From the NCBI GenBank assembly GCA_038320275.1, contig JBBQEB010000003.1, positions 108-64,107 of the forward strand: DNA of 64,000 bases. The letters run 5' to 3'. A program made the translations under genes and the position numbers. Below, piece by piece: positions 1 through 64,000 of the stretch; within the stretch, counting starts at the first letter, position 1; every line of letters begins with the position of its first letter. Origin of the DNA: Myxococcales bacterium (GTDB taxonomy: Bacteria; Myxococcota; Myxococcia; Myxococcales; Anaeromyxobacteraceae). The notes beneath the pieces are model-generated. The model made no database searches. It was not told where the DNA came from and worked only from the letters and a program-made list of their open reading frames with translations.

Positions 1-1
1 C

Positions 2-1033
2 GACCGCACCAGCGCGCAGGCGGCGGTGCTCAAGAAGCCTACGTTCGCCACCCTCCGCGCCACGCCGATGACGTGGACGCCGGTGGTCGACATCACCGGA
101 ACGCTGCGACCCTGGCGCGAGGCCGACGTGGGCTTCGAGCTCGGCGGGCGGCTGGTGAAGGTCAACGTCGCCGCGGGCGACGCGGTGAAGACCGGCGCCA
201 CCCTCGCGGTGCTCGACGGCTCGCGCGCCGTGGCCGAGGTCGGGCAGGCCGAGGCGCAGTCGCGCGCGGCGGCGGCGAACCTCGCGCTGGCGGAGGACAA
301 CCTGCGCCGCACCGAGTCGCTCGCGAAGTCCGAGGCGATCGCCGAGGCGCAGGTGCTCCAGGCGCGGAGCCAGGTGGCGCTCATGCGCGCGCAGCTCGAC
401 GGCGCCAACGCCACGGCGCGCCTCGCGCGCACCGGCGCGGGGCTCCACGTCCTCAGCGCGCCCTTCGACGGCCTCGTCACGAAGGCCCCCACCGCCGCGG
501 GCGGCGTGGTCCAGCCCGGCGCGCCGCTCCTCCGCGTGGAGGACCTGTCGCGCTTCCGCCTGAGCGCGTCGCTGGGTGAGGAGGACGCCAGCGCCCTCAA
601 GGTCGGCTCGCCGGTGGACGTCCTCTATCGTGACCGGAAGGTCAAGGGTCGGGTCATCACGCTCGTCCCCTCGCTCGATCAGGCCACGCGCCGCGCGCCG
701 ATCGAGATCCAGGTGGAGAACGATCCGAAGCAGCCGCTCCTGGCGTACAGCTTCGTGCACGCCGTCATCGCCGGAAGCGGCCAGGTGCCTGCGCTCCGCC
801 TCCCGCCCGCCGCGCGCCGCCCCGGCTCGCAGGACGAGGTGGTCAAGGTCGAGGCCGGCCACGCGAAGATCCTGCACGTCGCGCACGCGGTCGACACGGA
901 CGGCTCGTGGATCGTCACGCGCGGGCTCGAGGCGACGGACGACATCGTCCTCCTCCCCCCCGCCGACGTGAAGGACGGCGACGCGCTCGAGATCGGCGCT
1001 GCGCCGGCCGCTCCGCCGGCTCCTTTGAAGTGA
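2..1033 (+). CDS. RND efflux periplasmic adaptor (MFP), 5'-partial
   Basis: Frame open to the window edge; lipoyl/hairpin pattern GDAVKTGATLAVLD and LSAPFDGLV; directly upstream of an AcrB-type permease. Confidence 0.9.
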   Translation, partial: DRTSAQAAVLKKPTFATLRATPMTWTPVVDITGTLRPWREADVGFELGGRLVKVNVAAGDAVKTGATLAVLDGSRAVAEVGQAEAQSRAAAANLALAEDNLRRTESLAKSEAIAEAQVLQARSQVALMRAQLDGANATARLARTGAGLHVLSAPFDGLVTKAPTAAGGVVQPGAPLLRVEDLSRFRLSASLGEEDASALKVGSPVDVLYRDRKVKGRVITLVPSLDQATRRAPIEIQVENDPKQPLLAYSFVHAVIAGSGQVPALRLPPAARRPGSQDEVVKVEAGHAKILHVAHAVDTDGSWIVTRGLEATDDIVLLPPADVKDGDALEIGAAPAAPPAPLK

Positions 1034-1040
1034 GGGTCCG

Positions 1041-4000
1041 ATGAACATCTCCGAGATCGCGATCCGAAGGCCGGTGTTCACCGTCATGGTGACCGCCGCG
1101 CTCATGGTGCTCGGCTTCATGGGTCTGTCGCGCCTGGGCACGGACCTCTTCCCCGACGTCACCTTCCCTGTCGTCGCCGTGAACGTGCCCTATCCCGGCG
1201 CGTCGCCGGCCGAGGTGGAGCAGCTCGTCTCGAAGCCGCTGGAGGACGCCATCGTCTCCCTCAACGGCATCGACCGCGTGCGTACCTACTCGCGCGAGGG
1301 GCTGTCGACCACGATGGTCATCTTCAAGCTGGGGATCGATCTCCAGGAGGCGGCCACGCTGGTGCGCGAGCGCGTGGCGCAGACGCGCGCCAGGCTCCCG
1401 CAGCAGGTGAAGGAGCCGGCCATCACGCGCTTCGACGTGAGCAACACGCCGGTCCTCACCTACACGCTCAGCGGCGGCGGGCGCTCCCTGGCCGACACCG
1501 CGAAGTTCGCGCGCGACATCATCAAGCCGGCGCTGGAGCAGGTGGACGGCGTCGCCTCCATCCAGGTCCGCGGCGGCGCCGAGCGCGAGGTCCACGTCGA
1601 TCTCGATCTGGCGAAGATCGACGCGCTGCACCTCTCGCCGCTCGGGATCATGGACGAGCTCCGCGCGCAGAACCTCACCGTGCCGGCCGGCCACTTCGAC
1701 GAGGGCGTCCGCGAGATCAGCGTCCGCACCGTCGGCGAGTTCACCGGCGTCGACCAGATCCGCGCCCTCATCGTGGCCACCACCGCCGACGGCTCCAGCG
1801 TTCGCCTGTCGGACATCGCCCAGGTGGAGGACGGCTACGAGGAGCTGCGCACGCGCATCCGCGCCAACGCCGAGCAGGCCGTCTCTTTCGACGTGGTCAA
1901 GCAGTCCGGCACCAACACCGTGGCCGTGGCCGACAAGGTGAAGCTGAAGCTCGACGAGGTGGAGAAGACGTTCCCCTCCGGCGTGAAGTCGAGCCTCATC
2001 ATCGATCAGTCGCGCTTCATCCAGGAGAACGCGCACGAGGTCGAGGTGTCGATCGTCTTCGGCGGCGCGATGGCCATCCTGATCATCCTGGTGTTCATGC
2101 TCGACCTCCGGTCGACGCTCATCAGCGCGGTGGCCCTCCCCACCAGCGTCATCTCCACCTTCTTCGTGATGTACGTGCTCGGCTTCTCGCTGAACATGAT
2201 GACGCTGCTCGGCCTCTCCCTGGCCATCGGCCTCCTCATCGACGACGCCGTCGTCGTTCGCGAGAACATCTCGAAGCACCTGGAGCGCGGCGTCGAGCCG
2301 CGGAAGGCGGCGCTGGACGGCACCAAGGAGATCGCCCTCAGCGTCCTCGCCACCACGATGACCGTCGTGGCGGTGTTCGTCCCCGTCGCCTTCATGAGCG
2401 GCATCGTCGGGCAGTTCTTCCGCCAGTTCGGGCTCACCATCGCCGCGGCGACGCTCATGTCGCTCTTCGTCGCCTTCACCCTCGACCCGATGCTCTCCAG
2501 CCGCTTCTCCAGGGCGCACGTGGCCGGGAAGAAGGACCCCTGGCTGGTGATCAAGCGCCCCTTCCTCACCGTGCTCGAGTCGATCGACGGCGTGTACCGC
2601 CTCGTCCTGGGGTGGAGCGTCCGTCACAAGGCGGTGGTCGGCCTGCTGGCGGTCGGCTCGCTCGTCGGCATGGCGATGGTCAGCAACCTGATGGGGACCG
2701 AGTTCGTCGCGGCCGAGGATCGCGGGCAGTTCGTGGTCGACGTGGAGCTCCCCGCCGGCACGTCGCTCACCGAGACGGCGCGCCTCACGCTCGACGCGGA
2801 GAAGGAGGTCCTGACCGACAAGCGCTTCGTGACGCTGCTCTCCGTCATCGGCCCCGACGGCGACACCAACAAGGTGAAGTGGCGCGTCGTCACCGTCCCC
2901 AAGGATCAGCGCAGCGTTCCGCTCACCGATCTGGAGGCCGTCGTCCGCGACGTGACGAAGAAGATCCCGGGCTCGAAGGTGTCGGTCACGCCGCCGCCGT
3001 TCGTGGAGGGGGCCAACACCGAGGCCGCCATCATGGTGCAGGTGCGCGCCGCGTCGTACGAGGAGCTCGAGCCGCTGGCCAAGCAGTTCGAGGACAAGCT
3101 CAAGGCCATCCCCGGCATCACCGACGTGCAGATGAAGTACAGCGCCGGGCGCCCCGAGCTCCGCGTCGCGGTCGATCGCGATCGCGCGGCGCGCGCGCAG
3201 GTCCCGGTGTCGCAGCTGGCCATGACGCTCCGCGCCGCCATCGAGGGCGACGAGGCGGGGAAGCTCCGCCAGGGCAAGGACGAGGTCCCCATCCGGGTGC
3301 GCCTGGGGGCCGCCGATCGCGGCGACGTCGAGAGCGTGATGCGCATGACGATCTGGACGCCCAAGGGGCCCATGGCCCTCTCTGACCTCGCGCAGATCAC
3401 GCGCGGCGAGGGACCGACGGTCATCGAGCGCGAGGACCGCGAGCGCCAGATCGTCATCTGGGCGACGCCGCTCGGCCGCTCGCTGGGTGATCTCGTGCCG
3501 GAGATGAACGCCGCCTTCGCCAGCATCAAGCTGCCGCCCGGCGCGAGCTTCCACCAGGACGGGCAGGTCCGTCAGATGAGCGAGTCGAACAGCTCCATCG
3601 GCGTGGCGCTCGGCCTGGCGGTCATCTTCATCTACCTGGTGCTGGCCTCGCAGTTCGAGAGCTTCATCCACCCGCTCACCATCATGCTCACGCTGCCGCT
3701 GGCGTTCGTCGGCGCCATCGTGGGGCTCTTCCTGGCCGGGCAGACCATGGCCATGGGGGCCATGATCGGGATCATCCTCCTCATGGGCCTCGTCACCAAG
3801 AACGCCATCCTGCTCCTCGACCGCGCCATCGTGCGCGTGCGCGACCACGGCGAGACCCCGCTGCAGGCCATCCTCGAGGCCGGGCCGGAGCGCCTTCGCC
3901 CCATCCTCATGACCTCCGCGGCGATGATCCTCGGCATGCTCCCCACCGCCATCTCGAACGGGGAGGGGAGCGAGTTCCGCGCGCCGATGGCGGTGGCGGT

Positions 4001-4163
4001 CATCGGCGGCGTCATCAGCTCCACGCTGCTGTCGCTCGTCGTGGTGCCGGCGTTCTACCTCGCCATCGAGGGGGGCAAGGCGCGCCTGCGGCGGCTCTGG
4101 AAGCGCCCCGCACCGGCGCCCACTCCCGCGCCGCCTTATGCCGGGACGCAGCCGGCCGAGTAA
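1041..4163 (+). CDS. RND efflux permease, AcrB/AcrD/AcrF (HAE1) family
   Basis: 1040 aa; MNISEIAIRRPV start, GLLIDDAVVVREN, GLVTKNAILL, RLRPILMT. Confidence 0.95.
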   Translation: MNISEIAIRRPVFTVMVTAALMVLGFMGLSRLGTDLFPDVTFPVVAVNVPYPGASPAEVEQLVSKPLEDAIVSLNGIDRVRTYSREGLSTTMVIFKLGIDLQEAATLVRERVAQTRARLPQQVKEPAITRFDVSNTPVLTYTLSGGGRSLADTAKFARDIIKPALEQVDGVASIQVRGGAEREVHVDLDLAKIDALHLSPLGIMDELRAQNLTVPAGHFDEGVREISVRTVGEFTGVDQIRALIVATTADGSSVRLSDIAQVEDGYEELRTRIRANAEQAVSFDVVKQSGTNTVAVADKVKLKLDEVEKTFPSGVKSSLIIDQSRFIQENAHEVEVSIVFGGAMAILIILVFMLDLRSTLISAVALPTSVISTFFVMYVLGFSLNMMTLLGLSLAIGLLIDDAVVVRENISKHLERGVEPRKAALDGTKEIALSVLATTMTVVAVFVPVAFMSGIVGQFFRQFGLTIAAATLMSLFVAFTLDPMLSSRFSRAHVAGKKDPWLVIKRPFLTVLESIDGVYRLVLGWSVRHKAVVGLLAVGSLVGMAMVSNLMGTEFVAAEDRGQFVVDVELPAGTSLTETARLTLDAEKEVLTDKRFVTLLSVIGPDGDTNKVKWRVVTVPKDQRSVPLTDLEAVVRDVTKKIPGSKVSVTPPPFVEGANTEAAIMVQVRAASYEELEPLAKQFEDKLKAIPGITDVQMKYSAGRPELRVAVDRDRAARAQVPVSQLAMTLRAAIEGDEAGKLRQGKDEVPIRVRLGAADRGDVESVMRMTIWTPKGPMALSDLAQITRGEGPTVIEREDRERQIVIWATPLGRSLGDLVPEMNAAFASIKLPPGASFHQDGQVRQMSESNSSIGVALGLAVIFIYLVLASQFESFIHPLTIMLTLPLAFVGAIVGLFLAGQTMAMGAMIGIILLMGLVTKNAILLLDRAIVRVRDHGETPLQAILEAGPERLRPILMTSAAMILGMLPTAISNGEGSEFRAPMAVAVIGGVISSTLLSLVVVPAFYLAIEGGKARLRRLWKRPAPAPTPAPPYAGTQPAE

Positions 4164-4227
4164 CACCGTGCCCCGGTGACGCGCTGGCGCGCATCGCGCA
4201 AAGCGTGGCAACATCCAGCGCAACTCG

Positions 4228-5736
4228 ATGCGCAACGCCCTCATCGCTCTTGGTTCGACCGTCGCCGCGGCCACGGTCGTCGCCCTCGTCGCCTCCCTGG
4301 TCCCCGCCTGCAGCTCCTCGGACGACGTCGGCACTCCCGCCGAGACGCCCGACGCCGGCGCGTGCACCAGCCTCGATTTCGACGGCGCGCCGCTCGGGAT
4401 CCATTGCAACGCGCTGGTCGACGACGTGGGGCGCACCGTGCTCCTTCACGGCATCAACGCGCGCGTGGGCGGCGTGTTCGACGTCACGTTCAGCGACGGG
4501 CGGGCGCCGCTCGAGCCCGTCCCCGACTTCACCAAGGAGGACGCGGCGCGCATCCGCGCCCTCGGGTTCAACGCGCTCCGCCTCCCCATCAACTGGAGCG
4601 CCATCGAGCCCACCGAGACGGGCGGCTTCGACGAGGCGTACATGAAGCGCGTCGACGCGGCGATCGCGCTCGCCGCGGACGAGGGGCTCTTCGTCCTGGT
4701 CGACCTGCATCAGGACGCCTACTCCAAGGAGATCGGCGAGGACGGCGCGCCGCTGTGGGCCATCTCGCCGCCCCCCACCACGCTCCTCGGCGGCCCGCTG
4801 GGCGACCTCGACGCGCGCCGCCTCTCGCAGCAGGTGAGCGACGCGTTCACCACGTTCTTCGGCCCCTCGGCGGACGGCGTGCGCCTCCGCGGGCGCTTCG
4901 CGGCGATGCTGTCGTTCGTGGCCAAGCGCTACGCCGCGAGCGTCGCCGTCATCGGCTTCGAGATCTACAACGAGCCGCTGGCCGGCGACTCCGATCTGCT
5001 CGCCTTCGACCACCAGATGATCGACGCCATCCACGTCGCGGCGCCGCGGAAGCTCGTCTTCTTCGAGCCGTCGGCCACGCGCAACCTGCTCGATCAGGCC
5101 ACCATCGGCGCCGCCTCGCTCGGCATCGGAACCGTCTACGCCCCGCACGTGTACACGCTGGCCTTCCGCGGGACCGACGAGCAGAAGAACGGCCTCACCA
5201 AGGAGACGCTGCGCCCCTCCAACGCGCGCGCCCGCGAGGAGGCCGACGGCTTCGCCGCGCCGATGGTGGTGACCGAGTTCGGCTTCAGCCCCGCCGCGCC
5301 GAACTTCGCGAGCTACGTCGAGTGGCAATCCGAGCTCCAGGACGAGCAGCTCGCGAGCGGCTTCCTCTGGCTGTGGAAGGAAGACTCACAGGGGGGCTGG
5401 GGGTTCTTCGACTTCGCCGCGGACGGCACCACGTCCGAGCGCGCCGCGGTCGTCCAGGCCGTCACGCGCGTGCGCCTCGAGAAGGCGCCGGGACGCCTGG
5501 TCAGCGTCGGCTACGATCCGTCCGCGCGGCGCTTCGAGGCGCGTTACGTGTCCGACGCCGCGGGGACCGGGAACCCGTCGGCGCGCGTCTTCGTGGGCGA
5601 CGCGCTCGGCGCCGGCGTCGCTGCGCACGCTACCTGCGACGGCCACGACGCCCTCGGCATCCCCGGGCCGGCGCCCGGCACGCTCGACGTCGTGTGCGGC
5701 GGCGCGGGATCGCACACGCTGGTCGTCAGCCGGTAG
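4228..5736 (+). CDS. GH5 endoglycoceramidase-like glycoside hydrolase, probable lipoprotein
   Basis: Lipobox-like LVPAC; GFNALRLPINWSAIEP, VDLHQD, acid/base NEP, YAPHVY, nucleophile VTEFG. Confidence 0.8.
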   Translation: MRNALIALGSTVAAATVVALVASLVPACSSSDDVGTPAETPDAGACTSLDFDGAPLGIHCNALVDDVGRTVLLHGINARVGGVFDVTFSDGRAPLEPVPDFTKEDAARIRALGFNALRLPINWSAIEPTETGGFDEAYMKRVDAAIALAADEGLFVLVDLHQDAYSKEIGEDGAPLWAISPPPTTLLGGPLGDLDARRLSQQVSDAFTTFFGPSADGVRLRGRFAAMLSFVAKRYAASVAVIGFEIYNEPLAGDSDLLAFDHQMIDAIHVAAPRKLVFFEPSATRNLLDQATIGAASLGIGTVYAPHVYTLAFRGTDEQKNGLTKETLRPSNARAREEADGFAAPMVVTEFGFSPAAPNFASYVEWQSELQDEQLASGFLWLWKEDSQGGWGFFDFAADGTTSERAAVVQAVTRVRLEKAPGRLVSVGYDPSARRFEARYVSDAAGTGNPSARVFVGDALGAGVAAHATCDGHDALGIPGPAPGTLDVVCGGAGSHTLVVSR

Positions 5737-6484
5737 AGCCCGCGCCTCGCTCGTAGCGCACCGCACGTCGTGCCGCGCCGGTGCACGGCCACGCGTACGC
5801 GACCTCGTCCGCGCGCGTGAGGCCCGTCACCTCGGGCGCATCCTCGCGCGCGAGGAGCGCCCACACGCTGCCGCCCGGTCGCACCATTCGCGCCCCGAGC
5901 GCGAGCCAGGCCGGCGGCGGGAGCGTGGCCCGCGAGATGGCGTGATCCCATGCCCCGGGGCTCGCGGCGGCAGCCTCCTCGCCGCGAAGGCGCTCGAGGC
6001 GCACGTCTCCCCTCCGCAGCGTACCGATCACGGTGCGCAGGAACGCGACGCGCTTGGTCAGAGGCTCGATGAGCGTCACCGCGAGATCTGGCCGCACCAG
6101 CGCGAGCGGCAGGCCGGGCGCCCCCGCGCCGCTCCCCACGTCGACGACGCGCGCGCCGTGCGGGATGCGCGCCGCCAGGACCATCGCGTCGGCGAGCATC
6201 AGGTCGACGAGCTCCTCGGGCGTGCGCGCCGCGGTGAGGTCCATGCGCGCGTTCCACTCCACGAGGAGCGTGATCCACGTCGCGACGTGCGCGCGCGCGC
6301 CGGGATCGATGGGGACCTCGACGACCCCGCCGCCTGAGGTCGACGGTGTGCGCGCAGCGCCCTCCGCGTCGTCCGGCGAGGCGTTGCGGGCGGCGCTGGC
6401 GGCGCCTGCGGTGAAGGTCGCGAGCGCGCGGTCGATGTGCGCGTTCAGTGCGTCCGGCGAAAGGGGAGAAAGCGATCGGGCCAT
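5726..6484 (-). CDS. rsmG: 16S rRNA m7G527 methyltransferase RsmG (GidB)
   Basis: LLVEWNARMDLTA and VVDVGSGAGAPGLPLAL motifs; start placed at MARSLSP (uncertain). Confidence 0.85.
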   Translation of the reverse strand: MARSLSPLSPDALNAHIDRALATFTAGAASAARNASPDDAEGAARTPSTSGGGVVEVPIDPGARAHVATWITLLVEWNARMDLTAARTPEELVDLMLADAMVLAARIPHGARVVDVGSGAGAPGLPLALVRPDLAVTLIEPLTKRVAFLRTVIGTLRRGDVRLERLRGEEAAAASPGAWDHAISRATLPPPAWLALGARMVRPGGSVWALLAREDAPEVTGLTRADEVAYAWPCTGAARRAVRYERGAGSTG

Positions 6485-6527
6485 GTTGTCGCGCCGATGG
6501 ATACCGCGGATACTCTCGAATCTTTCG

Positions 6528-7625
6528 ATGATTTCACCCGTCAGCCTCGCCCCGCCTCCCGCGAATGTCGATCTTTCTCCGCTCGCCGCGATGGTCGCGC
6601 AGCTCGGGTCGGACGGTCGAGCGGGGGACGCGCGAGACGGCGCGAGAGGCTCGAGCGCGCCGCTGCAGTGCGTCGCCATGACCGGCGGGGCGTCGACGCG
6701 CCGCTACTTCCGCGTCGCCCTCCCGGGCGGGGGCACAGCGGTGGCGATGTTCGTCCCCGAAGGGGGGCGCCCCGAGGAGGTGCAGAAGCTCACGAGCGGC
6801 CTCCGCTGGCCGTTCCTGGAGGTGCGCGAGCTCCTCGCGGAGCGCGGCGTCGACGTCCCCGCCATCCTGGCCGAGGACTGCGCGCGAGGGTGGGTCATCC
6901 TGGAGGACCTCGGCGACGACACCCTCGCCAACTACCTCCTGAAGAACCCTGGCGACAAGCGTGTACTCTACACGCGCGCGGTGGAGGACCTGGCGCGCGC
7001 GCAGGTGTCCTTGGCGTCGCTCCCGCCCGAGAGCGTCATCGCCAGCCGCGCCTTCGACGAGGAGCTCCTGCGCTGGGAGATCGATCATTTCCGCGAGTGG
7101 GCCCTCGACGCCCGCGGCCACGCGCTCTCCGCCGCCGACCGCACGGCCTTCGACGGTATCGCAGATCGACTCGCGCGCCGCATCTCCGGCTGGAAGCGTG
7201 GCTTCACGCACCGGGACTACCAGTCGCGGAACCTGATGGTGCGCCCCAGCGGCAAGATCGCGTGGATCGACTTCCAGGACGCGCTACTGGGGCCGCGCGT
7301 CTACGACCTCGTGGCCCTGCTCAACGACAGCTACCAGGAGTTCGACACCGCCTTCGTGCGCGCACGCCTGGACGAGTTCGCCGCCGGCGCCGGGTACGAC
7401 GCGGAGGAGCGCTCGTCGCTCGCGCGCGAGTTCGACTACGTCACCGTCCAGCGGAAGCTCAAGGACGCAGGGCGCTTCGTCTTCATCGACCGCGTGAAGA
7501 AGAATCCAGGCTTCCTCCGGTCCATCCCCGCCTCGCTCCGCTACGTGCGCGAGGCCCTGGCCCGGCGCCCCGACCTCGCGGAGCTCCGGGGGGTGCTGGC
7601 GAGGCACGTGCCGGAGCTGGGGTGA
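6528..7625 (+). CDS. amgK: Aminoglycoside-phosphotransferase family kinase, AmgK-like anomeric MurNAc/GlcNAc kinase
   Basis: GGASTRRYFR, LEDLGD, HRDYQSRNL, IDFQDALLGP, QRKLKDAGRF; start 6528 or 6591. Confidence 0.75.
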   Translation: MISPVSLAPPPANVDLSPLAAMVAQLGSDGRAGDARDGARGSSAPLQCVAMTGGASTRRYFRVALPGGGTAVAMFVPEGGRPEEVQKLTSGLRWPFLEVRELLAERGVDVPAILAEDCARGWVILEDLGDDTLANYLLKNPGDKRVLYTRAVEDLARAQVSLASLPPESVIASRAFDEELLRWEIDHFREWALDARGHALSAADRTAFDGIADRLARRISGWKRGFTHRDYQSRNLMVRPSGKIAWIDFQDALLGPRVYDLVALLNDSYQEFDTAFVRARLDEFAAGAGYDAEERSSLAREFDYVTVQRKLKDAGRFVFIDRVKKNPGFLRSIPASLRYVREALARRPDLAELRGVLARHVPELG

Positions 7626-7641
7626 GCAGGAGAGGGCGTCC

Positions 7642-7672
7642 GGGGCGGGGGTCGGGGTCGGGATTGGGATTG
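7642..7672. repeat. Short G-rich hexamer repeat (GGGGTC/GGGATT)
   Basis: ggggcgggggtcggggtcgggattgggattg seen directly. Confidence 0.6.
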
Positions 7673-7683
7673 CCCCCTGACGC

Positions 7684-7704
7684 CACTGTCCGTACAGTGT
7701 ACGG
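7684..7704. promoter_or_regulatory. Overlapping palindromes, candidate TA autorepression operator
   Basis: CACTGT-ccgt-ACAGTG overlaps CCGTAC-agt-GTACGG, ending just before the antitoxin ATG. Confidence 0.55.
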
Positions 7705-7705
7705 C

Positions 7706-7987
7706 ATGACCGCCCGAGCCCGAGCCGACGAGCGCGTGGATCTGAGGGCGCCCGCCGCGCGCAAGGCGAAGTGGCAACGGGCGGCGGAGCGGGAAGGAAC
7801 TTCGCTGTCGGAATGGGCGAGGCGCCGCCTCGACGAGGTCGCCGACGAAGAGCTCGGGACCGATGAGCCTGCGCCTCCGTCAGCCGGAGCCATTCGCGAG
7901 GCACTCGCAGTGGCTGGCGCGCTGAGACGCAGGGGCCTTCGCGCGCGGGTTCACGCAGCGCGGGAGACCACGTGGACCGCGGAGTGA
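7706..7987 (+). CDS. Ribbon-helix-helix antitoxin (VapB/DUF1778-like)
   Basis: ERVDLRAPAARKAKWQRAAEREGTSLSEWARRRLD; GTGA overlap with the PIN toxin. Confidence 0.75.
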   Translation: MTARARADERVDLRAPAARKAKWQRAAEREGTSLSEWARRRLDEVADEELGTDEPAPPSAGAIREALAVAGALRRRGLRARVHAARETTWTAE

Positions 7988-8358
7988 CGATCGCGGACAC
8001 GGACGTCCTGATCGATTTCCTCGAGAGCGAGGGCGCACACAGGCAGGTTGCAAGCCTCCTCAGGGCAGGCTGCCTGGCCACGACCGCCGTGACGGTCTTC
8101 GAGATCTGGCGAGGCCTGGAGTCCGAGGAGGAGCGCGACCTCGCCCGGCGTGCTTTCCGCGGGGTCCGCGTCTACGCGGTCACCGACGCCGCCGCGAGAA
8201 TGGCCGCGAAGGTTCATCAGAGCCTCCGGGCGAATCAGATTGGCGAGCGCGACACCTTGATCGCGGGGGTCTGCCTCACCATCGGGCGGCCGCTCCTGAC
8301 CGCGAACGTCCGGCACTTCAGGAGGGTTCCGGAGCTGGAGGTCGTCCAAGCGCGGTGA
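7984..8358 (+). CDS. vapC: PIN-domain toxin, VapC family
   Basis: IADTDVLIDFL, VFEI, ERDTLIAG, LLTANVRHF. Confidence 0.9.
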   Translation: MTIADTDVLIDFLESEGAHRQVASLLRAGCLATTAVTVFEIWRGLESEEERDLARRAFRGVRVYAVTDAAARMAAKVHQSLRANQIGERDTLIAGVCLTIGRPLLTANVRHFRRVPELEVVQAR

Positions 8359-8499
8359 GGGCTGCGCTGCTTCGGTACGGCGGTGCCGTCCCCGATCCTT
8401 GGGGCGCCGCTCCGAGCGTCTTCGGGGCGAGCACGCGTCGCCGCGCATTGCCGCGAAGACAGCCGACTCCGGCAAGGTGCCGCGGTGCTTCTTCCCCGC

Positions 8500-10122
8500 C
8501 TACCGCCTTCCCGCCTCGTCGCCCCCCACCCCCAGATACGTCCGCAATTGTTCCGCGTCGAAGCGTTCCTGGGCTTCTGGGTCCGGGGCCGCCAGCGACA
8601 CCAGGATGGCGGCCGCGAACGCCGCGGGCATCGACACGATGCACGGGTTCGCGAGGCCGACCAGCGGCTGGGCGTGCCCCAGGATGCGGACCCAGACCGC
8701 CTCGCCTCCGACGATCATGCCGACCGAGAGCGCGGTACCGGTCGCGATGGACGCCACCGCCCCGGCGGTGGAGAAGCGGCGCCAGACGATGGAGAGGAGC
8801 AGGGCGGGAAAGTTGGCGCTGGCGGCGATGGCGAAGGCGAGGCCGACCAGGAAGGCCACGTTCTGACCGCGGAAGAGCACGCTGAGCCCCACCGCCAGGG
8901 CCGAGAACGCAGTCGCCGCGAGCTGTCCGACGCGCTGCTGGCTCTCCTGAGGGGCGCGCCCCGCGCGCAGCACGCCCAGGTACACGTCGTGCGAGACCGC
9001 GGACGCGGCCGCCTGGGTGAGCCCGGCCACCACCGCGAGGATGGTGGCGAACGCGACGGCTGCGATGAAGCCCAGCAGTGGCGCTCCGCCCAGGTGCAGC
9101 GCCAGGAGCGGGGCCGCCATGTTGCCGCCCGGATCGACCGCCAGGATGGCCGCGCGGCCACCGGGTACGAACACCGCTGCGCCGAACCCGACCGCCGGGA
9201 TGACGAGGTAGAAGCTGCCGATGAGCCCGGTGGCCCAGAGCGCGCTCGTCCTCGCAGCCTTGGCGTCGGTGAGGGTGTAGAAGCGCAGGAGGATGTGGGG
9301 AAGTCCCAGGAGCCCCATGCCCAGCGCGAGCCCGAGGGAGATCGCATCGAGGGGGTTCCGCGCCAGCGCGCCGGGGGCGAGCGCAGCCGTGCCGTACCGG
9401 GCCGCGACCCGCGTGTAGAGCTCGAGCGGCGGGCCCACCTGGAGGAGCACCAGAAGCCCGAGCAGCGCGACACCTGCGAGGAGCAGCACCGCCTTCGTGA
9501 TCTGGACCCAGGTGGTGGCGAGCGCGCCTCCCACCAGCACGTAGAGCAGCATCGCGCCGCCCACCAGGAGCTCCGCCCAGGCGTAGGGCGTTCCGGTCAT
9601 GAGGTGGACGAGGTCGCCCGCCGCCACGAGCTGGCCCACCGCGTAGAAGAGCAGGGTGGCGACGCCACCCACCGCCGAGGCGATGCGGACGGGCGCGCGC
9701 CGCAGCCGGTAGGCGACGACGTCGGCGACGGTGAACTTGCCCAGGTTCCGGAGCGGCTCGGCGAGGAGCAGCATGAGCGCCGGCCAGCCGGCGAGGAATC
9801 CGGTCGCGTAGAGGATGCCGTCGTAGCCCTCCGACGCGACGAGGCCGGCGATGCCGAGGAAGCTCGCCGCGCTCATGTAGTCGCCAGCGAGCGCGAGCCC
9901 GACCCGGCCTGGGCCGACGCTCCGCCCCGGCGTGTAGAAGGCGAGCGTGGTGGAGGCCTTCTTGCCCGTCCACCAGGTGACGCCCAGCGCGAGCGCGATG
10001 ACGCCGAAGAAGACCGAAAGTGCGACGCCGTCGCGAGCGGGCACCGCAGCGCCTTCGGCCGCGCTCGCCGCGGCGGGGACGAGGGCGGACAGGAGGGGGA
10101 GCGCGAGCGTGCCGGCGAGCAT
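8500..10122 (-). CDS. actP: Cation/acetate symporter ActP (SSS family)
   Basis: GLALAGDYMSAASFLGIAG, AEPLRNLGKFTVADV, GLPHILLRFY, FAIAASANFP. Confidence 0.9.
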   Translation of the reverse strand: MLAGTLALPLLSALVPAAASAAEGAAVPARDGVALSVFFGVIALALGVTWWTGKKASTTLAFYTPGRSVGPGRVGLALAGDYMSAASFLGIAGLVASEGYDGILYATGFLAGWPALMLLLAEPLRNLGKFTVADVVAYRLRRAPVRIASAVGGVATLLFYAVGQLVAAGDLVHLMTGTPYAWAELLVGGAMLLYVLVGGALATTWVQITKAVLLLAGVALLGLLVLLQVGPPLELYTRVAARYGTAALAPGALARNPLDAISLGLALGMGLLGLPHILLRFYTLTDAKAARTSALWATGLIGSFYLVIPAVGFGAAVFVPGGRAAILAVDPGGNMAAPLLALHLGGAPLLGFIAAVAFATILAVVAGLTQAAASAVSHDVYLGVLRAGRAPQESQQRVGQLAATAFSALAVGLSVLFRGQNVAFLVGLAFAIAASANFPALLLSIVWRRFSTAGAVASIATGTALSVGMIVGGEAVWVRILGHAQPLVGLANPCIVSMPAAFAAAILVSLAAPDPEAQERFDAEQLRTYLGVGGDEAGRR

Positions 10123-10128
10123 GCGTCC

Positions 10129-10455
10129 CTACCCGCGCCACCGGGAGCGGAGCGCGCTCACCTCGCGGTCGTGCGCGCCGTTCGCCCAGGAGACGTACCC
10201 CGCGGTGAGCAGGTAGGCCGCCCCGATGACCGCGATGGAGAGCGCGACGCCCAGGGTGAGCGCGCCGGCGAAGGGCCGGGCGAGCAGCACCGGTGCGAAG
10301 GCCACCAGCAGCACGAACCCGAAGTAGGCGACGGAGAGGAGCGCGAGGAGGCCGAGCGCCACGGTCCACCGGCGGGCGACGAGCCGCCGGAACTCGGGAG
10401 AGCGCACCAGTTCGTGTGATCTCGCCGCGGTGCGTGAGGCCCTGGGCTCGTCCAT
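10129..10455 (-). CDS. DUF485 (YjcH-like) membrane protein, ActP partner
   Basis: SPEFRRLVARR, two TM helices, YVSWANG..D; immediately upstream of actP. Confidence 0.85.
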   Translation of the reverse strand: MDEPRASRTAARSHELVRSPEFRRLVARRWTVALGLLALLSVAYFGFVLLVAFAPVLLARPFAGALTLGVALSIAVIGAAYLLTAGYVSWANGAHDREVSALRSRWRG

Positions 10456-10573
10456 GCCTCCTCCATGACGGGCGAGCACCGCCCGGCACCCACGGTACAT
10501 CACTTTCGGAAGGGCCACCTCCCTGCGGGCCGGACCGCCCGTGCTATCGTCTCCGGCCCCCGGTCGACAAAAC

Positions 10574-11317
10574 ATGAAGCTCGCGCTCTTCGCGGACATC
10601 CACGCCAACCTCGAGGCGCTCACCGCCTGCCTGGCGCACGCCAAGGGGCAGGGCGCGGACCATCAGGCCTTCCTGGGCGACCTCGTCGGCTACGGCGCGG
10701 ACCCGGTCGCGGTGCTCCGCATCGTCAGCGCCCGCGTGGAGGCTGGAGCGCTGGCGGTGCGCGGGAACCACGACGAGGCGGCGCTGGAGCCCGGTCCGGA
10801 GACCATGAACCGCGCCGCGTCCAAGGCCATCGCCTGGACGCGCGACGCCCTCCCCGAGGACTTGCGCGCATTCCTGGCCGGCCTGCCGCTGGTCGAGCGA
10901 CTCGGCACCATGCTCTTCGTGCACGCCAGCGCCGATCGGCCGGAGGCCTGGACGTACGTCTACGACGCGGCGGAGGCGGCGCGCAGCGTCGCCGCGTCCG
11001 ACGCGAGCTACGTCTTCTGCGGCCACGTGCACGAGCCGATGCTCTACTACACCGCCGCCGGTGGTCGCCTGCTGCCCTTCCAGCCGGTGCCCGGGGTGGC
11101 CATCCCCGTTCCCTCGCGCAAGAGGTGGCTCGCCATCCCCGGCTCCGTCGGCCAGCCGCGCGGCGGCGATCCCGCGGCGCGCTACGCCATCGTCGACGTG
11201 GCGCGGGCGACGCTCACCTTCCATCGCATTCCCTACGATTGGCGGGCGGCCGCCGAGAAGGTGCGAGCCGCGGGATTGCCGGAGAGCCTCGCCCAGCGAC
11301 TCGAGGGGGGGAAGTAG
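10574..11317 (+). CDS. Calcineurin-like metallophosphoesterase
   Basis: ADIHAN, GDLVGYG, RGNHD, CGHVH, PGSVGQPR. Confidence 0.9.
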   Translation: MKLALFADIHANLEALTACLAHAKGQGADHQAFLGDLVGYGADPVAVLRIVSARVEAGALAVRGNHDEAALEPGPETMNRAASKAIAWTRDALPEDLRAFLAGLPLVERLGTMLFVHASADRPEAWTYVYDAAEAARSVAASDASYVFCGHVHEPMLYYTAAGGRLLPFQPVPGVAIPVPSRKRWLAIPGSVGQPRGGDPAARYAIVDVARATLTFHRIPYDWRAAAEKVRAAGLPESLAQRLEGGK

Positions 11318-11319
11318 GG

Positions 11320-12717
11320 GTGCCGGGGCTCGGGCCGGGCGACGAGGTGGACGGCTTCCGGGTGGAGGAACGTCTGCACGCCGGGGGCATGGGCGTCATC
11401 TATGCAGTCTCCGGCGGCGAGTCCGGCTTCCCCCTCCTCATGAAGGTGCCGCGCCTCGGCGCTGGCGAACCGGCCGAGAGCGTCATCACCTTCGAGGTCG
11501 AGGCCATGGTCCTCGCTTCCCTCAAGGGGAGCCACGTGCCGCGTTTCGTGGCGGCGGGGGACCTCGCTGCGCAGCCGTACCTCGTCATGGAGCGGGTGGA
11601 GGGGCGCCCGCTCTCGGACTGGGCGGAGCGGAGCCCGCTGCCGGTGCCGGAGGTGGCCCAGCGCGGGGCGGCGCTCGCGCTCGCCCTGCACGACCTGCAC
11701 CTCCAGGAGGCAATCCACCTCGACGTGAAGCCGTCCAACGCGCTGGTGCGCCCCGACGGCGAGGTGGTGCTCATCGACTTCGGCCTCGCCCACCACGCCC
11801 ACTACCCGGACCTCCTGGCGGAGGAGATCCGGCACCCGGTGGGCTCGGCTCCCTACATGTCCCCGGAGCAGGTGCTGGGGGTGCGCAGCGATCCGCGCAG
11901 CGACATCTTCGCGCTGGGGGCCGTGCTCTATCAGCTCTCGACCGGAAAGCTGCCGTTCGGCTCGCCGACCTCGCCTGCGGGGCTGCGCAAGCGGCTCTAC
12001 CGCGACCCGATCCCTCCCCGCACGCTCGAACCTTCCGTCCCCCCCTGGCTGCAGGAGATCATCCTGCGCTGCCTAGAGCCGGATCCCGAACGCCGCTATC
12101 CTTCGGCGGCGCAGGTGGCGTTCGATCTCGTCCACCCCGACGGCGTCGCGCTCACCGAGCGCAGCACCCGGCGGCGGCGCAATGCCGGCCTTCGCGAGCT
12201 GCTCCTCTGGATCCGCGCCGCCGGGTTCGAGCCCAAGGCCGCGCTCAAGCCCTCCGCGCGCCTCTCCGGGGCCACCATCATCCTCGCCGCCATCGCCACC
12301 ACGCACGCCAACGAGGGCCAGGCGGAGGCGCTGCGCGAGACGGTGAAGCGGCTGCTCGCCACCGACGACGAGACGCGCCTCGCCTGCGTCACCGTCATCC
12401 GCAACGCGCCGGAGCTGGGCGGGTCCTCCGAGGAAGAAACGGCGACGAGCCAGCGCATCCAGCACATGGTGCTCCTGCGCCACTGGGCGGAGCCGCTCGC
12501 GCTGCGCCAGGGCCGGGTGTCCTTCCACGCGGTGGAGTCGAGCGATCCTGCCGAAGCTCTCCTCGAGTACGCCCGGGCGAACGGCGTCGATCACATCGTG
12601 ATCGGCGGACCGCCGCCCGACATGCCGCTGAAGGGCATTCTGGGGACGGTCTCGACCAAGGTCGCGGTGGAGGCGCCCTGCACCGTGACGATGGTGCGCC
12701 CCCGCGCGAAAGCCTGA
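11320..12717 (+). CDS. Ser/Thr protein kinase fused to C-terminal universal stress protein domain
   Basis: GGMGVIY, HLDVKPSN, DFG, PYMSPE; C-terminal DHIVIGG..GTVSTKVAVEAPCTVTMVR. Confidence 0.9.
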   Translation: MPGLGPGDEVDGFRVEERLHAGGMGVIYAVSGGESGFPLLMKVPRLGAGEPAESVITFEVEAMVLASLKGSHVPRFVAAGDLAAQPYLVMERVEGRPLSDWAERSPLPVPEVAQRGAALALALHDLHLQEAIHLDVKPSNALVRPDGEVVLIDFGLAHHAHYPDLLAEEIRHPVGSAPYMSPEQVLGVRSDPRSDIFALGAVLYQLSTGKLPFGSPTSPAGLRKRLYRDPIPPRTLEPSVPPWLQEIILRCLEPDPERRYPSAAQVAFDLVHPDGVALTERSTRRRRNAGLRELLLWIRAAGFEPKAALKPSARLSGATIILAAIATTHANEGQAEALRETVKRLLATDDETRLACVTVIRNAPELGGSSEEETATSQRIQHMVLLRHWAEPLALRQGRVSFHAVESSDPAEALLEYARANGVDHIVIGGPPPDMPLKGILGTVSTKVAVEAPCTVTMVRPRAKA

Positions 12718-12762
12718 TGGTGACGCGGCTGGGATGAGGCGGCCCCGCCTGCGAAACGAGAA

Positions 12763-12796
12763 AGGCCCCTCGCGCCGCGGTTGGCGCGAGGGGCCT
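12763..12796 (-). terminator. Intrinsic terminator between the convergent kinase and MFS genes
   Basis: 14-bp stem AGGCCCCTCGCGCC/GGCGCGAGGGGCCT, U-rich tail on the minus strand. Confidence 0.75.
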
Positions 12797-12825
12797 CGAA
12801 AGCCACCGGGATTGCCGGAGCGGCG

Positions 12826-14511
12826 CTACCCTTCGTGGCTCAGGTCGCGATCCTTCGTCTCGGGCATGAAGAGGACGCCGATGACGAAGGTGCCCGCGGC
12901 GACCACGATGGGGTACCAGAGACCGTAGTAGATGTCGCCGGTGGCGGCCACCATGGCGAAGGCGATGGTGGGCAGGAACCCGCCGAACCAGCCGTTGCCG
13001 ATGTGGTACGGCAGGGACATCGAGGTGTAGCGGATGCGGGCGGGGAACAGCTCGACGAGCCAGGCCGCCATGGGCGCGTACACCATCGTGACGTAGATGA
13101 CGAGCAGCCAGAGCAAGAGGATGACGGCGACGTAGTTCACCCTGCTCATGTCAGCCTTCGCCGGATACCCGGCCGCCTTGACCAACTCGCCGGCCTGCTT
13201 CTCGAAAGCAGCGCTCTTCGCCTTGAACTCCGCGGCCGGCATCGACGATCCGCTGAAGCTGGGGATGACGGTGCTGCCGATGCGGACGGAGGCGACCGTG
13301 CCCGCCGGCGCCGATTCGTTGGAGTACGCCACCGAGCGCTTCGCCAGGAACGTCTTGGCGATGTCGCAGGAGCTCGTGAACTTGGCCTTGCCGACCGGGT
13401 CGAACTGGAAGCTGCAGTTCTTGGGGTCGGCCACCACCGTGACGGGATTGGTCGCCTGGGCGTTCGCGAGAGCGGGGTTCGCGTAGCGGGTGATGCCCTT
13501 GAAGATAGGGAAGAGCGTCAGAGCGCCGAGGAGGCACCCCGCCATGATGATGCGCTTGCGGCCGATCCGGTCGGACAGGATGCCGAAGAGGATGAAGAAG
13601 GGCGTCCCGAGGGCGAGGGAGCCGGCGATGAGGAGGTTCGCGGTCTGGGGCTCGATCTTGAGCGTCTGAAGGAGGAAGAAGAGCGCGTAGAATTGGCCCG
13701 TGTACCAGATGACCGCCTGCCCGGCGACGCCACCGAAGAGCACGAGCAGCACGATCTTGAGGTTGCCCCAGCGCAGGAAGGACTCGGTGAGGGGCGCCTT
13801 CGAAGATTTGCCCTCCGCCTTCATGCGCTTGAACACCGGCGACTCGTTGAGCTGAAGCCGGATGTAGACCGACACCGCCAGCAGGAGGACGGAGAGCAGG
13901 AACGGGATGCGCCAGCCCCAGCTCTCGAAGGCCTCGGTGCCCAGCGCGGTCCGGGTCGTGAGGATCACGAGGAGCGAGATGAAGAGCCCCAGCGTGGCGG
14001 TGGTCTGGATCCAGCTCGTGAACTCGCCGCGGCGGCCGGGCGGCGCGTGCTCGGCGACGTAGGTGGCGGCGCCGCCATACTCGCCGCCGAGCGCGAGGCC
14101 CTGCAAGAGGCGCATGCCGATGAGGATAATGGGGGCCGCGACGCCGATGGTGGCGTGCGAGGGGAGCATGCCCACCACCGCGGTGGAGCCGCCCATGATG
14201 AGGATGGTGATGAGGAAGGTGTGCTTGCGGCCGATCATGTCGCCGAGCCGGCCGAACACGAGCGCGCCGAAGGGCCGGACCGCGAACCCTGCGGCGAAGG
14301 CGAGGAGCGCGAAGATGAACGAGGTGGTCTCGTTCACGGCCGCGAAGAACTGCTTGCTGATGATCGCCGCGAGCGATCCGTAGAGATAGAAGTCGTACCA
14401 CTCGAAAACGGTGCCGAGCGAGGAGGCGAAGATGACTTTCTTCTCCTCGGCCGTGATCGCTGCGCGTGGCGCGGGCGACCCCAATTTCGGGGTCGCTGCT
14501 GTCGTGGCCAT
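12826..14511 (-). CDS. MFS transporter, metabolite:H+ symporter (MHS) family
   Basis: SSLGTVFEWYDFYLYG, RPFGALVFGRLGD, GGEYGGAATYVAE, ELFPARIRY. Confidence 0.9.
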   Translation of the reverse strand: MATTAATPKLGSPAPRAAITAEEKKVIFASSLGTVFEWYDFYLYGSLAAIISKQFFAAVNETTSFIFALLAFAAGFAVRPFGALVFGRLGDMIGRKHTFLITILIMGGSTAVVGMLPSHATIGVAAPIILIGMRLLQGLALGGEYGGAATYVAEHAPPGRRGEFTSWIQTTATLGLFISLLVILTTRTALGTEAFESWGWRIPFLLSVLLLAVSVYIRLQLNESPVFKRMKAEGKSSKAPLTESFLRWGNLKIVLLVLFGGVAGQAVIWYTGQFYALFFLLQTLKIEPQTANLLIAGSLALGTPFFILFGILSDRIGRKRIIMAGCLLGALTLFPIFKGITRYANPALANAQATNPVTVVADPKNCSFQFDPVGKAKFTSSCDIAKTFLAKRSVAYSNESAPAGTVASVRIGSTVIPSFSGSSMPAAEFKAKSAAFEKQAGELVKAAGYPAKADMSRVNYVAVILLLWLLVIYVTMVYAPMAAWLVELFPARIRYTSMSLPYHIGNGWFGGFLPTIAFAMVAATGDIYYGLWYPIVVAAGTFVIGVLFMPETKDRDLSHEG

Positions 14512-14623
14512 GGTTCTTCCTCCGGACCAGGTGGCGTGCGGGACGGCAATGGACAAATGCGGCGGAGCCACTTGGTACTCTCAGATCGGGGAGCGATGCG
14601 AGGACCCTTTTGGCTCCCCTCGC

Positions 14624-14638
14624 TTGACTTGTGGTCAA
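14624..14638. promoter_or_regulatory. Palindrome TTGAC-N5-GTCAA upstream of the MHS transporter
   Basis: ttgacttgtggtcaa seen directly. Confidence 0.45.
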
Positions 14639-14656
14639 TCCCGATTACGCTGCGCG

Positions 14657-15835
14657 TCAATGACCGGTTGCGTCAAGCCGGGCCGGACGCCCCAGACGGA
14701 ACGTCAGGAGCGTGATCGCGAGGAGCGCTCCCTCGACGGCGGCAGCGCCGCCGAAGAGCGGTCCAACGCCTCCCCACCGGTCATACCCGAGCCCTGACAG
14801 CCGGTAACCCAGGGCGTTCCCGCCCCCGAACACCACTGCCGCATAGAGCGCCTGACCTGTGGCCCGGAGGGGTGCGGGCACCAGCGCCGACAGCGCGCGG
14901 ACGCTCGCGCCCCAGAAGACGCCGAACGTGAGCCCGTGGAAGAGCTGGAGGAGGACGATGGCCATCGCGCCGCTCGCGCGAGAGAGAAGCCACCATCGAG
15001 CGGTGCTCCCCGCAAAGGCCAGCGCGAAGAGCGCGCGCGTGCCAACCGCGCGCGCGAGCCGCGGAAAGGCGAGGAGGGCCAGCACCTCCGCGCCCACCCC
15101 CGCGGTCATGGAGAGGCCTGTCACCGACGCAGGCAGCCCGCTGTCGCGCACGAACACGCCGAAGAGCAGGTGGTACGGCGCGCAGGCCGCCCAGTGCACG
15201 GCGCACGCGCCGAGGAGCGGGAGAAGTTGCCGGTCCCGCAGGAGGTCGAGCGCCTCCCGGAGCCGCGGCCTGGCTGGGGCGACGGGTGCGGAGGGGACAT
15301 CGCGTGCCGCGACCGCGTACCCGACGGCGCAGGCGGCCATCGCGAGGGGAACGAGCAGGTCCCCCGGACGGTCGCCGCGGAGGGCGAGCGCGATACCGAG
15401 CGATTGCGCGAGCGCGATGAACCCCAGCGAGCCGAAGACCCGGATGGCGGCGTACGAGAGCCCCGGACGGTCCTTCAGCCACTCGATGCAGATCGAATCG
15501 GCGAGCGGCACCACCGCGCTGGCGGCGAGCGCCTGTGCGAGGAGCACCCCCGCCACCGCGAGCGGCGTGCGAGAGAAGGGCAGGGCCAGTGCAGCCGCCG
15601 CCGAGAGGGCGGTTGCGAGCCGGAGCGCACGCGCCGGGGCGCGCAGCCGATCGGCGAGGCTGGCCCAGGCAAGCGCCACCGGGCCGGTGACCACGGGCCC
15701 CAGCGACTGGACGAGGCCGATCTGATCTCCCGTGAAACCGACGCCGCGAAGGTAGGGCGCGAAGTAGGGCAGGTTCGCGCCCACCGCGCCGTAGTAGAGG
15801 AAATACAGGACGCGCAGGCGGGTCGCGGGCTGCAT
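14657..15835 (-). CDS. MFS transporter (MFS_1-like, HcaT/MalA-type)
   Basis: YFLYYGAVGANLPYF, IRVFGSLGF, QLFHGLTFG; about 12 TM helices. Confidence 0.85.
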   Translation of the reverse strand: MQPATRLRVLYFLYYGAVGANLPYFAPYLRGVGFTGDQIGLVQSLGPVVTGPVALAWASLADRLRAPARALRLATALSAAAALALPFSRTPLAVAGVLLAQALAASAVVPLADSICIEWLKDRPGLSYAAIRVFGSLGFIALAQSLGIALALRGDRPGDLLVPLAMAACAVGYAVAARDVPSAPVAPARPRLREALDLLRDRQLLPLLGACAVHWAACAPYHLLFGVFVRDSGLPASVTGLSMTAGVGAEVLALLAFPRLARAVGTRALFALAFAGSTARWWLLSRASGAMAIVLLQLFHGLTFGVFWGASVRALSALVPAPLRATGQALYAAVVFGGGNALGYRLSGLGYDRWGGVGPLFGGAAAVEGALLAITLLTFRLGRPARLDATGH

Positions 15836-15922
15836 GTTCGGCGTGGGTCGTACCACGGCTTCGGGGCGGCAGCCGTCCCGCGCCGCGGGCGCGCGCGCTC
15901 GGGCGGGTTACATCACGCGCCC

Positions 15923-16375
15923 ATGCGACCCGAACACGAGAGCGCGCTCGCGGAGGTGCGCGTCCTCACCCGCCAGGGTGGGCTGCGCGACGGGGTCCTG
16001 GCCGGCGCTGCCGCAGTCCTGCAGCGGCTGCCGCGCTACACCGGCGTGTACCTCTACGCTCTCGAAGGCGACGAGCTCGTCCTGCGCGCGCACGCTGGCC
16101 GTGACACGCAGCACCTGCGCATCCCGGTGGGCCAGGGGCTGTGCGGGCTTTCGGCGCGCACCAAGGGGGTGGTGGTGGTGGACGACGTCACGGCCGACGC
16201 GCGCTACCTCGCCTGCAACGTCGAGACGCGCTCCGAGATCGTGCAGCCCGTCCTGCGCGGCGACCTGTACCTGGCCCAGATCGACGTGGACTCGGACGAG
16301 CCCGGCGCGTTCGGGAGGGAGGACCGGGCCTTCCTCGCCCAGGTGGCCCTGGAGCTCGAGGGGCTGTTCCGTTGA
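15923..16375 (+). CDS. msrC: GAF-domain free methionine-R-sulfoxide reductase (MsrC/YebR-like)
   Basis: GQGLCG, DDV..DARYLAC, TRSEIVQP, IDVDS. Confidence 0.75.
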   Translation: MRPEHESALAEVRVLTRQGGLRDGVLAGAAAVLQRLPRYTGVYLYALEGDELVLRAHAGRDTQHLRIPVGQGLCGLSARTKGVVVVDDVTADARYLACNVETRSEIVQPVLRGDLYLAQIDVDSDEPGAFGREDRAFLAQVALELEGLFR

Positions 16376-17418
16376 GCGCGAGCGCGAGCGCGGCCGGGAT
16401 GGTGCTCTGCGCCGGCCTCGGCACGCGCCTGCGCCCACTCACCGACCTCCTCCCCAAGCCCGCCGTGCCGCTCTGTGGGCTTCCGCTGGTGCGCTATGCG
16501 CTCGCGCTCCTCGCCGGGGCGGGAGTCGGCCGCGCGCTGGTCAACGTGCATCACCTGCCCGACGCCATGGACGCCTCGGCCCGGGCGTCGGCGCAGGCGC
16601 TCGGCCTCGAGCTCGCGGTGGCGCGCGAGCCGGTCATCACCGGGACGGGCGGCGCCCTGCGAGCGGCGCGCGAGGCGCTCGCGGGCGCGAGCGCGATCGT
16701 CGTGATGAACGGCGACATCCTGTTCGACCTCGACGTGGGGGAAGCGCTGGCGGCGCATCGCGCGTCGGGCGCGCTCGCCACCATGGTGCTCATGCGGATG
16801 CCCGACGGGGCCCGGTACGCCGCCGTGGAGACGGACCCCTCGGGAGCCGTGCGGCGCATCGCGGGGCGCTTCGGCCCAGGTGGGGCAACGCTCCATCCCT
16901 GGCACTTCACCGGCGTTCATGTCGTCTCCTCCGCGCTCCTCGAGCACATCCCCGACAGCCCGCTCGAGCTCGACGTGAACAGGCACGTCTACCCTCCGCT
17001 CATGGCGAGCGGGCTGGTTCGGGGCCACGTGGTGAACGGCGGCTGGAGCGATCTTGGCACGCCGGCGGACTACCTCGCGGCGAACCGCGACGTGCTCGCG
17101 GGGCGGGTGAAGCTGGGGAGGTTTCCCGGAGCGAGCCCGTTCGCCGGGCTGGTGGAGCACCTCCCGGGAGCGTGGGTCGCGGAGGATGCGGAGGTCGCCG
17201 GGGAGGGGGGCCTGCGTGGCCCGTGCATCGTGCGCGCGGGGGCGCGGGTGGGGGCGGGAGCGGTGGTTGGACCGGGCGCGGTGGTGGGCGAGCGCTGCAC
17301 GGTGTCGGCGGGGGCGCGGGTGGAGAACGCGGTCCTGTGGGACGAGACGGAGCTCGCGCGCGGGGAAGCGGTCGTGGGCGCGATCGCCGCCGGCGGGCTT
17401 CGGGTGGGGGCGGGGTAG
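16372..17418 (+). CDS. Sugar-1-phosphate nucleotidyltransferase (MurU / mannose-1-P guanylyltransferase-like)
   Basis: MVLCAGLGTRLRPLT..PKP, GTGGAL, NGDI, WSDLGTP; C-terminal left-handed beta-helix-like repeats. Confidence 0.85.
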   Translation: MSASASAAGMVLCAGLGTRLRPLTDLLPKPAVPLCGLPLVRYALALLAGAGVGRALVNVHHLPDAMDASARASAQALGLELAVAREPVITGTGGALRAAREALAGASAIVVMNGDILFDLDVGEALAAHRASGALATMVLMRMPDGARYAAVETDPSGAVRRIAGRFGPGGATLHPWHFTGVHVVSSALLEHIPDSPLELDVNRHVYPPLMASGLVRGHVVNGGWSDLGTPADYLAANRDVLAGRVKLGRFPGASPFAGLVEHLPGAWVAEDAEVAGEGGLRGPCIVRAGARVGAGAVVGPGAVVGERCTVSAGARVENAVLWDETELARGEAVVGAIAAGGLRVGAG

Positions 17419-17538
17419 GGTCGCGGTCGAGGTCGAGGTCGGAGTCGCGGTCGCGGTCAGGGTCGCGGTCGAGGTCGGGGTCGCGGTCGAGGTCGAGGTC
17501 GGGGTCGGGGTCGCGGTCGGGTTCGGCGTCGGGGTCGC
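17419..17538. repeat. About 20 x degenerate hexamer (GGTCGN) tandem array
   Basis: ggtcgc ggtcga ggtcga ggtcgg agtcgc..., filling the gap between convergent genes. Confidence 0.9.
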
Positions 17539-17544
17539 CCGCTC

Positions 17545-18483
17545 CTATGGCATCACGATCTTCACCGCGGGCCCCGTCCGGATGCGCGCCTGTTCTCGCG
17601 CCTGGTACAGGTCGCCATCGAGCGTGATGCGCACCGCTCCTTCCAGGAGAAGGTCGCGGGTGACCGCGTCCACGGCCAGCGATCTCTTCCACGGGCGGCC
17701 GAAGAAGATGCGCGGCAGCCGCGCCGCCACCTGCAGGGTCGTGCCGGTCACGCCCACGGCGTGGAAGAACCCCGGCTGCTCATCGCAGCGCGCGAGCGGC
17801 GCGAAGCCGAAGCCGATCTCCGGCACGGCGCCGGCGAGCACCGCCAGGTACGGCGCGTCCGGCCACTCGTCGCCGTCTGCCGTCACCCGCAGCCTCTCCC
17901 GCGTCGTGAGCGCCGTGGCGAAGCGCCCGCGCACGAGCGCCGAGCCGATCGCGCGGGCGAGCAGGGCGGCCGCGGTCGATGGCGTGGGCCGGCCGGTCCG
18001 GTAGTACGCGTCGAGGAAGGTGACGACCATCCCCGTGCCGAAGATGAAGCCCAGCAGCGGCGCGCCTCCGTCGAGCTCCACCGAGAGCAGATCCCGCTCG
18101 GCCGTGCGGAGCGGCACGCCGGACCGCCTCCGCTCCAGGATGGCACGCAGGATCGACTCCGGCCCGCCGTGAAGGCCGTGCGCGTCCGCGACGGTGTTCA
18201 TCGAGCCGCCGCGCAGGAGCGCCACCGCCGGCAGCGGCCCTCCCGCCGCGGCCCGCGCGAAGGCGGTCAGGACGATGTGCGCGGTGCCGTCCCCCCCGTT
18301 GATCCCCAGCACGTCCACGTCGCGTGCCCGGAAGCGGCGCACCACCTCCGCCAGCTCCTCGTGCGTGGAGGCGTCCGCCACCTCGCCGTCGTCGCGCAGC
18401 AGGACCCGAAGCCGGCGCGCCGTTCCCGGCGCGCGCTGGTTGCGCCGCGAGCGGGGGTTGTTCACGATGCCGATGCCGGCCAT
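17545..18483 (-). CDS. Diacylglycerol/sphingosine kinase family protein
   Basis: IVNNPRS, GINGGDGT, LRGGSMN. Confidence 0.85.
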   Translation of the reverse strand: MAGIGIVNNPRSRRNQRAPGTARRLRVLLRDDGEVADASTHEELAEVVRRFRARDVDVLGINGGDGTAHIVLTAFARAAAGGPLPAVALLRGGSMNTVADAHGLHGGPESILRAILERRRSGVPLRTAERDLLSVELDGGAPLLGFIFGTGMVVTFLDAYYRTGRPTPSTAAALLARAIGSALVRGRFATALTTRERLRVTADGDEWPDAPYLAVLAGAVPEIGFGFAPLARCDEQPGFFHAVGVTGTTLQVAARLPRIFFGRPWKRSLAVDAVTRDLLLEGAVRITLDGDLYQAREQARIRTGPAVKIVMP

Positions 18484-18581
18484 GGCCGCGGAATGTGGGC
18501 CCCCGGGTCCTCCGGGGTCAACGCCAAAGCGCCGGCTTGTGATCGCGCCTTGCACGGCGGGTGATTAGGAGTACGGCGAAG

Positions 18582-20192
18582 ATGAGCCTCCTCAGGAGAC
18601 CGGGCGAGCTCGCCGAGGTGCCGCTCGCGGCCATCCTCCTGGAGGCGCTCCACGAGCGCGCGACGGGCGTGCTCACGATCGAGCACGCAGGCGCGATCTC
18701 CCGCGTCTACCTGTGCGAAGGGCTCACGATCGCGGCCCAGTCGTCCTCAGCGTTCCTCCCGCTTGGCCGCGCGCTGCTGGACGCGGGCCTCATCGACATG
18801 GCGGCGCTGACCGGCAGCCTGGAGGAGCTGGCGCGCACAGGCAGGCCTCAAGGCCTGATCCTGGTGGAGCAGGGGGCCGTCACCGCGCGGCAGGTGGAGG
18901 AGGCGCTGGCAGAGCAACAGGAGCGCTATCTGATGCACGTGGTGGCCCTCGCGCGCGGGACCTTCCGCTTCGACGGAGCGCTGCCGCTTCCGGCCTGGAC
19001 GGCGGAGCTCCGCGCTCCGCCGCTGCGCGCCATCGTGCTCGCGCTGGAGACGCCCCAGGCCTTGTCGCTGGTCGTGGCCGCGCTCCAGCCCGTCGCAGGC
19101 GACGCGGTCGGGCTCACGGCTCGCTACGTGGAGGCGAGCACTTCGTTCGGCTGGAGCCCGGCCGAGGCGGCGCTGGTTGCCAGGATGCAGGATGGAGCCT
19201 CCCTGGACGCGCTCCTGGCTGGGCCCGAGCTCGCGCCCGAGCGCGCACGGGCAGTCGTGGCCGCGCTCCTGCTCCTCGACTTCGCCGCTGCGCGACCGCG
19301 GACCTCAGGGAGCGTGGCGACGGAGCCCCCGCTCCTGCTCGCTCCTGCCTCGTCCGCTCCGGAGCGCCCGCCCCCGCTGCCGCCCCCCAGGCCGGCAGCG
19401 CCCCCCCACCCCCTCCGCCGGAGCGATCCCGAGGAGGCCCGCCTCCGGCGCCGGCGCCTCCTCGCGACAGGGATGCGGAACACGGGCGTGGGGCCCCTCG
19501 CCGCTCGAGCCTCGCCTCCTCCCGGGCGGCCGCCCGGCCCGGAGCTCGAGCCCGCCCGGCCCGTACCCGCCGCGGTCCCCCCGAGCGCGCCAGCGCCGGA
19601 CGATGCCGAGCTGGAAGCGCGGCGCGCCTACGCGGCCGCCGCCCCGCGCGCCCGCTCGGAGGACTTCTTCGAGCGGCTCGGGCTCGACCGCTCTGCCTCG
19701 CGCGAGGCGGCGAAGGCCGCCTACTTCAAGCTCGCGAAGACGTTGCACCCCGACCGCTTCGCGTCGCCCGCGCTGGCCGACCTGGCCCCCGGCGCGCGCG
19801 AGCTCTTCGCCGCGCTCAACGAAGCCTACGAGGTCCTCTCCGACGACCTTCGCAGGGGCGAATACCTCCTCCGGCAGGGCGCGGAGGCGAAGGCGGGCGC
19901 GCGCGCGTCGGAGGAGCTCGAGCGGGCCGAGGCGTGCCTGCGCACGGGCGACCTCGCGCGGGCCCGCCGCCACTGCGAGGCCGCCCTTCGCGCCGATCCG
20001 CGCCCGGAGGTGCAGGCGGCGCTCGCGTGGGTGCTCGCCGCCGATCCGCGCACCTCCGACCGGCGGCGGGCCCGGGAGCTTGCCTCCGCGGCCTTGAAAG
20101 CCGGCCCCAACGATCGAGCCCGTGCCGTGCTGGCTCAGCTCGCCCGTGACGAGGGCGGCGAGGATCCGCTGCGTGGACGGCGCGAGCCTTGA
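18582..20192 (+). CDS. DUF4388-like + Pro-rich linker + J-domain + TPR protein
   Basis: N-terminal ATGVLTI..RVYL..G pattern; KTLHPDRF J-domain; C-terminal TPR-like helices. Confidence 0.75.
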   Translation: MSLLRRPGELAEVPLAAILLEALHERATGVLTIEHAGAISRVYLCEGLTIAAQSSSAFLPLGRALLDAGLIDMAALTGSLEELARTGRPQGLILVEQGAVTARQVEEALAEQQERYLMHVVALARGTFRFDGALPLPAWTAELRAPPLRAIVLALETPQALSLVVAALQPVAGDAVGLTARYVEASTSFGWSPAEAALVARMQDGASLDALLAGPELAPERARAVVAALLLLDFAAARPRTSGSVATEPPLLLAPASSAPERPPPLPPPRPAAPPHPLRRSDPEEARLRRRRLLATGMRNTGVGPLAARASPPPGRPPGPELEPARPVPAAVPPSAPAPDDAELEARRAYAAAAPRARSEDFFERLGLDRSASREAAKAAYFKLAKTLHPDRFASPALADLAPGARELFAALNEAYEVLSDDLRRGEYLLRQGAEAKAGARASEELERAEACLRTGDLARARRHCEAALRADPRPEVQAALAWVLAADPRTSDRRRARELASAALKAGPNDRARAVLAQLARDEGGEDPLRGRREP

Positions 20193-20210
20193 CCCGCACC
20201 GCGATCCGGG

Positions 20211-21677
20211 GTGACGATCCGGCGGTCGGTCCCTCTCCCGAAAGGCGCCTTGGCGACGAAGCTGCTCCTCGTGGACGGTGACGCCCCGGCGCTGCGCGCC
20301 ACCGAGCTCGTGCTGCAGCGGGCCGGTTACACCGTTGCGACCGCCAAGGACGGCGCGGAGGCGCTGAAGTGCTGCCGGGAGCTGCGGCCCAGGCTGGTCA
20401 TCGCCGAGGCCACCTTGCCCGGCGGTGGCGGGCTCGAGCTGCGGCAGGGCATCCAGGCCGACGAGGGGCTCGCCGGGACGCGGCTCCTCCTGCTCACCAG
20501 CGCCGTCGCACCGGCGATCCGGGCGCGCGCCGTGGAGCTCGGCGTGCCCGTCCTCGACAGGGAAGGCTCCCCGGAGGAGCTCGTCGCGCGCGTGAGGGAG
20601 CTCTTGCAGGAGGGGGAGGGCCATGGCCCCGAGCGCGCCGGCCCTGCTGGCGGTCCAGAGTGGGCTGGGCTGTCGCGCATGCTCCCGCCTGGCGACACCG
20701 TCGTCGGGATCGATTACGCGCTGCTTGCGGAGCGGCTCGCCGAGATCCCCGACGACGACGACGCGGTGCTGAAGCTCATCGACGGGCGGAGATCGCTCGG
20801 GGCGATCCTCGAGAGGAGCGGTGGCGCCGATGGCGAAGCCGGGCGCGTCCTGGCCCGCCTCTTCCAGGAGGGGCTCATCCGGCCGGTGGCGAAGGATGAT
20901 GCACCGCCGGCCCCCGCGCCGGACATCGAGGCGCCGGCGTGGTTCGGCGCTCCCTCCGTCGGAGCCCTTCCGCCGCCGTTGCCGATCCCGCCCGCGATCG
21001 GCGAGCCGGAGCCGGAGCCGGCCGCCGGACCGCGCATCGTGCGCTTCCCGCCCCCGGCGCGCTCTCGCCGCCCGGCGATGGCGTCCGCCGAGCTCCGGTC
21101 GGCGCTCGCCGCGGTGGAGCAAGCGGCCGACGCGAACGCCGCGCGGCGCGCCGAGGAGCGGCGAGGCGCTGCCGAGGTCCGCGCGCGCGCTGCCCGGCCG
21201 CGCTCGCGGCGCTCCCTCCTCCTGCTGTTGGCCGTCCCAGCGCTCGCCGTCGTGGGCTGGAGGGCCCTCGGCCCCCGCGGCGCACCCGATCCCGAGCCGG
21301 CCGGCGCCGCTCCTGCGGGCGAGGACGCGTACCTCGCCGCGCTCGCGTCCGCGCAGCGCCACCAGGGGGCGGGCGCGTACGACAGCGCGGCCGCCGCCTA
21401 CCGTCGAGCGCTCTCCGTCCACGAGACGAGCACCGCCTTCGCCGGCCTCGGGCGCGCCCTGCTGGCGGGCGGCCAGCCCGAGCCGGCGCTGGAGGCGCTT
21501 CGCCGCGCGGTCGAAGTCGACGCCCGCAACGGCGACGCCTGGATGGCCCTCGCCGAGCTCCAGCTCGCGCGAGGCCGCAGCGGTGAGGCGCGCGGCGCGT
21601 ACGAGCGCTGCCTCGCGGCCGATCCGCAGGGCGCGCGCGCGGAGGACGCGCGGGCGGCGCTCGCACATCTTAAGTAG
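20211..21677 (+). CDS. Pseudo-receiver protein with TM helix and C-terminal TPR
   Basis: KLLLVDGD..RPRLVIAEATLP (Glu at phospho-Asp position); LLLLLAVPALAVVGW TM; TPR repeats. Confidence 0.7.
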   Translation: MTIRRSVPLPKGALATKLLLVDGDAPALRATELVLQRAGYTVATAKDGAEALKCCRELRPRLVIAEATLPGGGGLELRQGIQADEGLAGTRLLLLTSAVAPAIRARAVELGVPVLDREGSPEELVARVRELLQEGEGHGPERAGPAGGPEWAGLSRMLPPGDTVVGIDYALLAERLAEIPDDDDAVLKLIDGRRSLGAILERSGGADGEAGRVLARLFQEGLIRPVAKDDAPPAPAPDIEAPAWFGAPSVGALPPPLPIPPAIGEPEPEPAAGPRIVRFPPPARSRRPAMASAELRSALAAVEQAADANAARRAEERRGAAEVRARAARPRSRRSLLLLLAVPALAVVGWRALGPRGAPDPEPAGAAPAGEDAYLAALASAQRHQGAGAYDSAAAAYRRALSVHETSTAFAGLGRALLAGGQPEPALEALRRAVEVDARNGDAWMALAELQLARGRSGEARGAYERCLAADPQGARAEDARAALAHLK

Positions 21678-21682
21678 CCTCC

Positions 21683-22684
21683 GTGCTGGTCCTCGGGATC
21701 GAGACGTCGTGCGACGAGACCGCAGCCGCCGTGGTGCAGGACGGGCGGCGGGCGCTCTCGGACGTGGTGGCGACGCAGATCGAGCTTCACCGCAAGTGGG
21801 GCGGCGTCGTGCCCGAGCTCGCCAGCCGCAACCACGTCATGCAGGTGCTGCCGGTGGTGGACGAGGCGCTCGCCCGGGCAGGCATTCGCCCTCCGGAGCT
21901 CTACGGTCTCGCGGTCACCAGCGGGCCGGGCCTGGTGGGAGCGCTGCTCGTGGGGGTGCAGGTGGCGAAGGCGCTCGCGCTCGCATGGGACAAGCCGCTC
22001 GCGCGGGTGAACCACCTCGAGGGTCACCTCCTCGCCACCTTCCTCGCCGAGGACGCGCCCGCCTTTCCGTTCCTGGGACTGGTCGTCTCGGGTGGGCACA
22101 CGTCCCTCTACGCGGCCGAGGCGCCCGGCCGGTATCGCCTTCTCGGCGCCACGCGCGACGACGCGGCCGGGGAGGCGTTCGACAAGGGTGCCAAGCTGCT
22201 CGGGCTGCCCTATCCCGGCGGCGTCGCCATCGACCGCCTGGCGAAGGAGGGCGACGGCAGTGCCGTGCGCTTCCCGCGCGCGGTCGTGCGGGGGAGCGAG
22301 CTCGCCTTCAGCTTCTCGGGCCTCAAGACCGCGCTCCTCCATCACGTCCGCAAGCACGGCGTTCCGGCCGGGCAAGGGCTCGCGGACCTCTGTGCCAGCT
22401 ACCAGGAGGCCATCGTGGGGGCGCTGGTGGCGAAGCTGTTCCGTGCCGCGCGCACCCTGCAGATGGAGCGCATCGTCCTCTCCGGCGGCGTGGCCGCCAA
22501 CAGCCGGCTGCGCGCCGCCGTGGTCGAGCGCGCGGCGGAGTACGAGGGCGTGCGCGTCTTCCTTCCGCCGGCGAAGCTCTGCACGGACAACGCGGCCATG
22601 ATCGCGGTGGCGGGTACGCACGCGCTGCTCCGGGGCGAGCGCGCCGGCGCGGGGCTGGCTGCGGACGCCTCCTGGCGGCTGTGA
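21683..22684 (+). CDS. tsaD: tRNA N6-threonylcarbamoyladenosine synthase TsaD
   Basis: LGIETSCDET, NHLEGH, VSGGHT, DDAAGEAFDK, CTDNAAMIA. Confidence 0.97.
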   Translation: MLVLGIETSCDETAAAVVQDGRRALSDVVATQIELHRKWGGVVPELASRNHVMQVLPVVDEALARAGIRPPELYGLAVTSGPGLVGALLVGVQVAKALALAWDKPLARVNHLEGHLLATFLAEDAPAFPFLGLVVSGGHTSLYAAEAPGRYRLLGATRDDAAGEAFDKGAKLLGLPYPGGVAIDRLAKEGDGSAVRFPRAVVRGSELAFSFSGLKTALLHHVRKHGVPAGQGLADLCASYQEAIVGALVAKLFRAARTLQMERIVLSGGVAANSRLRAAVVERAAEYEGVRVFLPPAKLCTDNAAMIAVAGTHALLRGERAGAGLAADASWRL

Positions 22685-23529
22685 TGGCGACGGCCGCCTA
22701 CCCGTCGCCCAAGGCGCTGCTCGATCGCTACGGGCTCCGCGCCAAGAAGAGCTGGGGTCAGAACTTCCTGGGGGACGAGGGGATCCTCGACCACATCGCG
22801 GCGCTGGCGGTGGAGCGCCCAGGCGAGCGCGTGGTGGAGCTGGGCGCCGGGCTCGGCCATCTGACCGCGCGCCTCGTCGCGCGCGGCGCGGTGGTGGTAG
22901 CGGTGGAGCGGGACCGCGACATGGCGGCCGTGCTGCGGGGCGAGCTGGGCGAGCGCGTGACGCTCGTCGAGGCCGACGCCGCGCGCCTCGACTACCGCGC
23001 GCTGGCGGGCGAGGGGGGGCCGATCGCGGTGGTGGGAAACCTGCCGTACCACCTCACGAGCCCCATCCTGTTCGCGCTGCTCGACCAGGCGGAATCCGTG
23101 CGGCGGGCGGTGCTGCTCCTCCAGCGCGAGGTGGCGGAGCGACTCGCGGCGTCGCCGGACACGGAGGCGTGGGGGCTCCTCTCGGTGCTCCTCCAGCAGC
23201 GGGCACACGTCACGGTCGAGCGCCGCGTTCCGCCCGGCGCCTTCCTCCCGCCGCCCAAGGTGGAGAGCGCGGTGGTGCGCATCGCCTTCGGGCCGCCCCG
23301 GGCCGAGATCTCCGACGCGGCGCGCTTCAGGAAACTGGTGAAGGCGGGGTTCAACCAGCGCCGCAAGGTCCTCGCGAACGCGCTGGCGTCGGCCCGCCTG
23401 GCGACGCCGGAGACCCTCGCTCACGCCCTCGAATCCGCCGGTATCGATCCCCGCCGCCGCGGGGAGACGCTCACCGTCGCCGAGTGGGCAGCGCTGGAGC
23501 GTGCCCTTGCATCGGCCGAGGCGCGTTGA
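22684..23529 (+). CDS. rsmA: 16S rRNA dimethyladenosine transferase RsmA (KsgA)
   Basis: KKSWGQNFL, ELGAGLG, VGNLPYHLTSPIL, PPPKVESAV. Confidence 0.97.
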   Translation: MATAAYPSPKALLDRYGLRAKKSWGQNFLGDEGILDHIAALAVERPGERVVELGAGLGHLTARLVARGAVVVAVERDRDMAAVLRGELGERVTLVEADAARLDYRALAGEGGPIAVVGNLPYHLTSPILFALLDQAESVRRAVLLLQREVAERLAASPDTEAWGLLSVLLQQRAHVTVERRVPPGAFLPPPKVESAVVRIAFGPPRAEISDAARFRKLVKAGFNQRRKVLANALASARLATPETLAHALESAGIDPRRRGETLTVAEWAALERALASAEAR

Positions 23530-23714
23530 GGCCGCGCGCCGCTGACAGGGTGCGGCTCAGCTTCTCGGCGCCGTTCACGACCTCCCGAACGTCGTGACGC
23601 TACAGGTCACGCACGGTCGCGGTACACCGCGTGCGGTCATCCCCGAGCGGGTGCTCTTTCCGCCAGGGCGGTCGGGGTGGCACTCTGCCCGCGCCCCTCA
23701 GCCCTGGAACCCGA

Positions 23715-24350
23715 ATGGATCGTCCGCGCTACATCGCCATCGAGGGACCGATCGGCGCCGGCAAGACGACGCTCGCGAACATCCTGGTGGAGAGCCTGGG
23801 CGGCCGGCTCCTGGCGGAATCGGTGGAGGAGAACCCCTTCCTCGCCCGCTTCTACGAGGACAGGCCCAAGTACGCGCTGCAGACGCAGCTCTTCTTCCTG
23901 CTCTCCCGTTTCGGACAGCAGCAGGCGCTCTTCCAGACGGACCTCTTCGCGCAGACGACCGTCGCCGACTACCTGTTCGCGAAGGACCGCATCTTCGCCG
24001 CGCTCAACCTGGAGGGGCACGAGCTCGCGCTCTACGAGCAGGTCTACGCAGCGCTCGGGCCGAGGACGGTGAAGCCAGACCTGGTGATCTACCTGCAAGC
24101 CCGCATCGACGTGCTGCTCGCGCGCATCCGGCGGCGGGGGCGCCACTTCGAGCGCGCCATCGAGCCGGCCTATCTCGAGGGGCTGGCGCGCGCGTATGGC
24201 GAGTTCTTCTTCCACCACGACGACTCGCCGGTGCTGGTGGTGAACACGAGCGACATCGACCTCAGCGGCTCCGCCCCTGACCGCGACGCGCTCCTCGCGG
24301 TCATCCGGCGCCATCGCTCGGGTGTCCGGCACTACAACCCGGGCGGCTGA
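23715..24350 (+). CDS. Deoxynucleoside kinase
   Basis: [36 protein letters not shown]. Confidence 0.92.
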
Positions 24351-24453
24351 CGAACAGCGGCCCAAGGCCGTGTGGCAGCGGGCGAGGCCGGGGACTACAG
24401 AGCTTTTCTTCCAACGGGTGGGACCCGCTCGCGGGCCTGCACCGGAGGTGAAC

Positions 24454-25374
24454 ATGTCGAAGCAGGCATCCCCCGGGACGCGCAAGCGCCTCAGCATCCC
24501 CGACCTGCGCAAGATGAAGGCGGCCGGCGAGAAGATCGCCGTCGCGACCGCTTACGACGCCACCATGGCGCGGCTGGTCGACGAGGGAGGCGCCGACGCC
24601 ATCCTGGTGGGCGACTCCCTCGGCATGGTGGTGCAGGGGCACGACTCCACGCTGCCCGTCACGCTGGAGCAGATGATCTACCACTCCGCCTGCGTTCGCC
24701 GCGGGCTGGCCCGCTCCGGCGGGCGCGCGAACCTCACCGTGGACATGCCGTTCGGCAGCTACCAGGCGGGGATCGACGACGCGGTGAAGAGCGCGATGCG
24801 GCTCGTGGCCGAGGGCGGTGCCGAGGGCGTGAAGCTCGAGGGCGGGGGCGAGTACGCGGAGGTCATCGCCCGCATCGTGCGCGCCGGCGTCCCGGTCATG
24901 GGCCACATTGGGCTCACCCCGCAGTCGGTCCATCAGATGGGGGGCTACGTCGTCCAGGGAAAGGACACGGAGAAGGCGCGGCGGCTCCTGCGCGACGCGC
25001 GGGCGCTGGAGGAGGCCGGCTGCTTCGCCCTGGTGCTGGAGTGCATCCCGGCCGAGCTGGCCGGGCTCATCACCGGGCAGCTCTCCATCCCCACCATCGG
25101 TATCGGCGCGGGCGTGCACTGCGACGGTCAGGTGCTGGTGGTGAACGACCTGCTGGGTCTGGACGGCAGCTTCCGGCCCAAGTTCGTGAAGCGCTTCGCC
25201 GAGCTCGGCCCCAGCATGGCGGCTGCAGTCGCGGCCTACGCCGCGGAGGTGAAGGCGGCAACCTTTCCCGCCGAGGAGCACTCCTTCCACGCGGGGACGC
25301 TGCGCCTCGTCCAGGCCCCGGAGCTCGACCGCAGGCCCGACGTCGATCCGGCGGTCCTGGGCGCGCCCGTGTAA
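24454..25374 (+). CDS. panB: 3-methyl-2-oxobutanoate hydroxymethyltransferase
   Basis: [40 protein letters not shown]. Confidence 0.97.
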
Positions 25375-25412
25375 AAGGCGCCTCACTCGCGCGCACCCCG
25401 CGCGGCCCGAAC

Positions 25413-26267
25413 ATGCCCATCGAGCTCGTCCGAGACCCGCGCGAATGGCAGAGCCGTTGCCTGGAGGCGCGGGCCGCGGGCCGCCGCATCGCGCTCGTGC
25501 CCACCATGGGCTTCCTCCACGCCGGCCACGCCTCGCTCCTTCGCGGGGCTCGCGAGCGGGCGGGTCCCGGCGGGCTCGCGCTGGCGAGCATCTTCGTGAA
25601 CCCGGCGCAGTTCGGGCCAGCCGAGGACCTGACGCAATACCCGCGCGACCTGCCGCGCGACCTCGCCACCTGCGAAGCGGCGGGGGTGGACTGGGTGCTC
25701 GCCCCCGAGCCGGGCGACGTCTACGCGAGCGGCCACGAGACCTGGATCGAGGTGGAGCGCACCGCCCAGGGGCTGTGTGCCGGCACTCGCCCCGGGCACT
25801 TCCGCGGCGTCGCCACGGTCGTCGCCAAGCTCTTCCACCTCTCCGTGCCGCACGTGGCCCTGTTCGGTGAGAAGGACTGGCAGCAGCTCCAGGTGGTGAG
25901 AGCCATGGTCCGCGACCTCGACTTCGCGATCGAGGTCGCCGGGATGCCCATCGTGCGGGAGGCGGATGGGCTCGCGCTCTCCTCCCGGAACGTCTATCTC
26001 TCGCGGGAGGAGCGCGGCCGCGCGCTGGCGCTGTCGAAGGCGCTCCGGCAGGCACAGGTGCGGGCCGCCGGCGGCGAGCGCGAGGCCGCCGTGCTGTCCC
26101 GGGAGGCCCGCGAGGCGCTCGCGCGCGAGGGGGTGGAGGTGGAGTACGTGGAGGTGGTGCATTCCGAGCGGCTGGAGCGCCTGGCGCACGCCGGGCCGGG
26201 CAGCCGCATGCTCGTCGCGGCGCAAGTTGGGCGGACGCGCCTCATCGACAACGTGGAGCTCCCGTGA
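25413..26267 (+). CDS. panC: Pantoate-beta-alanine ligase
   Basis: VPTMGFLHAGH, FVNPAQF, FGEKDWQQ, READGLALSSRN, RLIDN. Confidence 0.97.
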   Translation: MPIELVRDPREWQSRCLEARAAGRRIALVPTMGFLHAGHASLLRGARERAGPGGLALASIFVNPAQFGPAEDLTQYPRDLPRDLATCEAAGVDWVLAPEPGDVYASGHETWIEVERTAQGLCAGTRPGHFRGVATVVAKLFHLSVPHVALFGEKDWQQLQVVRAMVRDLDFAIEVAGMPIVREADGLALSSRNVYLSREERGRALALSKALRQAQVRAAGGEREAAVLSREAREALAREGVEVEYVEVVHSERLERLAHAGPGSRMLVAAQVGRTRLIDNVELP

Positions 26268-26743
26268 GGGCGAGGGGAGGCGCCGACGACGAGGTGAAGG
26301 TGGTGGCCACCAACCGCCGCGCCCGGTTCGACTACCAGGTCGAGGACACCTACGAGGCCGGCCTCGCCCTCACCGGCTCGGAGGTGAAGTCGCTCCGCGC
26401 TGGCAACATCTCGCTCTCCGACGCCTACGCCCAGCCGCGCGGTGCCGAGCTCTTCCTGCTGAACCTGCGGATCGGCGAGTACGGACCTGCCTCGCTCTTC
26501 GGCCACGCGCCGCTGCGCGAGCGCAGGCTCCTCATGAAGCGGGCGGAGATCGAGAAGATCCGCGGCAAGGTGGAGCAGCGCGGCTACACGCTCGTCCCCC
26601 TCTCCCTCTATTTCAAAGGCGGCTGGGCCAAGGTGGAGCTCGGCCTCGCTCGCGGGCGCACGCACGAGGACCGCCGGGAGGCCATCGCCGAGCGCGAGAC
26701 CAAGCGCGAGATGGACCGCGCCATGTCGAAGCGGCGGAAGTGA
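26264..26743 (+). CDS. smpB: SsrA-binding protein
   Basis: NRRARFDY, EAGLALTGSEVKSLR, RRLLMKRAEI, DRREAIAER. Confidence 0.97.
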   Translation: MRARGGADDEVKVVATNRRARFDYQVEDTYEAGLALTGSEVKSLRAGNISLSDAYAQPRGAELFLLNLRIGEYGPASLFGHAPLRERRLLMKRAEIEKIRGKVEQRGYTLVPLSLYFKGGWAKVELGLARGRTHEDRREAIAERETKREMDRAMSKRRK

Positions 26744-26848
26744 GCGGCCGTCCCGCGATCAGGGGTCATACGCGGGGTACGTGAAGGCACACATCGGCCG
26801 CTCCACCCGCTTCTGCTAGGCTGCCCGCGATTTCCACCGAGAGGCAGG

Positions 26849-27760
26849 ATGTTCGACCGCGTCACGCTCAAGAGGGATTTGGTGGACGCGGGGGGAAGGC
26901 TCCTCGCGCGCCGTGGCGCCGTCCTGTCCCTCGGGGCCGTGCTCGAGGCCGCTCAGCGCACCGCCCCGCCGCCTCGGGTCGAGCCGCTCTCCGCGACCGC
27001 CCTGGCGGCCGGGGTCCGCGCGCAGCTCGACGCGCCGGTCTACCGGGCGCTCTTCCGGGATCGGCCGATGAAGGAGCGCGTCGAGCGCACCATCCTGGCG
27101 GCCCGGCTCCCCGCCTCGCTCACCGGAGAGCTCGCCGAGAGGGAGCGGTCGGACCCTGCGCGCCAGCGGCACGGCGTGGCGACGGCGGCCATCGCGGTGC
27201 GGATGCTCCTGGGCGCGGTCGGCGAGCGCCCCGGACTGGCCGATCTGGCCGCCGCGGGGCTCCTGCACGACCTCGGCATGCGCCACATCCCTCCCCACCT
27301 CGCGGGCAACGACGACGCGCTCGACCCGGCGGAGATCGCCGAGGTGGCCTCCCATCCGCTCCTCGGCGGCTGGCACCTGGCCCTCCAGCTCGGGCCGCAC
27401 CCGGCCGTCGACGCCGCCCTGTGGCATCACTGGCGCAACGGAAAGGGCTATCCCAGCCTCGCTCGCCCGCCCACGCGCATGGTGGAGGTGGTGAGCGTCG
27501 CCAGCGCCTTCGCGGCGCTCACCCAGGCCCGGGCCTTCCGCGCGGGCGTGTACGACGCCCGCGGCGCAGTGGACCTCCTCATCGAAGAGGGCGCCCTGGA
27601 TCGCTTCGACCTCGTCACGGTGAAGCTGCTCGTGCACGCGCTGCGCGGTGGGAAGGGCGAGGTCCGGGAGGTGAAGTTTGGACGGCCGCGGCTGGGCAAC
27701 AGCCCGAAGGCGAGCAGCCACACGGTCATCCAGCTCGATCCCCGCAAGGCGACCGGTTAG
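26849..27760 (+). CDS. HD-GYP-like protein with degenerate metal site
   Basis: LLHDLG, HHWRNGKGYP, VASAFAAL (canonical ADxxDAL). Confidence 0.75.
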   Translation: MFDRVTLKRDLVDAGGRLLARRGAVLSLGAVLEAAQRTAPPPRVEPLSATALAAGVRAQLDAPVYRALFRDRPMKERVERTILAARLPASLTGELAERERSDPARQRHGVATAAIAVRMLLGAVGERPGLADLAAAGLLHDLGMRHIPPHLAGNDDALDPAEIAEVASHPLLGGWHLALQLGPHPAVDAALWHHWRNGKGYPSLARPPTRMVEVVSVASAFAALTQARAFRAGVYDARGAVDLLIEEGALDRFDLVTVKLLVHALRGGKGEVREVKFGRPRLGNSPKASSHTVIQLDPRKATG

Positions 27761-27776
27761 CGACGCCGCTCGGCGC

Positions 27777-28985
27777 TCACCCGCCGGCGCCCTGCCACCA
27801 CTCGAAGGTGCGCCCCAGCGGGTCGTTCGGGCCGAAGACGACGAGGTACGCAGCAGCATCGTAAGCGAGGAAGGCCGGGCGCCCGCGCGCCACCGTGCCG
27901 AGCTGGTGGAGCTGGCGCCAGGTGCCGGTGTTGAAGTAGCAACCCGGCTTCCCGTTCACGAGCCCGAGCGGCGTCATGCCGGCGAAGTGGGTGTGCCCGT
28001 TCACGGCGAAGCGCAGCCCGCGGTGCTCGCGGGACTCCAGCGCGCGCAGGGCGCTCCGCGCGAAGCGGGCGTCGAGGAGCCGCATGAGCAGGTAGTAGAG
28101 CTGGGTGAGCCGCGGCTCGTCGCGCGGCTTGCCGCGCCCGGAAAGCGCGAGGAGGAGCTTCACGCGCTGGGCGAAGTCGAGCTTCAGCCTCCGGTGGTGG
28201 TCGGCCATCCAGTGGCGCACCCAGCCGTTCTCGAGGAACTCGTCCACGAGCTCCCGCCACACGCGGTTCACGACCCGGGAGAGGTGCGCCGGCTCTCCTC
28301 TCGCGAGGCCGCGCACCCAGCCCGGAACCGCCAGGACGGGGCGCACGTCGTCGATGTCGTCGAGGCGCGGGTCGGGAAGCTCGAGGTGGCGCCGGATCTC
28401 CGAGGGGAAGCGCACGATGAGCTCCGACGCGATGACGTCGCCGAGCGGGGCGGAGCCGTCGGACTCGTGGCAGAGAGGGTCCACGGTGTGGCCGTGGTAG
28501 GCGAGCACGCCCTCGGGCTCGAACACGCGCACCGCCGGGAAGGGCGCCGTACCTCCGCTCATGCCGAGCGCCGCCCGGACGGCCGCCCGCGCTGCGGGGG
28601 CGTGCAGGAGCAGCCGGTCGTGGTTGCCCAGCACGTACTCGATCTCCAGCGCGCCCGTTTCCACCTTGCGGCGCATGGCCTCGAAGAAGGGGCGGTCGGC
28701 TTCGATGGTCGCGTCGATCACGCGCTTCACCTGCGCGGCCAGCTCGGGGGAGGGCTCGTGGTACGGCCGCACCGTGCAGCCCAGCCACTCCGGAGCGCGG
28801 ACGAGGTCGAAGATGTCGCCGAGCAGGCAGAGCCGGATCGGCGCGCCGGGGCTGCCGCCCTCGATGCGAGACCAGAGCCGCCCGAACTGCGCCGCGCGCG
28901 CGACGGGCGTGGGCGCGCCGGTGCGGAGGTGAAGGTCGGAGACGAAGACGAGCATCGGGCGCGGGAGGCGCCCCGCCGGGATCAT
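27777..28985 (-). CDS. Calcineurin-like phosphoesterase (LpxH-like)
   Basis: VSDLH, GDIFD, GNHD, HGH, GHTH, NTGTW. Confidence 0.8.
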   Translation of the reverse strand: MIPAGRLPRPMLVFVSDLHLRTGAPTPVARAAQFGRLWSRIEGGSPGAPIRLCLLGDIFDLVRAPEWLGCTVRPYHEPSPELAAQVKRVIDATIEADRPFFEAMRRKVETGALEIEYVLGNHDRLLLHAPAARAAVRAALGMSGGTAPFPAVRVFEPEGVLAYHGHTVDPLCHESDGSAPLGDVIASELIVRFPSEIRRHLELPDPRLDDIDDVRPVLAVPGWVRGLARGEPAHLSRVVNRVWRELVDEFLENGWVRHWMADHHRRLKLDFAQRVKLLLALSGRGKPRDEPRLTQLYYLLMRLLDARFARSALRALESREHRGLRFAVNGHTHFAGMTPLGLVNGKPGCYFNTGTWRQLHQLGTVARGRPAFLAYDAAAYLVVFGPNDPLGRTFEWWQGAGG

Positions 28986-29327
28986 CTATCCCGGCGCGAG
29001 CCCCGAAGCGCGGCGCAGGGTGTCCCAGCTGTAGATCCCGCTGTCGTGTCCATCCGACCAGCCGATCTTCAGCGCGTAATTCCCGACCGCGTCCAGCCTG
29101 AGCGGGCGGATGTCGGAGGGGATGGTGGCCGGATCGAGGAGCTTCTTGCCCGTGCCCTCCTCGATGCAGCTCGCGCATGGACAGGCGTCGCGCAGCCCGA
29201 GGGCGGTGAGAGTCACGGTGGGTCCCGCCGGCCAGGAGATGCGCAGCGCGCCGTTCTCGACGACGTCGATGGTCTCCGGCGGGTCGCTCTGGGTCTTGCG
29301 GAGCTGCACGCGGTCGAGGAGGCCCAT
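28986..29327 (-). CDS. DUF971 / GBBH-like N-terminal Zn-binding protein
   Basis: LRDACPCASC, VGNYALKIGWSDGHDSGIYSW. Confidence 0.9.
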   Translation of the reverse strand: MGLLDRVQLRKTQSDPPETIDVVENGALRISWPAGPTVTLTALGLRDACPCASCIEEGTGKKLLDPATIPSDIRPLRLDAVGNYALKIGWSDGHDSGIYSWDTLRRASGLAPG

Positions 29328-29359
29328 GGCGGCTTCGATGCCGGCGTGCGGCGCTCGTG

Positions 29360-30106
29360 TCAAGGCGAAGGGTCGTCCCCACAGAGCCCGGTGAGCAGGC
29401 TGGACCTGTCCTCCAGCGGCGCCGTGCAGGGATGTCCGTCGCAGGTGAAGAGCGCCGCCCCCGCGAGCGAGCTCCCCAGGCGCAGGATGGTGGAGGAGCG
29501 GGTGCCGTAACCACGCTCCTCCAGGTGGACGCACACGGCGTCGCGCCGGCCCTCGCCGTGCACCGTCAGAAGCTCCCGCAGTGAAGAGGTGTCCGTCCGG
29601 AGCGGCCAGCGGGCGCGCACGAGCTCTCCGCGCGGCCCGCTCCCGTCGAACGACTCCTCGGTCACCACGTGGAGGCCCGGGGAGAGGTCGAGGGCTCCGC
29701 TCGCCGCGCCGTCCGACCAGAGGACGAAGGCGCGCTCGGCGTCGGCGACGAGGAGGTGAAAGGGGTTGTAGCTCGCAGGGTCGAGCCCGCTCCAGGCGGC
29801 CCGGGCCGCCTCTGCGCTGGGCGCCTCCAGAGCGCGCGGGACGAGCTCGCCGCGGGAGCGCCGAGACGGGTCGGGGTAGCCCTCTCCGCCGGCGCGATTG
29901 GTGACGGCGGCGAAGACCCCGCACGCGGAAACGCCGATCCACGTCCCGCCCCCGACGAGATCGCGTGGCGACGCGTGGCGAGGACCGAGAACCGGGGAGC
30001 GAAGGGCCCAGCCCTCGGCCGCGCGGGCCAGCCGCTCGTCGCGGTTGGCCGCGACCACGAGCGGCCAGCGCCTCTCCACGGCGTAGGCGACGGCGAGAGT
30101 GCACAT
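29360..30106 (-). CDS. NRDE / TANGO2 family Ntn-hydrolase
   Basis: MCTL start, ANRDE, GGTWIG, SRGELV, YGTRSST. Confidence 0.92.
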   Translation of the reverse strand: MCTLAVAYAVERRWPLVVAANRDERLARAAEGWALRSPVLGPRHASPRDLVGGGTWIGVSACGVFAAVTNRAGGEGYPDPSRRSRGELVPRALEAPSAEAARAAWSGLDPASYNPFHLLVADAERAFVLWSDGAASGALDLSPGLHVVTEESFDGSGPRGELVRARWPLRTDTSSLRELLTVHGEGRRDAVCVHLEERGYGTRSSTILRLGSSLAGAALFTCDGHPCTAPLEDRSSLLTGLCGDDPSP

Positions 30107-30242
30107 GGACGGAAGGGATCTGGTCCACCGGACGCGAGAGCGCCCCTCTTCCGCGACGGATCGCGAGGGAGGGGCGCCGGTCCGGCCGCAGCCGGGTGTC
30201 TTCGGGGCTGGGCGGGGGCTCGGGCGTGGGCTTATGCGGGCC

Positions 30243-32030
30243 TCAGGCGCCGACCGCGCCGTCCACCTTCTTCAGCAGCGTCTGGCGCTGTGCCTCGAGC
30301 GCCTTGGGCATGGTCTTGCCCAGCTTCTCGAACCACTCCGCCTGGGACTCGAGCTCGTGCTTCCACTCCTTCATGTCAATCTGGGTGGCGGCGGCGACGT
30401 CCGCGCCCTCGAGGCCGCGCACGTCGAGGTCCTTCTCGCCCGGCGTGAACCCGAGCACAGTCTCCTTCGCGCCGGCCTTCCCGGTGCAGCGGCCGAGCAT
30501 CCACTGCAGCACGCGCATGTTCTCGCCGTAGCCCGGCCAGAGGAACTTGCCGTCGGCGTTCTTCCGGAACCAGTTCACGAGGAAGATCTTGGGCGGCTTC
30601 GGGATCTTGCTCTCCATCTCGAGCCAGTGGCCGAGATAGCTGCCCATGTCGTACCCACAGAAGGGCAGCATGGCCATCGGGTCGCGGCGCACCACGCCCA
30701 CCGCGCCCGTCGCGGCGGCGGTGGTCTCCGAGCCCATGGTGGCGCCCAGGTAGACGCCGTGCGTCCAGTCGAACGACTGGAGCACGAGCGGCACCGTGGT
30801 GGAGCGGCGGCCGCCGAAGATGATGGCGCTGATGGGAACGCCCTTGGGGTCATCTGCGAAGCGCGACAGCGCAGGGTTGTTCTGCATGGGCGCGGTGAAG
30901 CGGCTGTTCGGGTGAGCAGCCTTCTCCGTGGAGCCCTTCTTCCAGGGCCTGCCCTGCCAGTCGATGAGCTCGGCGGGGGGCTCCGTGTCCATGCCCTCCC
31001 ACCAGACGTCGCCGTCCGGGGTGCGCGCCACGTTCGTGTAGAGCGTGTCCTTGCGGATCGAGTCCATCGCGTTGGGGTTCGTCTTCCGGTTCGTCCCGGG
31101 CGCGACGCCGAAGTAGCCGAACTCGGGGTTCACCGCCCAGAGCCGGCCGTCCTCGCCCACGCGCATCCAGGCGATGTCGTCGCCCACCGTGCGGATCTTC
31201 CAGCCGCCCAGCTCCTTGGGCGGGATCATCATGGCGAAGTTGGTCTTGCCGCAGGCAGACGGGAACGCGCCCGCCACGTAGTGCAGCTCGCCCTCCGGGC
31301 TCTCCGCCTCGAGGATGAGCATGTGCTCCGCGAGCCAGCCCTCGTTCCTGGCGAGGTAGGAGGCGATGCGGAGCGCGAGGCACTTCTTGCCGAGGAGGGC
31401 GTTGCCGCCGTAGCCCGAGCCCACCGACCAGATGGTGTTGTCCTGAGGGAAGTGGCAGATGAAGCGGCGCTCGGGGTTGCAGTCCGCCACCGAGTGGAGG
31501 CCCTTGTTGAAGTCGTTCCGGTCGCCCAGGCGATCGAGCGCGATCTTCCCCATGCGCGTCATGATCCCCATGTTGATGGCCACGTACACGGAGTCGGTGA
31601 TCTCGATGCCGACCTTGGAGGCGGGCGAGCCAGCCGGGCCCATGACGTAAGGGATGACGTACATCGTGCGGCCCTTCATGGCGCCGTCGTAGATGGCGGC
31701 GAGCTTCGCGTACGCATCCTTGGGCGCCATCCAGTTGTTCGTCGGCCCCGCTTCCTCCTTGGTGGGCGTGCAGATGAAGGTGAGATGCTCCACGCGCGCC
31801 ACGTCGCTCGGATTCGAGTGGTGGAAGTAGCAGCCCGGCAGCTTCTGCTGATCGAGAGGGATGAGCGACTTCGACGACACCGCCTCCTCGATGAGCCGCT
31901 TCTTCTCCTCCGCCGAGCCGTCGCACCAGTAGACGCGGTCGGGCTTGAGCATCTTCGCGCTCTCATCTACCCAGGCGCGCAGGTACGGGTTGGTCGTGGG
32001 CGACGAATTCACCTCAGCGGGCGCTCGCAT
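30243..32030 (-). CDS. pckG: Phosphoenolpyruvate carboxykinase (GTP)
   Basis: SDVARVE, GSGYGGN, AFPSACGKTN, GDDIAW, AHPNSRF, WPGYGEN. Confidence 0.97.
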   Translation of the reverse strand: MRAPAEVNSSPTTNPYLRAWVDESAKMLKPDRVYWCDGSAEEKKRLIEEAVSSKSLIPLDQQKLPGCYFHHSNPSDVARVEHLTFICTPTKEEAGPTNNWMAPKDAYAKLAAIYDGAMKGRTMYVIPYVMGPAGSPASKVGIEITDSVYVAINMGIMTRMGKIALDRLGDRNDFNKGLHSVADCNPERRFICHFPQDNTIWSVGSGYGGNALLGKKCLALRIASYLARNEGWLAEHMLILEAESPEGELHYVAGAFPSACGKTNFAMMIPPKELGGWKIRTVGDDIAWMRVGEDGRLWAVNPEFGYFGVAPGTNRKTNPNAMDSIRKDTLYTNVARTPDGDVWWEGMDTEPPAELIDWQGRPWKKGSTEKAAHPNSRFTAPMQNNPALSRFADDPKGVPISAIIFGGRRSTTVPLVLQSFDWTHGVYLGATMGSETTAAATGAVGVVRRDPMAMLPFCGYDMGSYLGHWLEMESKIPKPPKIFLVNWFRKNADGKFLWPGYGENMRVLQWMLGRCTGKAGAKETVLGFTPGEKDLDVRGLEGADVAAATQIDMKEWKHELESQAEWFEKLGKTMPKALEAQRQTLLKKVDGAVGA

Positions 32031-32184
32031 GCGGATACCTCGAAAGGAAGAAGGTGGGGTTGGAAGGTTAGCGGAGCGGCGTGGGTCGCGCCACGGGGGA
32101 CGAGTTGTCACAGCCCCTGTCGGAGCCCGCTGGAGAACGAGGTCGAGCGGGCCGCTCACGCCCGCACGCCCTATCTTTCCGGGC

Positions 32185-33852
32185 ATGAACCGCAACGTGC
32201 ACGGCCCCCGCATCGACAAGGACGGAACCACGTTTTCACTGTGGGCCCCGAAGCTGACGGGCTTGCGCTTGCGGGTGAACGATCGGGAGTTCCCACTCGC
32301 GAGAGAGGGCGGCTGGTGGTCGGCGACCGTCCCTGGGGCGGGCCCGGGCGACCGCTATGCGTTCCTCCTGCCGGACGGCCGGGCGCTCCCAGACCCCGCC
32401 TCGCGGCGCCAGCCTGAAGGCGTACACGGTCCGTCCGAGCTGTGGGATCCGTCGCGACACCGATGGCAGCACGCGTTCTCGGGCCTGCCGCTCGAGGAGC
32501 TCGTGCTCTACGAGCTGCACGTCGGCACCTTCACCGCGAAGGGCACGCTCGACGCGGCTGCCGCCCGGCTCTCCGACCTCGCCGATCTCGGTGTCACCTG
32601 CGTGGAGCTCCTTCCCGTCCAGCCGTTCCCGGGCACGCGAAACTGGGGCTACGACGGCGTCGCCCTGCACGGCGTCCAGGAGTCCTACGGTGGTCCGGAG
32701 GCGCTGCAGTGCTTCGTCGACGCCGCCCACGCGCACGGCCTCGCCGTGTGCCTCGACGTCGTCTACAACCACCTCGGACCGGAGGGAAACTACCTGCCGG
32801 TGTGGGGTCCGTACTTCACCGACCGTCATCGGTCGCCCTGGGGCGACGGCGTGAACTACGACGGCGAGGACGCTCGGCCGGTGCGGGACTTCGCGATCCA
32901 GGCGGCGCTCTCCTGGGCGCGCGACTTCAGGGTCGACGCGCTCCGACTCGACGCGGTCCACGCCATCCCGGACGACAGCCCCCGTCACCTGGTGGGCGAG
33001 CTCTGCGACGCGGTGCGCGACTTCGCCCACGAGAGCGGCCGGCAGATCCACGTGATCGCCGAGAGCGACCTCGAGGACCGCAAGGTGGTCGATCCGCCGC
33101 CTGGTGGCTGGGGCTGCTCGGCCATGTGGGCTGACGATTTCCACCACGCCGTGCATGCGCTCCTCACCGGCGAGCGCCGGTCGTTCTACGAGGACTTCGA
33201 CGGCGGGGTCCCCCAACTCGCGAAGGCGCTTGCGGAGGGCTTCGTGTTCCACGGTGAGCGGTCGCGCTTCCGCAAGATGCCGTGGGGCACGGGCACGCAG
33301 GGGCTCGCGCCGGCGCGATTCGTATTCTGTGTCCAGAACCACGACCAGGTGGGCAACCGTCCGGCCGGAGAGCGAATCCCGTCCATCGTCCCGCCGGAGG
33401 CCCTCTTTCCCATCGGGACGCTGGTGGTGCTCGGCTCGGGGCTGCCGCTGCTCTTCATGGGGGAGGAATACGGGGAGACGAATCCCTTCCTGTATTTCAC
33501 AGGTCACGGCGACCCGGAGCTGGCGAAGGCGGTCAGCGAGGGCCGGAAGGCGGAGTACATCGCCGACGCCGGGCCCCAGGGCGTGCCCGATCCGCAGGAG
33601 GAGTCGACCTTCCGCCGGTCCGTGCTGACGCACGCGCGCGATGGCGCGCACGGGGCCCTGTGGCGGCATTACCGCGACATGCTCCACCTCCGGCGAAAGC
33701 ACGCGCGCACGATCGGAAAGGTCTGGCCCGAGGTGACGGTCCTGGGCACCTCGCTCGCCATGAAGCGGCCGGGGCTCGAGGTGGCGGTGAACCTCGGCAA
33801 GGAGCCCGCGGGCGGGCTCCCGGCGTGGGGCTGGCGGGTGAAGGAAGGCTGA
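32185..33852 (+). CDS. treZ: Malto-oligosyltrehalose trehalohydrolase (GH13)
   Basis: YELHVGTFT, RNWGYDG, DVVYNHLGP, LRLDAVH, QNHDQVGNR, FMGEEY. Confidence 0.93.
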   Translation: MNRNVHGPRIDKDGTTFSLWAPKLTGLRLRVNDREFPLAREGGWWSATVPGAGPGDRYAFLLPDGRALPDPASRRQPEGVHGPSELWDPSRHRWQHAFSGLPLEELVLYELHVGTFTAKGTLDAAAARLSDLADLGVTCVELLPVQPFPGTRNWGYDGVALHGVQESYGGPEALQCFVDAAHAHGLAVCLDVVYNHLGPEGNYLPVWGPYFTDRHRSPWGDGVNYDGEDARPVRDFAIQAALSWARDFRVDALRLDAVHAIPDDSPRHLVGELCDAVRDFAHESGRQIHVIAESDLEDRKVVDPPPGGWGCSAMWADDFHHAVHALLTGERRSFYEDFDGGVPQLAKALAEGFVFHGERSRFRKMPWGTGTQGLAPARFVFCVQNHDQVGNRPAGERIPSIVPPEALFPIGTLVVLGSGLPLLFMGEEYGETNPFLYFTGHGDPELAKAVSEGRKAEYIADAGPQGVPDPQEESTFRRSVLTHARDGAHGALWRHYRDMLHLRRKHARTIGKVWPEVTVLGTSLAMKRPGLEVAVNLGKEPAGGLPAWGWRVKEG

Positions 33853-33868
33853 CCGGAGCGGCGGTCCG

Positions 33869-35494
33869 TCAGCCCTCCCCGCCTTCGAGCTTGCGGCGCA
33901 GGAGATCTCCCAGCGTCCCGAACCCCTTGCCCTTTCCCTGGGGAGCGCTCTTGCGCATGTACTCCTGGGCGTCGGCGCGCTCGGCGGCCTGCTCGGCTCC
34001 CGTCTTCGAGAGCCGGATCCGGCCCAGCTCGTCGATGGCCGACACGAGGCAGGTGACCTCGTCGCCGGGCTTGAAGGTCCGGCGCAGGTCGGCGCCGCGC
34101 GGCGTGCCGCTCTCGCTCGCCGGGACGAGCCCTCGTCCTCCGGCGAAGCGCACGAAGATCCCGAACGTTTCCACCTTGTCGACGCTCGCCTTCACCACGT
34201 CGCCCACGCGCGGGGGCGGCGGGGGAGCAGTGGGCACCGGCCGCGGCGTGCCGGTCGCGTCCGCGGCGCCGGCTGCGGGCGCCACCGGCTCGGGCCGCGG
34301 CGTCAGGGTCTTCACGGAGAGGGCGATGCGCTGGCCCTTCTTCGAGTCCTCGTCGATGCGGAGGACCTGGACCTTCACCGCGTCGCCGGCCTTCAGCAGA
34401 TCGCCCGGCTTGGAGACGCGGTCCCACGCCAGCTCGGAGACGTGCACCAGCCCCTCGATGCCGCCGATGTCGACGAACGCGCCGTAGTCCGGCACGCTCG
34501 ACACCACCCCGTCGAAGGTGGAGCCCTCGGCGAGCGCCTCCCGCGTCTTCCGCGCGCGCTCCGTCCGCTCCTCCTCCAGGAGCGCGCGCCGCGACAGCAC
34601 CGCGTCGCGCCCGTCGGTGCGCTGCACCTTGAACTGGAGCTTCTGACCCACGAACGCGCTGGCGTCGCCGACGAAACGGACGTCAATCTGGGAGATGGGG
34701 CAGAAGGCGCGCTGGCCCATCACCTCCACCTCGAGGCCGCCCTTGTTGACGGCCTTCACAACCCCCTCCACCGGAAGCCCAGCCTCCGCGGCCTGCACGA
34801 GCGCCTCGCGATCGCGGTGGGACTTCGAGGCGCCGCGGCCCTTCGACACGAGGACGCCGCGATCGCCGCCCTTCACCACCACGCCGTCGATGATGTCGCC
34901 CACCCGGGCGTGCACCTCGCCAGCGTCGTCCTGGAGCTCGAGGAGCTCGATCATCCCCTCCGCGGTGCCCGAGCCGAGCTCGAGGAAGGCGACGTCGTGG
35001 CCGATCTGCAGGATCTTGCCGGCGACCTTGTCGCCCACCTTGAACCGCTGGCGCTCCGCGCCTCCCGTCCCTGCCAGGAGGTCGGCGAACGAGCCCTCTT
35101 CCGGAACGGGTGCTTCGAGCGCCGGCGGCGGCGCGCCCGCGGGCTGCGGCCCTGCGTCGGGAGGGCTGGCCTCGCGCGGGCCCCGCTCACCGCGATCGTC
35201 TCGCCGGAGGGGACGGTCTCCCGAGGGCCGGTCGCGGCCGCGCCCACCACCGCCGGCTCCGAAGCCTCCCGGCCCGCGCGGGGGCGGTCGGCCGCCGCCG
35301 GGACGCGCGCCGCCCGGTCCGGGCGCTCCTCCGCCGAGGCCACGCTCGTCGGCGACGCGCTGCCAGAGGGGCCGGGTGTCGCGCGGGGCGACAGGCGGCT
35401 TCGCCTCGGCCTCCGGGGCGGGGGACAGCGGCGTCACCTGGCCCTTGTGGATGACGATGGGGCCTTCGGATCCAGGCTTCTTCTCTTCGGACAT
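33869..35494 (-). CDS. S1 RNA-binding protein (RpsA paralogue, four S1 domains, disordered N-terminus)
   Basis: AFCPISQI, YGAFVDIGGIEGLVHVSEL, FGIFVRF; Pro/Gly/Arg-rich N-terminus. Confidence 0.85.
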   Translation of the reverse strand: MSEEKKPGSEGPIVIHKGQVTPLSPAPEAEAKPPVAPRDTRPLWQRVADERGLGGGAPGPGGARPGGGRPPPRGPGGFGAGGGGRGRDRPSGDRPLRRDDRGERGPREASPPDAGPQPAGAPPPALEAPVPEEGSFADLLAGTGGAERQRFKVGDKVAGKILQIGHDVAFLELGSGTAEGMIELLELQDDAGEVHARVGDIIDGVVVKGGDRGVLVSKGRGASKSHRDREALVQAAEAGLPVEGVVKAVNKGGLEVEVMGQRAFCPISQIDVRFVGDASAFVGQKLQFKVQRTDGRDAVLSRRALLEEERTERARKTREALAEGSTFDGVVSSVPDYGAFVDIGGIEGLVHVSELAWDRVSKPGDLLKAGDAVKVQVLRIDEDSKKGQRIALSVKTLTPRPEPVAPAAGAADATGTPRPVPTAPPPPPRVGDVVKASVDKVETFGIFVRFAGGRGLVPASESGTPRGADLRRTFKPGDEVTCLVSAIDELGRIRLSKTGAEQAAERADAQEYMRKSAPQGKGKGFGTLGDLLRRKLEGGEG

Positions 35495-35584
35495 GAGGGC
35501 GCGGTTTATACCAGAGGCAGCGTGGACGGGCGACGCCCGCGCGCCCGCCGCCTGGAGGGGGGGGCCAAGAGGGGGAGGCGAGTC

Positions 35585-35929
35585 ATGGCCGGTCGGGTGG
35601 TGATCTTCGTCACGGGCGGCGCCCCCGCCGCTCTCGCGCTCGCGGGATCGTGCGCGGCGACGGCTGCGTCGCTGGGCGATCGGGTGGACGTCTTTCTCTT
35701 CGGCACCGCGGTCCGCGCACTGGTGGACGCGCACGGCGATCCGGAAGGTCCGGGCGCGCTGTTGCGTGACGTCCGGAAGAGCGGGGGATGCCGGCTGCTC
35801 GGCTGCAGCGCGAGCGTGGTGGAGGACAAGGTGCCGCTCGCCGCAGCGGAGGTGGCCCTCGATGCGGTGGTGGGGTGGCCGACGGTGGTCGAGTGGAGCC
35901 GAGGGGTGGTAGACCGATTCTTTTTCTAG
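35585..35929 (+). CDS. DsrE/DsrF-like protein
   Basis: VDVFLFGTAVRAL, LLGCSAS, DAVVGW pattern. Confidence 0.65.
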   Translation: MAGRVVIFVTGGAPAALALAGSCAATAASLGDRVDVFLFGTAVRALVDAHGDPEGPGALLRDVRKSGGCRLLGCSASVVEDKVPLAAAEVALDAVVGWPTVVEWSRGVVDRFFF

Positions 35930-35999
35930 GCGTCTCGCGCCGCGCGGGAAGAGCCGCGCGCCGGCGGCCGTTCACGAGGCGCCCTTCTCACGGTGGTCC

Positions 36000-37235
36000 A
36001 TGGTCAACCTGTCGATCGATCCCCCTCCCTTTTCCGGGCGAAGCCGCGGGGGCGAGGGCTCCGGCGCACTGCGCAGCCTCGTCATCCTGGTGGTGACGCT
36101 CCTCATCGGAGGCGCGGGTGGCTTCATCCTGGGCCGAAAGACGGCTCATGGGCCGGACGGCTCCCGGCCGGCCGAAGTCGCCCGGGCGCCGGGCGGGGAA
36201 CGGACCGCGGCTGCGCCGTCCCCCTCTTCCCTGTCGTCGTCCGCCCCGGCGGGCAGGGGGACCACGGGCGCGCCGGACCAGGCCTCGCAGAACGACGTCC
36301 CGGGCAGTTCCGGCGCCGCGCATGGCTCTGTCGCCGGTGGCATGGCTGCCCAGCCCCCCGCCTCCGCGACGCCGCCGGGCGCGCCGCAAGGCCCGCTCGT
36401 CCGACGCATCGCCGTCGTGCTTCGCGGCCCGCTGGAGGAGAGCGTCAACGCGGCGCTGTCGCCCGCTGAAAGGTCCTGGGGGCCCCAGCTCACGCAGGTG
36501 ATGAACCGCATCCTCGTCTGGAACATGCAGATCGGCCGCGACGCGAGAAAGGGCGACCGGCTGGAGGTTCTCTACGAGCTCCCCACCGCCCGTCCGTCCG
36601 AGGTGCAAACCTTCGGGGAGTCCGGCCCCTCCACCAAGGAGCCCATTCTCCTCGCGCTCCGCTACGGCTCTCAGAAGCTCGGCAAGCTCCTCACCGCCTA
36701 CCGCTTCAAACCGGAGGGCGCCCCCTTCGCCCGCTACTACACGGCGGAGGGGAACGAGGTGGAGGAGCACCTGGTCGACAGCCCCATCGAAGGCTACGAG
36801 CAGATCACCTCGCTCCTGCGTGACGGCCGCAAGCACAAGGGCGTGGACTTCAAGACCCCGGTGGGCACCGCCGTGAAATCGCCCTTCGACGGTCAGATCA
36901 CGCGCCGGAACTGGCACTTCTCCGCGAACGGAAATTGCATCGAGGTGGCGGACGCGAGGACCGGCCGGCGCGCAATCTTCCTCCATCTGGAGGCGGCGCC
37001 GAAGGAGATGCAGCCTGGGCGCAAGGTGCGGAAGGGCGAGGTGATCGCCAAGTCGGGGAACAGCGGGCACTCCACCGCGCCGCATCTGCACTACCAGCTC
37101 GAGGAGGCCGGCGGAAAGGTCCTCGATCCTTTCGCCGTGCTCCCCACGAACCGACTGTCGCTGGAGGGCAAGGCGAAGAGCGCGTTCGAGGAGGAGAGGA
37201 AGCGGCTCGATCCGATGCTCGTCGCGGGGCGGTGA
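36000..37235 (+). CDS. M23 family peptidoglycan endopeptidase, N-terminal TM
   Basis: HKGVD (HxxxD), GHSTAPHLHY (HxH). Confidence 0.9.
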   Translation: MVNLSIDPPPFSGRSRGGEGSGALRSLVILVVTLLIGGAGGFILGRKTAHGPDGSRPAEVARAPGGERTAAAPSPSSLSSSAPAGRGTTGAPDQASQNDVPGSSGAAHGSVAGGMAAQPPASATPPGAPQGPLVRRIAVVLRGPLEESVNAALSPAERSWGPQLTQVMNRILVWNMQIGRDARKGDRLEVLYELPTARPSEVQTFGESGPSTKEPILLALRYGSQKLGKLLTAYRFKPEGAPFARYYTAEGNEVEEHLVDSPIEGYEQITSLLRDGRKHKGVDFKTPVGTAVKSPFDGQITRRNWHFSANGNCIEVADARTGRRAIFLHLEAAPKEMQPGRKVRKGEVIAKSGNSGHSTAPHLHYQLEEAGGKVLDPFAVLPTNRLSLEGKAKSAFEEERKRLDPMLVAGR

Positions 37236-37346
37236 AGCGGCGGCCCCGCGCGTTCGCGGGTGGCTGCGCGTCGTCGCGCGAACGGCGCGAGCCGACCGCC
37301 CGGATGCCGGGGTCTGACGTCGCGCCCTCGCGCGTGACCGAAACGA

Positions 37347-37376
37347 AACGAGCCGCCCATCGCGGGGCGGCTCGTT
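37347..37376. terminator. Probably bidirectional intrinsic terminator
   Basis: 12-bp stem AACGAGCCGCCC/GGGCGGCTCGTT between convergent M23 and citrate synthase genes. Confidence 0.75.
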
Positions 37377-37399
37377 CACTTCACTTCACTTCACTTCAC
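37375..37399. repeat. (TTCAC)5 microsatellite
   Basis: Five perfect copies next to the terminator stem. Confidence 0.9.
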
Positions 37400-37415
37400 G
37401 TCGCGGCGGGGCAGG

Positions 37416-38753
37416 CTACATCTTCCTCCCACCCGCGGCGGCCCACTCCTCCAGCATGGCCGTGGTGACCGACTTCGGGCGCTCGAGCGCGAAGCCCAGG
37501 GCGCGATCCCACACGATGTTCGCGAGCACGCCCAGGGCGCGGCCGACGCCGAACAGGACGGTGTAGAAGTCCCACTCGCGGACGCCGTAGTGCCACTGGA
37601 TGACGCCCGAGTGCGCGTCGACGTTGGGCCATGGGTTCTTCGTCTTGCCGTGCTCGGTGAGGACGCCCGGCGCGACCTTGTAGATCATGTTCACGAGCTT
37701 GAAGAGAGGATCGTCGGGCAGGTGCTTCTGGGCGTACTCGTTCTGGGCCGTGAAGCGGGGGTCCGTCTTGCGCAGCACCGCGTGCCCGTAGCCCGGCACC
37801 ACCTGGCCCGCCTTCAGCGTGTCCCAGAGGAACGCCTTCAGCTCCTCCTCGGAGGGGATCTTCCCACCGAGCTTCTTCATGACGTTCTGGATCCAGCTCA
37901 GCACCTCCTGGTTGGCCAGACCGTGGAGCGGTCCCGCGAGGCCGTTGAGCCCCGCCGAGAAGGAGTAGTACGCGTCGGAGAGCGCCGAGGCCACGAGGTG
38001 CGTGGCGTGCGCCGACACGTTGCCCGACTCGTGGTCCGAGTGGAGGATGAAGTACATGCGGGCGAGGTCGTCATACGGCGAGGCGACGCCCATCATGTGC
38101 GCGAAGTTGCCGCCCCAATCGAGATTGGCGTCCGGCTCGATGTGCACGTCGCCCTTGTACTTCATGCGGTAGATGTAGGCGGCGACGACCGGCAGCTTCG
38201 CCAGCAGGTTCATCGCGTCCTCGTACATGGGGTCCCAGTAGTCGGTCTTCTTCATCCCCTCCGCGTACCGCTTTGCGAAGACCGACTCGCGCTGCATGGC
38301 CAGCACGGCCGTGGAGAACATGGTCATGGGATGCGTGTCGCGCGGGAGCGCGCGCAGCATGTCATGGACGTATCTCGGGACCGTCGATCGGGACCGCCAG
38401 TCCTGGATCACCTCCTGCGTGTCGGCGTCGGTGGGGATGTCGCCGGTGAGCAGGAAGTAGAAGAAGGACTCGACGGCGGGCTGCTCCGCCTTCCCGATGC
38501 GGGGCAGGGCGGCGAACGTCTCGGGGATGGTCTTCCCGCGGAAGCGGATGCCTTCCTGGGGATCGAGATACGAGATGTCGGTGACGAGGCAGTGGACGTC
38601 GCGCGCGCCGCCGAGCGCCTGGCCGATGTTGACCTGGTCGATGACGACATCCGCGAAGTCCTTGTTCAGCTTCGCGATGCGCGGGCGGAATGCCTCGATC
38701 TTCTCGAACAGCTTGGACTTGAGGGCAGTGGTCCTCGGCTTCGCGTCGGCCAT
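37416..38753 (-). CDS. gltA: Citrate (Si)-synthase, eukaryote/Geobacter type
   Basis: GIRFRG, HSDHESGNVSAH, GLAGPLHGLANQEV, PGYGHAVLRKTDPR, WPNVDAHSG. Confidence 0.95.
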   Translation of the reverse strand: MADAKPRTTALKSKLFEKIEAFRPRIAKLNKDFADVVIDQVNIGQALGGARDVHCLVTDISYLDPQEGIRFRGKTIPETFAALPRIGKAEQPAVESFFYFLLTGDIPTDADTQEVIQDWRSRSTVPRYVHDMLRALPRDTHPMTMFSTAVLAMQRESVFAKRYAEGMKKTDYWDPMYEDAMNLLAKLPVVAAYIYRMKYKGDVHIEPDANLDWGGNFAHMMGVASPYDDLARMYFILHSDHESGNVSAHATHLVASALSDAYYSFSAGLNGLAGPLHGLANQEVLSWIQNVMKKLGGKIPSEEELKAFLWDTLKAGQVVPGYGHAVLRKTDPRFTAQNEYAQKHLPDDPLFKLVNMIYKVAPGVLTEHGKTKNPWPNVDAHSGVIQWHYGVREWDFYTVLFGVGRALGVLANIVWDRALGFALERPKSVTTAMLEEWAAAGGRKM

Positions 38754-38905
38754 GCAGACACCCGGAGCTACGAAAGGGGGAAAATGCGAGCGCAGCGGTG
38801 GAACCGGAAGGCGAAATCCTACCTGTGCCCATCGTCCAAAGGCAATCGCGCCACACCACCCAGAGTGGGGGCTGTGGCCGGGCCTTCACGCACCTGCTGC
38901 GAGGC

Positions 38906-39352
38906 TCAGCGCCGTCCTCCGTGCAGCGCCGCAACCACCTGGGCGGCGAGGATGCCCGGATCCAGCACCGGCTCCGGGCGGAGGATCTCTTCCGGGGCGG
39001 GCGCTCCCGGGACCTTTGCCGGGCGCCGCTTGGGGTTGCGTGCGCTCGCGCCGGCGCGGCAGGTGCGACACCACGGCTGGTTGCGGATGGCGCCGTCGGC
39101 CATCTTGCGCAGGCCAAAAAGCGAGAGCGGCTGCACCTTGCGGCACTTGAGGCAGAGCAAGGTGATGAACACCTCGTTGCCCTCGCAGTCGAATACAGTC
39201 GATCGGCGGCGCCTGGGCCGAGGCTGACGCAGCGTGCGCGGTGGACCGGCCCCCTGGGGACTGGGGCTGTGAGAGGCTGAGGGGACTGCCGGCTCCGGAG
39301 ACGGCGCAGCGGGGCGCGCCAGAGCGGTGGCGAGCATGAGCTTCCTGGCCAT
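38906..39352 (-). CDS. Small hypothetical protein with C4 Zn finger
   Basis: CLKC..QPLSLFGLRKMADGAIRNQPWCRTC; co-oriented between acnA and gltA; start uncertain. Confidence 0.7.
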   Translation of the reverse strand: MARKLMLATALARPAAPSPEPAVPSASHSPSPQGAGPPRTLRQPRPRRRRSTVFDCEGNEVFITLLCLKCRKVQPLSLFGLRKMADGAIRNQPWCRTCRAGASARNPKRRPAKVPGAPAPEEILRPEPVLDPGILAAQVVAALHGGRR

Positions 39353-39551
39353 GTGTTCACGTACCTCGCGTGAGGTGGCTCCGGCGAGGAGCCGCCGGAG
39401 GAAGAACGGTAGCGGGGAGGTCTGACAGCGCTTCCCGCCGGCCTCGGCCGCCGTTTCGCCGCCGCAAACGGGACGCCGTTCTTCCGCCGCTCCGCCGGGA
39501 TGCGCCACCACCGCTGGCCATCCCGGCCGGCGCCCCGCGATCAGGCCCCGC

Positions 39552-42416
<2,865 letters not shown>

Positions 42417-42567
42417 GGGTGGCCTCCGGGCGCATGTATGTACGTCACTGCGGGGGACGCGCAAGCGACAGGACGGGGGCCGCGCGACCGTGCCGCGGGG
42501 CTCGGTCCGGGGGGCGGCGGCCCGCCTTCACACAGCGCCCCCACAGGGCCAGGATCGGCTCGTGCCC

Positions 42568-43020
42568 ATGATCAGCCGCGAGGATCTGGTGGAGCGACTC
42601 GCGCAAGCGCTCTCCCGGCGCCCCGAGATCCTCGAGGCCTACCTCTTCGGCTCGCAGGCTCGCAGGCTCGCAGGCTCGCAGGCGCGCGGGGACGCCCAGC
42701 CGCACAGCGACGTGGACGTGGCCGTCTACCTCGACGTCACGCGGGTCCTCGAGGCGCTTTTCGGCGAGGACGCGTCCGTCGCGGCGGACCTCATGAAGGC
42801 GCTCGGTCGCAACGACGTGGACGTGGTCGTGCTGAACCGCGCCCCGCCGCTGCTCTACCACCGCGTGCTCCGCGACGGGGTGCGGCTCTTCTCGCAGGAC
42901 CTCGCCGCCACCAAGCGGCGCGAGGGGCAGGCGCCGTCGAGGTGGTGCGACTGGGTGCCGCAGCAGGAGAAGATCGATCGCGCGCTGGGGTTCACGACGG
43001 GGCGGGACGGGCTCAGATGA
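42568..43020 (+). CDS. mntA: MNT antitoxin (minimal nucleotidyltransferase) with in-frame repeat insertion
   Basis: YLFGS...GSQARGDAQPHSDVDVAV (GS-x10-DxD), VDVVVLN.APP. Confidence 0.85.
   Translation: MISREDLVERLAQALSRRPEILEAYLFGSQARRLAGSQARGDAQPHSDVDVAVYLDVTRVLEALFGEDASVAADLMKALGRNDVDVVVLNRAPPLLYHRVLRDGVRLFSQDLAATKRREGQAPSRWCDWVPQQEKIDRALGFTTGRDGLR
42649..42680 (+). repeat. (GGCTCGCA)4 tandem repeat inside mntA
   Basis: Four perfect 8-mers counted directly. Confidence 0.95.
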
Positions 43021-43451
43021 GCCCCGGCCGGATCGACCGCGACCTCGTCCGGAGGCAGCTCGCGGCGATGCAGGAGGCAGTGTCCAGGCTGCGGAAGTAC
43101 GCGGGAAAGCCCGTCGAGGCGCTCGCAGGCCCGGGGGACCACCTCTGGGCTGTGGAGCGCGGGCTGCAGCTCTGCGCGCAGAACGCGCTCGACCTCGCGA
43201 CGCACATCACCGCGAGCGCAGGGCGCGACGCGCCGGACTCCGCGAGCGCGATCGACGGCCTCGCCGACCTCGGCGTGGTGACGCCCGAGCTCGCGGCCCG
43301 TTTCCGGGGCGTCGCGGGTTTCCGGACCGCCCTCGTGCACGCCTATCTCCGGGTGGACCCGCTGCGCGTGCACGCCGCGCTGAACGAGCGGCTGGAGGAC
43401 TTCGCCGAGCTTGCGCGGCGGGTCGAGGCGCACGTGGAGAGGGCAGCCTGA
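43017..43451 (+). CDS. hepT: HEPN toxin (DUF86/HepT)
   Basis: ERGLQLCAQNALD, GFRTALVHAY; ATGA overlap with mntA. Confidence 0.85.
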   Translation: MSPGRIDRDLVRRQLAAMQEAVSRLRKYAGKPVEALAGPGDHLWAVERGLQLCAQNALDLATHITASAGRDAPDSASAIDGLADLGVVTPELAARFRGVAGFRTALVHAYLRVDPLRVHAALNERLEDFAELARRVEAHVERAA

Positions 43452-43519
43452 GCTCGCCAGCTCCCCTGGCCTCATGAGAGACGAAGCCTGGTCGACGCCA
43501 CGAGCCGGCGTTCGACGGC

Positions 43520-44731
43520 TCACGCCACCCAGTAGAAGCGGCTCCAGGCGATGAAGAGCGCTGCCTGCACGGTGGAGAACACCACCAGCACCGGCCTGTC
43601 GACGCGGTCGCGCGCGCCTCCTTCCGCCAGCAGCGCAAAGGCGGGAAAGACCACGAGGAGGAGCCTCGTCGCGGACATGAGCGTGCCGGAGAGCAGGATG
43701 GGGGCGAGGGAGAGGAGCGCGTAGGTGCCGAGGGCATAGCGGCGGCGCACCACGAGCCCCGTGCCCAGGACGAGGAAGAGCGCCACGCAGGCGAGCTCGA
43801 TGGTGCCCATCTTCTCGTGCCAGGCGGAAGGGTGGAGGAGGGTGCGCCAGGGCGCAGTGAAGGTGCGGCCCCAGGCCGCCTGGGCGCGGAACGCCGCATC
43901 GGGGATGCCGGTGCGAAGCGCGAGGTGGAGCGCATGCACCCCCAGGCCTGCGGGGGCGGCGAGCACCGCGAGCGATGCCATTGCAGCACCGGGCGCAGCC
44001 GTCGACGGGATACCGCCCGCGGGGAGCTCCCCGCGGCGAGCCTGCCACGCGACGATGGCGAGCGCCGGAGCGATGAGGACGCCGGTGGGACGGGTGAGGC
44101 CGAGGAGGAAGGCGAAGGCGGCCGCCCAGCCAAAGCGGCCCCGTCCGGCGAGGAGGAAGGTGAGCGCGGAGAGGAGCAGGAACAGCGATTCGGAGTACGC
44201 GCAGGACAGGAAGAAGCCCGCCGGGTAGGCCAGCATGTAGAGGACGGTTCGCCGCGCCACGCGCTCGTCGCTCCAGGCGTCCTTCACCGTGAGGAACACG
44301 GCGGAGAGTCCGCCCACCGCGCACAGGTTGGCGATCGCGAGCGCGACCAGGTAGTGGCCCGTCTCGCCCTGCCAGCTCCGTGGGAGGAGCGCGCTTCCGG
44401 CGCGAATGAGAGACGCGTAGAGCGGGAAGAAGGCGAGGTTCGACTGCTCCGCCGCCAGGTTGGCGGTGGGCCGGTAGCCGTGCATGGCGAGGTCGAGATA
44501 CCAGGACGTGTCATATCGGCCCCACACGTCCAGCGCGGCGACCGGCACGCGGCTCCACCCTCGCACGGCGCCCACCGGGTCGAAGTAGGTCCAGCTCGGC
44601 GCGAGCTGTGACCCGAGCCAGGCTGCAGCGAGCAGCGCGGCGCGCGAGACGAGGAAGGGCAGGAGCACGGCGCGCCCGAGGAGCTCCGCGGCCCCGAGGG
44701 CACGCCAGGCCCGTCGGGTGGCGGCGTCCAT
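43520..44731 (-). CDS. GT-C membrane glycosyltransferase (PIG-V/mannosyltransferase-like)
   Basis: WGRYDTSWY, AFFPLY, PAGFFLSCAYSESLF, TRPTG; polytopic. Confidence 0.8.
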   Translation of the reverse strand: MDAATRRAWRALGAAELLGRAVLLPFLVSRAALLAAAWLGSQLAPSWTYFDPVGAVRGWSRVPVAALDVWGRYDTSWYLDLAMHGYRPTANLAAEQSNLAFFPLYASLIRAGSALLPRSWQGETGHYLVALAIANLCAVGGLSAVFLTVKDAWSDERVARRTVLYMLAYPAGFFLSCAYSESLFLLLSALTFLLAGRGRFGWAAAFAFLLGLTRPTGVLIAPALAIVAWQARRGELPAGGIPSTAAPGAAMASLAVLAAPAGLGVHALHLALRTGIPDAAFRAQAAWGRTFTAPWRTLLHPSAWHEKMGTIELACVALFLVLGTGLVVRRRYALGTYALLSLAPILLSGTLMSATRLLLVVFPAFALLAEGGARDRVDRPVLVVFSTVQAALFIAWSRFYWVA

Positions 44732-44917
44732 GGGGGCATGGTTGTAGCAGAGTGCGGGGTCGGCAGAACGACCCCCGCTCTCCGCCTCGCGTCGTCGGCT
44801 CCGCTGTGAGACGCGCGATCGCGGCCAGGGCGGCGGCCGCGAGAGGCGGGCGCAGGAGGAGCCTGCGCCGGCCCACCCGCCCGCGTACACCCATCGTCCT
44901 CTCCCAAGGAGACGACG

Positions 44918-46408
44918 ATGCCCGCTCCCGCCACTCCCCAGAGCTCCTCCCTCGCCCTGCTCACCGATTTGTACGAGCTCACCATGGCGGCGGCGGCCTG
45001 GAAGAGCGGCATCACCACCCACGAAGCGGCCTTCACGCTCTACTTCCGCAACAGTCCATTTCACGGAGGGTTCACCATCGCCGCGGGGCTCGAGCCGGTG
45101 GTGGAGTACATCGAGGGCTACCGCTTCGACGCGAGCGATCTCGAGTTCCTGGCCGAGCAGCGCGACGCACGTGGAGCTCCGCTCTTCGACCGCCCCTTCC
45201 TCGACCACCTGCGCGACCTGCCGATGGGCATCGATGTGGATGCCGTGCCGGAGGGAACGGCCGTGTTCCCCTGGGAGCCGGTGGTGCGGGTCAAGGGGCC
45301 CATCATCCCCTGCATGCTGCTGGAGACGCCCCTCCTCACCCTCACCAATTTCCAGACGCTGGTGGCCACCAAGGCGGCGCGCATCTCCATCGCCGCCCGC
45401 GGCGAGCCGGTGCTGGAGCTCGGGCTCCGGCGAGCCCAGGGTTTCGACGGCGGCCTCTCCGCTGCACGCGCGGCCTACCTGGGCGGCTGCTCGGCGACGT
45501 CGAACGTCCTCGCCGGCAAACGCTATGGCATCCCGGTGAAGGGCACCCATTCGCACGCCTGGGTGATGCTCTTCGACGACGAGCGGGCGGCGTTCCAGGC
45601 CTACGCCGAGGCCATGCCCGGCAACTGCGTGCTCCTCGTCGATACCTACGACACGCTCGAAGGCGTCGATCACGCCATCGAGACCGGGCGCTGGCTGCGC
45701 GCCCACGGCGGCGAGCTCACCGGAATCCGCCTCGACTCGGGCGACCTCGCCTGGCTGTCCCAGGAGGCGCGGCGCCGGCTCGACGCGTCGGGCTTCGAGC
45801 GCACCACCATCCTGGCGTCGAACGAGCTCGACGAGACCATCATCGAAAGCCTGCGTGAGCAGGGCGCGCGCATCGCCGTGTGGGGCGTGGGGACGCGGCT
45901 CGTGACGGGCGCCTCGGACGCCGCGCTGGGCGGCGTGTACAAGCTGGGCGCGGTCCGGCGGGAGGGCGGCGCCTGGAGCCACCGGGTGAAGCTCTCGGAG
46001 CAGTCGGCCAAGACGAGCGTGCCAGGCATCCTCCAGGTGCGCCGCTACCGCCGCGGCGGGGAGAACCTGGCCGACGTGATCTATGACGAGCTCTTAGGAA
46101 TGCCGGAGGCAGCCGTTCTCGTGGACCCGCTCGACCCCACGCGTCGGCGCGCGGTCCCCCGGGGCGTGGAGGGGCAGGATCTGCTCGTCCCGATCTTCCG
46201 CGGTGGAAAGCGCGTGTACGACCCGCCTCCGCTCGCGTCCTCGCGCGCCCACGCGCAGGAGGAGCTCGGCCAGTTGCACCCTGGCGTGAAGCGCTTCGTG
46301 AATCCTCACCAGTATCCGGTGGGGCTGGAGCGCGGGCTCTTCGACCTGCGCACCCGGCTCATCCTGGAGGCGAGAGGCCACGAGGGCCTGATAGCGGAGA
46401 CCACTTGA
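44918..46408 (+). CDS. pncB: Nicotinate phosphoribosyltransferase
   Basis: LTDLYELTM, ELGLRRAQG, GTHSHAW, LVDTYD, IRLDSGD, VYKL. Confidence 0.95.
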   Translation: MPAPATPQSSSLALLTDLYELTMAAAAWKSGITTHEAAFTLYFRNSPFHGGFTIAAGLEPVVEYIEGYRFDASDLEFLAEQRDARGAPLFDRPFLDHLRDLPMGIDVDAVPEGTAVFPWEPVVRVKGPIIPCMLLETPLLTLTNFQTLVATKAARISIAARGEPVLELGLRRAQGFDGGLSAARAAYLGGCSATSNVLAGKRYGIPVKGTHSHAWVMLFDDERAAFQAYAEAMPGNCVLLVDTYDTLEGVDHAIETGRWLRAHGGELTGIRLDSGDLAWLSQEARRRLDASGFERTTILASNELDETIIESLREQGARIAVWGVGTRLVTGASDAALGGVYKLGAVRREGGAWSHRVKLSEQSAKTSVPGILQVRRYRRGGENLADVIYDELLGMPEAAVLVDPLDPTRRRAVPRGVEGQDLLVPIFRGGKRVYDPPPLASSRAHAQEELGQLHPGVKRFVNPHQYPVGLERGLFDLRTRLILEARGHEGLIAETT

Positions 46409-46742
46409 TCTGATCCCTGCTGCGGCGCACGCTGCCTGCCTGCGCCGGGCAGACTCGTCGGTTCGCTGCTCGACGTACCTTCCAGGTACGCCTCCGCTGC
46501 TCCCTCCTCGTGTGCCCGGCTCATCGACGGGATCGTGTTCCTCGCGACGGGCTCAGAGCGGAGACCACTTGATACGATCCCTGCTGCGGCGCACGCTGCC
46601 TGCCTGCGCCGGGCAGACTCGTCAGTCCGCTGCTCGACGTACCTTTCAGGTACGCCTCCGCTGCTCCCTCCTCGTGTGCCCGGCTCGCCGACGGCATCGT
46701 GTGCCTCGCGACGGGCTCATATCAAGTGGGCTCCGCTGTCAG
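46388..46742. mobile_element. MITE/REP-like element: two 164-bp units bounded by 22-bp imperfect terminal inverted repeats
   Basis: Units start at 46394 and 46558; TIRs CTGATAGCGGAGACCACTTGAT (46388-46409) and ATCAAGTGGGCTCCGCTGTCAG (46721-46742), 20/22 match; internal GTACCT-tcc-AGGTAC hairpin. Confidence 0.7.
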
Positions 46743-46766
46743 ACCAAGTGGGCTCCGCTGTGACTG

Positions 46767-46806
46767 AAAAGAAAAGGCCGGCTCCCTCGCAGGAACCGGC
46801 CCTCCC
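46767..46806 (-). terminator. Intrinsic terminator of the Gly/Ser-rich protein gene
   Basis: Minus strand GGCCGGTTCC..GGGAGCCGGCC followed by TTTTCTTTT. Confidence 0.75.
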
Positions 46807-46828
46807 AACGACGCGGCGTGAAGCCGGA

Positions 46829-47239
46829 TTACATGCCGGCGTCGGCGGTGGTCTTGTGGCTGTGCTTCTTGGCCTTGCTGTGCTTCTTGGTCTTCTTGGT
46901 GGTGGTGGTGGTGGAGGTCGCGGTGTCGGAAGCAGAGCCCGAGCCGCCCATCGAGCCAGAGCCCATCGAGCCGCTGGTGGACGTCCCGCTGGTGCCCGCC
47001 GCGCCGCCCGCGCCGCCGGTGGTGCCGCTGGAGGAGCCGCCCATGGAGCCGCCGCCCATCGCGCCGGAGTTGCCCGAGGAACCGCCCCCCATCGCGCCGC
47101 TGGACCCGCTGCCCGTCGAGCCGCTGGCACCACCCGCGGCGCCGCCGCTGCTGCCGCCCGACCCGCCACCGCTCTGGGCAAACGCCGGGGCCGAGGCCAT
47201 GAGGAACATCGACGCCACGATCACGCTGAGCTTACGCAT
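46829..47239 (-). CDS. Secreted low-complexity Gly/Ser-rich protein with Lys/His-rich tail
   Basis: Signal peptide MRKLSVIVASMFLMASAPAFA, RBS AAGGAG, own terminator and sigma-54 promoter. Confidence 0.8.
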   Translation of the reverse strand: MRKLSVIVASMFLMASAPAFAQSGGGSGGSSGGAAGGASGSTGSGSSGAMGGGSSGNSGAMGGGSMGGSSSGTTGGAGGAAGTSGTSTSGSMGSGSMGGSGSASDTATSTTTTTKKTKKHSKAKKHSHKTTADAGM

Positions 47240-47290
47240 TGGTGAACTCCTTTTGGGGCGGGAGGAACATCCCGCGATGCCATGTGGGAT

Positions 47291-47306
47291 AGCAGGACAC
47301 ATGCCA
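47291..47306 (-). promoter_or_regulatory. Sigma-54 (-24/-12) promoter
   Basis: Minus strand TGGCATGTGTCCTGCT, GG-N10-GC spacing, about 50 bp upstream of the ATG. Confidence 0.65.
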
Positions 47307-47498
47307 AAAAGGCCTGGCTGCTCGTCGAGCAGGAACGTGGCCGAAGTTCAGGCACATGGCAGAAAACGAGGGAATCGTGCGGCCCTCACGGGTGGGGAGG
47401 GGTGGGACAAGGCGCCGCAGGGTCGGTGACAACCTCCCCGGTGCTCGAGGTTCCCTGCCGCTGAACTCACACTCTCACGCGTGGCCGGTCACCCAAGA

Positions 47499-48422
47499 TC
47501 ACGCCATTGCCGGCGCGGCCACGACCGTGTTCCGTCCGTTCTGCTTCGCCCGGTAGAGCGCCCGGTCGGCTGCCGCGAGGATCTGCACCTCGGTGCGCCC
47601 GGGCTCGAAGGGCGTGAGGCTGGAAGACACCGTCACGCCGACGCTCACCGTCACCGCGATCTCGACCCCCTCGAACGCGCAGCGCGAGCGCTCGACCGCC
47701 CGCCGCACGCGCTCGGCGAGAGCCTTCGCCCCTACGAGACCGGTCTCCCGCGACAGCACCACGAACTCCTCGCCGCCGAAGCGGGCCACCACGTCCTCCT
47801 TGCGCACCGCCCCCTGGATCACGAAGGCCGTGGTCTTGAGCGCCTCGTCGCCCGCAAGGTGGCCGTGCTCGTCGTTCACCCGCTTGAAATGGTCGATGTC
47901 GACGAGGAGCAGGGAGAGGGCGCGGCCGTGGCGCTGCGAGGCGCCGAGCTCGCTCGCGAGGCGCTCCATGAAGTGGCGCCGGTTGTAGAGCCCGGTGAGA
48001 GGTTCGTGCAGCGCGCCCTGCGAAAGCTTCCGCTGGTAGTCCGCCTCCACCTCGTCGAAGAGCACGAACTTGAAGGTGGTGTGCGCGCCGAGCTGGAATC
48101 TCGCGCCATCCTGGAGGATCGCCTCGCCCACCCGCTTGCCCTCCACGAAGGTCCCGTTGGCGCTCCCGAGGTCCGCGAGCCGCGCCGAACCGCGCTCGGC
48201 GGAGAGGGTGGCGTGCTTGCGCGACACGCCGTCGTCATGGACGTGCACGTCCGCGTCGGCGCGGCGCCCGATGAGCAGCTCCCGGCCAGGCGGCAGCGCG
48301 AAGACCTCGCCGAACTGAGGTCCGGAGAGGACGACGAGGTACGGCTGCTTCGTCGCTGGACCCTCCGCCCGCGGGGGCGTGGTGAAGGTCGGGTCGAGCT
48401 GTTCCTGGGTGCGGCGCGCCAT
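47499..48422 (-). CDS. FHA-GGDEF diguanylate cyclase
   Basis: FHA GR..D..VSRKHA; DIDHFKRVND..GH..GD; RKED I-site; RFGGEEF. Confidence 0.92.
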   Translation of the reverse strand: MARRTQEQLDPTFTTPPRAEGPATKQPYLVVLSGPQFGEVFALPPGRELLIGRRADADVHVHDDGVSRKHATLSAERGSARLADLGSANGTFVEGKRVGEAILQDGARFQLGAHTTFKFVLFDEVEADYQRKLSQGALHEPLTGLYNRRHFMERLASELGASQRHGRALSLLLVDIDHFKRVNDEHGHLAGDEALKTTAFVIQGAVRKEDVVARFGGEEFVVLSRETGLVGAKALAERVRRAVERSRCAFEGVEIAVTVSVGVTVSSSLTPFEPGRTEVQILAAADRALYRAKQNGRNTVVAAPAMA

Positions 48423-48518
48423 CGCGAGGAGTCTACCTCACCGGGCCCCCGGCGCAGGGCCATGGTCGAGCGACGGGACTGTGGGGGGGCAAAGCGCCCG
48501 CCGCGAACCCGTCACCGC

Positions 48519-48965
48519 TCAGGAGGCGCTGGCCGCCCGCGGCCCATCGTGCCCCTCGATGAAGGCGTGGAGCTGGCCGATGAGCCACTCCTTCTCCTCG
48601 AGCATGAGCCCGATGAGATCGCGCATCGACACCACGCCCAGCACCTCTCCTCCTTCCGCGACGAGGAGGTGGCGGGTGGTGTGGTCGCGCATGAGCGCCG
48701 TGCAGGCCACGTCGGTGGTGCCCGGCGTCACCGTGGGGACGTCCGCGCGCATCGCCTCGCCGATGGCGAGGTTCGACCCGCTACCCGAAGCGACCACCGA
48801 TGCCACCAGGTCGCGCTCCGTGACGAGCCCCACCACCTTGCCGCCCCGGCGAACCGCCACCGAGCCGATGCGCCGCTCCACCATGAGCCGGGCCGCGTCG
48901 GCACAGGGCGACTCTGCTTCCAGGACCACGAGCGTGCGCGTCACGTGCCTCTCGATGCTCGCCAT
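48519..48965 (-). CDS. Tandem CBS-domain protein
   Basis: IGSVAV..GLVTERDL; RHLLV..GVVSMRDL. Confidence 0.9.
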   Translation of the reverse strand: MASIERHVTRTLVVLEAESPCADAARLMVERRIGSVAVRRGGKVVGLVTERDLVASVVASGSGSNLAIGEAMRADVPTVTPGTTDVACTALMRDHTTRHLLVAEGGEVLGVVSMRDLIGLMLEEKEWLIGQLHAFIEGHDGPRAASAS

Positions 48966-49093
48966 GTGAGACCTCCCCGCGTGCGTGTGTGTAGCGTACG
49001 CACGCGGCCGGCCACCTTCCCAGCCGGTGGCGCGGGCCAGATGGGTTTCCCGCGGTGCGTCACCGGCGGCTCCTCGACCTGCGACGCGGCGGG

Positions 49094-50059
49094 TCAGCGC
49101 GCCACCGGCGCGGCGGCCGCCGCTGCCGGAGCCGCCGCCGAGCGAGAGTCACCTGCCTCCCTCCGCACCGCGATGACCGCGTTCGGGATCTCCCATGCGA
49201 GCCCGACAGCCTCGCCCTCGCCCGAGGCGCGCTCCAGGGCGCCGAGCCGCTCCACGTCGCGCCCTCCAGCGCGCACGAAGAGCTGCGCCTCCGGCCCCCC
49301 CTCCACGTACATGGCGCGGCGCAGGTCGATGGGCGCCGCGAGCAGCGCGTCCACGAGGTCGTGCACCGGCCAGGGCGCGCGCGCGTGCATGAAGAGGATG
49401 CGCCCGGCGCCGTCGATGCCGACCGCTGCGGTGCTCCTGCGCTTGGTGTCCGGCGCCCACACGTTCTTGCGCTCGCAGGAGACGAGCCGGATGGACTGGA
49501 TGAGGGTGCCGTAGCCCGAAGCCAGCGCATCCATGTCGCCACACTCGGCGTCGAGGATGCGCGCCGGCGGCAGCCCGGGCCGGAGCGGGTCGAAGGCGAG
49601 CACCGCCTTGAAGCGAGCGCTCCGGCGCGGGTTGTTCTGGTGCTCCCGCGTCCGCATGAGGCCGAGATTGGTGAGGCCGTCGGTCTGGAACATGCCGGCG
49701 TTGATGGCGGCCACCGCGCCGGTGGCAAGGGCCCAGCGCTTCACGGTGCGTGGACGCGCATCGCTTGCCGAGGCGTTGGCCAGCCGCAGCTCGAACCGGG
49801 CCGGGTCGAGCCGCGCGACCCACACGCGCGCATCGCCCGGAGAAGGTGCCGGACCGCGAAACGTGCCGACCTCGAGACCCGCTTCCAGGGAAGTCCAGGT
49901 TCCCTCCGGAGGGAGCGACGCCGCGGGGGCATCCTCGGCCACCTCCACCGGAGCCTGCGCGGGCTTGCTCTGCTGGCGGTCGCACGAGGCGAGCAGCGTC
50001 AGGGCAACGGCCGTGGAGGCGAGCCGGGAGGGATGGTGCACGGCCGGCCAGTATACCAA
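49094..50059 (-). CDS. Phosphodiester glycosidase (NAGPA/DUF2233) family lipoprotein
   Basis: LLASC lipobox; AAINAGMF, RSTAAVGID, AMYVEGGP. Confidence 0.75.
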   Translation of the reverse strand: MVYWPAVHHPSRLASTAVALTLLASCDRQQSKPAQAPVEVAEDAPAASLPPEGTWTSLEAGLEVGTFRGPAPSPGDARVWVARLDPARFELRLANASASDARPRTVKRWALATGAVAAINAGMFQTDGLTNLGLMRTREHQNNPRRSARFKAVLAFDPLRPGLPPARILDAECGDMDALASGYGTLIQSIRLVSCERKNVWAPDTKRRSTAAVGIDGAGRILFMHARAPWPVHDLVDALLAAPIDLRRAMYVEGGPEAQLFVRAGGRDVERLGALERASGEGEAVGLAWEIPNAVIAVRREAGDSRSAAAPAAAAAAPVAR

Positions 50060-50155
50060 GCCGGTCGAGGCCCCGATCCCCGCCGCCCGGCGTCGCGACT
50101 CTCCATCAGCACCCGCGATGAGCGGATCACCCGCGGTGCCTGGCGGCGTCGCCGC

Positions 50156-51244
50156 TCAGGGCGCCGCCTCCTGCGAGCTCCAGGCCGCCGTGTCGTCGAC
50201 CTGCTGGGCCAACCAGTCGTGGAGGCTCACGCCGACCGTGTAGCTGGCGGGGCGCCGGAGCAACGTGTGGCCAGCCCCCGCCACGAAATAGTGCTTCACG
50301 TTGGGTTGCGGATCCATGACCCGGTGCGCCGTGTCGAAGAGCGCGCCCGTGAAGGTGTCGGGCGAGATCAGGAAGAACAGAGGGATGGTGGTGTCGTGCA
50401 CGTAGGAGAGCAGGGACATGCGATCCTTCGGGTACTTGCGCGCGGCGGCGGCGAAGGCCTGGCCGAGGTCCGTCTTGCACTCCGGGCAAACGGAGGCGAG
50501 CGTGGAGTAGAGCCCCCAGGAGACGTCGAACGCGTCGGCCTGCGCGCGTCCGATCTCCGAGGCGAGGAGGGGCGGCCCGGAGTCGTCCACCACATACGAG
50601 GGCACGTGGGGCCAGTACGCCCGGAACGTGTCGTAGTTCGCGAGGGTGCCGAAGCCCCCCGCCGACGTGCCGCTCAGGACCACCTTGCCCGGTAGAGGAA
50701 AGGTGGGGGCGAGTCGCTTCATGAACGCGGCGAAGTTCTGGTGGCCGACGTGGTGGAAGGCGCGGGTGTCCGTCGCTGCGCCGCCCGGGAGCGTGACGGT
50801 GTACTGGGTCACCCGGTCGCCGGTGTGGACGTCGCCCGTGCAGTAGGGCACGTACACGAGCGTCCAGTCGCGAAAGGGATTGGCCGGGTCGGCGCGATCG
50901 AGCACACCGGTGAACGTCGCGGACTGAAGCGCCTGGAACTGAGCCTGGCCGAAGGGGCCCGGCGTCGTGATGAAGCCGGGCACGAAGCAGGTGCCGTAGG
51001 TCCAGCAGGCGCCGCCCCCCTCCAGGAAGACGAAGAGGTTTCCGCTGTCGCCGGGTGAGATGCCGATGCCGGTGGGCGATCCGTCCCCGCAGGCGCTGTC
51101 CGGAAAGTCGATCCAGGTCCAGGCGTTCTTCGCGAGGGCGCTGGCGGGAATGGCTTCGCCCATGGGCGGCGGGGTCGAGTCGCTCGATCCCCCGCAGGCG
51201 AGGAGCAGGGACAGGGTTGCGGCTGCGAGCGAACGGTGACGCAA
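50156..51244 (-). CDS. Pectin acetylesterase/Notum-like alpha/beta hydrolase lipoprotein
   Basis: LLLAC lipobox; CGDGSP, FLEGGGACW, VPYCTGDVH, GTSAGG. Confidence 0.8.
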   Translation of the reverse strand: MRHRSLAAATLSLLLACGGSSDSTPPPMGEAIPASALAKNAWTWIDFPDSACGDGSPTGIGISPGDSGNLFVFLEGGGACWTYGTCFVPGFITTPGPFGQAQFQALQSATFTGVLDRADPANPFRDWTLVYVPYCTGDVHTGDRVTQYTVTLPGGAATDTRAFHHVGHQNFAAFMKRLAPTFPLPGKVVLSGTSAGGFGTLANYDTFRAYWPHVPSYVVDDSGPPLLASEIGRAQADAFDVSWGLYSTLASVCPECKTDLGQAFAAAARKYPKDRMSLLSYVHDTTIPLFFLISPDTFTGALFDTAHRVMDPQPNVKHYFVAGAGHTLLRRPASYTVGVSLHDWLAQQVDDTAAWSSQEAAP

Positions 51245-51333
51245 GGTGAGGACCTCCTCGGTGAAACGCGGGGCCTCGAATGTAGGCCGTGGGTTCCGCC
51301 GCCGCCCGTCCGGCCGGGGAGTAGCATCGCCCC

Positions 51334-52125
51334 ATGCGCTCAGGGCCAGGTCGAGGTTTCCGCCGCAGGCTCGCCGTGGCGCTTCTCGCCCTGGCGTTCC
51401 TCGCGCCAGCCAGACCCGCCGAGGCCCGGCGGCGGCTCCCTCGCAAGGCGCATCCGGAGGGCAGCCTCGTGCTCGAGGGCAGGCCGACGCGCGTTCGCTG
51501 GACCGATGGCGACACCTTCAAGGTCCTCGATGGCCCGTTCGGTGGACTGCTCACGCGGCTCGACGGTTACAACACGCTCGAGAGCTATGGGCCGGTGCAC
51601 CGCTGGGGACGGTGGTCGCCCCCCGAGCTGCTGGCCCTGGCGCAGGAGGCGACGCGCTTCGCCGCCGCGGGCTCCTGGCACTGCACCAGCGCGGGCGCCG
51701 CCGACCGCTACCACCGACTGCTGGTGCGCTGTCCGGATGCGGCGCGCGCGCTCGTGCGCACGGGGCTCGCGATGGTCTATGCCGTCGACGCGGAAGCGAG
51801 GCCCGAGCTGCTCGCCGCGCAGCGGGATGCGCAGCGTGAGGGGCGAGGCATGTGGGCGAAGGGCGTGCCGCGCGGCATCGTGACGAACCTTCACTCGATC
51901 GTCGAGAACGGGGGAGAGGGCGCCTACGACCGCGTCGCGGACACGCGCACCGGACGTGCGATCGCCCGCCCGCACGAGCACGCGTACGCGATGTGCTCGG
52001 AGGTGTGTCAGGCCACCGAGGGCGACACGAGCTGCATGGTGTACGTCCCCTTCGAGCGCCGCTACCGCAACAAGCCGCCCTGCCTGCAGGGATCACCGGC
52101 GCGGCGGAAGCGGCAGGAGCGCTGA
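51334..52125 (+). CDS. Thermonuclease (SNase) family secreted nuclease
   Basis: WTDGDTF, RLDGYNTLE, DRYHRLL, LVRTGLA, AQREGRGMW. Confidence 0.85.
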   Translation: MRSGPGRGFRRRLAVALLALAFLAPARPAEARRRLPRKAHPEGSLVLEGRPTRVRWTDGDTFKVLDGPFGGLLTRLDGYNTLESYGPVHRWGRWSPPELLALAQEATRFAAAGSWHCTSAGAADRYHRLLVRCPDAARALVRTGLAMVYAVDAEARPELLAAQRDAQREGRGMWAKGVPRGIVTNLHSIVENGGEGAYDRVADTRTGRAIARPHEHAYAMCSEVCQATEGDTSCMVYVPFERRYRNKPPCLQGSPARRKRQER

Positions 52126-52995
52126 CGTCGTGCGCAGCTTCTCCGCCCAGGCAGGATGTCGCGACAGCATCCGACGATCCATCCACGGGATGCTCACGCC
52201 GAGGAACAGCGCGGAGATGGCGACGGCGCCGACGCCGCTCCACCACCACGAAGGGGCCGCGGCGAGCCCGAAGAAGAAGACACCCCACCAGAAGAGCACC
52301 TCGCCGAAGTAGTTGGGGTGCCGCGACAGGCGCCAGAGGCCGCTGTCGAGCACCGCCTCCGGATCTCGCCGGGTCCGGGTGAAGGCGCGGAGCTGCCGGT
52401 CGGCGAGCCACTCCACCATGACGGCCGCCGAGGTCACCACCGCCGCGGCGAGGTCGAGCAGGCCAAGCCGGCGCCCGGCCAAGGCGAGCGCCGGGTAGAG
52501 CGGCAGGAGGCCCAGGAACACCCAGACCGTCGGCATGAGGTGGATCGAGACGAGGCTCGCGGGCCAGTAGAGCCGGCCCGTCCTGGCGCGGATCTCCCGG
52601 TATCGAAAGTCCTCGTCCTCGAGCCCGCGCCAGCGGAGGAGCTGGTTTCCGGTGAGTCGCGCGCCCCAGGCGATCACCAGCGCGAGCACGAGGAGCTGGC
52701 GCAGGCCCGGACCGCCAGGGCGGAGCGCTGCCCAGTAGAGCGCGATGGGGAGGGGGGCCACGCTCCAGTACGGGTCGTACACGCTGGAGTTGTCGTGACG
52801 GACGCTGAAGAGGAAGACGACGCCGGTGGCGGCGAGATCGGCCACCGCCGCGGCGAGGATGGGGTGCCGGCCGCGCTGCGTGAGGCCGGCCGCGAGCCCC
52901 GCCAGGAGCGCCGCGCCGTAAGCCAGCGCGAGGACCCCCCGGCCGCGCCTGCCGGCCGCATCAGCCTCCCCAGGTTCCGCGCTGCGCCCGCTCAT
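52093..52995 (-). CDS. DUF1295 / steroid 5-alpha-reductase-like membrane protein
   Basis: NSSVYDPYWS, EDFRY, WLADRQL, GLWRLSRHPNYFGE. Confidence 0.88.
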   Translation of the reverse strand: MSGRSAEPGEADAAGRRGRGVLALAYGAALLAGLAAGLTQRGRHPILAAAVADLAATGVVFLFSVRHDNSSVYDPYWSVAPLPIALYWAALRPGGPGLRQLLVLALVIAWGARLTGNQLLRWRGLEDEDFRYREIRARTGRLYWPASLVSIHLMPTVWVFLGLLPLYPALALAGRRLGLLDLAAAVVTSAAVMVEWLADRQLRAFTRTRRDPEAVLDSGLWRLSRHPNYFGEVLFWWGVFFFGLAAAPSWWWSGVGAVAISALFLGVSIPWMDRRMLSRHPAWAEKLRTTSALLPLPPRR

Positions 52996-53777
52996 CCGTA
53001 GAGCCCGCGCGTCGCTCGCCCCATGAGCCGCACGGACGCCCGGCGGGTGAGCACCCGCCCGAAGAGGAAGGCGGTGATCCTGTTGAGCGCGCCGGGGATG
53101 GTCACCGGGCCGTGCCCCAGCCGCCGCAGCGCGCGCTCCGCCACCGCGTCCGGCTCCATGATGGGGACGCTCCGCTTCGGCTTCGACGCGAGGTAGGCAG
53201 GGGTCCGCACCGGCCCGGCGCGGCAGGCGAGGACGTCCACCCCGCGCTCCGCCAGCTCCACCCAGAGCCCCTCCGCCAGCACGAGGTCGAAAGCTTTGGA
53301 CGCGGCGTAGGACGCCACGTAAGCGGTGCCCTGGCCTCCCGCCAAGGACGCCATGAGGAGGATTCCCCCGCGCCCGCGCGCCGCCAGCCGGGCGCCCAGG
53401 AGGTAGCAGAGCACCACCGGACCGCGGCAGTTCACCTCCACCACGCGCAGGTGAGCCTCGAGCGGCGCATCGAGGAAGGGGCCGATGGCCGAGGCAGCCG
53501 CGTTGTAGACGAGCAGGCCCAGGTCGAGCCCGTCCACGAGGGCTGCAGCGCGCCCGGCGAGATCGGGCGCGGCGAGGTCGAGCGCAGCCGTGCGCACCTC
53601 CACCCCGTGCTTCGCCCGCAGCCGGGCCGCCAGCGCCTCCAGTGGCCCCGCCCGGCGGGCGACGAGCAGGAGGTTCAGTCCGCGGCCGGCGAGGAGCCGC
53701 GCGAAGGACTCGCCCAGACCCTCGGAGGCACCGGCGACGAGCGCCCAGGGGCCATAGCGATCCGCGAACGCGCTCAC
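52992..53777 (-). CDS. Short-chain dehydrogenase/reductase (17beta-HSD/KAR-like)
   Basis: RYGPWALVAGASEGLG, YNAA, YAASKAF; GTG start overlaps the upstream stop. Confidence 0.9.
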   Translation of the reverse strand: MSAFADRYGPWALVAGASEGLGESFARLLAGRGLNLLLVARRAGPLEALAARLRAKHGVEVRTAALDLAAPDLAGRAAALVDGLDLGLLVYNAAASAIGPFLDAPLEAHLRVVEVNCRGPVVLCYLLGARLAARGRGGILLMASLAGGQGTAYVASYAASKAFDLVLAEGLWVELAERGVDVLACRAGPVRTPAYLASKPKRSVPIMEPDAVAERALRRLGHGPVTIPGALNRITAFLFGRVLTRRASVRLMGRATRGLYG

Positions 53778-54310
53778 GCCGCCTCCAGGCCGGCAGCGCC
53801 CGCCGCCGGCTCCGTGAACGGATGGTGCGAGCGCGTCACCCGCCAGAGCACGAGGAAGGGCACCAGCAGCCAGGCGGCGTTCGAACCGATCGTCGCCCAC
53901 GGGTTCGGCGCGGCATGCACACCCTTCACCTCGTCGAAGAGGATGATGAAGACGTTCGTGAACATCATCGCCGCCCACAGGATGCTCGGCGTCCGGATCC
54001 AGTCGCGTCCACGCGCGTAGGCGAACAGCGCCGCCGCGTAGAAGGGGCCGAAGACGCAAACGTCGAGCCAGATGGTGGCGCGGTACCAGGCCGGGCGGGC
54101 GAGCAGCAGCGGGTCCCAGGTGCGCTCGTACCAGTGGATGAGCCGCAGGGCCGCCGCCGGCGGCCACACTGGCTGGGTGAAGTGGGCCGGGTCAGCGATG
54201 ACGATCTGCTCCAGGCTCACCACGTAGGAGATGAAGAACAGGTTCACCGCGAAGAACGCCAGCAACGCCACGTCCAGCGGTCGGCGCGAGAGCGGGATGG
54301 GGCGGCGCAT
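53774..54310 (-). CDS. EXPERA/emopamil-binding-protein family (sterol isomerase-like) membrane protein
   Basis: Four TM helices; WYERTWDPLL, WLDVCVFGPFY, NAAWLLVPFL..WR. Confidence 0.75.
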   Translation of the reverse strand: MRRPIPLSRRPLDVALLAFFAVNLFFISYVVSLEQIVIADPAHFTQPVWPPAAALRLIHWYERTWDPLLLARPAWYRATIWLDVCVFGPFYAAALFAYARGRDWIRTPSILWAAMMFTNVFIILFDEVKGVHAAPNPWATIGSNAAWLLVPFLVLWRVTRSHHPFTEPAAGAAGLEAA

Positions 54311-54360
54311 GGGCGCCAGGGTAGCGCGGATCTGCGCACGAGGCGCGCACGATGGAGGAC

Positions 54361-55084
54361 GAGGCTCGGGGGGAGGACGAGGCTCAGGGAAGGGCGAGGC
54401 TCACGGGGAGAACGAGCGAAGCGACGCAGCCGCGAACTGAGGTTGAAGGGACGACGCGGCTCACACGGGAGAACGAGGCTCACGGGAGAACGAGCGAAGG
54501 GCCCGTGCGTCCTGAGGAAGCGGAGCGCCCGGCCTGCGGACGGAACCGCTCCGGGGTCGGACCGCGTGCACGGTCCGTGACGCGGCAATCCAGCCGGGCA
54601 GGCATCGCCGCCCTGCGCGGCACGAAGGCCGTGCCAGCGGGGCCGCGCGCTCCGGCCGCCGCCCGTCAGGAGCCAGCCCGGAAGGCCGTCGCGGAGAGAG
54701 GAAGGAGGCACGGGCCCGAAGCGATGCAGCCGCGAGCCGAGGCTCACGGGAGAACGAGGCTCACGGGAGAACGAGCGAAGGGCCCGTGCGTCCTGAGGAA
54801 GCGGAGCGCCCGGCCTGCGGACGGAACCGCTCCAGGGTCGGACCGCGTGCACGGTCCGTGACGCGGCAATCCAGCCGGGCAGGCATCGCCGCCCTGCGCG
54901 GCACGAAGGCCGTGCCAGCGGGGCCGCGCGCTCCTGCCGCCGTCCGTCAGGGCCAGCCCGGAAGGCCGTCGCGGAGCGACGAAGGAAGCACGGGCCCGAA
55001 GCGATGCAACGGCGAGCCGAGGGGCCAGCCCGGAAGGCCGTCGCGGAGCGAGGAAGGAAGCACGGGCCCGAAGCGGTGCAGCCG
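54361..55084. repeat. Composite tandem repeat: two ~281-bp units plus sub-repeats
   Basis: Units start at 54464 and 54745; an extra ~62-bp copy near 55022-55083; about seven GAGGCTCACGGGAGAAC-like 17-mers. Confidence 0.9.
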
Positions 55085-55136
55085 CCATGGAATGCGTTCC
55101 ACGAGCACAGGGGCGAGGAGTAAGGTCCCGCCCTCG

Positions 55137-56336
55137 ATGGCACCCGATCCCCGCCGCCTCCGCATTGCCTTCGTCATCGACATCTTCGATGGCGTGAAGA
55201 CCGGCGGCGTCATCTCCGCCCAGCGCTTCGTGGCCGGGCTGCGCGAGCGGCACGACGTGGAGGTCATCACCACCGGCCCCGCAGGGCCCGGGCGGACCGA
55301 GCTGCCCGCCTTGCATCCACCCATCTTCCGCAAGCTCATGCGGGAGATGGGCTTCGTGTTCGCCCGCCCCCGCCGCCAGGTGCTGGAGGCCGCCTTCCGG
55401 CGCGCCGACCTCGTGCACGTCCAGTTCCCCTTCCTGCTCGGGATGCGCGCGGCCGCGCTCGCTCGCCGGATGGGAAAGCCGCTCGTCGCCGGGTTCCACG
55501 TTCAGCCCGAGAACATGCTGCGAAACGTCGGGCTGCCCTCGGAAGGCGCGCTGGTGGAGGGGCTCTACCGGCTCTTTTGCGCGCGCCTCTTCGACCTCGC
55601 CGACGCGGTGGTCTGCCCGAGCGCCTTCGCCAGGGACGAGCTCGTGCGGCGCGGGCTCCGCGTCCCGGCAGAGGTCGTCTCGAACGGCATCGACCCCAGG
55701 TTCACGCCCGGGCCAGCCCCCGAGGTCGCGGAAACCGGCGGCGAGGTCCTCGTCCTCTCCGTCGGCCGGCTCGCCCGCGAGAAGAGGCACGACGTCCTCA
55801 TCGAGGGGATCCGCCGCTCGCGCCACGCCGGCCGGGTGAGGCTCGTGGTGACCGGGCGCGGGCCAGAGGAGGCGCGGGTACGCGCCCTCGCGGCGACCCT
55901 GCCACTCCCAGCCCAGGTCACCTTCGTCACCGACGACGAGCTGCTCCGGCTCCTGCGCGCGGCGGACCTCCTCGTCCACGCCTCCGAGGTGGAGCTGGAG
56001 GGGATGGCGGTGCTGGAGGCGATGGGCTGCGGGACGCCCGCGCTCGTCGCGGATGCTCCGGCCAGCGCTTCCCCCTCCCTGGCGGCGGGGCCAGACTTCC
56101 TCTTCCGCCCCGGCGACGCCGGCGACCTCGCCGCGAAGCTCGACCACCTCCTCGACGACCCCGCCGCGCTCCCCGCGGCGCGCGCGCGCTGCCTCGAGCG
56201 CGCGCCCGCCTTCGCGCTGTCCGCCTGCGTCGCGAAGCTGGAGGCGCTCTACCTGCGCGTCGCCTCCGGGGAGGGGGTCAGCCCCCCGTCGGCCGCTCGC
56301 GCCGGACGATCCAGAGCGCCGCCGGCAGGGCGGTGA
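55137..56336 (+). CDS. GT4 glycosyltransferase, cholesterol alpha-glucosyltransferase (HP0421/CapJ)-like
   Basis: FARP..L..AF..AD.VH..FPFLL, GFHVQPEN, CPSAF..EL, SNGIDPRF, VGR..EK, HASEVELEGMAVLEA; recalled similarity to H. pylori CGT, not computed. Confidence 0.75.
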   Translation: MAPDPRRLRIAFVIDIFDGVKTGGVISAQRFVAGLRERHDVEVITTGPAGPGRTELPALHPPIFRKLMREMGFVFARPRRQVLEAAFRRADLVHVQFPFLLGMRAAALARRMGKPLVAGFHVQPENMLRNVGLPSEGALVEGLYRLFCARLFDLADAVVCPSAFARDELVRRGLRVPAEVVSNGIDPRFTPGPAPEVAETGGEVLVLSVGRLAREKRHDVLIEGIRRSRHAGRVRLVVTGRGPEEARVRALAATLPLPAQVTFVTDDELLRLLRAADLLVHASEVELEGMAVLEAMGCGTPALVADAPASASPSLAAGPDFLFRPGDAGDLAAKLDHLLDDPAALPAARARCLERAPAFALSACVAKLEALYLRVASGEGVSPPSAARAGRSRAPPAGR

Positions 56337-58566
56337 AGTCGGCCAGCATGGCGAGGAGGAAGGCCGCCGAGGTCACGACGCCGAACTGGCGCAGCGGGGG
56401 GAAGCTCGAAGCGGCGAGCCCCAGGAATCCGGCCGCGTTGATGAGGGTCGCGAAGACGATCGGGCGCCCCGACACCCGCAGCGTGTGCCGCAGCGCCGGC
56501 TCGAGCGATCGCGCGCCCTCCCGCTCCGCCTCGCCCAGGTGGTGGAAGAAGTGGATCTGGTCGTTCTCGGTGGTGCCGAGCACCGTGGTGGCGATGAGGA
56601 TGGTGGCCACGTTCAGGCTCGCGCCCACGAGCCGCATGCCGAGGAAGGTCGCGAGGATGGCGAAGAGGGACGGGATCATCGCCATGAGCCGCGCGCTCGG
56701 GCTCCTGAAGACGAAGAGGAAGGCGACGAAGATGAGCGCCGCGGTGATGGCAAAGCTCTGCGTCAAGGTGGGGACGAGGCTCGCCCCCACCTTGGCCTGC
56801 ACCATCGACTCGCCCACCACCTGCATCGAGGCGCCGCGAAAGGCCGGGTCCCCCGCCACGGTGCGCTCCCACGCGTCGGAGAGAGCGCGCGCGATGGCCC
56901 GATAGCCGACTTCGTCCCCGCCTCCGCGGAAGGTGACGGTGACCTGAGCGTTGGAGAGCGTCCCCACGTCGAGGAAGCCGCGCAGCTCCGGCTCGGACAG
57001 CAAGAGCCCCTCCACGTCGGCGGCGAGCGCCGCGAAGACCTCGGGATCCTGGGTGAGGCGGTCGCCCTGCCCCGCCAGGTAGCCGCGCAGTCGAAGGAAG
57101 GTGGTGGGCCCGACCACCGCGTTCACCCCGGGCAGCGTCTCCACCGCCGTCGTGAAGCGGTCGAGACCCCGCAGCACCTCCGGGTCGGCGGCGGCTCCCG
57201 GCGGCGTCTTCACCCAGACGCGCGCCACGTCGAGCCCGGACACGTGCTCCCGGAAGAAGAGCATGTCGCGGTGGATGGCGAGCGAGGGGTCGACGTAATC
57301 GAGAGCGTCCACCCCGACGCGCATGGGGGCGAGCCGCCCCGGGATGCCGAGGAGCGCCGCCAACCCGGCGGCCGACAGGGCGAGCGCGCCGACGAGCAGC
57401 GGCCAGCGCAGCCTGTACGTCAGGCGGGGCAGCGCGTCGGCGGCGCGGTCGTAGAGAGCGCTCCGCACCTGCACCGCGCGCCGGGTGGGCGTCCGGAGCA
57501 CCTTCTGCAGCGCTGGAAAGAGCGTGAGCGCGACCACCCAGGCGATGGCGAGCCCTGCCGCGGTCCAGAGGCCCATCTCGCGCACCGGCCGGATCTTGGA
57601 GACGCCGAGCGCGCCGAAGCCCAGCACCGCCGCGACTGCGGAGGCGGTCACCGGCAGCGCCTTGTTGGCGAGCGCCCAGGCCTGGTGCGCGTCCGTCGAG
57701 GTGCCCTCCGGCTGGTCGACGAACCGCGAGTGCAGGTAGACCAGGGTGGCGAGCGTCGTCACGAGGATGGTGAGGGGCACCAGCGCGGAGACGACGGTGA
57801 AGGAGAAGCCGAGGAGCCGGCCCACCCCCACGCCCAGCGCCACCGACGCCCCGAGCGCGAGCAGGATGGCGAGGAGCGAGCGCGGGGAGCGGTAGAGGTA
57901 GAGCGACAGCACGACCACGAGGAGCCCGAAGAGCGGGAACGAACGCACCGACGCGCTGCCCGAGGCGTGCTCGATCCAGGACTCGACGTAGGGCGCGCCG
58001 ACCTTGCGAAGCTCGCGCAGGCTCCCCCGCGGCGCCCGCGCCAGGGCAGCGTCGATCTGCGCCAGCACCTCGTCGCGCTCGCGGGCGCCGTGCACGTCGA
58101 GCCCGACCGGGATTCCGTGGAAGTGGTCGCCGACGAGTCCCTGCCGCCGGAAGAAATCCGCCCCGGTGGCGAAGCGGCGAAAGGCGGCGGCGCCCTCCGG
58201 CGTGGGCGCAAAGCCGGGGTGAGCCCGGCGGTAGACGTCGAGCGCCGAGTAGGGATGCGCGCGCGCCACGCTCCGCAGCGCGGCCTCGACGCCCTCGAGG
58301 TCGCGCAGCACCTCCGGGCGCCAGGGGTCGTCCGCCTCGAGGAGCAGGATGACCAGCGCGCCCTCCGGGAAGACGGTCTGGAACTCGCGGGTCGCGACGA
58401 CATCGGGATCGGAGGGGACCACCAGACGGTCGATCCCGCTCTCGGAAGCGATGCGCGTCGCGAGCAGGGCGGCCGCCGGCACGAGCAGCGCGTAGGCCAC
58501 CAGGATGGGAAACCGGGCCGCGACGACGGCGCGGAAGACGCGCTCGAGCGGGGAGGGGGCGGGCAC
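56278..58566 (-). CDS. MMPL/RND lipid transporter (BstA-like)
   Basis: Two periplasmic-loop/TM-bundle repeats; LGTTENDQIHF, GRPIVFATLINAAGF, SFPPLRQFG; GTG start inferred. Confidence 0.85.
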   Translation of the reverse strand: MPAPSPLERVFRAVVAARFPILVAYALLVPAAALLATRIASESGIDRLVVPSDPDVVATREFQTVFPEGALVILLLEADDPWRPEVLRDLEGVEAALRSVARAHPYSALDVYRRAHPGFAPTPEGAAAFRRFATGADFFRRQGLVGDHFHGIPVGLDVHGARERDEVLAQIDAALARAPRGSLRELRKVGAPYVESWIEHASGSASVRSFPLFGLLVVVLSLYLYRSPRSLLAILLALGASVALGVGVGRLLGFSFTVVSALVPLTILVTTLATLVYLHSRFVDQPEGTSTDAHQAWALANKALPVTASAVAAVLGFGALGVSKIRPVREMGLWTAAGLAIAWVVALTLFPALQKVLRTPTRRAVQVRSALYDRAADALPRLTYRLRWPLLVGALALSAAGLAALLGIPGRLAPMRVGVDALDYVDPSLAIHRDMLFFREHVSGLDVARVWVKTPPGAAADPEVLRGLDRFTTAVETLPGVNAVVGPTTFLRLRGYLAGQGDRLTQDPEVFAALAADVEGLLLSEPELRGFLDVGTLSNAQVTVTFRGGGDEVGYRAIARALSDAWERTVAGDPAFRGASMQVVGESMVQAKVGASLVPTLTQSFAITAALIFVAFLFVFRSPSARLMAMIPSLFAILATFLGMRLVGASLNVATILIATTVLGTTENDQIHFFHHLGEAEREGARSLEPALRHTLRVSGRPIVFATLINAAGFLGLAASSFPPLRQFGVVTSAAFLLAMLADFTALPAALWIVRRERPTGG

Positions 58567-58630
58567 GGGCGAAGGGTATACCCGGCCACAGCTCGTTGCG
58601 GGAGAAGGGGCTCCGAGGCATGGTGCGCGG

Positions 58631-59503
58631 ATGACGACCGCGCTCGCCACCGCACTCGCAGCCCTGCTCGCCGCCGCGCCCGCCGCCGGCTCCTCGAAGC
58701 CGGCCAAGCCCGCCAAGGCCATCGTGCCCCAGCTCACGACCATCGTGGCCTGTGCTCCGGGGTACCCCGGCACCACCGCCGAGGCCCAGCCCGGCATGAA
58801 CGCCTTCGCCGCGGCCGTGTCGAAGGCCGTTGGCCTACCGCCCACCTCGGTGAAGGCGCTCTACGTCCCCAGCGAGAAAGCCGGGCTCGCCCGCATGCAG
58901 CAGCCGGACGTCGGGGTCGCGCTGGTGACGCTTCCGTTCTACGTGGCGCACGCGGCCGAGCTCCGGCTCCAGCCGCAGCTCACCGTCGAGAACGAGGGCC
59001 GCGGGCCCTCCGAGAGCTGGACCTTGGTGGCCCGGAAGGGCGCGTTGAAGGACGCGGCCGGGCTCGCCGGCTTTCGCATCGAGTCCATCGCTGGCTACGC
59101 GCCCGGGTTCGTGCGGGCCGCGCTGGCCGGCTGGGGCGCGGTGCCGAAGGAGGTCCCCATCGCGCCCACCCGCAAGGTGCTCACCTCGCTGCGCCAGGCG
59201 GCCGGGGGCGAGAAGGTGGCCGTGCTGCTCGACGCAGGCCAGGCAGCCTCGCTCGCGAGCCTGCCCTTCGCGGGCGAGCTGGAGGTGGTGGCGAAGTCGG
59301 AGCCGCTGCCAGCCGCCCTGGTGTGCGTCCTCACGCCGAGGATGAAGCCCTCCAAGTTCCGGCCGCTGAGCGGTGCGATGCTGCGCGTGGCGGGCGATCC
59401 CGAGGGGGCGGCCGCGCTGAAGGGCATCCGCATGGTGCGCTTCGCGCCCCTCGACGCCGCCGTGCACGCCTCGCTGAGCAAGGTCATGGAAGCCTCGCGT
59501 TGA
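58631..59503 (+). CDS. PhnD/phosphonate-binding-like periplasmic protein (BstB-like)
   Basis: Signal peptide; PBP2-like pattern (APGYPG, LVARKG, AVLLD..Q, VVAKSEPLP); no cognate ABC genes adjacent. Confidence 0.65.
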   Translation: MTTALATALAALLAAAPAAGSSKPAKPAKAIVPQLTTIVACAPGYPGTTAEAQPGMNAFAAAVSKAVGLPPTSVKALYVPSEKAGLARMQQPDVGVALVTLPFYVAHAAELRLQPQLTVENEGRGPSESWTLVARKGALKDAAGLAGFRIESIAGYAPGFVRAALAGWGAVPKEVPIAPTRKVLTSLRQAAGGEKVAVLLDAGQAASLASLPFAGELEVVAKSEPLPAALVCVLTPRMKPSKFRPLSGAMLRVAGDPEGAAALKGIRMVRFAPLDAAVHASLSKVMEASR

Positions 59504-60300
59504 ACGGGAGGTGGGTGGCCCCGCTGACCGCGCTCGCCCTGGCGCTGGGCTGCGCGCACGCGCTTCCGCCAGCGCGGCCCGAGCCCGCGGCCGCGGCTCC
59601 TGCCGCGGGAGGCAGCGCCTCGGAGCTCCTGGCCCGCGCCGAGGCGCGCTGGGCGGGGCGGCCCGATCCGGCCGCGGTGGGCGAGGCGGAGGAGCTGTAC
59701 CTGGCCGCGGCCCGGGCGGATCCACGGGCGACGGGGGGCCTCGCCGGAGCGGTGAAGGTGAAGGCCTGGCGCGCGGAACGCGAGCGCGACGACGCGCGCC
59801 GCGCTGCCCTGGCGGAGGGCGCAGTGGAGGCCGGGCAGTGGTGCGAGGCGCGAGCGCCTGCGAGCGCGGAGTGCGCCTATGCGCTCGCGATCGGGCTCGG
59901 CCTGCAGGCGCGGGAGCGGCGGGGAACGGCGCTCGATGGCCTGAAGCTCATGGTTGCGAAGCTCCGTCAGGCAGAGGCGGCCGACCCGAGGCTGGACCGG
60001 GCCGGGCCTGCGCGCGTGCTGGCTCAGGTGCTGGCGCAGGCGCCGGGCTGGCCGCTCGGGCCCGGCGACACGGACGCGGCGGTGGAGGCGGCACGCCGGG
60101 CCGTGTCGCTCTTCCCCGACCACCCGCCCAACCAGCTCGCGCTGGCGCTCGCGCTCCAGAAGAACGACGAGCCCGGCGTCGCGCGCGCGGCGGCGGAGCG
60201 CGCGGTGGCGCTCGCGCGGGCGGCCCGGGACGAGCCCGACGCTGCAGGGTGGATCGAGGAGGGGCTGCGGCTCGCCGGCGGAGGGACGGACGAGAGCTGA
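59500..60300 (+). CDS. TPR/TatT-like lipoprotein (BstC-like)
   Basis: LALGC lipobox; CAYALAIGLG, AGPARVL, APGWPLGPGD, AVSLFPDHPPNQL; TTG start overlaps the upstream stop. Confidence 0.7.
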   Translation: MNGRWVAPLTALALALGCAHALPPARPEPAAAAPAAGGSASELLARAEARWAGRPDPAAVGEAEELYLAAARADPRATGGLAGAVKVKAWRAERERDDARRAALAEGAVEAGQWCEARAPASAECAYALAIGLGLQARERRGTALDGLKLMVAKLRQAEAADPRLDRAGPARVLAQVLAQAPGWPLGPGDTDAAVEAARRAVSLFPDHPPNQLALALALQKNDEPGVARAAAERAVALARAARDEPDAAGWIEEGLRLAGGGTDES

Positions 60301-60313
60301 CAGCGGTGTTAGC

Positions 60314-61117
60314 TCAGCTCACGCTCTCCGCGCTGTAGCGCGCCAGGAGCCCCGACCGCACCGCGCCGCGGTGGATTCGGACGAAGAAGAGGCAGGCGAG
60401 CGCGATGTACCCAGCGGCGAGGGCCGCTCCGGCCCCGAGCGCGGCAAAGGAGATGGGCTGGCCCGCCACCGCTGCGCGCAGCCCCTCGAAGACGTACGAG
60501 GGCGGCAGCGCCCGACCGACGAGCTGCATCCAGCGCGGCAGCGTGGCGAGCGGGTAGAACACCCCGGCGAAGGGGGAGAGCAGTGCGGGGATGGGCCAGA
60601 CCAGCCACTCCGAGGCCGGCCCGAGCCGCAGCACGAGCGCGCTCGCGAAGACGCCGAGCGCGATGCCGAAGAGGAAGAGCACGGCGAGGAAGGGCGCGAG
60701 CCCGAAGCCAACGGTCGAGTAGGAGAGCCCGAAGACCCCCGCCGCGAGCGCGAGCATGACCCCGAGGCCGACCAGGCTCGTCACCACGCTGGAGGCGACC
60801 AGGCCGGCCAGGTATTCACCGATGGTGATCGGGCTCGCGAAGAGGTTGAACAGGTTCCGCGACCAGACGTCCTCGAAGAAAGCCATGGTCACGCCCTGCA
60901 TGACCCGGCCAAAGAAATCCCACAGCAGGATGGCGCCCAGGAGCGTGGGGACGAAGCGGACGGTGGACGAGGCGATCGCGTCCAGGTAGCGGGTGATGAA
61001 GCCCCACAGGACGACGTCGATGGCGACCCAGGCGAAGAGCGGCACCAGCCGCGCAGGGCTGCTGCGGAGCAGATAGGCCTGCCGCAGCAGGATGGCGCCG
61101 GTGCGTTTCAGTCGCAT
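60314..61117 (-). CDS. ABC-2 type transporter permease
   Basis: FFEDVWSRNLFNLFASP, SPFAGVFYPLATLP, LPPSYVFEGLR; six TM helices. Confidence 0.88.
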   Translation of the reverse strand: MRLKRTGAILLRQAYLLRSSPARLVPLFAWVAIDVVLWGFITRYLDAIASSTVRFVPTLLGAILLWDFFGRVMQGVTMAFFEDVWSRNLFNLFASPITIGEYLAGLVASSVVTSLVGLGVMLALAAGVFGLSYSTVGFGLAPFLAVLFLFGIALGVFASALVLRLGPASEWLVWPIPALLSPFAGVFYPLATLPRWMQLVGRALPPSYVFEGLRAAVAGQPISFAALGAGAALAAGYIALACLFFVRIHRGAVRSGLLARYSAESVS

Positions 61118-62772
61118 GTGCGGGCCGACCTCTCGCCCGACGGCGCCGGGCTCGGGTCGCGCTCGCTCACGCCGTACTTCCGCAGCTTCCCCTGAAGCGT
61201 GGTGGGCTTGAGGCCGAGGAGCGCGGCCGCGCCCTGCGGGCCGTACACTCTGCCGCCGCTCGCGGTCAGCGCGTGGCCGAGGAGCTGCCGCACCTGCTCG
61301 TCGAAGCGCCCCGGGGCGCCCTCCGCGCTCCGCTCCGCGCCGGGACCTCCGCCACCTCCAGCGCGGCCGCCACCCAGAGCTTCGCCGGGTTCGGCCCGCC
61401 CGCGGCCCGGGGAGGGGAGCACGAGCTCGTCTCCCGGCGAGAGGATGAGCGCTCTCTGCAGGTAGTTCTCCAGCTCGCGCACGTTCCCGGGCCATTCGAG
61501 CGCCTCCAGCAACGGCCATGCGTCCTCGGAGACCCGGGGCGGCCGCCGGTGCATGAGCGCAGCGTGCCGGGCGAGGAAGTAGGACGCGAGCGGCCGGATC
61601 TCCGCCCGCCGGGCCCGGAGGGGGGGAAGTTCCAGCGGAAAGACCGCCAGGCGATAGTACAGGTCCGAGCGAAACGTGCCCGCCGCGACCATCGCCTCGA
61701 GGTCGCGGTTCGTCGCCGCGACCACGCGAACGTCCACCTGGACGGAGCCCCCGCCGCCCACGCGCTGGATCTCGCGCTCCTGCAGGACGCGCAGGAGCCG
61801 CACCTGCACCGATGGGGGTGCATCGCCCACCTCGTCGAGGAAGAGGGTCCCTCCCTCGGCCTGCTCGAAGCGCCCTGAGCGCCTCCGCACCGCTCCGGTG
61901 AATGCGCCCTTCTCGTGCCCGAAGAGCTCGCTCTCGATGAGGCTGTCCGGCACCGCGCCCAGGTTCACCACCACGAAAGGCGCGCCGAACCGTGGAGACA
62001 GGTCGTGCACCATCCGTGCGAGCCCCTCCTTCCCGGTCCCCGTCTCGCCGCGGATGAGCACGGTCGTCATCGACGGCGCCACCAGCCGCACCCGCTCGAG
62101 GACCCCCTTCATGCTCGGGCCCTCCGCGACGTAGCGCGCGTCGCGCTTCATCTGCCGGAGCTCCTCCTTGAGGAGCGTGTTCTCGCGGTCGAGGAGGCGG
62201 TTCAGGCGATGCACCTCCTCCACCATCAAGCTGTTGTGGAGGGCGATCGCGACGAGGTGCGCCACCTGCCGCGCCACCTGGAAGCAGCACTCGAGGAGCC
62301 CTTGCCGTGGGGGATGCGCAATGTCGAGCGCGCCCAGCGCCTCGCCCTCGAAGATCAGCGGAAAGGAGACGAGCGAGCCGTAGCCCAGCTCCGCCAGCCG
62401 GGGCTCCTCGCGAAAGCGCGGCCGATCCGCCAGGATCGGGTCCACGATGGTCGGCCGCCGCTCGGCGAGGGCGAGGCCTGCCGCCGAGCCAGCCAGCTCG
62501 AAGGTCCTGCCCACCTCGGTGGCCGGGTGGCGGGGATCGGAGACGAGCGCCACTCTCGCGGTGCCGGGCTCCCCCTCGACGAGGCGGTGGATCGCGACGC
62601 GGGTCGTCCCGAACCGCCGGTTGAGAAGGCGGCCGGTGCGCTCGAGCACTGCCTGCAGGTCGACCGTGGAGAGGACGGCCTCGATGGCCTCCTCGACGAT
62701 GCGCTGGTGCGGATCGTGGGCGGGATGAAGGACGGGGACATCACTGGGGAGAATGGGCAGGGGGAGGGGCAT
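61108..62772 (-). CDS. GAF-AAA-HTH sigma-54 enhancer-binding protein (FhlA-like)
   Basis: GETGTGKE, ESELFGHEKGAFTGA, LFLDEVG, WPGNVREL, C-terminal HTH. Confidence 0.95.
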   Translation of the reverse strand: MPLPLPILPSDVPVLHPAHDPHQRIVEEAIEAVLSTVDLQAVLERTGRLLNRRFGTTRVAIHRLVEGEPGTARVALVSDPRHPATEVGRTFELAGSAAGLALAERRPTIVDPILADRPRFREEPRLAELGYGSLVSFPLIFEGEALGALDIAHPPRQGLLECCFQVARQVAHLVAIALHNSLMVEEVHRLNRLLDRENTLLKEELRQMKRDARYVAEGPSMKGVLERVRLVAPSMTTVLIRGETGTGKEGLARMVHDLSPRFGAPFVVVNLGAVPDSLIESELFGHEKGAFTGAVRRRSGRFEQAEGGTLFLDEVGDAPPSVQVRLLRVLQEREIQRVGGGGSVQVDVRVVAATNRDLEAMVAAGTFRSDLYYRLAVFPLELPPLRARRAEIRPLASYFLARHAALMHRRPPRVSEDAWPLLEALEWPGNVRELENYLQRALILSPGDELVLPSPGRGRAEPGEALGGGRAGGGGGPGAERSAEGAPGRFDEQVRQLLGHALTASGGRVYGPQGAAALLGLKPTTLQGKLRKYGVSERDPSPAPSGERSARTCD

Positions 62773-62800
62773 GGTCGGTTCCTCGGTCCCGGCAAGGCGG

Positions 62801-62834
62801 CACCCAAATGCCGTTGTCACCCAAATACGGTTGC
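62801..62834. promoter_or_regulatory. Tandem 17-bp imperfect direct repeat, candidate enhancer (UAS)
   Basis: CACCCAAATGCCGTTGT followed by CACCCAAATACGGTTGC. Confidence 0.5.
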
Positions 62835-62905
62835 CAGCGCCACCGGAATATGGGTGCAAGCGCGGAGGATGGCTTCAAGCGCTTGGAATCTCGACCGTCG
62901 GGGTA

Positions 62906-62921
62906 TGGCACGACCCTCGCT
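62906..62921 (+). promoter_or_regulatory. Sigma-54 (-24/-12) promoter
   Basis: TGGCACGACCCTCGCT, GG-N10-GC; divergent EBP gene adjacent. Confidence 0.7.
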
Positions 62922-62986
62922 TGCGAGTCCTCCACCGCCTTCCGCGCACGCCCGTTTCTGGCAGCGACCGCACCGGAGAACCGCAA

Positions 62987-63583
62987 ATGGATGCCATCGA
63001 GACGTTGATGAACGAGCACCGCCTCATCGAGTCGGCATGCGGCGCGCTCACGGCCTTCGCTGACGAGGCCCGCCGCGCGAGCGCCGACGACAAGGCCGAG
63101 CTCGCGCGCTTCGTGACCTTCATCCGCGAATTCGCCGACGGACACCATCACGGGAAGGAGGAGGACATCCTCTTCGCAGCCATGATCGATGCGGGCTTCT
63201 CTCGCCAGGCCGGCCCGGTCGCCGTGATGCTCATGGAGCACGACCAAGGCCGCGCCTACATCCGCGCGCTCGGCGAGCTCGCAGTGAAGCAGGAGCCCTG
63301 GAGCTCGGAGGACCGCCAGCAGCTCGCCGGGGCGGCGCGCGGCTACGAGCAACTCCTTCGCGCCCACATCCACAAGGAAGACGTGATCCTCTATCCGATG
63401 GCCTGTCAGCGGCTCCCGCCCGAAGCGCTGGCCCGGGTCGATGCGGCTTGCGCCGCCTACGATGCGAAGCACGCCGCGAGCGACGGCGACCGGCTCGAGA
63501 ACCTCGCTGGCGAGCTCCTCGGGCGACACTCCAGTCCTGGCCGCGACGGGCCGGCTGCTCATCGCGTCGGGGGCTGCTGCTGA
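62987..63583 (+). CDS. Hemerythrin (HHE) domain protein
   Basis: MNEH..I, HHHGKEE..LF, MEHD.GR, HIHKED.ILYP; ends GGCC. Confidence 0.9.
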   Translation: MDAIETLMNEHRLIESACGALTAFADEARRASADDKAELARFVTFIREFADGHHHGKEEDILFAAMIDAGFSRQAGPVAVMLMEHDQGRAYIRALGELAVKQEPWSSEDRQQLAGAARGYEQLLRAHIHKEDVILYPMACQRLPPEALARVDAACAAYDAKHAASDGDRLENLAGELLGRHSSPGRDGPAAHRVGGCC

Positions 63584-63676
63584 TGCGACGCGGCGCATCC
63601 TGGGGGGGCGCGCGTCCTTCTGCCTCGCCCCTCAAGAGACGGCCGAACTCTCCGTAAAGGGCCCAGGCTCCCCGCA

Positions 63677-64000
63677 ATGTCCGTCCGCACTCGGCTCCCA
63701 TCGCTGGAGGACTGGAAGCGACAGGTGAAATGCCAGGTCGGCTGCCCGGTCGAGACGGACGCCGGTCGATACGTGCAGCTCATCGCCGAAGGGCGCGACG
63801 AGGAGGCCTACCTCGTCGCCCGCGCGCCGAACCCTCTCGCCTCCGTGTGCGGTCGCGTCTGCGCCGCGCCGTGTGAGGACGCCTGCCGGCGGGGCAGCGT
63901 GGACGCTCCCATCACCATTCGCGCCCTGAAGCGCACCGTCACCGAGAAGTTCGGCGTCGAGTCGATGCGGCCCGACACGCAGGACTCCCTGCTTCACGCG
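63677..64000 (+). CDS. GltD/NfnB-like Fe-S flavoprotein oxidoreductase, 3'-partial (absent from the ORF track)
   Basis: Hand translation MSVRTRLPSLEDWKRQVKCQVGCP...NPLASVCGRVCAAPCEDACRR..IRALKR, open to the window end. Confidence 0.88.
   Translation, partial: MSVRTRLPSLEDWKRQVKCQVGCPVETDAGRYVQLIAEGRDEEAYLVARAPNPLASVCGRVCAAPCEDACRRGSVDAPITIRALKRTVTEKFGVESMRPDTQDSLLHA

Follow-up and report, generated by a model that had tools for sequence, protein, structure and literature searches.

Gene content and layout of the locus

Seven adjacent genes occupy positions 52093-60300 of the window, by which we mean the whole stretch of 64,000 nucleotides that was analyzed, and Pfam and NCBIfam searches place all of them in the families that a first-pass annotation had named (Table 1). 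Each gene is single-copy in the genome. Because the window DNA, at 73% GC, is rich in spurious open reading frames (one of 1415 aa lies on the plus strand at 56053-60300), reading frames were picked by third-position GC.

Table 1. Genes and repeat at the locus, in window coordinates
Feature	Position	Strand	Length	Evidence	Remark
DUF1295 polytopic membrane protein	52093-52995	-	300 aa	Pfam PF06966, 156 bits	Third gene of EXPERA operon
Classical SDR, hydrophobic C-terminal tail	52992-53777	-	261 aa	Pfam adh_short, 102 bits	Second operon gene
EXPERA/EBP family four-helix membrane protein, TMEM97/sigma-2 type	53774-54310	-	178 aa	Pfam PF05241, 46 bits	First operon gene
Tandem duplication	54464-55022			Self-BLAST	Within 826-bp EXPERA-GT4 intergenic region
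GT4 glycosyltransferase, lipid-acceptor type	55137-56336	+	399 aa	Pfam Glyco_transf_4 and Glycos_transf_1	
RND transporter, HAE3/MMPL type, sterol-sensing-domain-like region	56278-58566	-	~762 aa	Pfam MMPL, 66 bits; Sterol-sensing, 31 bits	Start codon approximate
Periplasmic PhnD-fold binding protein, BstB-like, signal peptide	58631-59503	+	290 aa	Pfam Phosphonate-bd, 39 bits	ATG start checked
TPR lipoprotein, BstC-like, lipobox LALGC	59500-60300	+	266 aa		TTG start overlapping BstB stop, checked

Rather than one operon, the genes form four transcription units, namely EXPERA-SDR-DUF1295, the GT4 gene, the RND gene and BstB-BstC. The first is an operon whose genes are translationally coupled through GTGA and ATGA overlaps, the latter joining the DUF1295 start to the SDR stop. 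The GT4 gene shares 59 bp with the 3' end of the RND gene, which converges on it, and the two genes also converge and overlap in five related loci (L001, L004, L008, L012, and L026). The BstB-BstC pair, coupled via TTGA, diverges from the RND gene across ~64 bp.

The tandem duplication between the EXPERA and GT4 genes consists of two copies of a 279-bp unit (54464-54742 and 54745-55022, 96.8% identity) and contains 17- to 18-bp sub-repeats, and a ~60-bp piece of the unit has extra copies nearby (54668-54733, 54950-55008, and 55020-55085). Self-BLAST against the whole genome found no copies elsewhere. The duplication coincides with the point where gene order departs from that of relatives.

Relatives of the encoded proteins

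A profile of 22 EXPERA orthologues retrieved only the bovine sigma-2 receptor from the PDB (E 1.2e-11), and the predicted structure (pLDDT 70) aligned with TMEM97 (PDB 7m93-7m96 and the cholesterol-bound 7mfi) at TM 0.62-0.69, compared to TM 0.5-0.59 and 16-17% identity for EBP (6oht and 8w0r). By profile and model, therefore, the window protein is closer to TMEM97 than to EBP; its earlier assignment to the EXPERA family stands, while the EBP-like label does not, and any delta8-delta7 isomerase role is putative. With TMEM97 it has in common an EXPERA fold of four helices, the DPLL...PAW motif and conserved acidic residues. The invariant acids are D66 (in DPLL), D83 and E34, and the first two align with D56 and E73 of TMEM97, a protein for which we know of no proven enzymatic activity. 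In contrast to TMEM97, the window protein is bacterial and only 25% identical to it, and its gene is always coupled to an SDR gene and often to a DUF1295 reductase gene. In some relatives (loci L001, L008, L012, and L026) EXPERA, SDR, DUF1295 and a sterol-sensing-domain-like RND pump are fused into a single operon, an arrangement that recalls the reported partnership of TMEM97 and NPC1.

The SDR gene lies directly downstream of the EXPERA gene in most of 82 related loci, across phyla. Top matches of SDR proteins are notoriously unspecific, and those of the window protein are mycolate reductase (117 bits) and 7beta-HSDH (104 bits) in NCBIfam, both far below their cut-offs, and 5fyd/5gt9 in the PDB (114 bits), presumably the Collinsella 7beta-hydroxysteroid dehydrogenase. 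The DUF1295 protein carries RHPNYFGE, an instance of the C-terminal RHPNYxGE motif that it shares, together with a polytopic fold of the steroid-reductase/ICMT superfamily, with SRD5A2 (7bw1) and MaSR1 (4quv). Its AlphaFold model (pLDDT 90) is best matched by the delta14-sterol reductase 4QUV (TMq 0.49), followed by ICMT and SRD5A2; by sequence, it had no match in the PDB and none to Pfam Steroid_dh or ERG4_ERG24, and the relation to sterol reductases is at clan level only, with TM values below 0.5.

For the GT4 protein, a proposed kinship with HP0421 was borne out, as CapJ (3qhp) is by far its best match among solved structures, scoring 88.6 bits where the next entry reaches 35.5. CapJ is the product of the CGT gene, the cholesterol glucosyltransferase of H. 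pylori (PMC10489377). The match spans only the C-terminal sugar-donor domain and therefore carries little information on the acceptor, and the cholesterol alpha-glucosyltransferase is the closest solved relative as far as the donor domain is compared.

The remaining three genes resemble those of BstA/BstB/BstC, the sterol transporter of Methylococcus capsulatus (Zhai et al., eLife 2024, PMC10942540; PDB 7t1m and 7t1s), in combining an RND pump of the inner membrane with a PhnD-fold binding protein in the periplasm and a TPR lipoprotein of the outer membrane, and in being tied to triterpenoid biosynthesis genes in relatives. The analogy, drawn in the first-pass annotation, holds for two of the three components: BstB and BstC are the only NCBIfam matches of the respective proteins, remote with scores of 55 and 81 bits where the cut-offs are 350, and also their best PDB matches (7t1m, MCA1014, E 1.9e-12 over the full length, and 7t1s, E 1.8e-13). 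It does not hold for the pump, which is of HAE3 type (147 bits), had no match to the NCBIfam BstA model and is transcribed divergently. Further differences are that the partner genes in sister genomes are hopanoid (shc) rather than sterol genes and that no cyclase was found in the window genome.

Sterol-sensing-domain matches are generic among HAE3/MMPL pumps. The window pump resembles HpnN, which transports hopanoids in Rhodopseudomonas and Burkholderia, in being an RND pump with a genetic link to shc/hopanoid clusters and in its presumed role of bringing triterpenoids to the outer membrane. It scores 71 bits against the HpnN models, but this is far below their cut-offs (751 and 1100 bits), and HpnN is without the BstB- and BstC-like partners that the window pump has. 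Taken over all seven proteins, each link to sterols is a remote or top-match similarity.

Co-inheritance, hopanoid clusters and cyclase genes

The seven-gene set is found again, in several arrangements, in at least 11 other loci of Anaeromyxobacteraceae, and since the same genes stay together through such shuffling, their clustering is not due to chance. Co-conservation, in support of the earlier interpretation, is also apparent in a co-occurrence profile of 81 genomes of the family, where 29 of the 31 genomes with EXPERA carry the trio (scored by its BstC-like gene) and 29/31 carry GT4, an association that holds genome-wide even where the genes are unlinked. The EXPERA-SDR core is not peculiar to this locus, as it occurs widely in other phyla.

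The transporter trio is an independent module. In sister genomes it is embedded in hopanoid/isoprenoid clusters (shc, sqs, idi, ispA, and dxs), lying 6-11 kb from shc in seven genomes, and in one genome of the same genus as the window (G013) BstC and BstB sit between idi-sqs-shc and ispA-dxs. The window pump is orthologous (61-73% identity) to the pumps beside these shc clusters, and the orthologous pumps of SHC-linked loci are interleaved with those of EXPERA-linked loci.

In the 81-genome profile, the trio is present in 19/19 genomes with SHC, and only two genomes have both SHC and EXPERA; among trio-bearing genomes, the EXPERA module and SHC are nearly exclusive. Only six genomes have the trio without SHC or EXPERA, five of them being at most 87% complete, and the 29 trio-less genomes include none with SHC and two with EXPERA. 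Within one genus (g8), SHC or EXPERA is found in 12/12 trio-positive genomes versus 0/14 trio-negative ones. Naive Fisher tests on the profile gave p values of 8e-7 and 1.6e-13, the significance of which is overstated by the kinship of the genomes. In four genomes (G006, G018, G026, and G058), GT4 and the BstC-like gene are present and SHC and EXPERA were not detected; in the last two, both genes lie ~3-4 kb apart on one contig, with window-like spacing. Among Myxococcota outside the family, all eight genomes with an EXPERA-family match have an OSC, versus 54 of 185 overall.

In agreement with the earlier reading of the window, no SHC/OSC, squalene epoxidase or ERG4/24 was found in its genome (an assembly of 343 contigs, 90.7% complete), nor a cyclase or squalene epoxidase in five other genomes with the full cluster, which makes scavenging the natural reading. 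Likewise, 29 of the 31 EXPERA-positive genomes in the profile are without any SHC/OSC-type cyclase, and a 16-genome sample of the family plus the window genome yielded no OSC-grade match, the five cyclase matches reaching only ~280 bits versus >600 for a true OSC.

Proposed function and alternatives

Because the organism has no sterol or hopanoid synthesis, yet keeps a co-inherited gene set that resembles sterol-handling genes, we propose that this soil myxobacterium probably takes up external sterol-like lipids, remodels them and places them in its envelope. The genes would then constitute a modular system for a polycyclic triterpenoid, most likely a sterol from the environment, and we give an even chance to the full proposition that the locus serves to remodel, glycosylate and export a scavenged sterol-like lipid as a substitute for hopanoids. 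The earlier interpretation is thereby partly supported; the sterol substrate is one that we infer entirely, as we do every reaction and the direction of transport. An exogenous sterol would partition into the envelope and reach the inner membrane, where the products of the coupled EXPERA-SDR-DUF1295 operon would remodel its ring system, our specific guess being a sterol-to-stanol route. The SDR would oxidize the 3-OH and later re-reduce it, the TMEM97-like protein would hold the sterol and shift the double bond, and the DUF1295 protein, with its 5-alpha-reductase fold, would saturate the shifted bond with NADPH. The cholesterol-glucosyltransferase-like GT4 could then put a sugar on the 3-OH at the cytoplasmic face, and the HAE3 RND pump might hand the product to the BstB-like carrier in the periplasm, from which it would reach the BstC-like lipoprotein of the outer membrane. 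The trio of sister genomes is predicted to carry hopanoids of the cell's own making, for which the scavenged, tailored lipid would be the substitute in the window organism. What is new is the joining of an EXPERA-SDR/DUF1295 module and a hopanoid-linked trio with a cholesterol-glucosyltransferase-like GT4, as well as the near exclusion of the EXPERA module and SHC.

The substrate of the EXPERA-SDR pair could also be a common bacterial lipid. The pair stands alone, with no cyclase, transporter or GT4 nearby, in genomes of Bacteroidota, Actinomycetota and Chloroflexota, and ten genomes from other phyla have it but no cyclase. It is possible, if on the unlikely side, that the locus acts on an endogenous non-cyclized isoprenoid or other membrane lipid (polyprenol, carotenoid, or acyl lipid), with SDR and DUF1295 forming a keto/enoyl or polyprenal reductase pair, EXPERA acting as a lipid-presenting partner, and the trio exporting a GT4-made glycolipid to the outer membrane. 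DHRSX and SRD5A3 are a comparable reductase pair in eukaryotic dolichol synthesis. The cyclase-free window genome has carotenoid-type genes and ispA/dxs, genes for a polyprenyl synthetase, a PAP2 phosphatase and an Omp85-like protein lie among those of the trio in one genus (g7), and the top NCBIfam matches of GT4 are lipid glycosyltransferases of the diacylglycerol/phosphatidylglycerol type (GlcN-PG synthase and IagA/BgsA); that the kinship of DUF1295 with sterol reductases goes no further than clan level also fits. However, an endogenous lipid would leave unexplained the near exclusion of the EXPERA module and SHC, the presence of an OSC in every extra-family genome with an EXPERA match, and the much greater closeness of GT4 to CGT than to other solved GT4 enzymes.

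Improbable, in our view, is that rearrangement joined three unrelated neighbors, namely a generic hydrophobe efflux pump with accessories, a polysaccharide glycosyltransferase and a stress-related membrane redox operon. The four transcription units and the unique tandem repeat at the rearrangement junction agree with it, as do the modules of one genus (g9), which are separated by ~140 kb or lie on different contigs, the lack of a GT4 beside the trio in the 12 trio loci retrieved that are EXPERA-less or unlinked, and the frequent occurrence of EXPERA-SDR alone. Against this, the clustering survives several independent reorderings and is a single operon in some loci, and EXPERA keeps company with the trio and with GT4 even where unlinked.

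We are highly doubtful that EXPERA is a new membrane class-II-type cyclase/isomerase that acts by protonating a linear isoprenoid at a double bond and yields an endogenous polycyclic replacement for hopanoids, to be finished by SDR, DUF1295 and GT4 and exported by the trio. It would make an exogenous supply unnecessary and account for two nearly exclusive partners of an orthologous transporter, and the invariant acids, which are buried, would suit the kind of acid-base chemistry that EBP performs on C=C bonds. But no squalene-type precursor pathway is evident in the window genome, whose only SQS_PSY gene adjoins a lycopene-cyclase-like gene, and the co-occurrence of the EXPERA family with OSC in other Myxococcota fits a protein that acts on sterols rather than replaces them; we know of no EXPERA protein that cyclizes anything. 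Part of a de novo sterol pathway, of a kind that other Myxococcota have, with its cyclase in the unassembled remainder of the fragmented genome, is hardly credible given the missing cyclase, squalene epoxidase and ERG4/24 genes here and the cyclase results for the five full-cluster genomes, the 16-genome sample and the EXPERA-positive genomes.

For the tailoring of a scavenged sterol-like lipid, H. pylori offers a likeness beyond its GT4 enzyme, as it is also unable to make sterols and tailors scavenged cholesterol. The window host differs in being a free-living soil bacterium, and its GT4 gene in overlapping a convergent RND gene.

Gene content and arrangement of the locus

The seven adjacent genes that the first-pass annotation had placed at 52093-60300 are real genes, their frames having been tested against Pfam and NCBIfam, and all are single copy in the genome. 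Since the DNA of the window has a GC content of 73% and is rich in spurious long ORFs, frames were picked by codon-position GC before being checked against the two collections; a 1415-aa plus-strand ORF at 56053-60300 and several other large ORFs were discarded on codon-position GC as high-GC artefacts. What the annotation had called a single locus is made up of four transcription units. The EXPERA, SDR, and DUF1295 genes form a translationally coupled minus-strand operon with stop/start overlaps GTGA and ATGA, and the BstB-like and BstC-like genes are coupled via TTGA.

Features of the locus, in window coordinates
Feature	Position	Strand	Remarks
DUF1295	52093-52995	-	156 bits
Classical SDR	52992-53777	-	Middle gene of the EXPERA operon
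EXPERA	53774-54310	-	PF05241, 46 bits
Intergenic region with repeat	54311-55136		826 bp between the EXPERA operon and GT4
GT4 glycosyltransferase	55137-56336	+	
RND gene	56278-58566	-	Pfam MMPL and sterol-sensing domain; NCBIfam HAE3, 147 bits
PhnD-fold periplasmic protein (BstB-like)	58631-59503	+	
TPR lipoprotein (BstC-like)	59500-60300	+	Lipobox LALGC

The GT4 and RND genes are convergent and their 3' ends overlap by 59 bp (56278-56336), an overlap that is conserved in the related locus L001 (40 bp) and in further loci, and it is possible that transcriptional interference or antisense coupling ties the two genes together. The RND and BstB-like genes diverge from starts only about 64 bp apart (58567-58630), and locus L083 has a similarly tight spacing of about 62 bp. 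The two promoters must overlap one another or extend into coding sequence, a hint that the genes are regulated jointly. Sigma-54 promoter boxes sought near the locus gave chance-level matches only. An unannotated 268-aa ORF at 60314-61117 (-), which reads in translation as a candidate ABC-2-type permease, converges on the BstC-like gene and comes after a gene for a GAF/sigma-54 activator (61108-62859, -) that it overlaps by 10 bp, and immediately upstream of EXPERA-SDR in locus L002 is a sigma-54 two-component pair. Upstream of the island, two neighbouring genes at 49094-51517 (-) match the Pfam families NAGPA phosphodiester glycosidase and pectinacetylesterase (PAE, Notum family), both of which are eukaryote-typical.

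Comparison with 80 genome loci collected with an EXPERA profile and two metagenome contigs places this arrangement among its relatives. Most of these loci carry the EXPERA-SDR pair, in Myxococcota, Bacteroidota, Actinomycetota, Chloroflexota, and one Beijerinckiaceae genome bin; in Anaeromyxobacteraceae and genome bins related to them DUF1295 is a third member, and the full seven-gene set occurs, in varied gene orders, in about 11 Anaeromyxobacteraceae loci. In L001, L004, L008, L012, and L026, EXPERA, SDR, DUF1295, and RND form a single operon with a convergent GT4 behind it. The window shows a rearranged version of this L001-type order with a unique tandem repeat at the junction. Two 279-bp units of 96.8% identity (54464-54742 and 54745-55022) sit exactly where the gene order differs from that of the relatives, in which GT4 and RND are found as a block on the far side of DUF1295, and near the two units are extra copies of a piece of about 60 bp as well as 17-18-bp sub-repeats. 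A whole-genome self-comparison found no further copy, which rules out a dispersed mobile element; the repeat may be a rearrangement scar or a regulatory array.

One transporter shared by hopanoid genes and the EXPERA module

As partners of one orthologous transporter, the trio of RND pump, BstB-like protein, and BstC-like protein, for which the BstC-like gene serves as marker, squalene-hopene cyclase (SHC) and the EXPERA module nearly exclude each other. Among the 81 family genomes sampled, EXPERA was found in 31, the BstC-like gene in 52, a GT4-like gene in 41, and SHC in 19. The 52 genomes with the trio divide into 17 with SHC only, 27 with EXPERA only, 2 with both, and 6 with neither, five of these last six being at most 87% complete, while the 29 genomes that lack the trio include none with SHC and 2 with EXPERA. 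Naive Fisher tests on this pattern give p values of 8e-7 and 1.6e-13, which, given the relatedness of the genomes, make it look more significant than it is. The pattern nevertheless recurs inside single genera: in g8, SHC or EXPERA is present in 12 of 12 trio-positive genomes versus 0 of 14 trio-negative ones. As a qualification, in four genomes GT4 and the BstC-like gene are present and neither SHC nor EXPERA was detected.

The trio keeps its divergent RND and BstB-BstC arrangement in genomes that lack EXPERA, and its marker is present in all 19 SHC-positive genomes, seven of which have shc only 6-11 kb away. G013, which belongs to the same genus as the window, has Caroten_synth, SHC, SQS, an unassigned ORF, Idi, another unassigned ORF, BstC, BstB, and then divergent IspA and Dxs, in that order. 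In genus g7, genes for a polyprenyl synthetase, a PAP2 protein, and an Omp85-like protein are interspersed among those of the trio, and shc is adjacent. Two g7 loci, L085 (11348-14486) and L087, have genes for the polyprenyl synthetase, the Omp85-like protein, and a PAP2_3 phosphatase/phosphotransferase between BstB and RND, again with shc near, which makes up a little-studied set of isoprenoid-lipid genes. A maximum-likelihood tree interleaves SHC-linked and EXPERA-linked RND pumps as orthologues of 61-73% identity. These ties to shc in sister genomes, together with the interleaved orthologues, point to a hopanoid-class triterpenoid as the cargo that the trio probably carried ancestrally. A separate transporter lineage arriving with the EXPERA module was also considered and dropped, as the RND tree holds no deep SHC-linked or EXPERA-linked clades.

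The likeness to the Methylococcus BstA/B/C proteins proposed in the first-pass annotation needs dividing: two components are homologues, and the pump is without a BstA match. The BstB-like protein has BstB (NF045601) as its sole NCBIfam match (55.4 bits, E 5e-15, short of the equivalog cut-off of 350) and Methylococcus 7t1m as its best PDB match, over its full length (E 1.9e-12), and on these profile comparisons we class it as a BstB homologue and not an equivalog. BstC (NF045602) is likewise the sole NCBIfam match of the BstC-like lipoprotein (81.1 bits, E 8.5e-23, below the 350-bit cut-off), and Methylococcus 7t1s is its best PDB match (E 1.8e-13). The BstA model NF045600 is absent from the NCBIfam matches of the RND pump, and a search of the entire genome with it found nothing; the best family of the pump is HAE3 (TIGR00921), and it falls below both HpnN cut-offs (71 versus 751 bits for TIGR03480 and 34 versus 1100 bits for NF052374). 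The genomic setting also differs from that of BstABC, in that the window's genome has no oxidosqualene cyclase (OSC) and the trios of sister genomes adjoin shc, sqs, idi, ispA, and dxs. The BstC cluster has been described as taking in some deltaproteobacterial sequences (PMC10942540).

Resemblance of the tailoring proteins to sterol-handling proteins

The EXPERA protein, which had been called EXPERA/EBP-like, is retained in the EXPERA family (46.1 bits versus a Pfam gathering score of 25.7) and in its four-helix fold, and by both profile and fold comparison its nearer relative appears to be TMEM97 and not EBP. A profile of 22 EXPERA orthologues has the bovine sigma-2 receptor (TMEM97) as its only PDB match (E 1.2e-11) and no sequence match to EBP chains. 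A predicted structure of moderate quality (pLDDT 70) matches TMEM97 entries 7m93 and 7mfi, the latter being cholesterol bound, with Foldseek TM scores of 0.62-0.69 at a probability of 1.0; EBP comes second in the same model, at TM 0.5-0.59 and 16-17% identity. The invariant residues D66 (in DPLL) and D83 align with D56 and E73 of TMEM97, in human numbering. The catalytic residues of human EBP are His76, Glu80, Glu122, and Trp196.

The best solved relatives of the SDR are 5fyd and 5gt9, which we take to be Collinsella 7beta-hydroxysteroid dehydrogenase, and its top NCBIfam families are mycolate reductase and 7beta-HSDH. For DUF1295, a sequence search of the PDB gave no relative; its model is good (pLDDT 90) and it carries RHPNYFGE, a candidate C-terminal NADPH-site motif. 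Its best fold matches are delta14-sterol reductase 4QUV, ICMT, and SRD5A2, all with TM below 0.5. The Foldseek probability is 1.0, but TMq is 0.44-0.49 to 4quv and 7bw1, and the methyltransferase ICMT scores alike.

For GT4, the proposed likeness to H. pylori HP0421 was borne out in the sugar-donor domain, to which the comparison is limited because the best solved relative, 3qhp ("CapJ" of H. pylori), spans only that domain: it scores 88.6 bits versus 35.5 for the next GT4 structure. CapJ is the H. pylori cholesterol alpha-glucosyltransferase gene (PMC10489377). Among solved GT4 enzymes, our GT4 is therefore, as judged by donor-domain sequence, closest to the HP0421-like CGT.

Nature of the lipid and wider implications

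The first-pass annotation had suggested searching the rest of the genome for sqe, osc, and shc, and none was found: the window's genome, assembled to 90.7% completeness in 343 contigs, lacks SHC and OSC, squalene epoxidase, and ERG4/24, and the cyclase is also absent from five other full-cluster genomes. De novo sterol synthesis was accordingly rejected for the genome searched, and a hidden pathway of this kind is hardly credible. Outside the family, an OSC-grade cyclase is present in 8 of 8 EXPERA-hit Myxococcota genomes versus 54 of 185 overall (naive p ~4e-5, from 6 genera). Ten genomes of other phyla carry EXPERA-SDR and lack any cyclase. Considered with the protein resemblances described above, these data are most simply explained if the EXPERA module works on sterols, which sterol-producing myxobacteria would make themselves and other carriers would scavenge. 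In cyclase-less Anaeromyxobacteraceae, the tailored and glycosylated product would travel on a former hopanoid carrier. To this reading we give an even chance of being right.

We tentatively extend this sterol reading to a fuller scenario, which is possible rather than probable: free-living soil Anaeromyxobacteraceae that lost hopanoid synthesis would take up sterols of eukaryotes or sterol-making bacteria, a complex of TMEM97-like, SDR, and 5-alpha-reductase-like proteins would reshape or saturate the rings, a Helicobacter-type glucosyltransferase would add a sugar, and the ancestral hopanoid carrier would deliver the product to the outer membrane. Our guess at the chemistry, inferred throughout, is a conversion of sterol to stanol in which the SDR would serve as 3-OH dehydrogenase and 3-keto reductase, EXPERA would shift or hold the double bond, and DUF1295 would act as 3-oxo-delta4 5-alpha-reductase; the 3-OH would then be glucosylated and the product exported by the RND pump.

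Foremost among the alternatives is a pathway for a polyprenol, carotenoid, or acyl lipid that the cell makes itself, which we consider rather unlikely. The sole SQS_PSY gene of the genome adjoins a lycopene-cyclase-like gene, on contig C175 (1015-5297), where a small histidine-rich membrane protein is encoded beside the lycopene-cyclase-like flavoprotein. This cluster is probably a carotenoid cluster, so C40 isoprenoids would be made and squalene-derived lipids apparently not.

That the modules are unrelated neighbours is improbable. Within the family, 29 of 31 EXPERA-positive genomes have the BstC-like gene and 29 of 31 have GT4, even where the genes are unlinked (genus g9), so that co-conservation, proposed earlier as a check on the locus, held. 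A search for conserved genes next to EXPERA-SDR, both in other phyla and in OSC-positive Myxococcota, gave nothing recurrent or sterol specific. An EXPERA protein acting as a new cyclase that yields a hopanoid surrogate seems very improbable.

Our literature search found no account of bacterial EXPERA operons or of the seven-gene combination, and nothing relevant on bacterial EXPERA or DUF1295 in connection with sterols. New here are the joining of an EXPERA module and a hopanoid-linked trio with a cholesterol-glucosyltransferase-like GT4, and the near-exclusive distribution of the EXPERA module and SHC around one orthologous transporter. To our knowledge, bacterial sterol scavenging and glycosylation are known only in host-bound organisms such as Helicobacter, Borrelia, and Mycoplasma. 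If the sterol reading is true, these soil bacteria would offer a genetically defined free-living system as evidence that natural membranes can contain sterols in place of hopanoids, stanol, steryl glycoside, and hopanoid biomarkers would become harder to interpret, and the widespread, uncharacterised BstB/BstC/HAE3 carrier system would gain a likely cargo class.

TMEM97 (the sigma-2 receptor) is a drug target in humans, and as far as we know its biochemical role has yet to be settled. If the sterol reading is true, the operon would provide a tractable bacterial model for it. Under the fuller scenario, the bacterial homologue would handle the sterol within a reductase complex that works with an RND protein bearing a sterol-sensing-domain-like region; such an arrangement would parallel the TMEM97-NPC1 axis in a prokaryote and hint at what the receptor did originally. 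The near-exclusion of SHC and EXPERA is a concrete prediction that is cheap to test. Cultured Anaeromyxobacter terrae SG22, identified through agreement of contig coordinates with G059, one of the two genomes with both EXPERA and SHC, carries the EXPERA operon, the BstC-like gene, and GT4, and the predictions are therefore testable at the bench.

Three loci of OSC-positive, sterol-producing Myxococcota (L099, L100, and L101) encode EXPERA homologues of lower similarity (28-37% identity), which could be the bacterial sterol C-8 isomerases that have yet to be assigned; the one in L101 adjoins a 3beta-HSD/epimerase-type extended SDR and the one in L099 adjoins DUF4166.

Follow-up and report, generated by a model that had tools for sequence, protein, structure and literature searches.

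A retaining glycosyltransferase of family GT4 encoded in the window (the whole 64,000-nucleotide stretch of DNA that was analysed, taken from an Anaeromyxobacteraceae MAG) belongs to the same small subfamily as the Helicobacter pylori cholesterol glucosyltransferase (CGT) HP0421, and lies beside genes for homologues of the sterol-binding Bst proteins of Methylococcus. We put the chances at about even that it is a steryl α-glycosyltransferase coupled to a Bst-like transporter. The genes concerned are listed in Table 1.

Table 1 Features of the glycosyltransferase locus, with positions in the window
Feature	Position	Strand	Basis and remarks
DUF1295 membrane protein	52093..52995	−	Pfam PF06966, 1e-45; operon gene 3
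Short-chain dehydrogenase/reductase (SDR)	52992..53777	−	Pfam adh_short, 1.5e-29; operon gene 2
EXPERA/EBP-superfamily membrane protein, 178 aa from ATG 54310	53774..54310	−	PF05241, 1.1e-11; operon gene 1 of 3
GT4 retaining glycosyltransferase, HP0421-like subfamily, 399 aa	55137..56336	+	Pfam, PDB match, BLASTP; main finding
RND/MMPL (HAE3-type) inner-membrane transporter, BstA/HpnN-like	56278..58566	−	Pfam, TIGR00921; start approximate (58548–58566)
PhnD-fold periplasmic protein, BstB homologue	58631..59503	+	Pfam Phosphonate-bd, 5.8e-10; PDB 7t1m, 2.4e-12
TPR lipoprotein (lipobox LALGC), BstC homologue	59500..60300	+	PDB 7t1s, 1.8e-13; coordinates by tblastn on genome

The GT4 reading frame is open from 54786 to 56336, and translation from the ATG at 55137 gives a product identical to that of the public gene call (100% identity and coverage); the alignments of its orthologues begin at residues 2–8. 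The gene is present as one copy in the genome. Both Pfam domains of the protein score above cut-off (Glyco_transf_4, PF13439, residues 23–188, 9.8e-24; Glycos_transf_1, PF00534, residues 200–355, 4.5e-27). The catalytic motifs ELEGMAVLE (E-x7-E) and VGRLAREK (GRxxxEK) are intact, pairing with ESEAIACLE and VGRYSNEK of HP0421, and residues E215, K216, E286/E288 and E294 show no or almost no variation across the alignment. That the genes are intact and 60–77% conserved across genera implies that they are in use. The source myxobacterium appears to be a free-living, environmental organism of soil.

A search of solved structures returned 3qhp_A as the best match (E 4.4e-24), with the runner-up at 5.9e-08 (35 bits). 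The 3qhp sequence shares 98% identity with H. pylori genomes and comprises the 166 residues of the C-terminal domain of HP0421, the N-terminal (acceptor) domain being absent. Against a full-length HP0421 orthologue (L015, positions 2386–3555), BLASTP gives 200 bits over 370 amino acids, of which 30% are identical and 49% positive, with 8 gaps. The preliminary description had listed motif blocks running colinearly with HP0421, and all of these are found in order: FARP/FAKP, AFRRADLVH/AFKGADMIH, FPFLL/LPFLL, GFHVQPE/SFHLQPE and CPSAF..EL/CPSKF..EL in the first half of the protein, followed in the second by SNGIDPRF/SNGFDPMF, GRGPEE/GKGPDE, HASEVELE/HTANVESE and LFRPGDAGDLAAKLD/LFEPNNAKDLSAKID. 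When 1.84 billion representatives were searched with the GT4 protein, 243 clusters reached E ≤ 1e-30 against 74,863 at E ≤ 1e-3, and a Helicobacter cluster fell within the best ~90 of the cluster matches. Judged from these alignments, the likeness to HP0421 is far beyond chance, and the two proteins are members of one small GT4 subfamily rather than sisters. HP0421 is the sole experimentally characterised or solved protein that we identified within this sharply bounded subfamily.

Quick trees give the HP0421-like subfamily branch 99% SH-aLRT support and place the clade of the window GT4, which has 27 rows, on a different major branch from that of Helicobacter; they did not recover a clade in which the GT4 groups with Helicobacter CGT and members from other contexts are left out. 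The clade sister to that of the window GT4 has non-sterol surroundings (a branched-chain 2-oxoacid dehydrogenase operon or glycoside hydrolases), and the Helicobacter, Methyloprofundus and two Bst-linked GT4 clades are mutually non-sister. Acceptor specificity cannot, therefore, be read from membership of the subfamily. Proteins of gut anaerobes are nearer to HP0421 (34–45% identity) than is the window GT4 (30%), and Helicobacter CGT is nested among these homologues, many of which are fused to a PlsC-type acyltransferase domain. Of the original suggestion that the protein closely resembles the Helicobacter enzyme, the shared subfamily and the end-to-end alignment stand, whereas ‘closely’ is too strong for 30% identity and a different clade.

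The same description had treated grouping with the diacylglycerol (DAG) α-glucosyltransferases, together with glucosylation of DAG alone, as the outcome that would count against it, and that outcome is not borne out. The GT4 does not fit the curated models of this type, scoring far under their cut-offs: 21.2 bits against 400 for alMGS (NF049988), 16.7 against 500 for Dgs (NF049987) and 51 against 460 for IagA/BgsA (NF053513), so that by these scores it lies outside the DAG, LTA-anchor and GlcNAc-PG synthase models. The Agt/GTcp enzymes carry an FPSxTDTFG signature (PMC8231724), and this type was rejected since the signature is replaced by HASEVELEG in the window GT4. A ceramide acceptor was likewise set aside: the Bacteroides fragilis ceramide glycosyltransferase is reported to have PimA as its nearest structure, not 3QHP (PMC9692976), and so stands outside the HP0421-like subfamily. 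Carotenoid glycoside synthesis was also discarded, the carotenoid cluster of the genome having a GT1 glycosyltransferase of its own.

The RND gene product matches the Pfam MMPL and Sterol-sensing domain (2.2e-07) models and TIGR00921 (HAE3, 147 bits), with only weak matches to HpnN models. Divergent from it, and kept beside it in relatives, is the BstB-like gene, the start of which was set at the Met preceding the signal-like peptide MTTALATALAALL. The sole significant PDB match of its product is 7t1m (MCA1014), which we take to be BstB because it is a Methylococcus PhnD-fold entry that stands beside the BstC entry 7t1s (PMC10942540); 7t1s in turn is the sole significant PDB match of the BstC-like protein. 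The BstC-like gene begins before the BstB-like gene has ended, in an order that relatives retain. One further reading frame (‘orf408’) is antisense to these two genes and was rejected as a gene. An RND pump, a PhnD-fold protein and a TPR lipoprotein are thus encoded together in conserved order, which is the composition of BstABC. In Methylococcus, BstA, BstB and BstC bind C4-methyl sterols (PMC10942540). RND/BstB/BstC paralogues are also found in the hopanoid cluster of relatives, the RND paralogue there being 59–64% identical, and the transporter class is therefore not sterol-specific.

The 59-bp convergent overlap of the GT4 and MMPL genes reported at the outset is real, with the GT4 stop at 56336 and the RND stop at 56278. 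Orthologues of both proteins end within a few residues of the same C-terminal position, and comparable overlaps occur at another locus and in Anaeromyxobacter sp. SG26. The two genes are convergent here and not co-transcribed, which counts against the steryl reading. RND orthologues 68–78% identical adjoin GT4 in two families, and the GT4, RND, BstB-like and BstC-like genes remain linked in the two families and in metagenome contigs, in no fewer than four arrangements, same-strand GT4–RND pairs among them.

Upstream of the GT4 gene lies the three-gene EXPERA-SDR-DUF1295 operon. The EXPERA protein scores 45.5 bits against a PF05241 cut-off of 25.7 and has the sigma-2 receptor/TMEM97 as its best PDB match (1.3e-08); DUF1295 we take to belong to the steroid-reductase/ICMT-like clan in Pfam. 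Synteny of the SDR gene with those for EXPERA and DUF1295 extends to eight further loci. DUF1295 is found directly upstream of GT4 on the same strand at five loci, and adjoins the RND gene in one genus (g9). Within the family, EXPERA is present in 15 of 18 GT4-bearing genomes and in none of the 22 without GT4: its presence is nested within that of GT4.

Neither cyclase nor squalene epoxidase was matched (PF13243, PF08491) in the source genome, which is 90.7% complete, and tblastn of that genome found no SHC, OSC, SE, HpnE or HpnG. Squalene synthase is likewise missing from it, the sole SQS_PSY homologue being a CrtB-type gene in the carotenoid cluster. In most island-bearing relatives, near-complete ones included, cyclase, epoxidase and squalene synthase were not found. 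It follows that the cell would depend on an external source for any sterol acceptor, and that a hopanyl glucoside is unlikely. Among sampled genomes of the family, four have both GT4 and a squalene-hopene cyclase, 28 have GT4 only and 11 the cyclase only, so that 28 of the 32 GT4-bearing genomes, including all 11 of genus g9, are without any cyclase. The GT4 island tends to occur where the hopanoid cluster is absent. Genomes with both genes have two separate RND sets, and GT4 is never within the hpn cluster. The sister family presents a different picture: an OSC-like cyclase is present in 11/11 GT4-bearing genomes (75/115 overall), with squalene epoxidase 3–7 kb from the cyclase in all five of the GT4-bearing genomes checked. 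On contigs of Methyloprofundus type, a GT4 of the subfamily is found inside an epoxidase-OSC/TPR-GT4-FA_hydroxylase cluster. Hopanyl glucoside synthesis, one of the two products first suggested, is accordingly abandoned, given the rarity of GT4/squalene-hopene cyclase co-occurrence and a genome without hpn genes. The other, a steryl glucoside, keeps the support of the subfamily, the Bst-like partners and the OSC-linked orthologues and loses that of an endogenous sterol.

How might such a system work? The GT4 would be a membrane-associated, retaining (α-linking) lipid glycosyltransferase working on the cytoplasmic side of the inner membrane, where a UDP-sugar supplies the hexose that it transfers. 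Its acceptor would most likely be a sterol, or a polycyclic triterpenoid resembling one, glycosylated at the 3-hydroxyl. In most Anaeromyxobacteraceae, the EXPERA-SDR-DUF1295 operon may remodel the ring system through reactions of isomerase, 3-OH/3-keto and enone-reductase type. The RND pump, PhnD-fold binder and TPR lipoprotein would connect the inner membrane with the outer one by moving the lipid from one to the other. The sterol itself would be taken up from the environment, in a manner comparable to that of H. pylori with host cholesterol, and an organism with neither sterol nor hopanoid synthesis may in this way both take up and glycosylate environmental sterols. Extending this, the cyclase-less Anaeromyxobacteraceae might be free-living scavengers of plant, fungal or prey sterols that import them, remodel the rings, α-glycosylate them and place them in the envelope through the Bst-like system, where they would replace the hopanoids of relatives. 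This wider proposal we offer tentatively, and think it rather less probable than its opposite; our literature search found no documentation of sterol uptake by free-living Myxococcota.

The steryl acceptor has to be weighed against other lipids. The GT4 could act on DAG or another glycerolipid, the resulting glycoglycerolipid being carried to the outer membrane by the RND/BstB/BstC-like system, with the three-gene operon either unrelated or acting on acyl or alkyl chains. GT4 is the family of the bacterial DAG glycosyltransferases (PMC8231724), the automatic JGI names of many orthologues read 1,2-diacylglycerol 3-alpha-glucosyltransferase, and the presence of DAG in every cell would explain function in genomes without a cyclase; the nesting of Helicobacter CGT among PlsC-fused homologues hints at glycerolipid ancestry, and the genomic surroundings of the sister clade relate to fatty-acid primers. 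We nonetheless consider a glycerolipid acceptor unlikely. The 17–21 bits of the curated DAG glycosyltransferase models compare with 200 bits for HP0421, no phospholipid or DAG enzyme is among the conserved partners, and such an acceptor would leave unexplained the partners homologous to sterol binders, the tracking of GT4 by EXPERA, the limitation of sister-family orthologues to OSC-bearing genomes and the clade inside the OSC cluster.

No better placed, in our estimate, is the possibility that the GT4 glycosylates some other endogenous hydroxylated lipid (an isoprenoid outside the triterpenoids, or a different alcohol of polycyclic or long-chain type) made or tailored by the EXPERA-SDR-DUF1295 proteins and exported as a glycoside by the Bst-like system. 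Such a lipid would let the module work in genomes without any triterpenoid pathway; it would suit the tight linkage of the three genes to GT4, which at one locus form a same-strand operon with it, and the Bst-like paralogues that serve hopanoids in relatives imply a broad substrate range. However, the neighbouring genes point to no candidate lipid or pathway, the carotenoids already have their GT1 enzyme, three GT4-bearing genomes are without EXPERA, and the OSC linkage in other lineages would go unexplained. Far more improbable than either is a hopanoid glycosyltransferase making a hopanyl or bacteriohopanepolyol glycoside alongside an HpnN-like exporter. The RND and BstB/BstC-like genes in the hopanoid cluster of relatives, the weak HpnN matches and the four genomes with both GT4 and squalene-hopene cyclase speak for it; the missing SHC, HpnE, HpnG and squalene synthase of the source genome, the many GT4-bearing relatives without a cyclase, and the separation of GT4 from hpn clusters with two RND sets in dual-gene genomes speak against it.

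If a steryl acceptor is correct, the consequences reach beyond this locus. The H. pylori enzyme is the sole characterised bacterial sterol α-glycosyltransferase that we found in the literature; a Borrelia GT2 enzyme makes a β-galactoside (PMC8168883). Sterol-producing bacteria are reported to contain acid-labile sterol conjugates of which the structure and enzymes are unknown (PMC10202945). The GT4 subfamily, associated with Bst-type transporters in the Myxococcota and with a cyclase/epoxidase cluster in Methyloprofundus, offers a clonable candidate for the sterol-conjugating step, a connection for which no paper was found in the literature. Were the scavenging proposal true, the subfamily would supply the missing enzyme behind the sterol conjugates of methanotrophs and myxobacteria, and Helicobacter CGT would represent a single host-adapted branch of that subfamily, with a bearing on the origin of Helicobacter cholesterol glucosylation. 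That the island occurs without a triterpenoid pathway, and mostly away from the hopanoid cluster, points to possible uptake and modification of eukaryotic sterols by free-living bacteria of soils and sediments; if this happens, the interpretation of sedimentary sterol, stanol and steryl-glycoside signals would be affected. Anaeromyxobacter sp. SG26 (GCA_022690725.1), which is cultured, has the core genes GT4-RND-BstB-BstC, making the idea testable.

Several known systems invite comparison. H. pylori Cgt/HP0421 shares the E-x7-E and GRxxxEK motifs and a similar length (389 amino acids, 399 here), and its host organism, as here, is unable to make sterol; the window organism, however, is free-living and environmental, and its steryl acceptor is a prediction. 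The BstA/BstB/BstC proteins of Methylococcus capsulatus (PMC10942540, eLife 2024) have the same make-up of MMPL/RND pump, PhnD-fold periplasmic protein and TPR lipoprotein, but the sequences are remote (E about 1e-12), Bst goes with sdmAB/osc rather than with a glycosyltransferase and EXPERA operon, the paper names no glycosyltransferase, and the window genome is without sterol synthesis. The hopanoid RND exporter HpnN resembles the adjacent HAE3/MMPL pump, which matches it weakly and has a close paralogue in the hopanoid cluster; yet with 71/752 and 34/1100 bits the pump falls short of the HpnN models, and the genome has no hopanoid genes. The DAG α-glucosyltransferases (alMGS, Dgs, IagA/BgsA, Agt/GTcp) are likewise retaining GT4 enzymes of GT-B fold, peripheral to the membrane and of similar size. 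The eukaryotic sterol 3-β-glucosyltransferases UGT80 and Atg26 are inverting GT1 enzymes that form a β-linkage. Should our prediction be right, they would share with the window GT4 a substrate class and a type of membrane product, the steryl glycoside; belonging to another GT family and having no detectable homology to it, they are analogues rather than relatives.

The window has a G+C content of 73% and its GT4 gene, translated from the ATG at position 55137, encodes a 399 amino acid protein identical to a public gene call (P0003), with orthologue alignments beginning at residues 2–8. The 5' part of the open frame codes for low-complexity sequence derived from repeats; in this upstream part, outside the GT4 protein, GQPGRPSRS[D/E]EGSTGPKRC is encoded twice. 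Both halves of the GT4 enzyme are found by Pfam and no curated NCBIfam model reaches its cut-off, the best being GlcNAc-phosphatidylglycerol synthase (72 bits versus 480). The top solved structure is 3qhp_A (E = 4.4e-24; runner-up 5.9e-08), which can be identified as a Helicobacter pylori protein because its aligned fragment matches H. pylori genomes at 94–98% identity. Alignment to a full-length orthologue (389 amino acids) of HP0421, the H. pylori cholesterol alpha-glucosyltransferase, scores 200 bits with 30% identity, 49% positives and eight gaps over 370 residues, leaving the E-x7-E and GRxxxEK motifs intact. All seven motif blocks singled out in the preliminary description occur in that alignment in the same order. 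The resemblance it had called close is confirmed, but 'closely' overstates it: proteins of gut anaerobes (Eisenbergiella, a Bacteroidaceae MAG, Ruminococcus, Treponema and Acholeplasmatales) are nearer to HP0421, at 34–45% identity.

Coordinates of the features discussed
Feature	Sequence	Position	Strand
DUF1295 protein	window	52093–52995	−
SDR	window	52992–53777	−
EXPERA/EBP-superfamily protein	window	53774–54310	−
Repeat-rich intergenic stretch 5' of GT4	window	54400–55136	
GT4 reading frame without stop	window	54786–56336	+
GT4	window	55137–56336	+
RND transporter	window	56278–58566	−
BstB-like protein	window	58631–59503	+
BstC-like protein	window	59500–60300	+
GT4–PlsC fusion, Eisenbergiella porci	L046	2395–4302	
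Hopanoid cluster with Bst-like genes	L061 (G015:C1)	2316000–2335000	
Epoxidase-OSC / TPR-GT4-FA_hydroxylase	L110 (Ga0209292_1000005)	3377–9905	
2-Oxoacid dehydrogenase operon with GT4	L132 (metagenome)	4076–10448	

Among 1.84 billion protein representatives, 74,863 are homologous to the window GT4 at E ≤ 1e-3 and 243 at E ≤ 1e-30; the best come from sources named Anaeromyxobacter or Anaeromyxobacteraceae, and a Helicobacter cluster (P0213) ranks among the ~90 best. In trees from quick maximum-likelihood searches the window protein falls within the same well-supported subfamily as HP0421 (99% SH-aLRT), in a 27-row clade (99%) that includes own-family and sister-family orthologues, but Helicobacter lies in another clade, nested deep among gut and anaerobe proteins. 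The two enzymes are subfamily mates, not sisters, and HP0421 is the sole subfamily member identifiable as experimentally characterised. Many proteins in the Helicobacter-containing clade are ~600 amino acids long; the one scanned, from E. porci, is a fusion with a PlsC-type acyltransferase domain, and such a fusion could produce acylated glycolipids from a single protein. Near-identical homologues in two MAGs, one labelled 'Azospirillum sp. CAG:239' and the other Bacteroidaceae (branch lengths ~0.01), point to binning error or recent transfer, whilst a 507-bp contig in the assembly of the actinomycete Mangrovihabitans endophyticus, 96% identical to H. pylori cgt, is most likely contamination.

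The convergent 59-bp overlap of the GT4 and RND genes is real, with both C-termini conserved and comparable overlaps in strain SG26 and a further locus (L077). Beyond the RND gene, and divergent from it, lies a gene for a PhnD-fold protein whose sole significant PDB match is 7t1m (MCA1014; 2.4e-12), which we take to be BstB; the next gene encodes a TPR lipoprotein whose sole significant match is BstC (7t1s; 1.8e-13). The opposite-strand operon upstream of GT4 comprises three genes, for a member of the EXPERA/EBP superfamily (Pfam 1.1e-11; sigma-2 receptor as top PDB match, 1.3e-08), for an SDR and for a DUF1295 protein. These genes remain linked across changing orders: DUF1295-SDR-EXPERA / BstC-BstB / GT4-RND, with GT4 and RND on the same strand (genomes G045 and G019); EXPERA-SDR-DUF1295-GT4 on a single strand (G010); GT4 / RND / BstB-BstC-EXPERA-SDR-DUF1295 (G022); and a core of GT4 / RND / BstB-BstC in genera g17 and g18 of the sister family, many metagenome contigs and the cultured Anaeromyxobacter sp. 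SG26. EXPERA is present in 15 of 18 GT4-bearing family genomes versus none of 22 others (counts that ignore kinship).

Relatives carry an RND paralogue, 59–64% identical, inside a canonical hopanoid cluster (BstB/BstC-like, polyprenyl synthase, Omp85-like, PAP2, RND, HpnG, SHC, squalene synthase, HpnE, HpnA). The presence of RND, BstB-/BstC-like, Omp85-like and PAP2 genes within this cluster in SHC-bearing Anaeromyxobacteraceae (L061, L162, L163, L168) suggests that hopanoids may travel there by a Bst-type rather than an HpnN/HpnM-type route. Across 61 family genomes, GT4 occurs in 32 and a cyclase in 15 (both in 4, island only in 28, cyclase only in 11, neither in 18; odds ratio 0.23, relatives not being independent), and in genus g9 the counts are 11/11 and 0/11. 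Family genomes with the GT4/Bst island tend not to have the hopanoid cluster, and vice versa, and the RND gene is distributed almost exactly as the union of the two. All four genomes with GT4 and SHC have two RND matches, the second lying in an hpn context in G024 and G026 and, in G030 and G054, adjoining a BstC-like gene away from any hpn genes (67% identical). Genomes with neither GT4 nor cyclase lack RND except G035, and G060 has GT4 with no RND match (both assemblies ~80% complete); two SHC-bearing genomes (G025, G058) have RND-BstB-BstC without GT4.

The window's own genome is an incomplete MAG (4.1 Mb, 343 contigs, 90.7% complete) in which no squalene-hopene cyclase, oxidosqualene cyclase (OSC) or squalene epoxidase was found; tblastn with relatives' SHC, OSC, epoxidase, HpnE, HpnG and PAP2 gave no match, and epoxidase was likewise not found in five near-complete island-bearing relatives. 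Its only SQS_PSY homologue is a CrtB-type synthase in a carotenoid cluster that lies outside the window, on contig C175, and also has lycopene cyclase CrtY and a CrtX-like GT1. With cyclase and epoxidase not found and GT4 and cyclase so rarely together, hopanyl and endogenous steryl glucosides are therefore unsupported for this genome, and a hopanoid acceptor is very unlikely.

The likeliest reading, judged from homology and gene context and with about an even chance of being right, pairs the GT4 with the Bst-like transporter as an alpha-glycosyltransferase of sterols or sterol-like triterpenoids; its lipid acceptor and sugar donor, like the direction in which the transporter works, are inferred. 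The acceptor would have to be acquired from outside, as H. pylori does, because the cell cannot make it. That the enzyme glycosylates diacylglycerol is doubtful, the alMGS and Dgs models of NCBIfam scoring only 21 and 17 bits. Action on some other lipid of the cell's own making, modified by the EXPERA operon, seems about equally improbable.

Conjugated sterols of unknown structure have been reported from Enhygromyxa, Calothrix and Planctomycetes (PMC10202945). In the incomplete set of papers searched, none connected a glycosyltransferase with Bst genes or with the sterol clusters of bacteria, which leaves novelty unproven. GT4 linkage to sterol synthesis is not universal across the subfamily: the clade adjoining the window's has as its context a branched-chain 2-oxoacid dehydrogenase operon or glycoside hydrolases. 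In the operon at L132 the gene lies between those for E1-beta and E2, preceded by an AMP-binding enzyme gene, a fatty-acid-related context different from the window's.

In a 301-genome phylum sample GT4 occurs in the own family, 11 of 115 sister-family genomes and one other family. All 11 sister-family genomes also have an OSC-like cyclase (190–200 bits; SHC, >400 bits), with squalene epoxidase 3–7 kb away in all five examined. Eight metagenome loci of one clade, near kin that represent a single event or a small number of them, have an OSC homologue 1.2–5 kb from a GT4 39–44% identical to the window's; Methyloprofundus and a methanotrophic symbiont of Bathymodiolus are the clade's named members. 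The Methyloprofundus-type locus L110 (~40% G+C, on a 403-kb contig) is a sterol cluster with a glycosyltransferase built in, its two gene groups divergent. The best natural PDB match of its TPR protein is BstC; C4-methyl sterols are ligands of the RND pump BstA and of BstB and BstC in Methylococcus (PMC10942540).

Follow-up and report, generated by a model that had tools for sequence, protein, structure and literature searches.

The divergent gene triad toward the right-hand end of the window (the whole 64,000-nucleotide stretch of DNA analyzed) encodes what we consider, with moderate confidence, to be a lipid shuttle of the Bst type. Its cargo would be hopanoid- or sterol-like and would not be produced via a known cyclase in this soil myxobacterium. 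An RND/MMPL gene on the minus strand is divergent from a PhnD-fold gene and a lipoprotein gene on the plus strand, and all three genes are intact with a strong coding signal:

56278..58566, minus strand: RND/MMPL transporter P0001, 762 aa, GTG start
58567..58630, no strand: divergent spacer with palindrome GGGTATACCC, 64 bp
58631..59503, plus strand: predicted BstB-like periplasmic lipid-binding protein P0002, 290 aa, Sec signal peptide
59500..60300, plus strand: BstC-like TPR-ring outer-membrane lipoprotein P0003, 266 aa, TTG start

The TTG start of P0003 overlaps the TGA stop of P0002 (TTGA), and the two genes are translationally coupled; an alternative P0003 start is the GTG at 59515. The gene coordinates and this overlap agree with the layout in the preliminary description, in which an MMPL gene diverges from a coupled PhnD-like and lipoprotein pair. 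The palindrome it had placed in the spacer is indeed found there, at 58574-58583 and only once, in a spacer that is 64 bp long and not 65 bp. Given that about 0.17 perfect 10-bp palindromes are expected per 64 bp, the occurrence of GGGTATACCC is at chance level. Across the window, 200 such palindromes were observed versus 149 in shuffles, and GGGTATACCC is missing from all 12 orthologous spacers compared. Neither a sigma-70 nor a sigma-54 consensus was found in the 64-bp spacer. The triad arrangement itself is far beyond chance and recurs in three phyla, being conserved in Anaeromyxobacteraceae, Methylomirabilota, and Acidobacteriota.

The closest characterized relatives of the two plus-strand proteins are BstB (PDB 7T1M; NF045601) and BstC (PDB 7T1S; NF045602) of Methylococcus capsulatus, part of the BstABC system that binds 4-methylsterols (Zhai et al. 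eLife 2024, PMC10942540). P0002 is a true and specific but distant homologue of BstB by sequence, profile, and fold. Its sole NCBIfam match is BstB (56.1 bits, E 3e-15), at a score that falls short of the equivalog cut-off of 350, and its top PDB match by sequence is 7T1M (phmmer E 2e-12). The family profile of P0002 aligned with 7T1M at E 2e-25 over residues 6-256 of 261, with the next match at 4e-3, and the AF2 model (pLDDT 91.5) had 7T1M at Foldseek rank 1 (TM 0.80). The lobe-A cavity of BstB comprises 19 listed residues, with a polar head-group triad of Glu118/Tyr120/Asn192 (PMC10942540). In an alignment with BstB only, 17 of these 19 positions are apolar in P0002 and the polar triad reads E128/W130/D201, suggesting that an apolar pocket with one polar patch is retained, albeit with smaller residues at several cavity positions. 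This E-W-D triad, in place of the E-Y-N of true BstB, is invariant in the subfamily, and the pocket residues are the same in BstB-like proteins linked to hopanoid genes and in those linked to the EXPERA gene described below.

We considered that P0002 could instead be the phosphonate- or oxyanion-binding protein of an uptake system, unrelated to the RND and lipoprotein genes next to it. P0002 does match Pfam Phosphonate-bd (PF12974) at 40 bits (cut-off 27), and ArrX, PtxB, and PhnD appear at lower Foldseek ranks. However, the profile that reaches BstB so readily reaches no PhnD even at E 10, the cavity positions are predicted to be apolar, the genes of the triad remain neighbors in different phyla, and an ABC permease/ATPase partner is absent beside P0002, leaving this explanation with hardly any probability. 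The lack of phosphonate ABC partners had been pointed out before and is upheld here, given that the adjacent genes encode the RND protein and the lipoprotein. PhnCDE phosphonate uptake in particular was rejected because PhnC and PhnE are not adjacent and the anion-binding PhnD is not the closest homologue.

P0003 is likewise a true and specific but distant homologue, of BstC, by sequence and fold. BstC is its top NCBIfam match (81.1 bits, E 9e-23, versus an equivalog cut-off of 350; BstC scores in another Myxococcota family are 225-348 bits), and 7T1S is its top PDB match by sequence (E 2e-13). The protein has a lipoprotein signal (lipobox LALGC, with Cys18 invariant among 33 homologues), an all-alpha TPR ring fold, a counterpart of BstC Glu86 (E93; 7 of 15 CA1 residues are identical), and the conserved entrance loop. 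This loop, APGWPLGPGD in P0003, is common to BstC, and its residues A181-P182...W184-P185-G187-G189-D190 are invariant. The fold superfamily of TPR-ring lipid-binding proteins also includes the TatT/TPAT lipoproteins (Tp0956; Es_TatT, PDB 8G52/8G53), which act together with TRAP transporters and have long-chain fatty acids as ligands (PMC11713862). P0003 is far closer to BstC than to these (Foldseek E 4e-8 versus 7e-4 for TatT), and ranks 1-2 for its AF2 model (pLDDT 90.1) are both 7T1S. The structure predictions proposed in the preliminary description were thus run for both proteins, and each model was closest to the Bst protein named for it; the BstB and BstC identities hold as homology and fold, not at the level of the equivalog scores. 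A second, distant BstC-like gene lies on contig C140 of the same genome, beside a polyprenyl synthase gene and Idi2.

The transporter does not complete a BstABC set. BstA (NF045600) and HpnN (PDB 5KHS) are RND/MMPL-superfamily inner-membrane proteins, as is P0001, and their function is the export of sterols and hopanoids. They are about 860-900 aa long, unlike P0001 at about 760 aa. P0001 matches Pfam MMPL (67 bits, cut-off 20.5) and Pfam Sterol-sensing PF12349 (31.6 bits, cut-off 22.3), and its best NCBIfam match is HAE3 TIGR00921 (147 bits, below the 352 cut-off). As judged from sequence, it is an HAE3-like inner-membrane RND protein with a sterol-sensing-type domain, outside both the BstA and the HpnN families. 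The BstA model is not among its NCBIfam matches at E up to 0.1, whereas the RND of a control locus (L030) scores 1218.7 bits with that model. In the tree, P0001 and the hopanoid-linked RNDs form one clade (95% support); the branch between it and true BstA-type RNDs is very long, at about 5 changes per column. The missing match and this branch rule out P0001 as BstA, so that the RND member did not prove to be the BstA counterpart it had been taken for. Identity as HpnN was ruled out by scores of 72.1 and 35.2 bits with models TIGR03480 and NF052374, far under their cut-offs of 752 and 1100. P0001 is 50-74% identical to the RNDs of every conserved triad. True BstA-type RNDs occur in another Myxococcota family.

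Beyond the triad lie a glycosyltransferase gene and a three-gene operon:

55137..56336, plus strand: GT4 glycosyltransferase, Pfam Glycos_transf_1 and Glyco_transf_4
53774..54310, minus strand: EXPERA-family membrane protein, TMEM97/sigma-2-receptor-like, Pfam EBP/EXPERA E 7e-12; first operon gene
52992..53777, minus strand: short-chain dehydrogenase/reductase (SDR), Pfam adh_short 102 bits; our own gene call
52093..52995, minus strand: DUF1295 membrane protein, Pfam DUF1295 E 1e-45; last operon gene

The GT4 gene is convergent with the RND gene, overlaps its 3' end, and adjoins the RND gene also in five other loci (L006, L016, L017, L018, and L031); its NCBIfam matches are weak lipid- and sugar-GT4 models only, the best at 72 bits. 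In the operon, the SDR gene is coupled to the EXPERA gene via a 4-bp overlap and in related loci is always placed between EXPERA and DUF1295, the conserved third gene of the trio. PDB and NCBIfam searches with the DUF1295 protein gave no match; we take the family to belong to the Pfam steroid-reductase/ICMT (steroid/polyprenol-reductase) clan. The EXPERA, SDR, DUF1295, and GT4 proteins probably bind the shuttle's lipid or remodel it, perhaps also by glycosylation. TMEM97 (the sigma-2 receptor) works with NPC1 in animal cholesterol trafficking. It is the sole PDB match of the EXPERA protein (7M93, E 1.6e-8 over about 76 residues), which has conserved the Asp that binds ligand in the DPLL motif, and here too an EXPERA protein is paired genetically with an RND-type protein bearing a sterol-sensing-type domain. 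Unlike the animal pair, this one has a bacterial operon context with SDR and DUF1295, and the resemblance to TMEM97 is limited to that short stretch.

The preliminary description had matched the triad to the sterol transport system of M. capsulatus, and we considered whether the triad is a BstABC orthologue that moves sterols made by the cell itself to the outer membrane. Both systems combine an RND protein with a PhnD-fold protein and a TatT/BstC-fold lipoprotein. The BstB- and BstC-like genes are adjacent and are the best matches of P0002 and P0003, their products share the bilobed periplasmic binding protein fold and the all-alpha TPR ring, the predicted apolar cavity, Glu86, and the APxWPxGxGD entrance loop are kept, and the EXPERA, SDR, and DUF1295 proteins are similar to enzyme families that modify sterols. 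However, identity to M. capsulatus BstB/BstC is only 22-27%, the scores stand at 56 and 81 bits versus cut-offs of 350, and true BstA/BstC-type genes (1219 and 225-348 bits) are found in another Myxococcota family. A BstABC system would be accompanied by sterol synthesis genes (osc, smo, and sdmA/B), either co-located or elsewhere in the genome (PMC10942540). Near the triad there is no osc, sdmA, or sdmB gene. Genome-wide, the 90.7%-complete MAG contains no SQHop_cyclase N or C domain, no SHC homologue by tblastn, no squalene or oxidosqualene cyclase, and no HpnG, HpnH, or squalene synthase; its only SQS_PSY gene sits in a carotenoid cluster (CrtB, CrtI, lycopene cyclase, and GT) on contig C175. 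At this level of completeness, one genome by itself does not prove that a cyclase is lacking; the cyclase domain is absent from five other triad-bearing genomes too. Export of the cell's own sterols is largely refuted, not supported, and we regard it as very improbable. Of the match to M. capsulatus, the BstB/BstC homology stands, and the BstA assignment, the equivalog scores, and the sterol genes do not.

In relatives, the modules lie in hopanoid, not sterol, clusters. The BstC-like gene is located within 12 kb of a squalene-hopene cyclase (SHC) gene in 15 genomes of two Myxococcota families and is present in 16/16 SHC-positive genomes of the family. In the loci that were read, it lies within or beside hopanoid operons with SHC (TIGR01507, 666 bits), HpnH (528 bits), and HpnA (467 bits), each scoring above its cut-off. 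The RND of these relatives is tied genetically to hopanoid biosynthesis, as HpnN is, and canonical HpnN is absent from all five relatives checked (four with SHC). In cyclase-less relatives, the recurring linkage is to the EXPERA trio and a GT4 gene. In 6 other genomes with differing gene orders, the EXPERA gene and the BstC-like gene are direct neighbors or no more than 9 kb apart. EXPERA is present in 18/23 SHC-negative genomes with a BstC-like gene, in 2/13 SHC-positive genomes, and in 1/19 genomes negative for the BstC-like gene. All these co-occurrence counts overstate the support, given that related genomes are not independent samples.

One could argue that the triad is a relic, a hopanoid transporter that outlasted its lost biosynthetic genes and now has no cargo, since same-genus sister genomes (G024) hold the BstB/BstC-like pair inside an hpn operon whose hopanoid genes are missing from the source genome. 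The intact genes and their coding signal speak against decay, and the cyclase-less triad recurs in many genomes in which the EXPERA-trio link survives rearrangement of gene order, which argues that the triad is under selection there. We regard a relic as improbable.

The same shuttle could also carry an endogenous non-cyclised lipid, either a carotenoid or a saturated polyprenol/dolichol-like lipid made via the SDR and DUF1295 reductase. Eukaryotic DHRSX and SRD5A3 provide a parallel for such a route, DUF1295 presumably belongs to the relevant clan, and the genome contains the carotenoid cluster as well as the second BstC-like gene beside polyprenyl synthase and Idi2. This explanation is unlikely, although not negligible, given that the pocket residues are alike in hopanoid-linked and EXPERA-linked proteins and that the EXPERA protein is similar to a receptor that binds sterols. 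Three near-complete EXPERA-type genomes (G170, G216, and G293) lack both phytoene and squalene synthase, which rules out carotenoids as the cargo common to all.

Under the favored reading of a ring-lipid shuttle, an inner-membrane, proton-driven, HAE3-like RND pump with a sterol-sensing-type domain would drive the process, and a soluble BstB-type periplasmic carrier and a BstC-type outer-membrane lipoprotein would complete it. Together they would carry a large lipid, apolar for the most part but with a single polar head, from one membrane to the other. We infer the cargo and the direction of transport: the cargo class would be a polycyclic isoprenoid, hopanoid-like or sterol-like, which in the source genome would not come from an own squalene or oxidosqualene cyclase. 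Against a ring-lipid cargo, the SDR and the steroid-reductase-like enzyme could act on polyprenols, and fatty acids, in place of sterols, can be the ligands of proteins with the TatT/BstC fold (PMC11713862). As a tentative extension, cyclase-less Anaeromyxobacteraceae, among them the source organism, may have lost hopanoid synthesis, kept the shuttle, and coupled it to EXPERA/SDR/DUF1295/GT4, so as to scavenge sterols or hopanoids of other soil organisms, remodel (perhaps glycosylate) them, and place them in the envelope. If true, such scavenging would parallel the hijacking of host sterols, but in a free-living bacterium and with a bacterial pairing of the TMEM97/NPC1 type, and free-living bacteria of the soil may be able to take up and modify ring lipids beyond their own synthesis.

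To our knowledge, no route of hopanoids across the periplasm to the outer membrane is known beyond HpnN. The BstB- and BstC-like genes in hopanoid operons are candidates for two missing parts, the carrier in the periplasm and the acceptor at the outer membrane, and some occur in cultured Anaeromyxobacter species (for example A. oryzae, locus L022), which makes them testable. For annotation, a BstB/BstC-type label should not be taken to mean sterol. In Methylomirabilota and Thermoanaerobaculales loci, a TonB-dependent receptor gene and an esterase gene adjoin the RND gene, an arrangement that would fit uptake.

The evidence best supports reading the locus as a three-part shuttle of the Bst type in which the RND protein differs. 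Gene calls drew on reading frames, G+C by codon position and a gene caller based on codon usage (window G+C, 72%), and they confirmed the divergent arrangement that the preliminary description had proposed.

Called genes of the locus (window coordinates, strand, product)
52093-52995, minus strand, DUF1295 protein
52992-53777, minus strand, SDR protein
53774-54310, minus strand, EXPERA protein
55137-56336, plus strand, GT4 protein
56278-58566, minus strand, RND/MMPL protein P0001, GTG start
58631-59503, plus strand, PhnD-fold protein P0002
59500-60300, plus strand, lipoprotein P0003, TTG start
60314-62772, minus strand, unrelated ABC-2 permease and GAF/sigma-54 activator

The TTG start of P0003 overlaps the TGA of the upstream gene, and it was favored over a GTG at 59515 given that an n-region Arg is kept among the P0003 homologues; the lipobox is LALGC. 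The likeness of P0002 and P0003 to BstB and BstC of Methylococcus capsulatus was supported at the levels of domain model, sequence and structure, though both proteins score far below the 350-bit equivalog cutoffs. Among the NCBIfam models, BstB was the sole match for P0002 (E 3e-15) and BstC was the best match for P0003 (E 9e-23). Against all PDB sequences, the only meaningful match of P0002 was BstB (7T1M, E 2e-12), and P0003 matched BstC (7T1S, E 2e-13). A profile built from 33 members of the P0002 family aligned to 7T1M over its full length at 2e-25, with ArrX next at 4e-3, and the same profile did not recover PhnD from the PDB even at E 10. The AlphaFold2 models were confident (pLDDT of 91.5 for P0002 and 90.1 for P0003), and Foldseek ranked 7T1M first for P0002 (TM 0.80) and 7T1S first for P0003 (TM 0.68). 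The fold alone cannot fix the ligand, given that TatT-fold relatives bind fatty acids (PMC11713862).

The proposed identity of the RND protein as BstA did not hold. P0001 matches the Pfam MMPL and sterol-sensing domains, and its best NCBIfam match was HAE3 (147 bits); it scored 72 and 35 bits on the two HpnN models, did not match the NCBIfam BstA model and matched no solved structure by sequence at E 1e-3. A control RND encoded beside BstB/BstC-type genes in another Myxococcota family scored 1219 bits on BstA, and in the RND tree the BstA-type group lies approximately 5 changes per column away from the clade of P0001. This clade has 95% support, and its members come from hopanoid-linked loci, from EXPERA-linked loci and, in one case (L031), from a locus that is linked to neither.

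We compared the ligand-pocket residues reported for BstB and BstC (PMC10942540; numbering verified on the chains for 22/22 and 28/28 residues, respectively) with those of the window proteins. In the alignment, P0002 carries an apolar residue at 17/19 BstB cavity positions, and BstB Glu118/Tyr120/Asn192 correspond to E128/W130/D201. A polar anion pocket, the feature that would have spoken against the preliminary description, was looked for in P0002 and was not seen. In P0003, BstC Glu86 corresponds to E93, and 7/15 residues of BstC cavity 1 are kept unchanged; the entrance loop, APxWPxGxGD, is invariant. Among the 24 BstB-like sequences compared, all proteins of the window's subfamily carry E-W-D as their head-group triad, alike for hopanoid-linked, EXPERA-linked and TonB-dependent-receptor-linked loci, and those of the true BstB type carry E-Y-N. 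No cavity position in these sequences separated the hopanoid-linked from the EXPERA-linked proteins, and several positions in the window's subfamily carry smaller residues than BstB. Together, these residues suggest that the whole subfamily may share one cargo shape, differing from 4-methylsterols.

Related loci were found in MAGs of Anaeromyxobacteraceae, Methylomirabilota, Sulfomarinibacteraceae and Thermoanaerobaculales, and all had the divergent layout (RND identity, 50-71%) except L002, in which the BstB- and BstC-like genes are present without an adjoining RND. Database searches returned 519 and 305 homologues, annotated only as "TPR," "hypothetical" or "PhnD/SsuA family." A BstC-family match was present in 232/401 Myxococcota genomes, none above the cutoff; family f12, which holds the true BstC type, scored 225-348 bits and the window's own family approximately 60-96 bits.

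A squalene-cyclase domain scan of the same 401 genomes linked this module to hopanoids in relatives. In the window's family, a cyclase is encoded by 16/66 genomes, each of which also has a BstC-like gene; in 15 genomes from two families, 3-12 kb separate the cyclase gene from the BstC-like gene. The operon in G024, a genome of the window's genus, encodes, in order, BstB-like and BstC-like proteins, HpnA (467 bits; cutoff, 368), HpnH (528 bits; cutoff, 225), Idi2, a CrtI-like oxidase, an HpnC/D-like squalene synthase, squalene-hopene cyclase (SHC), a CruF-like protein and HpnG. The cyclase of G135 scored 666 bits on TIGR01507 (cutoff, 431). An orthologous RND, with 61-71% identity to P0001, is added in G135, G032, G329, G387, G379 (Anaeromyxobacter oryzae by source name), G194 and G363. 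Canonical HpnN was not found in five relatives, four with SHC and one with the triad linked to an EXPERA-SDR-DUF1295 trio (top score, 133 versus 752 bits). An Omp85-family outer-membrane protein gene (L010, 9045-10316; also L019, L026 and L027) separates the BstB/BstC-like pair from the RND or SHC gene; it is conserved across the hopanoid-linked loci of two families and absent from the window. The CruF-like "carotenoid biosynthesis protein" gene (PF04240; L010, 14359-15201, and L008, 4770-5558) lies between the SHC and HpnG genes, and in the relatives' hopanoid clusters it adjoins the CrtI-family oxidase gene; this proximity could reflect modified squalene or hopanoid chemistry.

The triad of the window's own genome, G000, is instead flanked by GT4 and the coupled EXPERA-SDR-DUF1295 operon. 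This trio adjoins the BstC-like gene or lies within 9 kb of it in G396 (same genus), G381, G377, G293, G216 and G170; the gene order differs among the six, and a linkage that outlasts rearrangement argues for shared function. Within the family, EXPERA occurs in 2/13 genomes with a cyclase, in 18/23 BstC-like-positive genomes without one and in 1/19 genomes lacking a BstC-like gene, which we give as counts rather than as a test given that related genomes are not independent. Five BstC-like-positive genomes have neither cyclase nor EXPERA and are only 81-91% complete. In the PDB, the EXPERA protein matched TMEM97, the sigma-2 receptor (E 1.6e-8), and nothing else, EBP included, and it retains the DPLL-motif Asp; the DUF1295 protein matched nothing in the PDB or NCBIfam, and GT4 had only weak generic GT4 matches in NCBIfam. 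The literature searched contained nothing relevant on lipid roles of bacterial EXPERA or DUF1295 proteins. In G396, a 454-amino-acid gene without a Pfam match (L001, 3301-4665) lies between EXPERA and the RND and has no window counterpart.

No N- or C-terminal SQHop_cyclase domain was found in G000 (4.10 Mb, 343 contigs), and tblastn with relatives' proteins recovered no SHC, HpnG, HpnH, CrtI-like oxidase or CruF-like gene from it. Its lone SQS_PSY gene belongs to a carotenoid cluster, given that it is flanked by phytoene desaturase, lycopene cyclase and glycosyltransferase genes. That cluster (L033 on contig C175, 2-5297) encodes an EryCIII-like glycosyltransferase, lycopene cyclase, phytoene desaturase, phytoene synthase and a 192-amino-acid protein without a family match. 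The MAG is 90.7% complete, and the missing cyclase could be an assembly gap; this is unlikely given that the 75.6-kb triad contig is free of hpn genes, that a sister genome of the same layout likewise lacks a cyclase and that neither SHC nor SQS occurs in near-complete EXPERA-type genomes. No SQS_PSY gene was found in G170 (98% complete), G216 (100%) or G293 (99%), and these genomes are incapable of making squalene or phytoene via known synthases. Contig C140 of G000 (L012, 146-9654) opens with another, distant BstC-like gene (NF045602, 58 bits), followed by polyprenyl synthase and type-2 IPP isomerase (Idi2) genes, with a LolA-like protein and two FtsX/MacB-type permeases on the opposite strand. 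We rejected this BstC-like gene as the partner of a hidden hpn cluster, given its 31% identity to P0003 over 90 residues and its neighbors, which are not SHC.

The ancestral or common cargo of the shuttle in this lineage would be a hopanoid-like ring lipid, which in G000 would not be supplied by its own cyclase. Possibly, the cargo is scavenged and then remodelled by EXPERA, SDR, DUF1295 and GT4. In Methylomirabilota and Thermoanaerobaculales (L003, 2960-6475; L005, 3071-6674), genes for a TonB-dependent receptor that carries a CarboxypepD_reg N-domain and for a DLH/AXE1-like alpha/beta hydrolase lie downstream of the RND gene and on its strand, an arrangement that may point to import of an esterified substrate from outside and fits scavenging; however, the window locus lacks both beside its RND. 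It is also possible that another endogenous lipid is carried or that the module is a relic. For the putative shuttle, either direction of transport is possible. The papers naming BstA/B/C in the literature searched give no account of hopanoid-cluster-linked or EXPERA-linked BstB/BstC homologues, and both forms are new relative to these papers.

The spacer between the divergent RND and PhnD-fold genes is 64 bp. The palindrome GGGTATACCC noted earlier is present within it (58574-58583) but carries no weight: ten-base palindromes number 200 in the window versus 149 in shuffles, so approximately 0.17 are expected per 64 bp, and this one was missing from 12/12 orthologous spacers examined. We thus rejected it as an operator. 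Sigma-54 control via the neighboring activator was also rejected, given that the spacer holds no GG-N10-GC site of quality and that other loci do not keep the permease/activator pair next to the triad. The ABC-2 permease has no neighboring ATPase and directly follows the activator (overlap, 61108-61117, minus strand). Scanning the spacer for sigma-70 sites and terminators found nothing; a TAnCCT-like hexamer close to the RND start is loosely conserved, as judged by eye. No ORF was called in the 830-bp gap that separates the EXPERA operon from GT4 (54354-55094). This gap contains two direct repeat units of 281 bp (starts, 54464 and 54745; 99% identity across 207 nt), a third copy of a 71-nt tail and short tandem modules of 17-18 nt.
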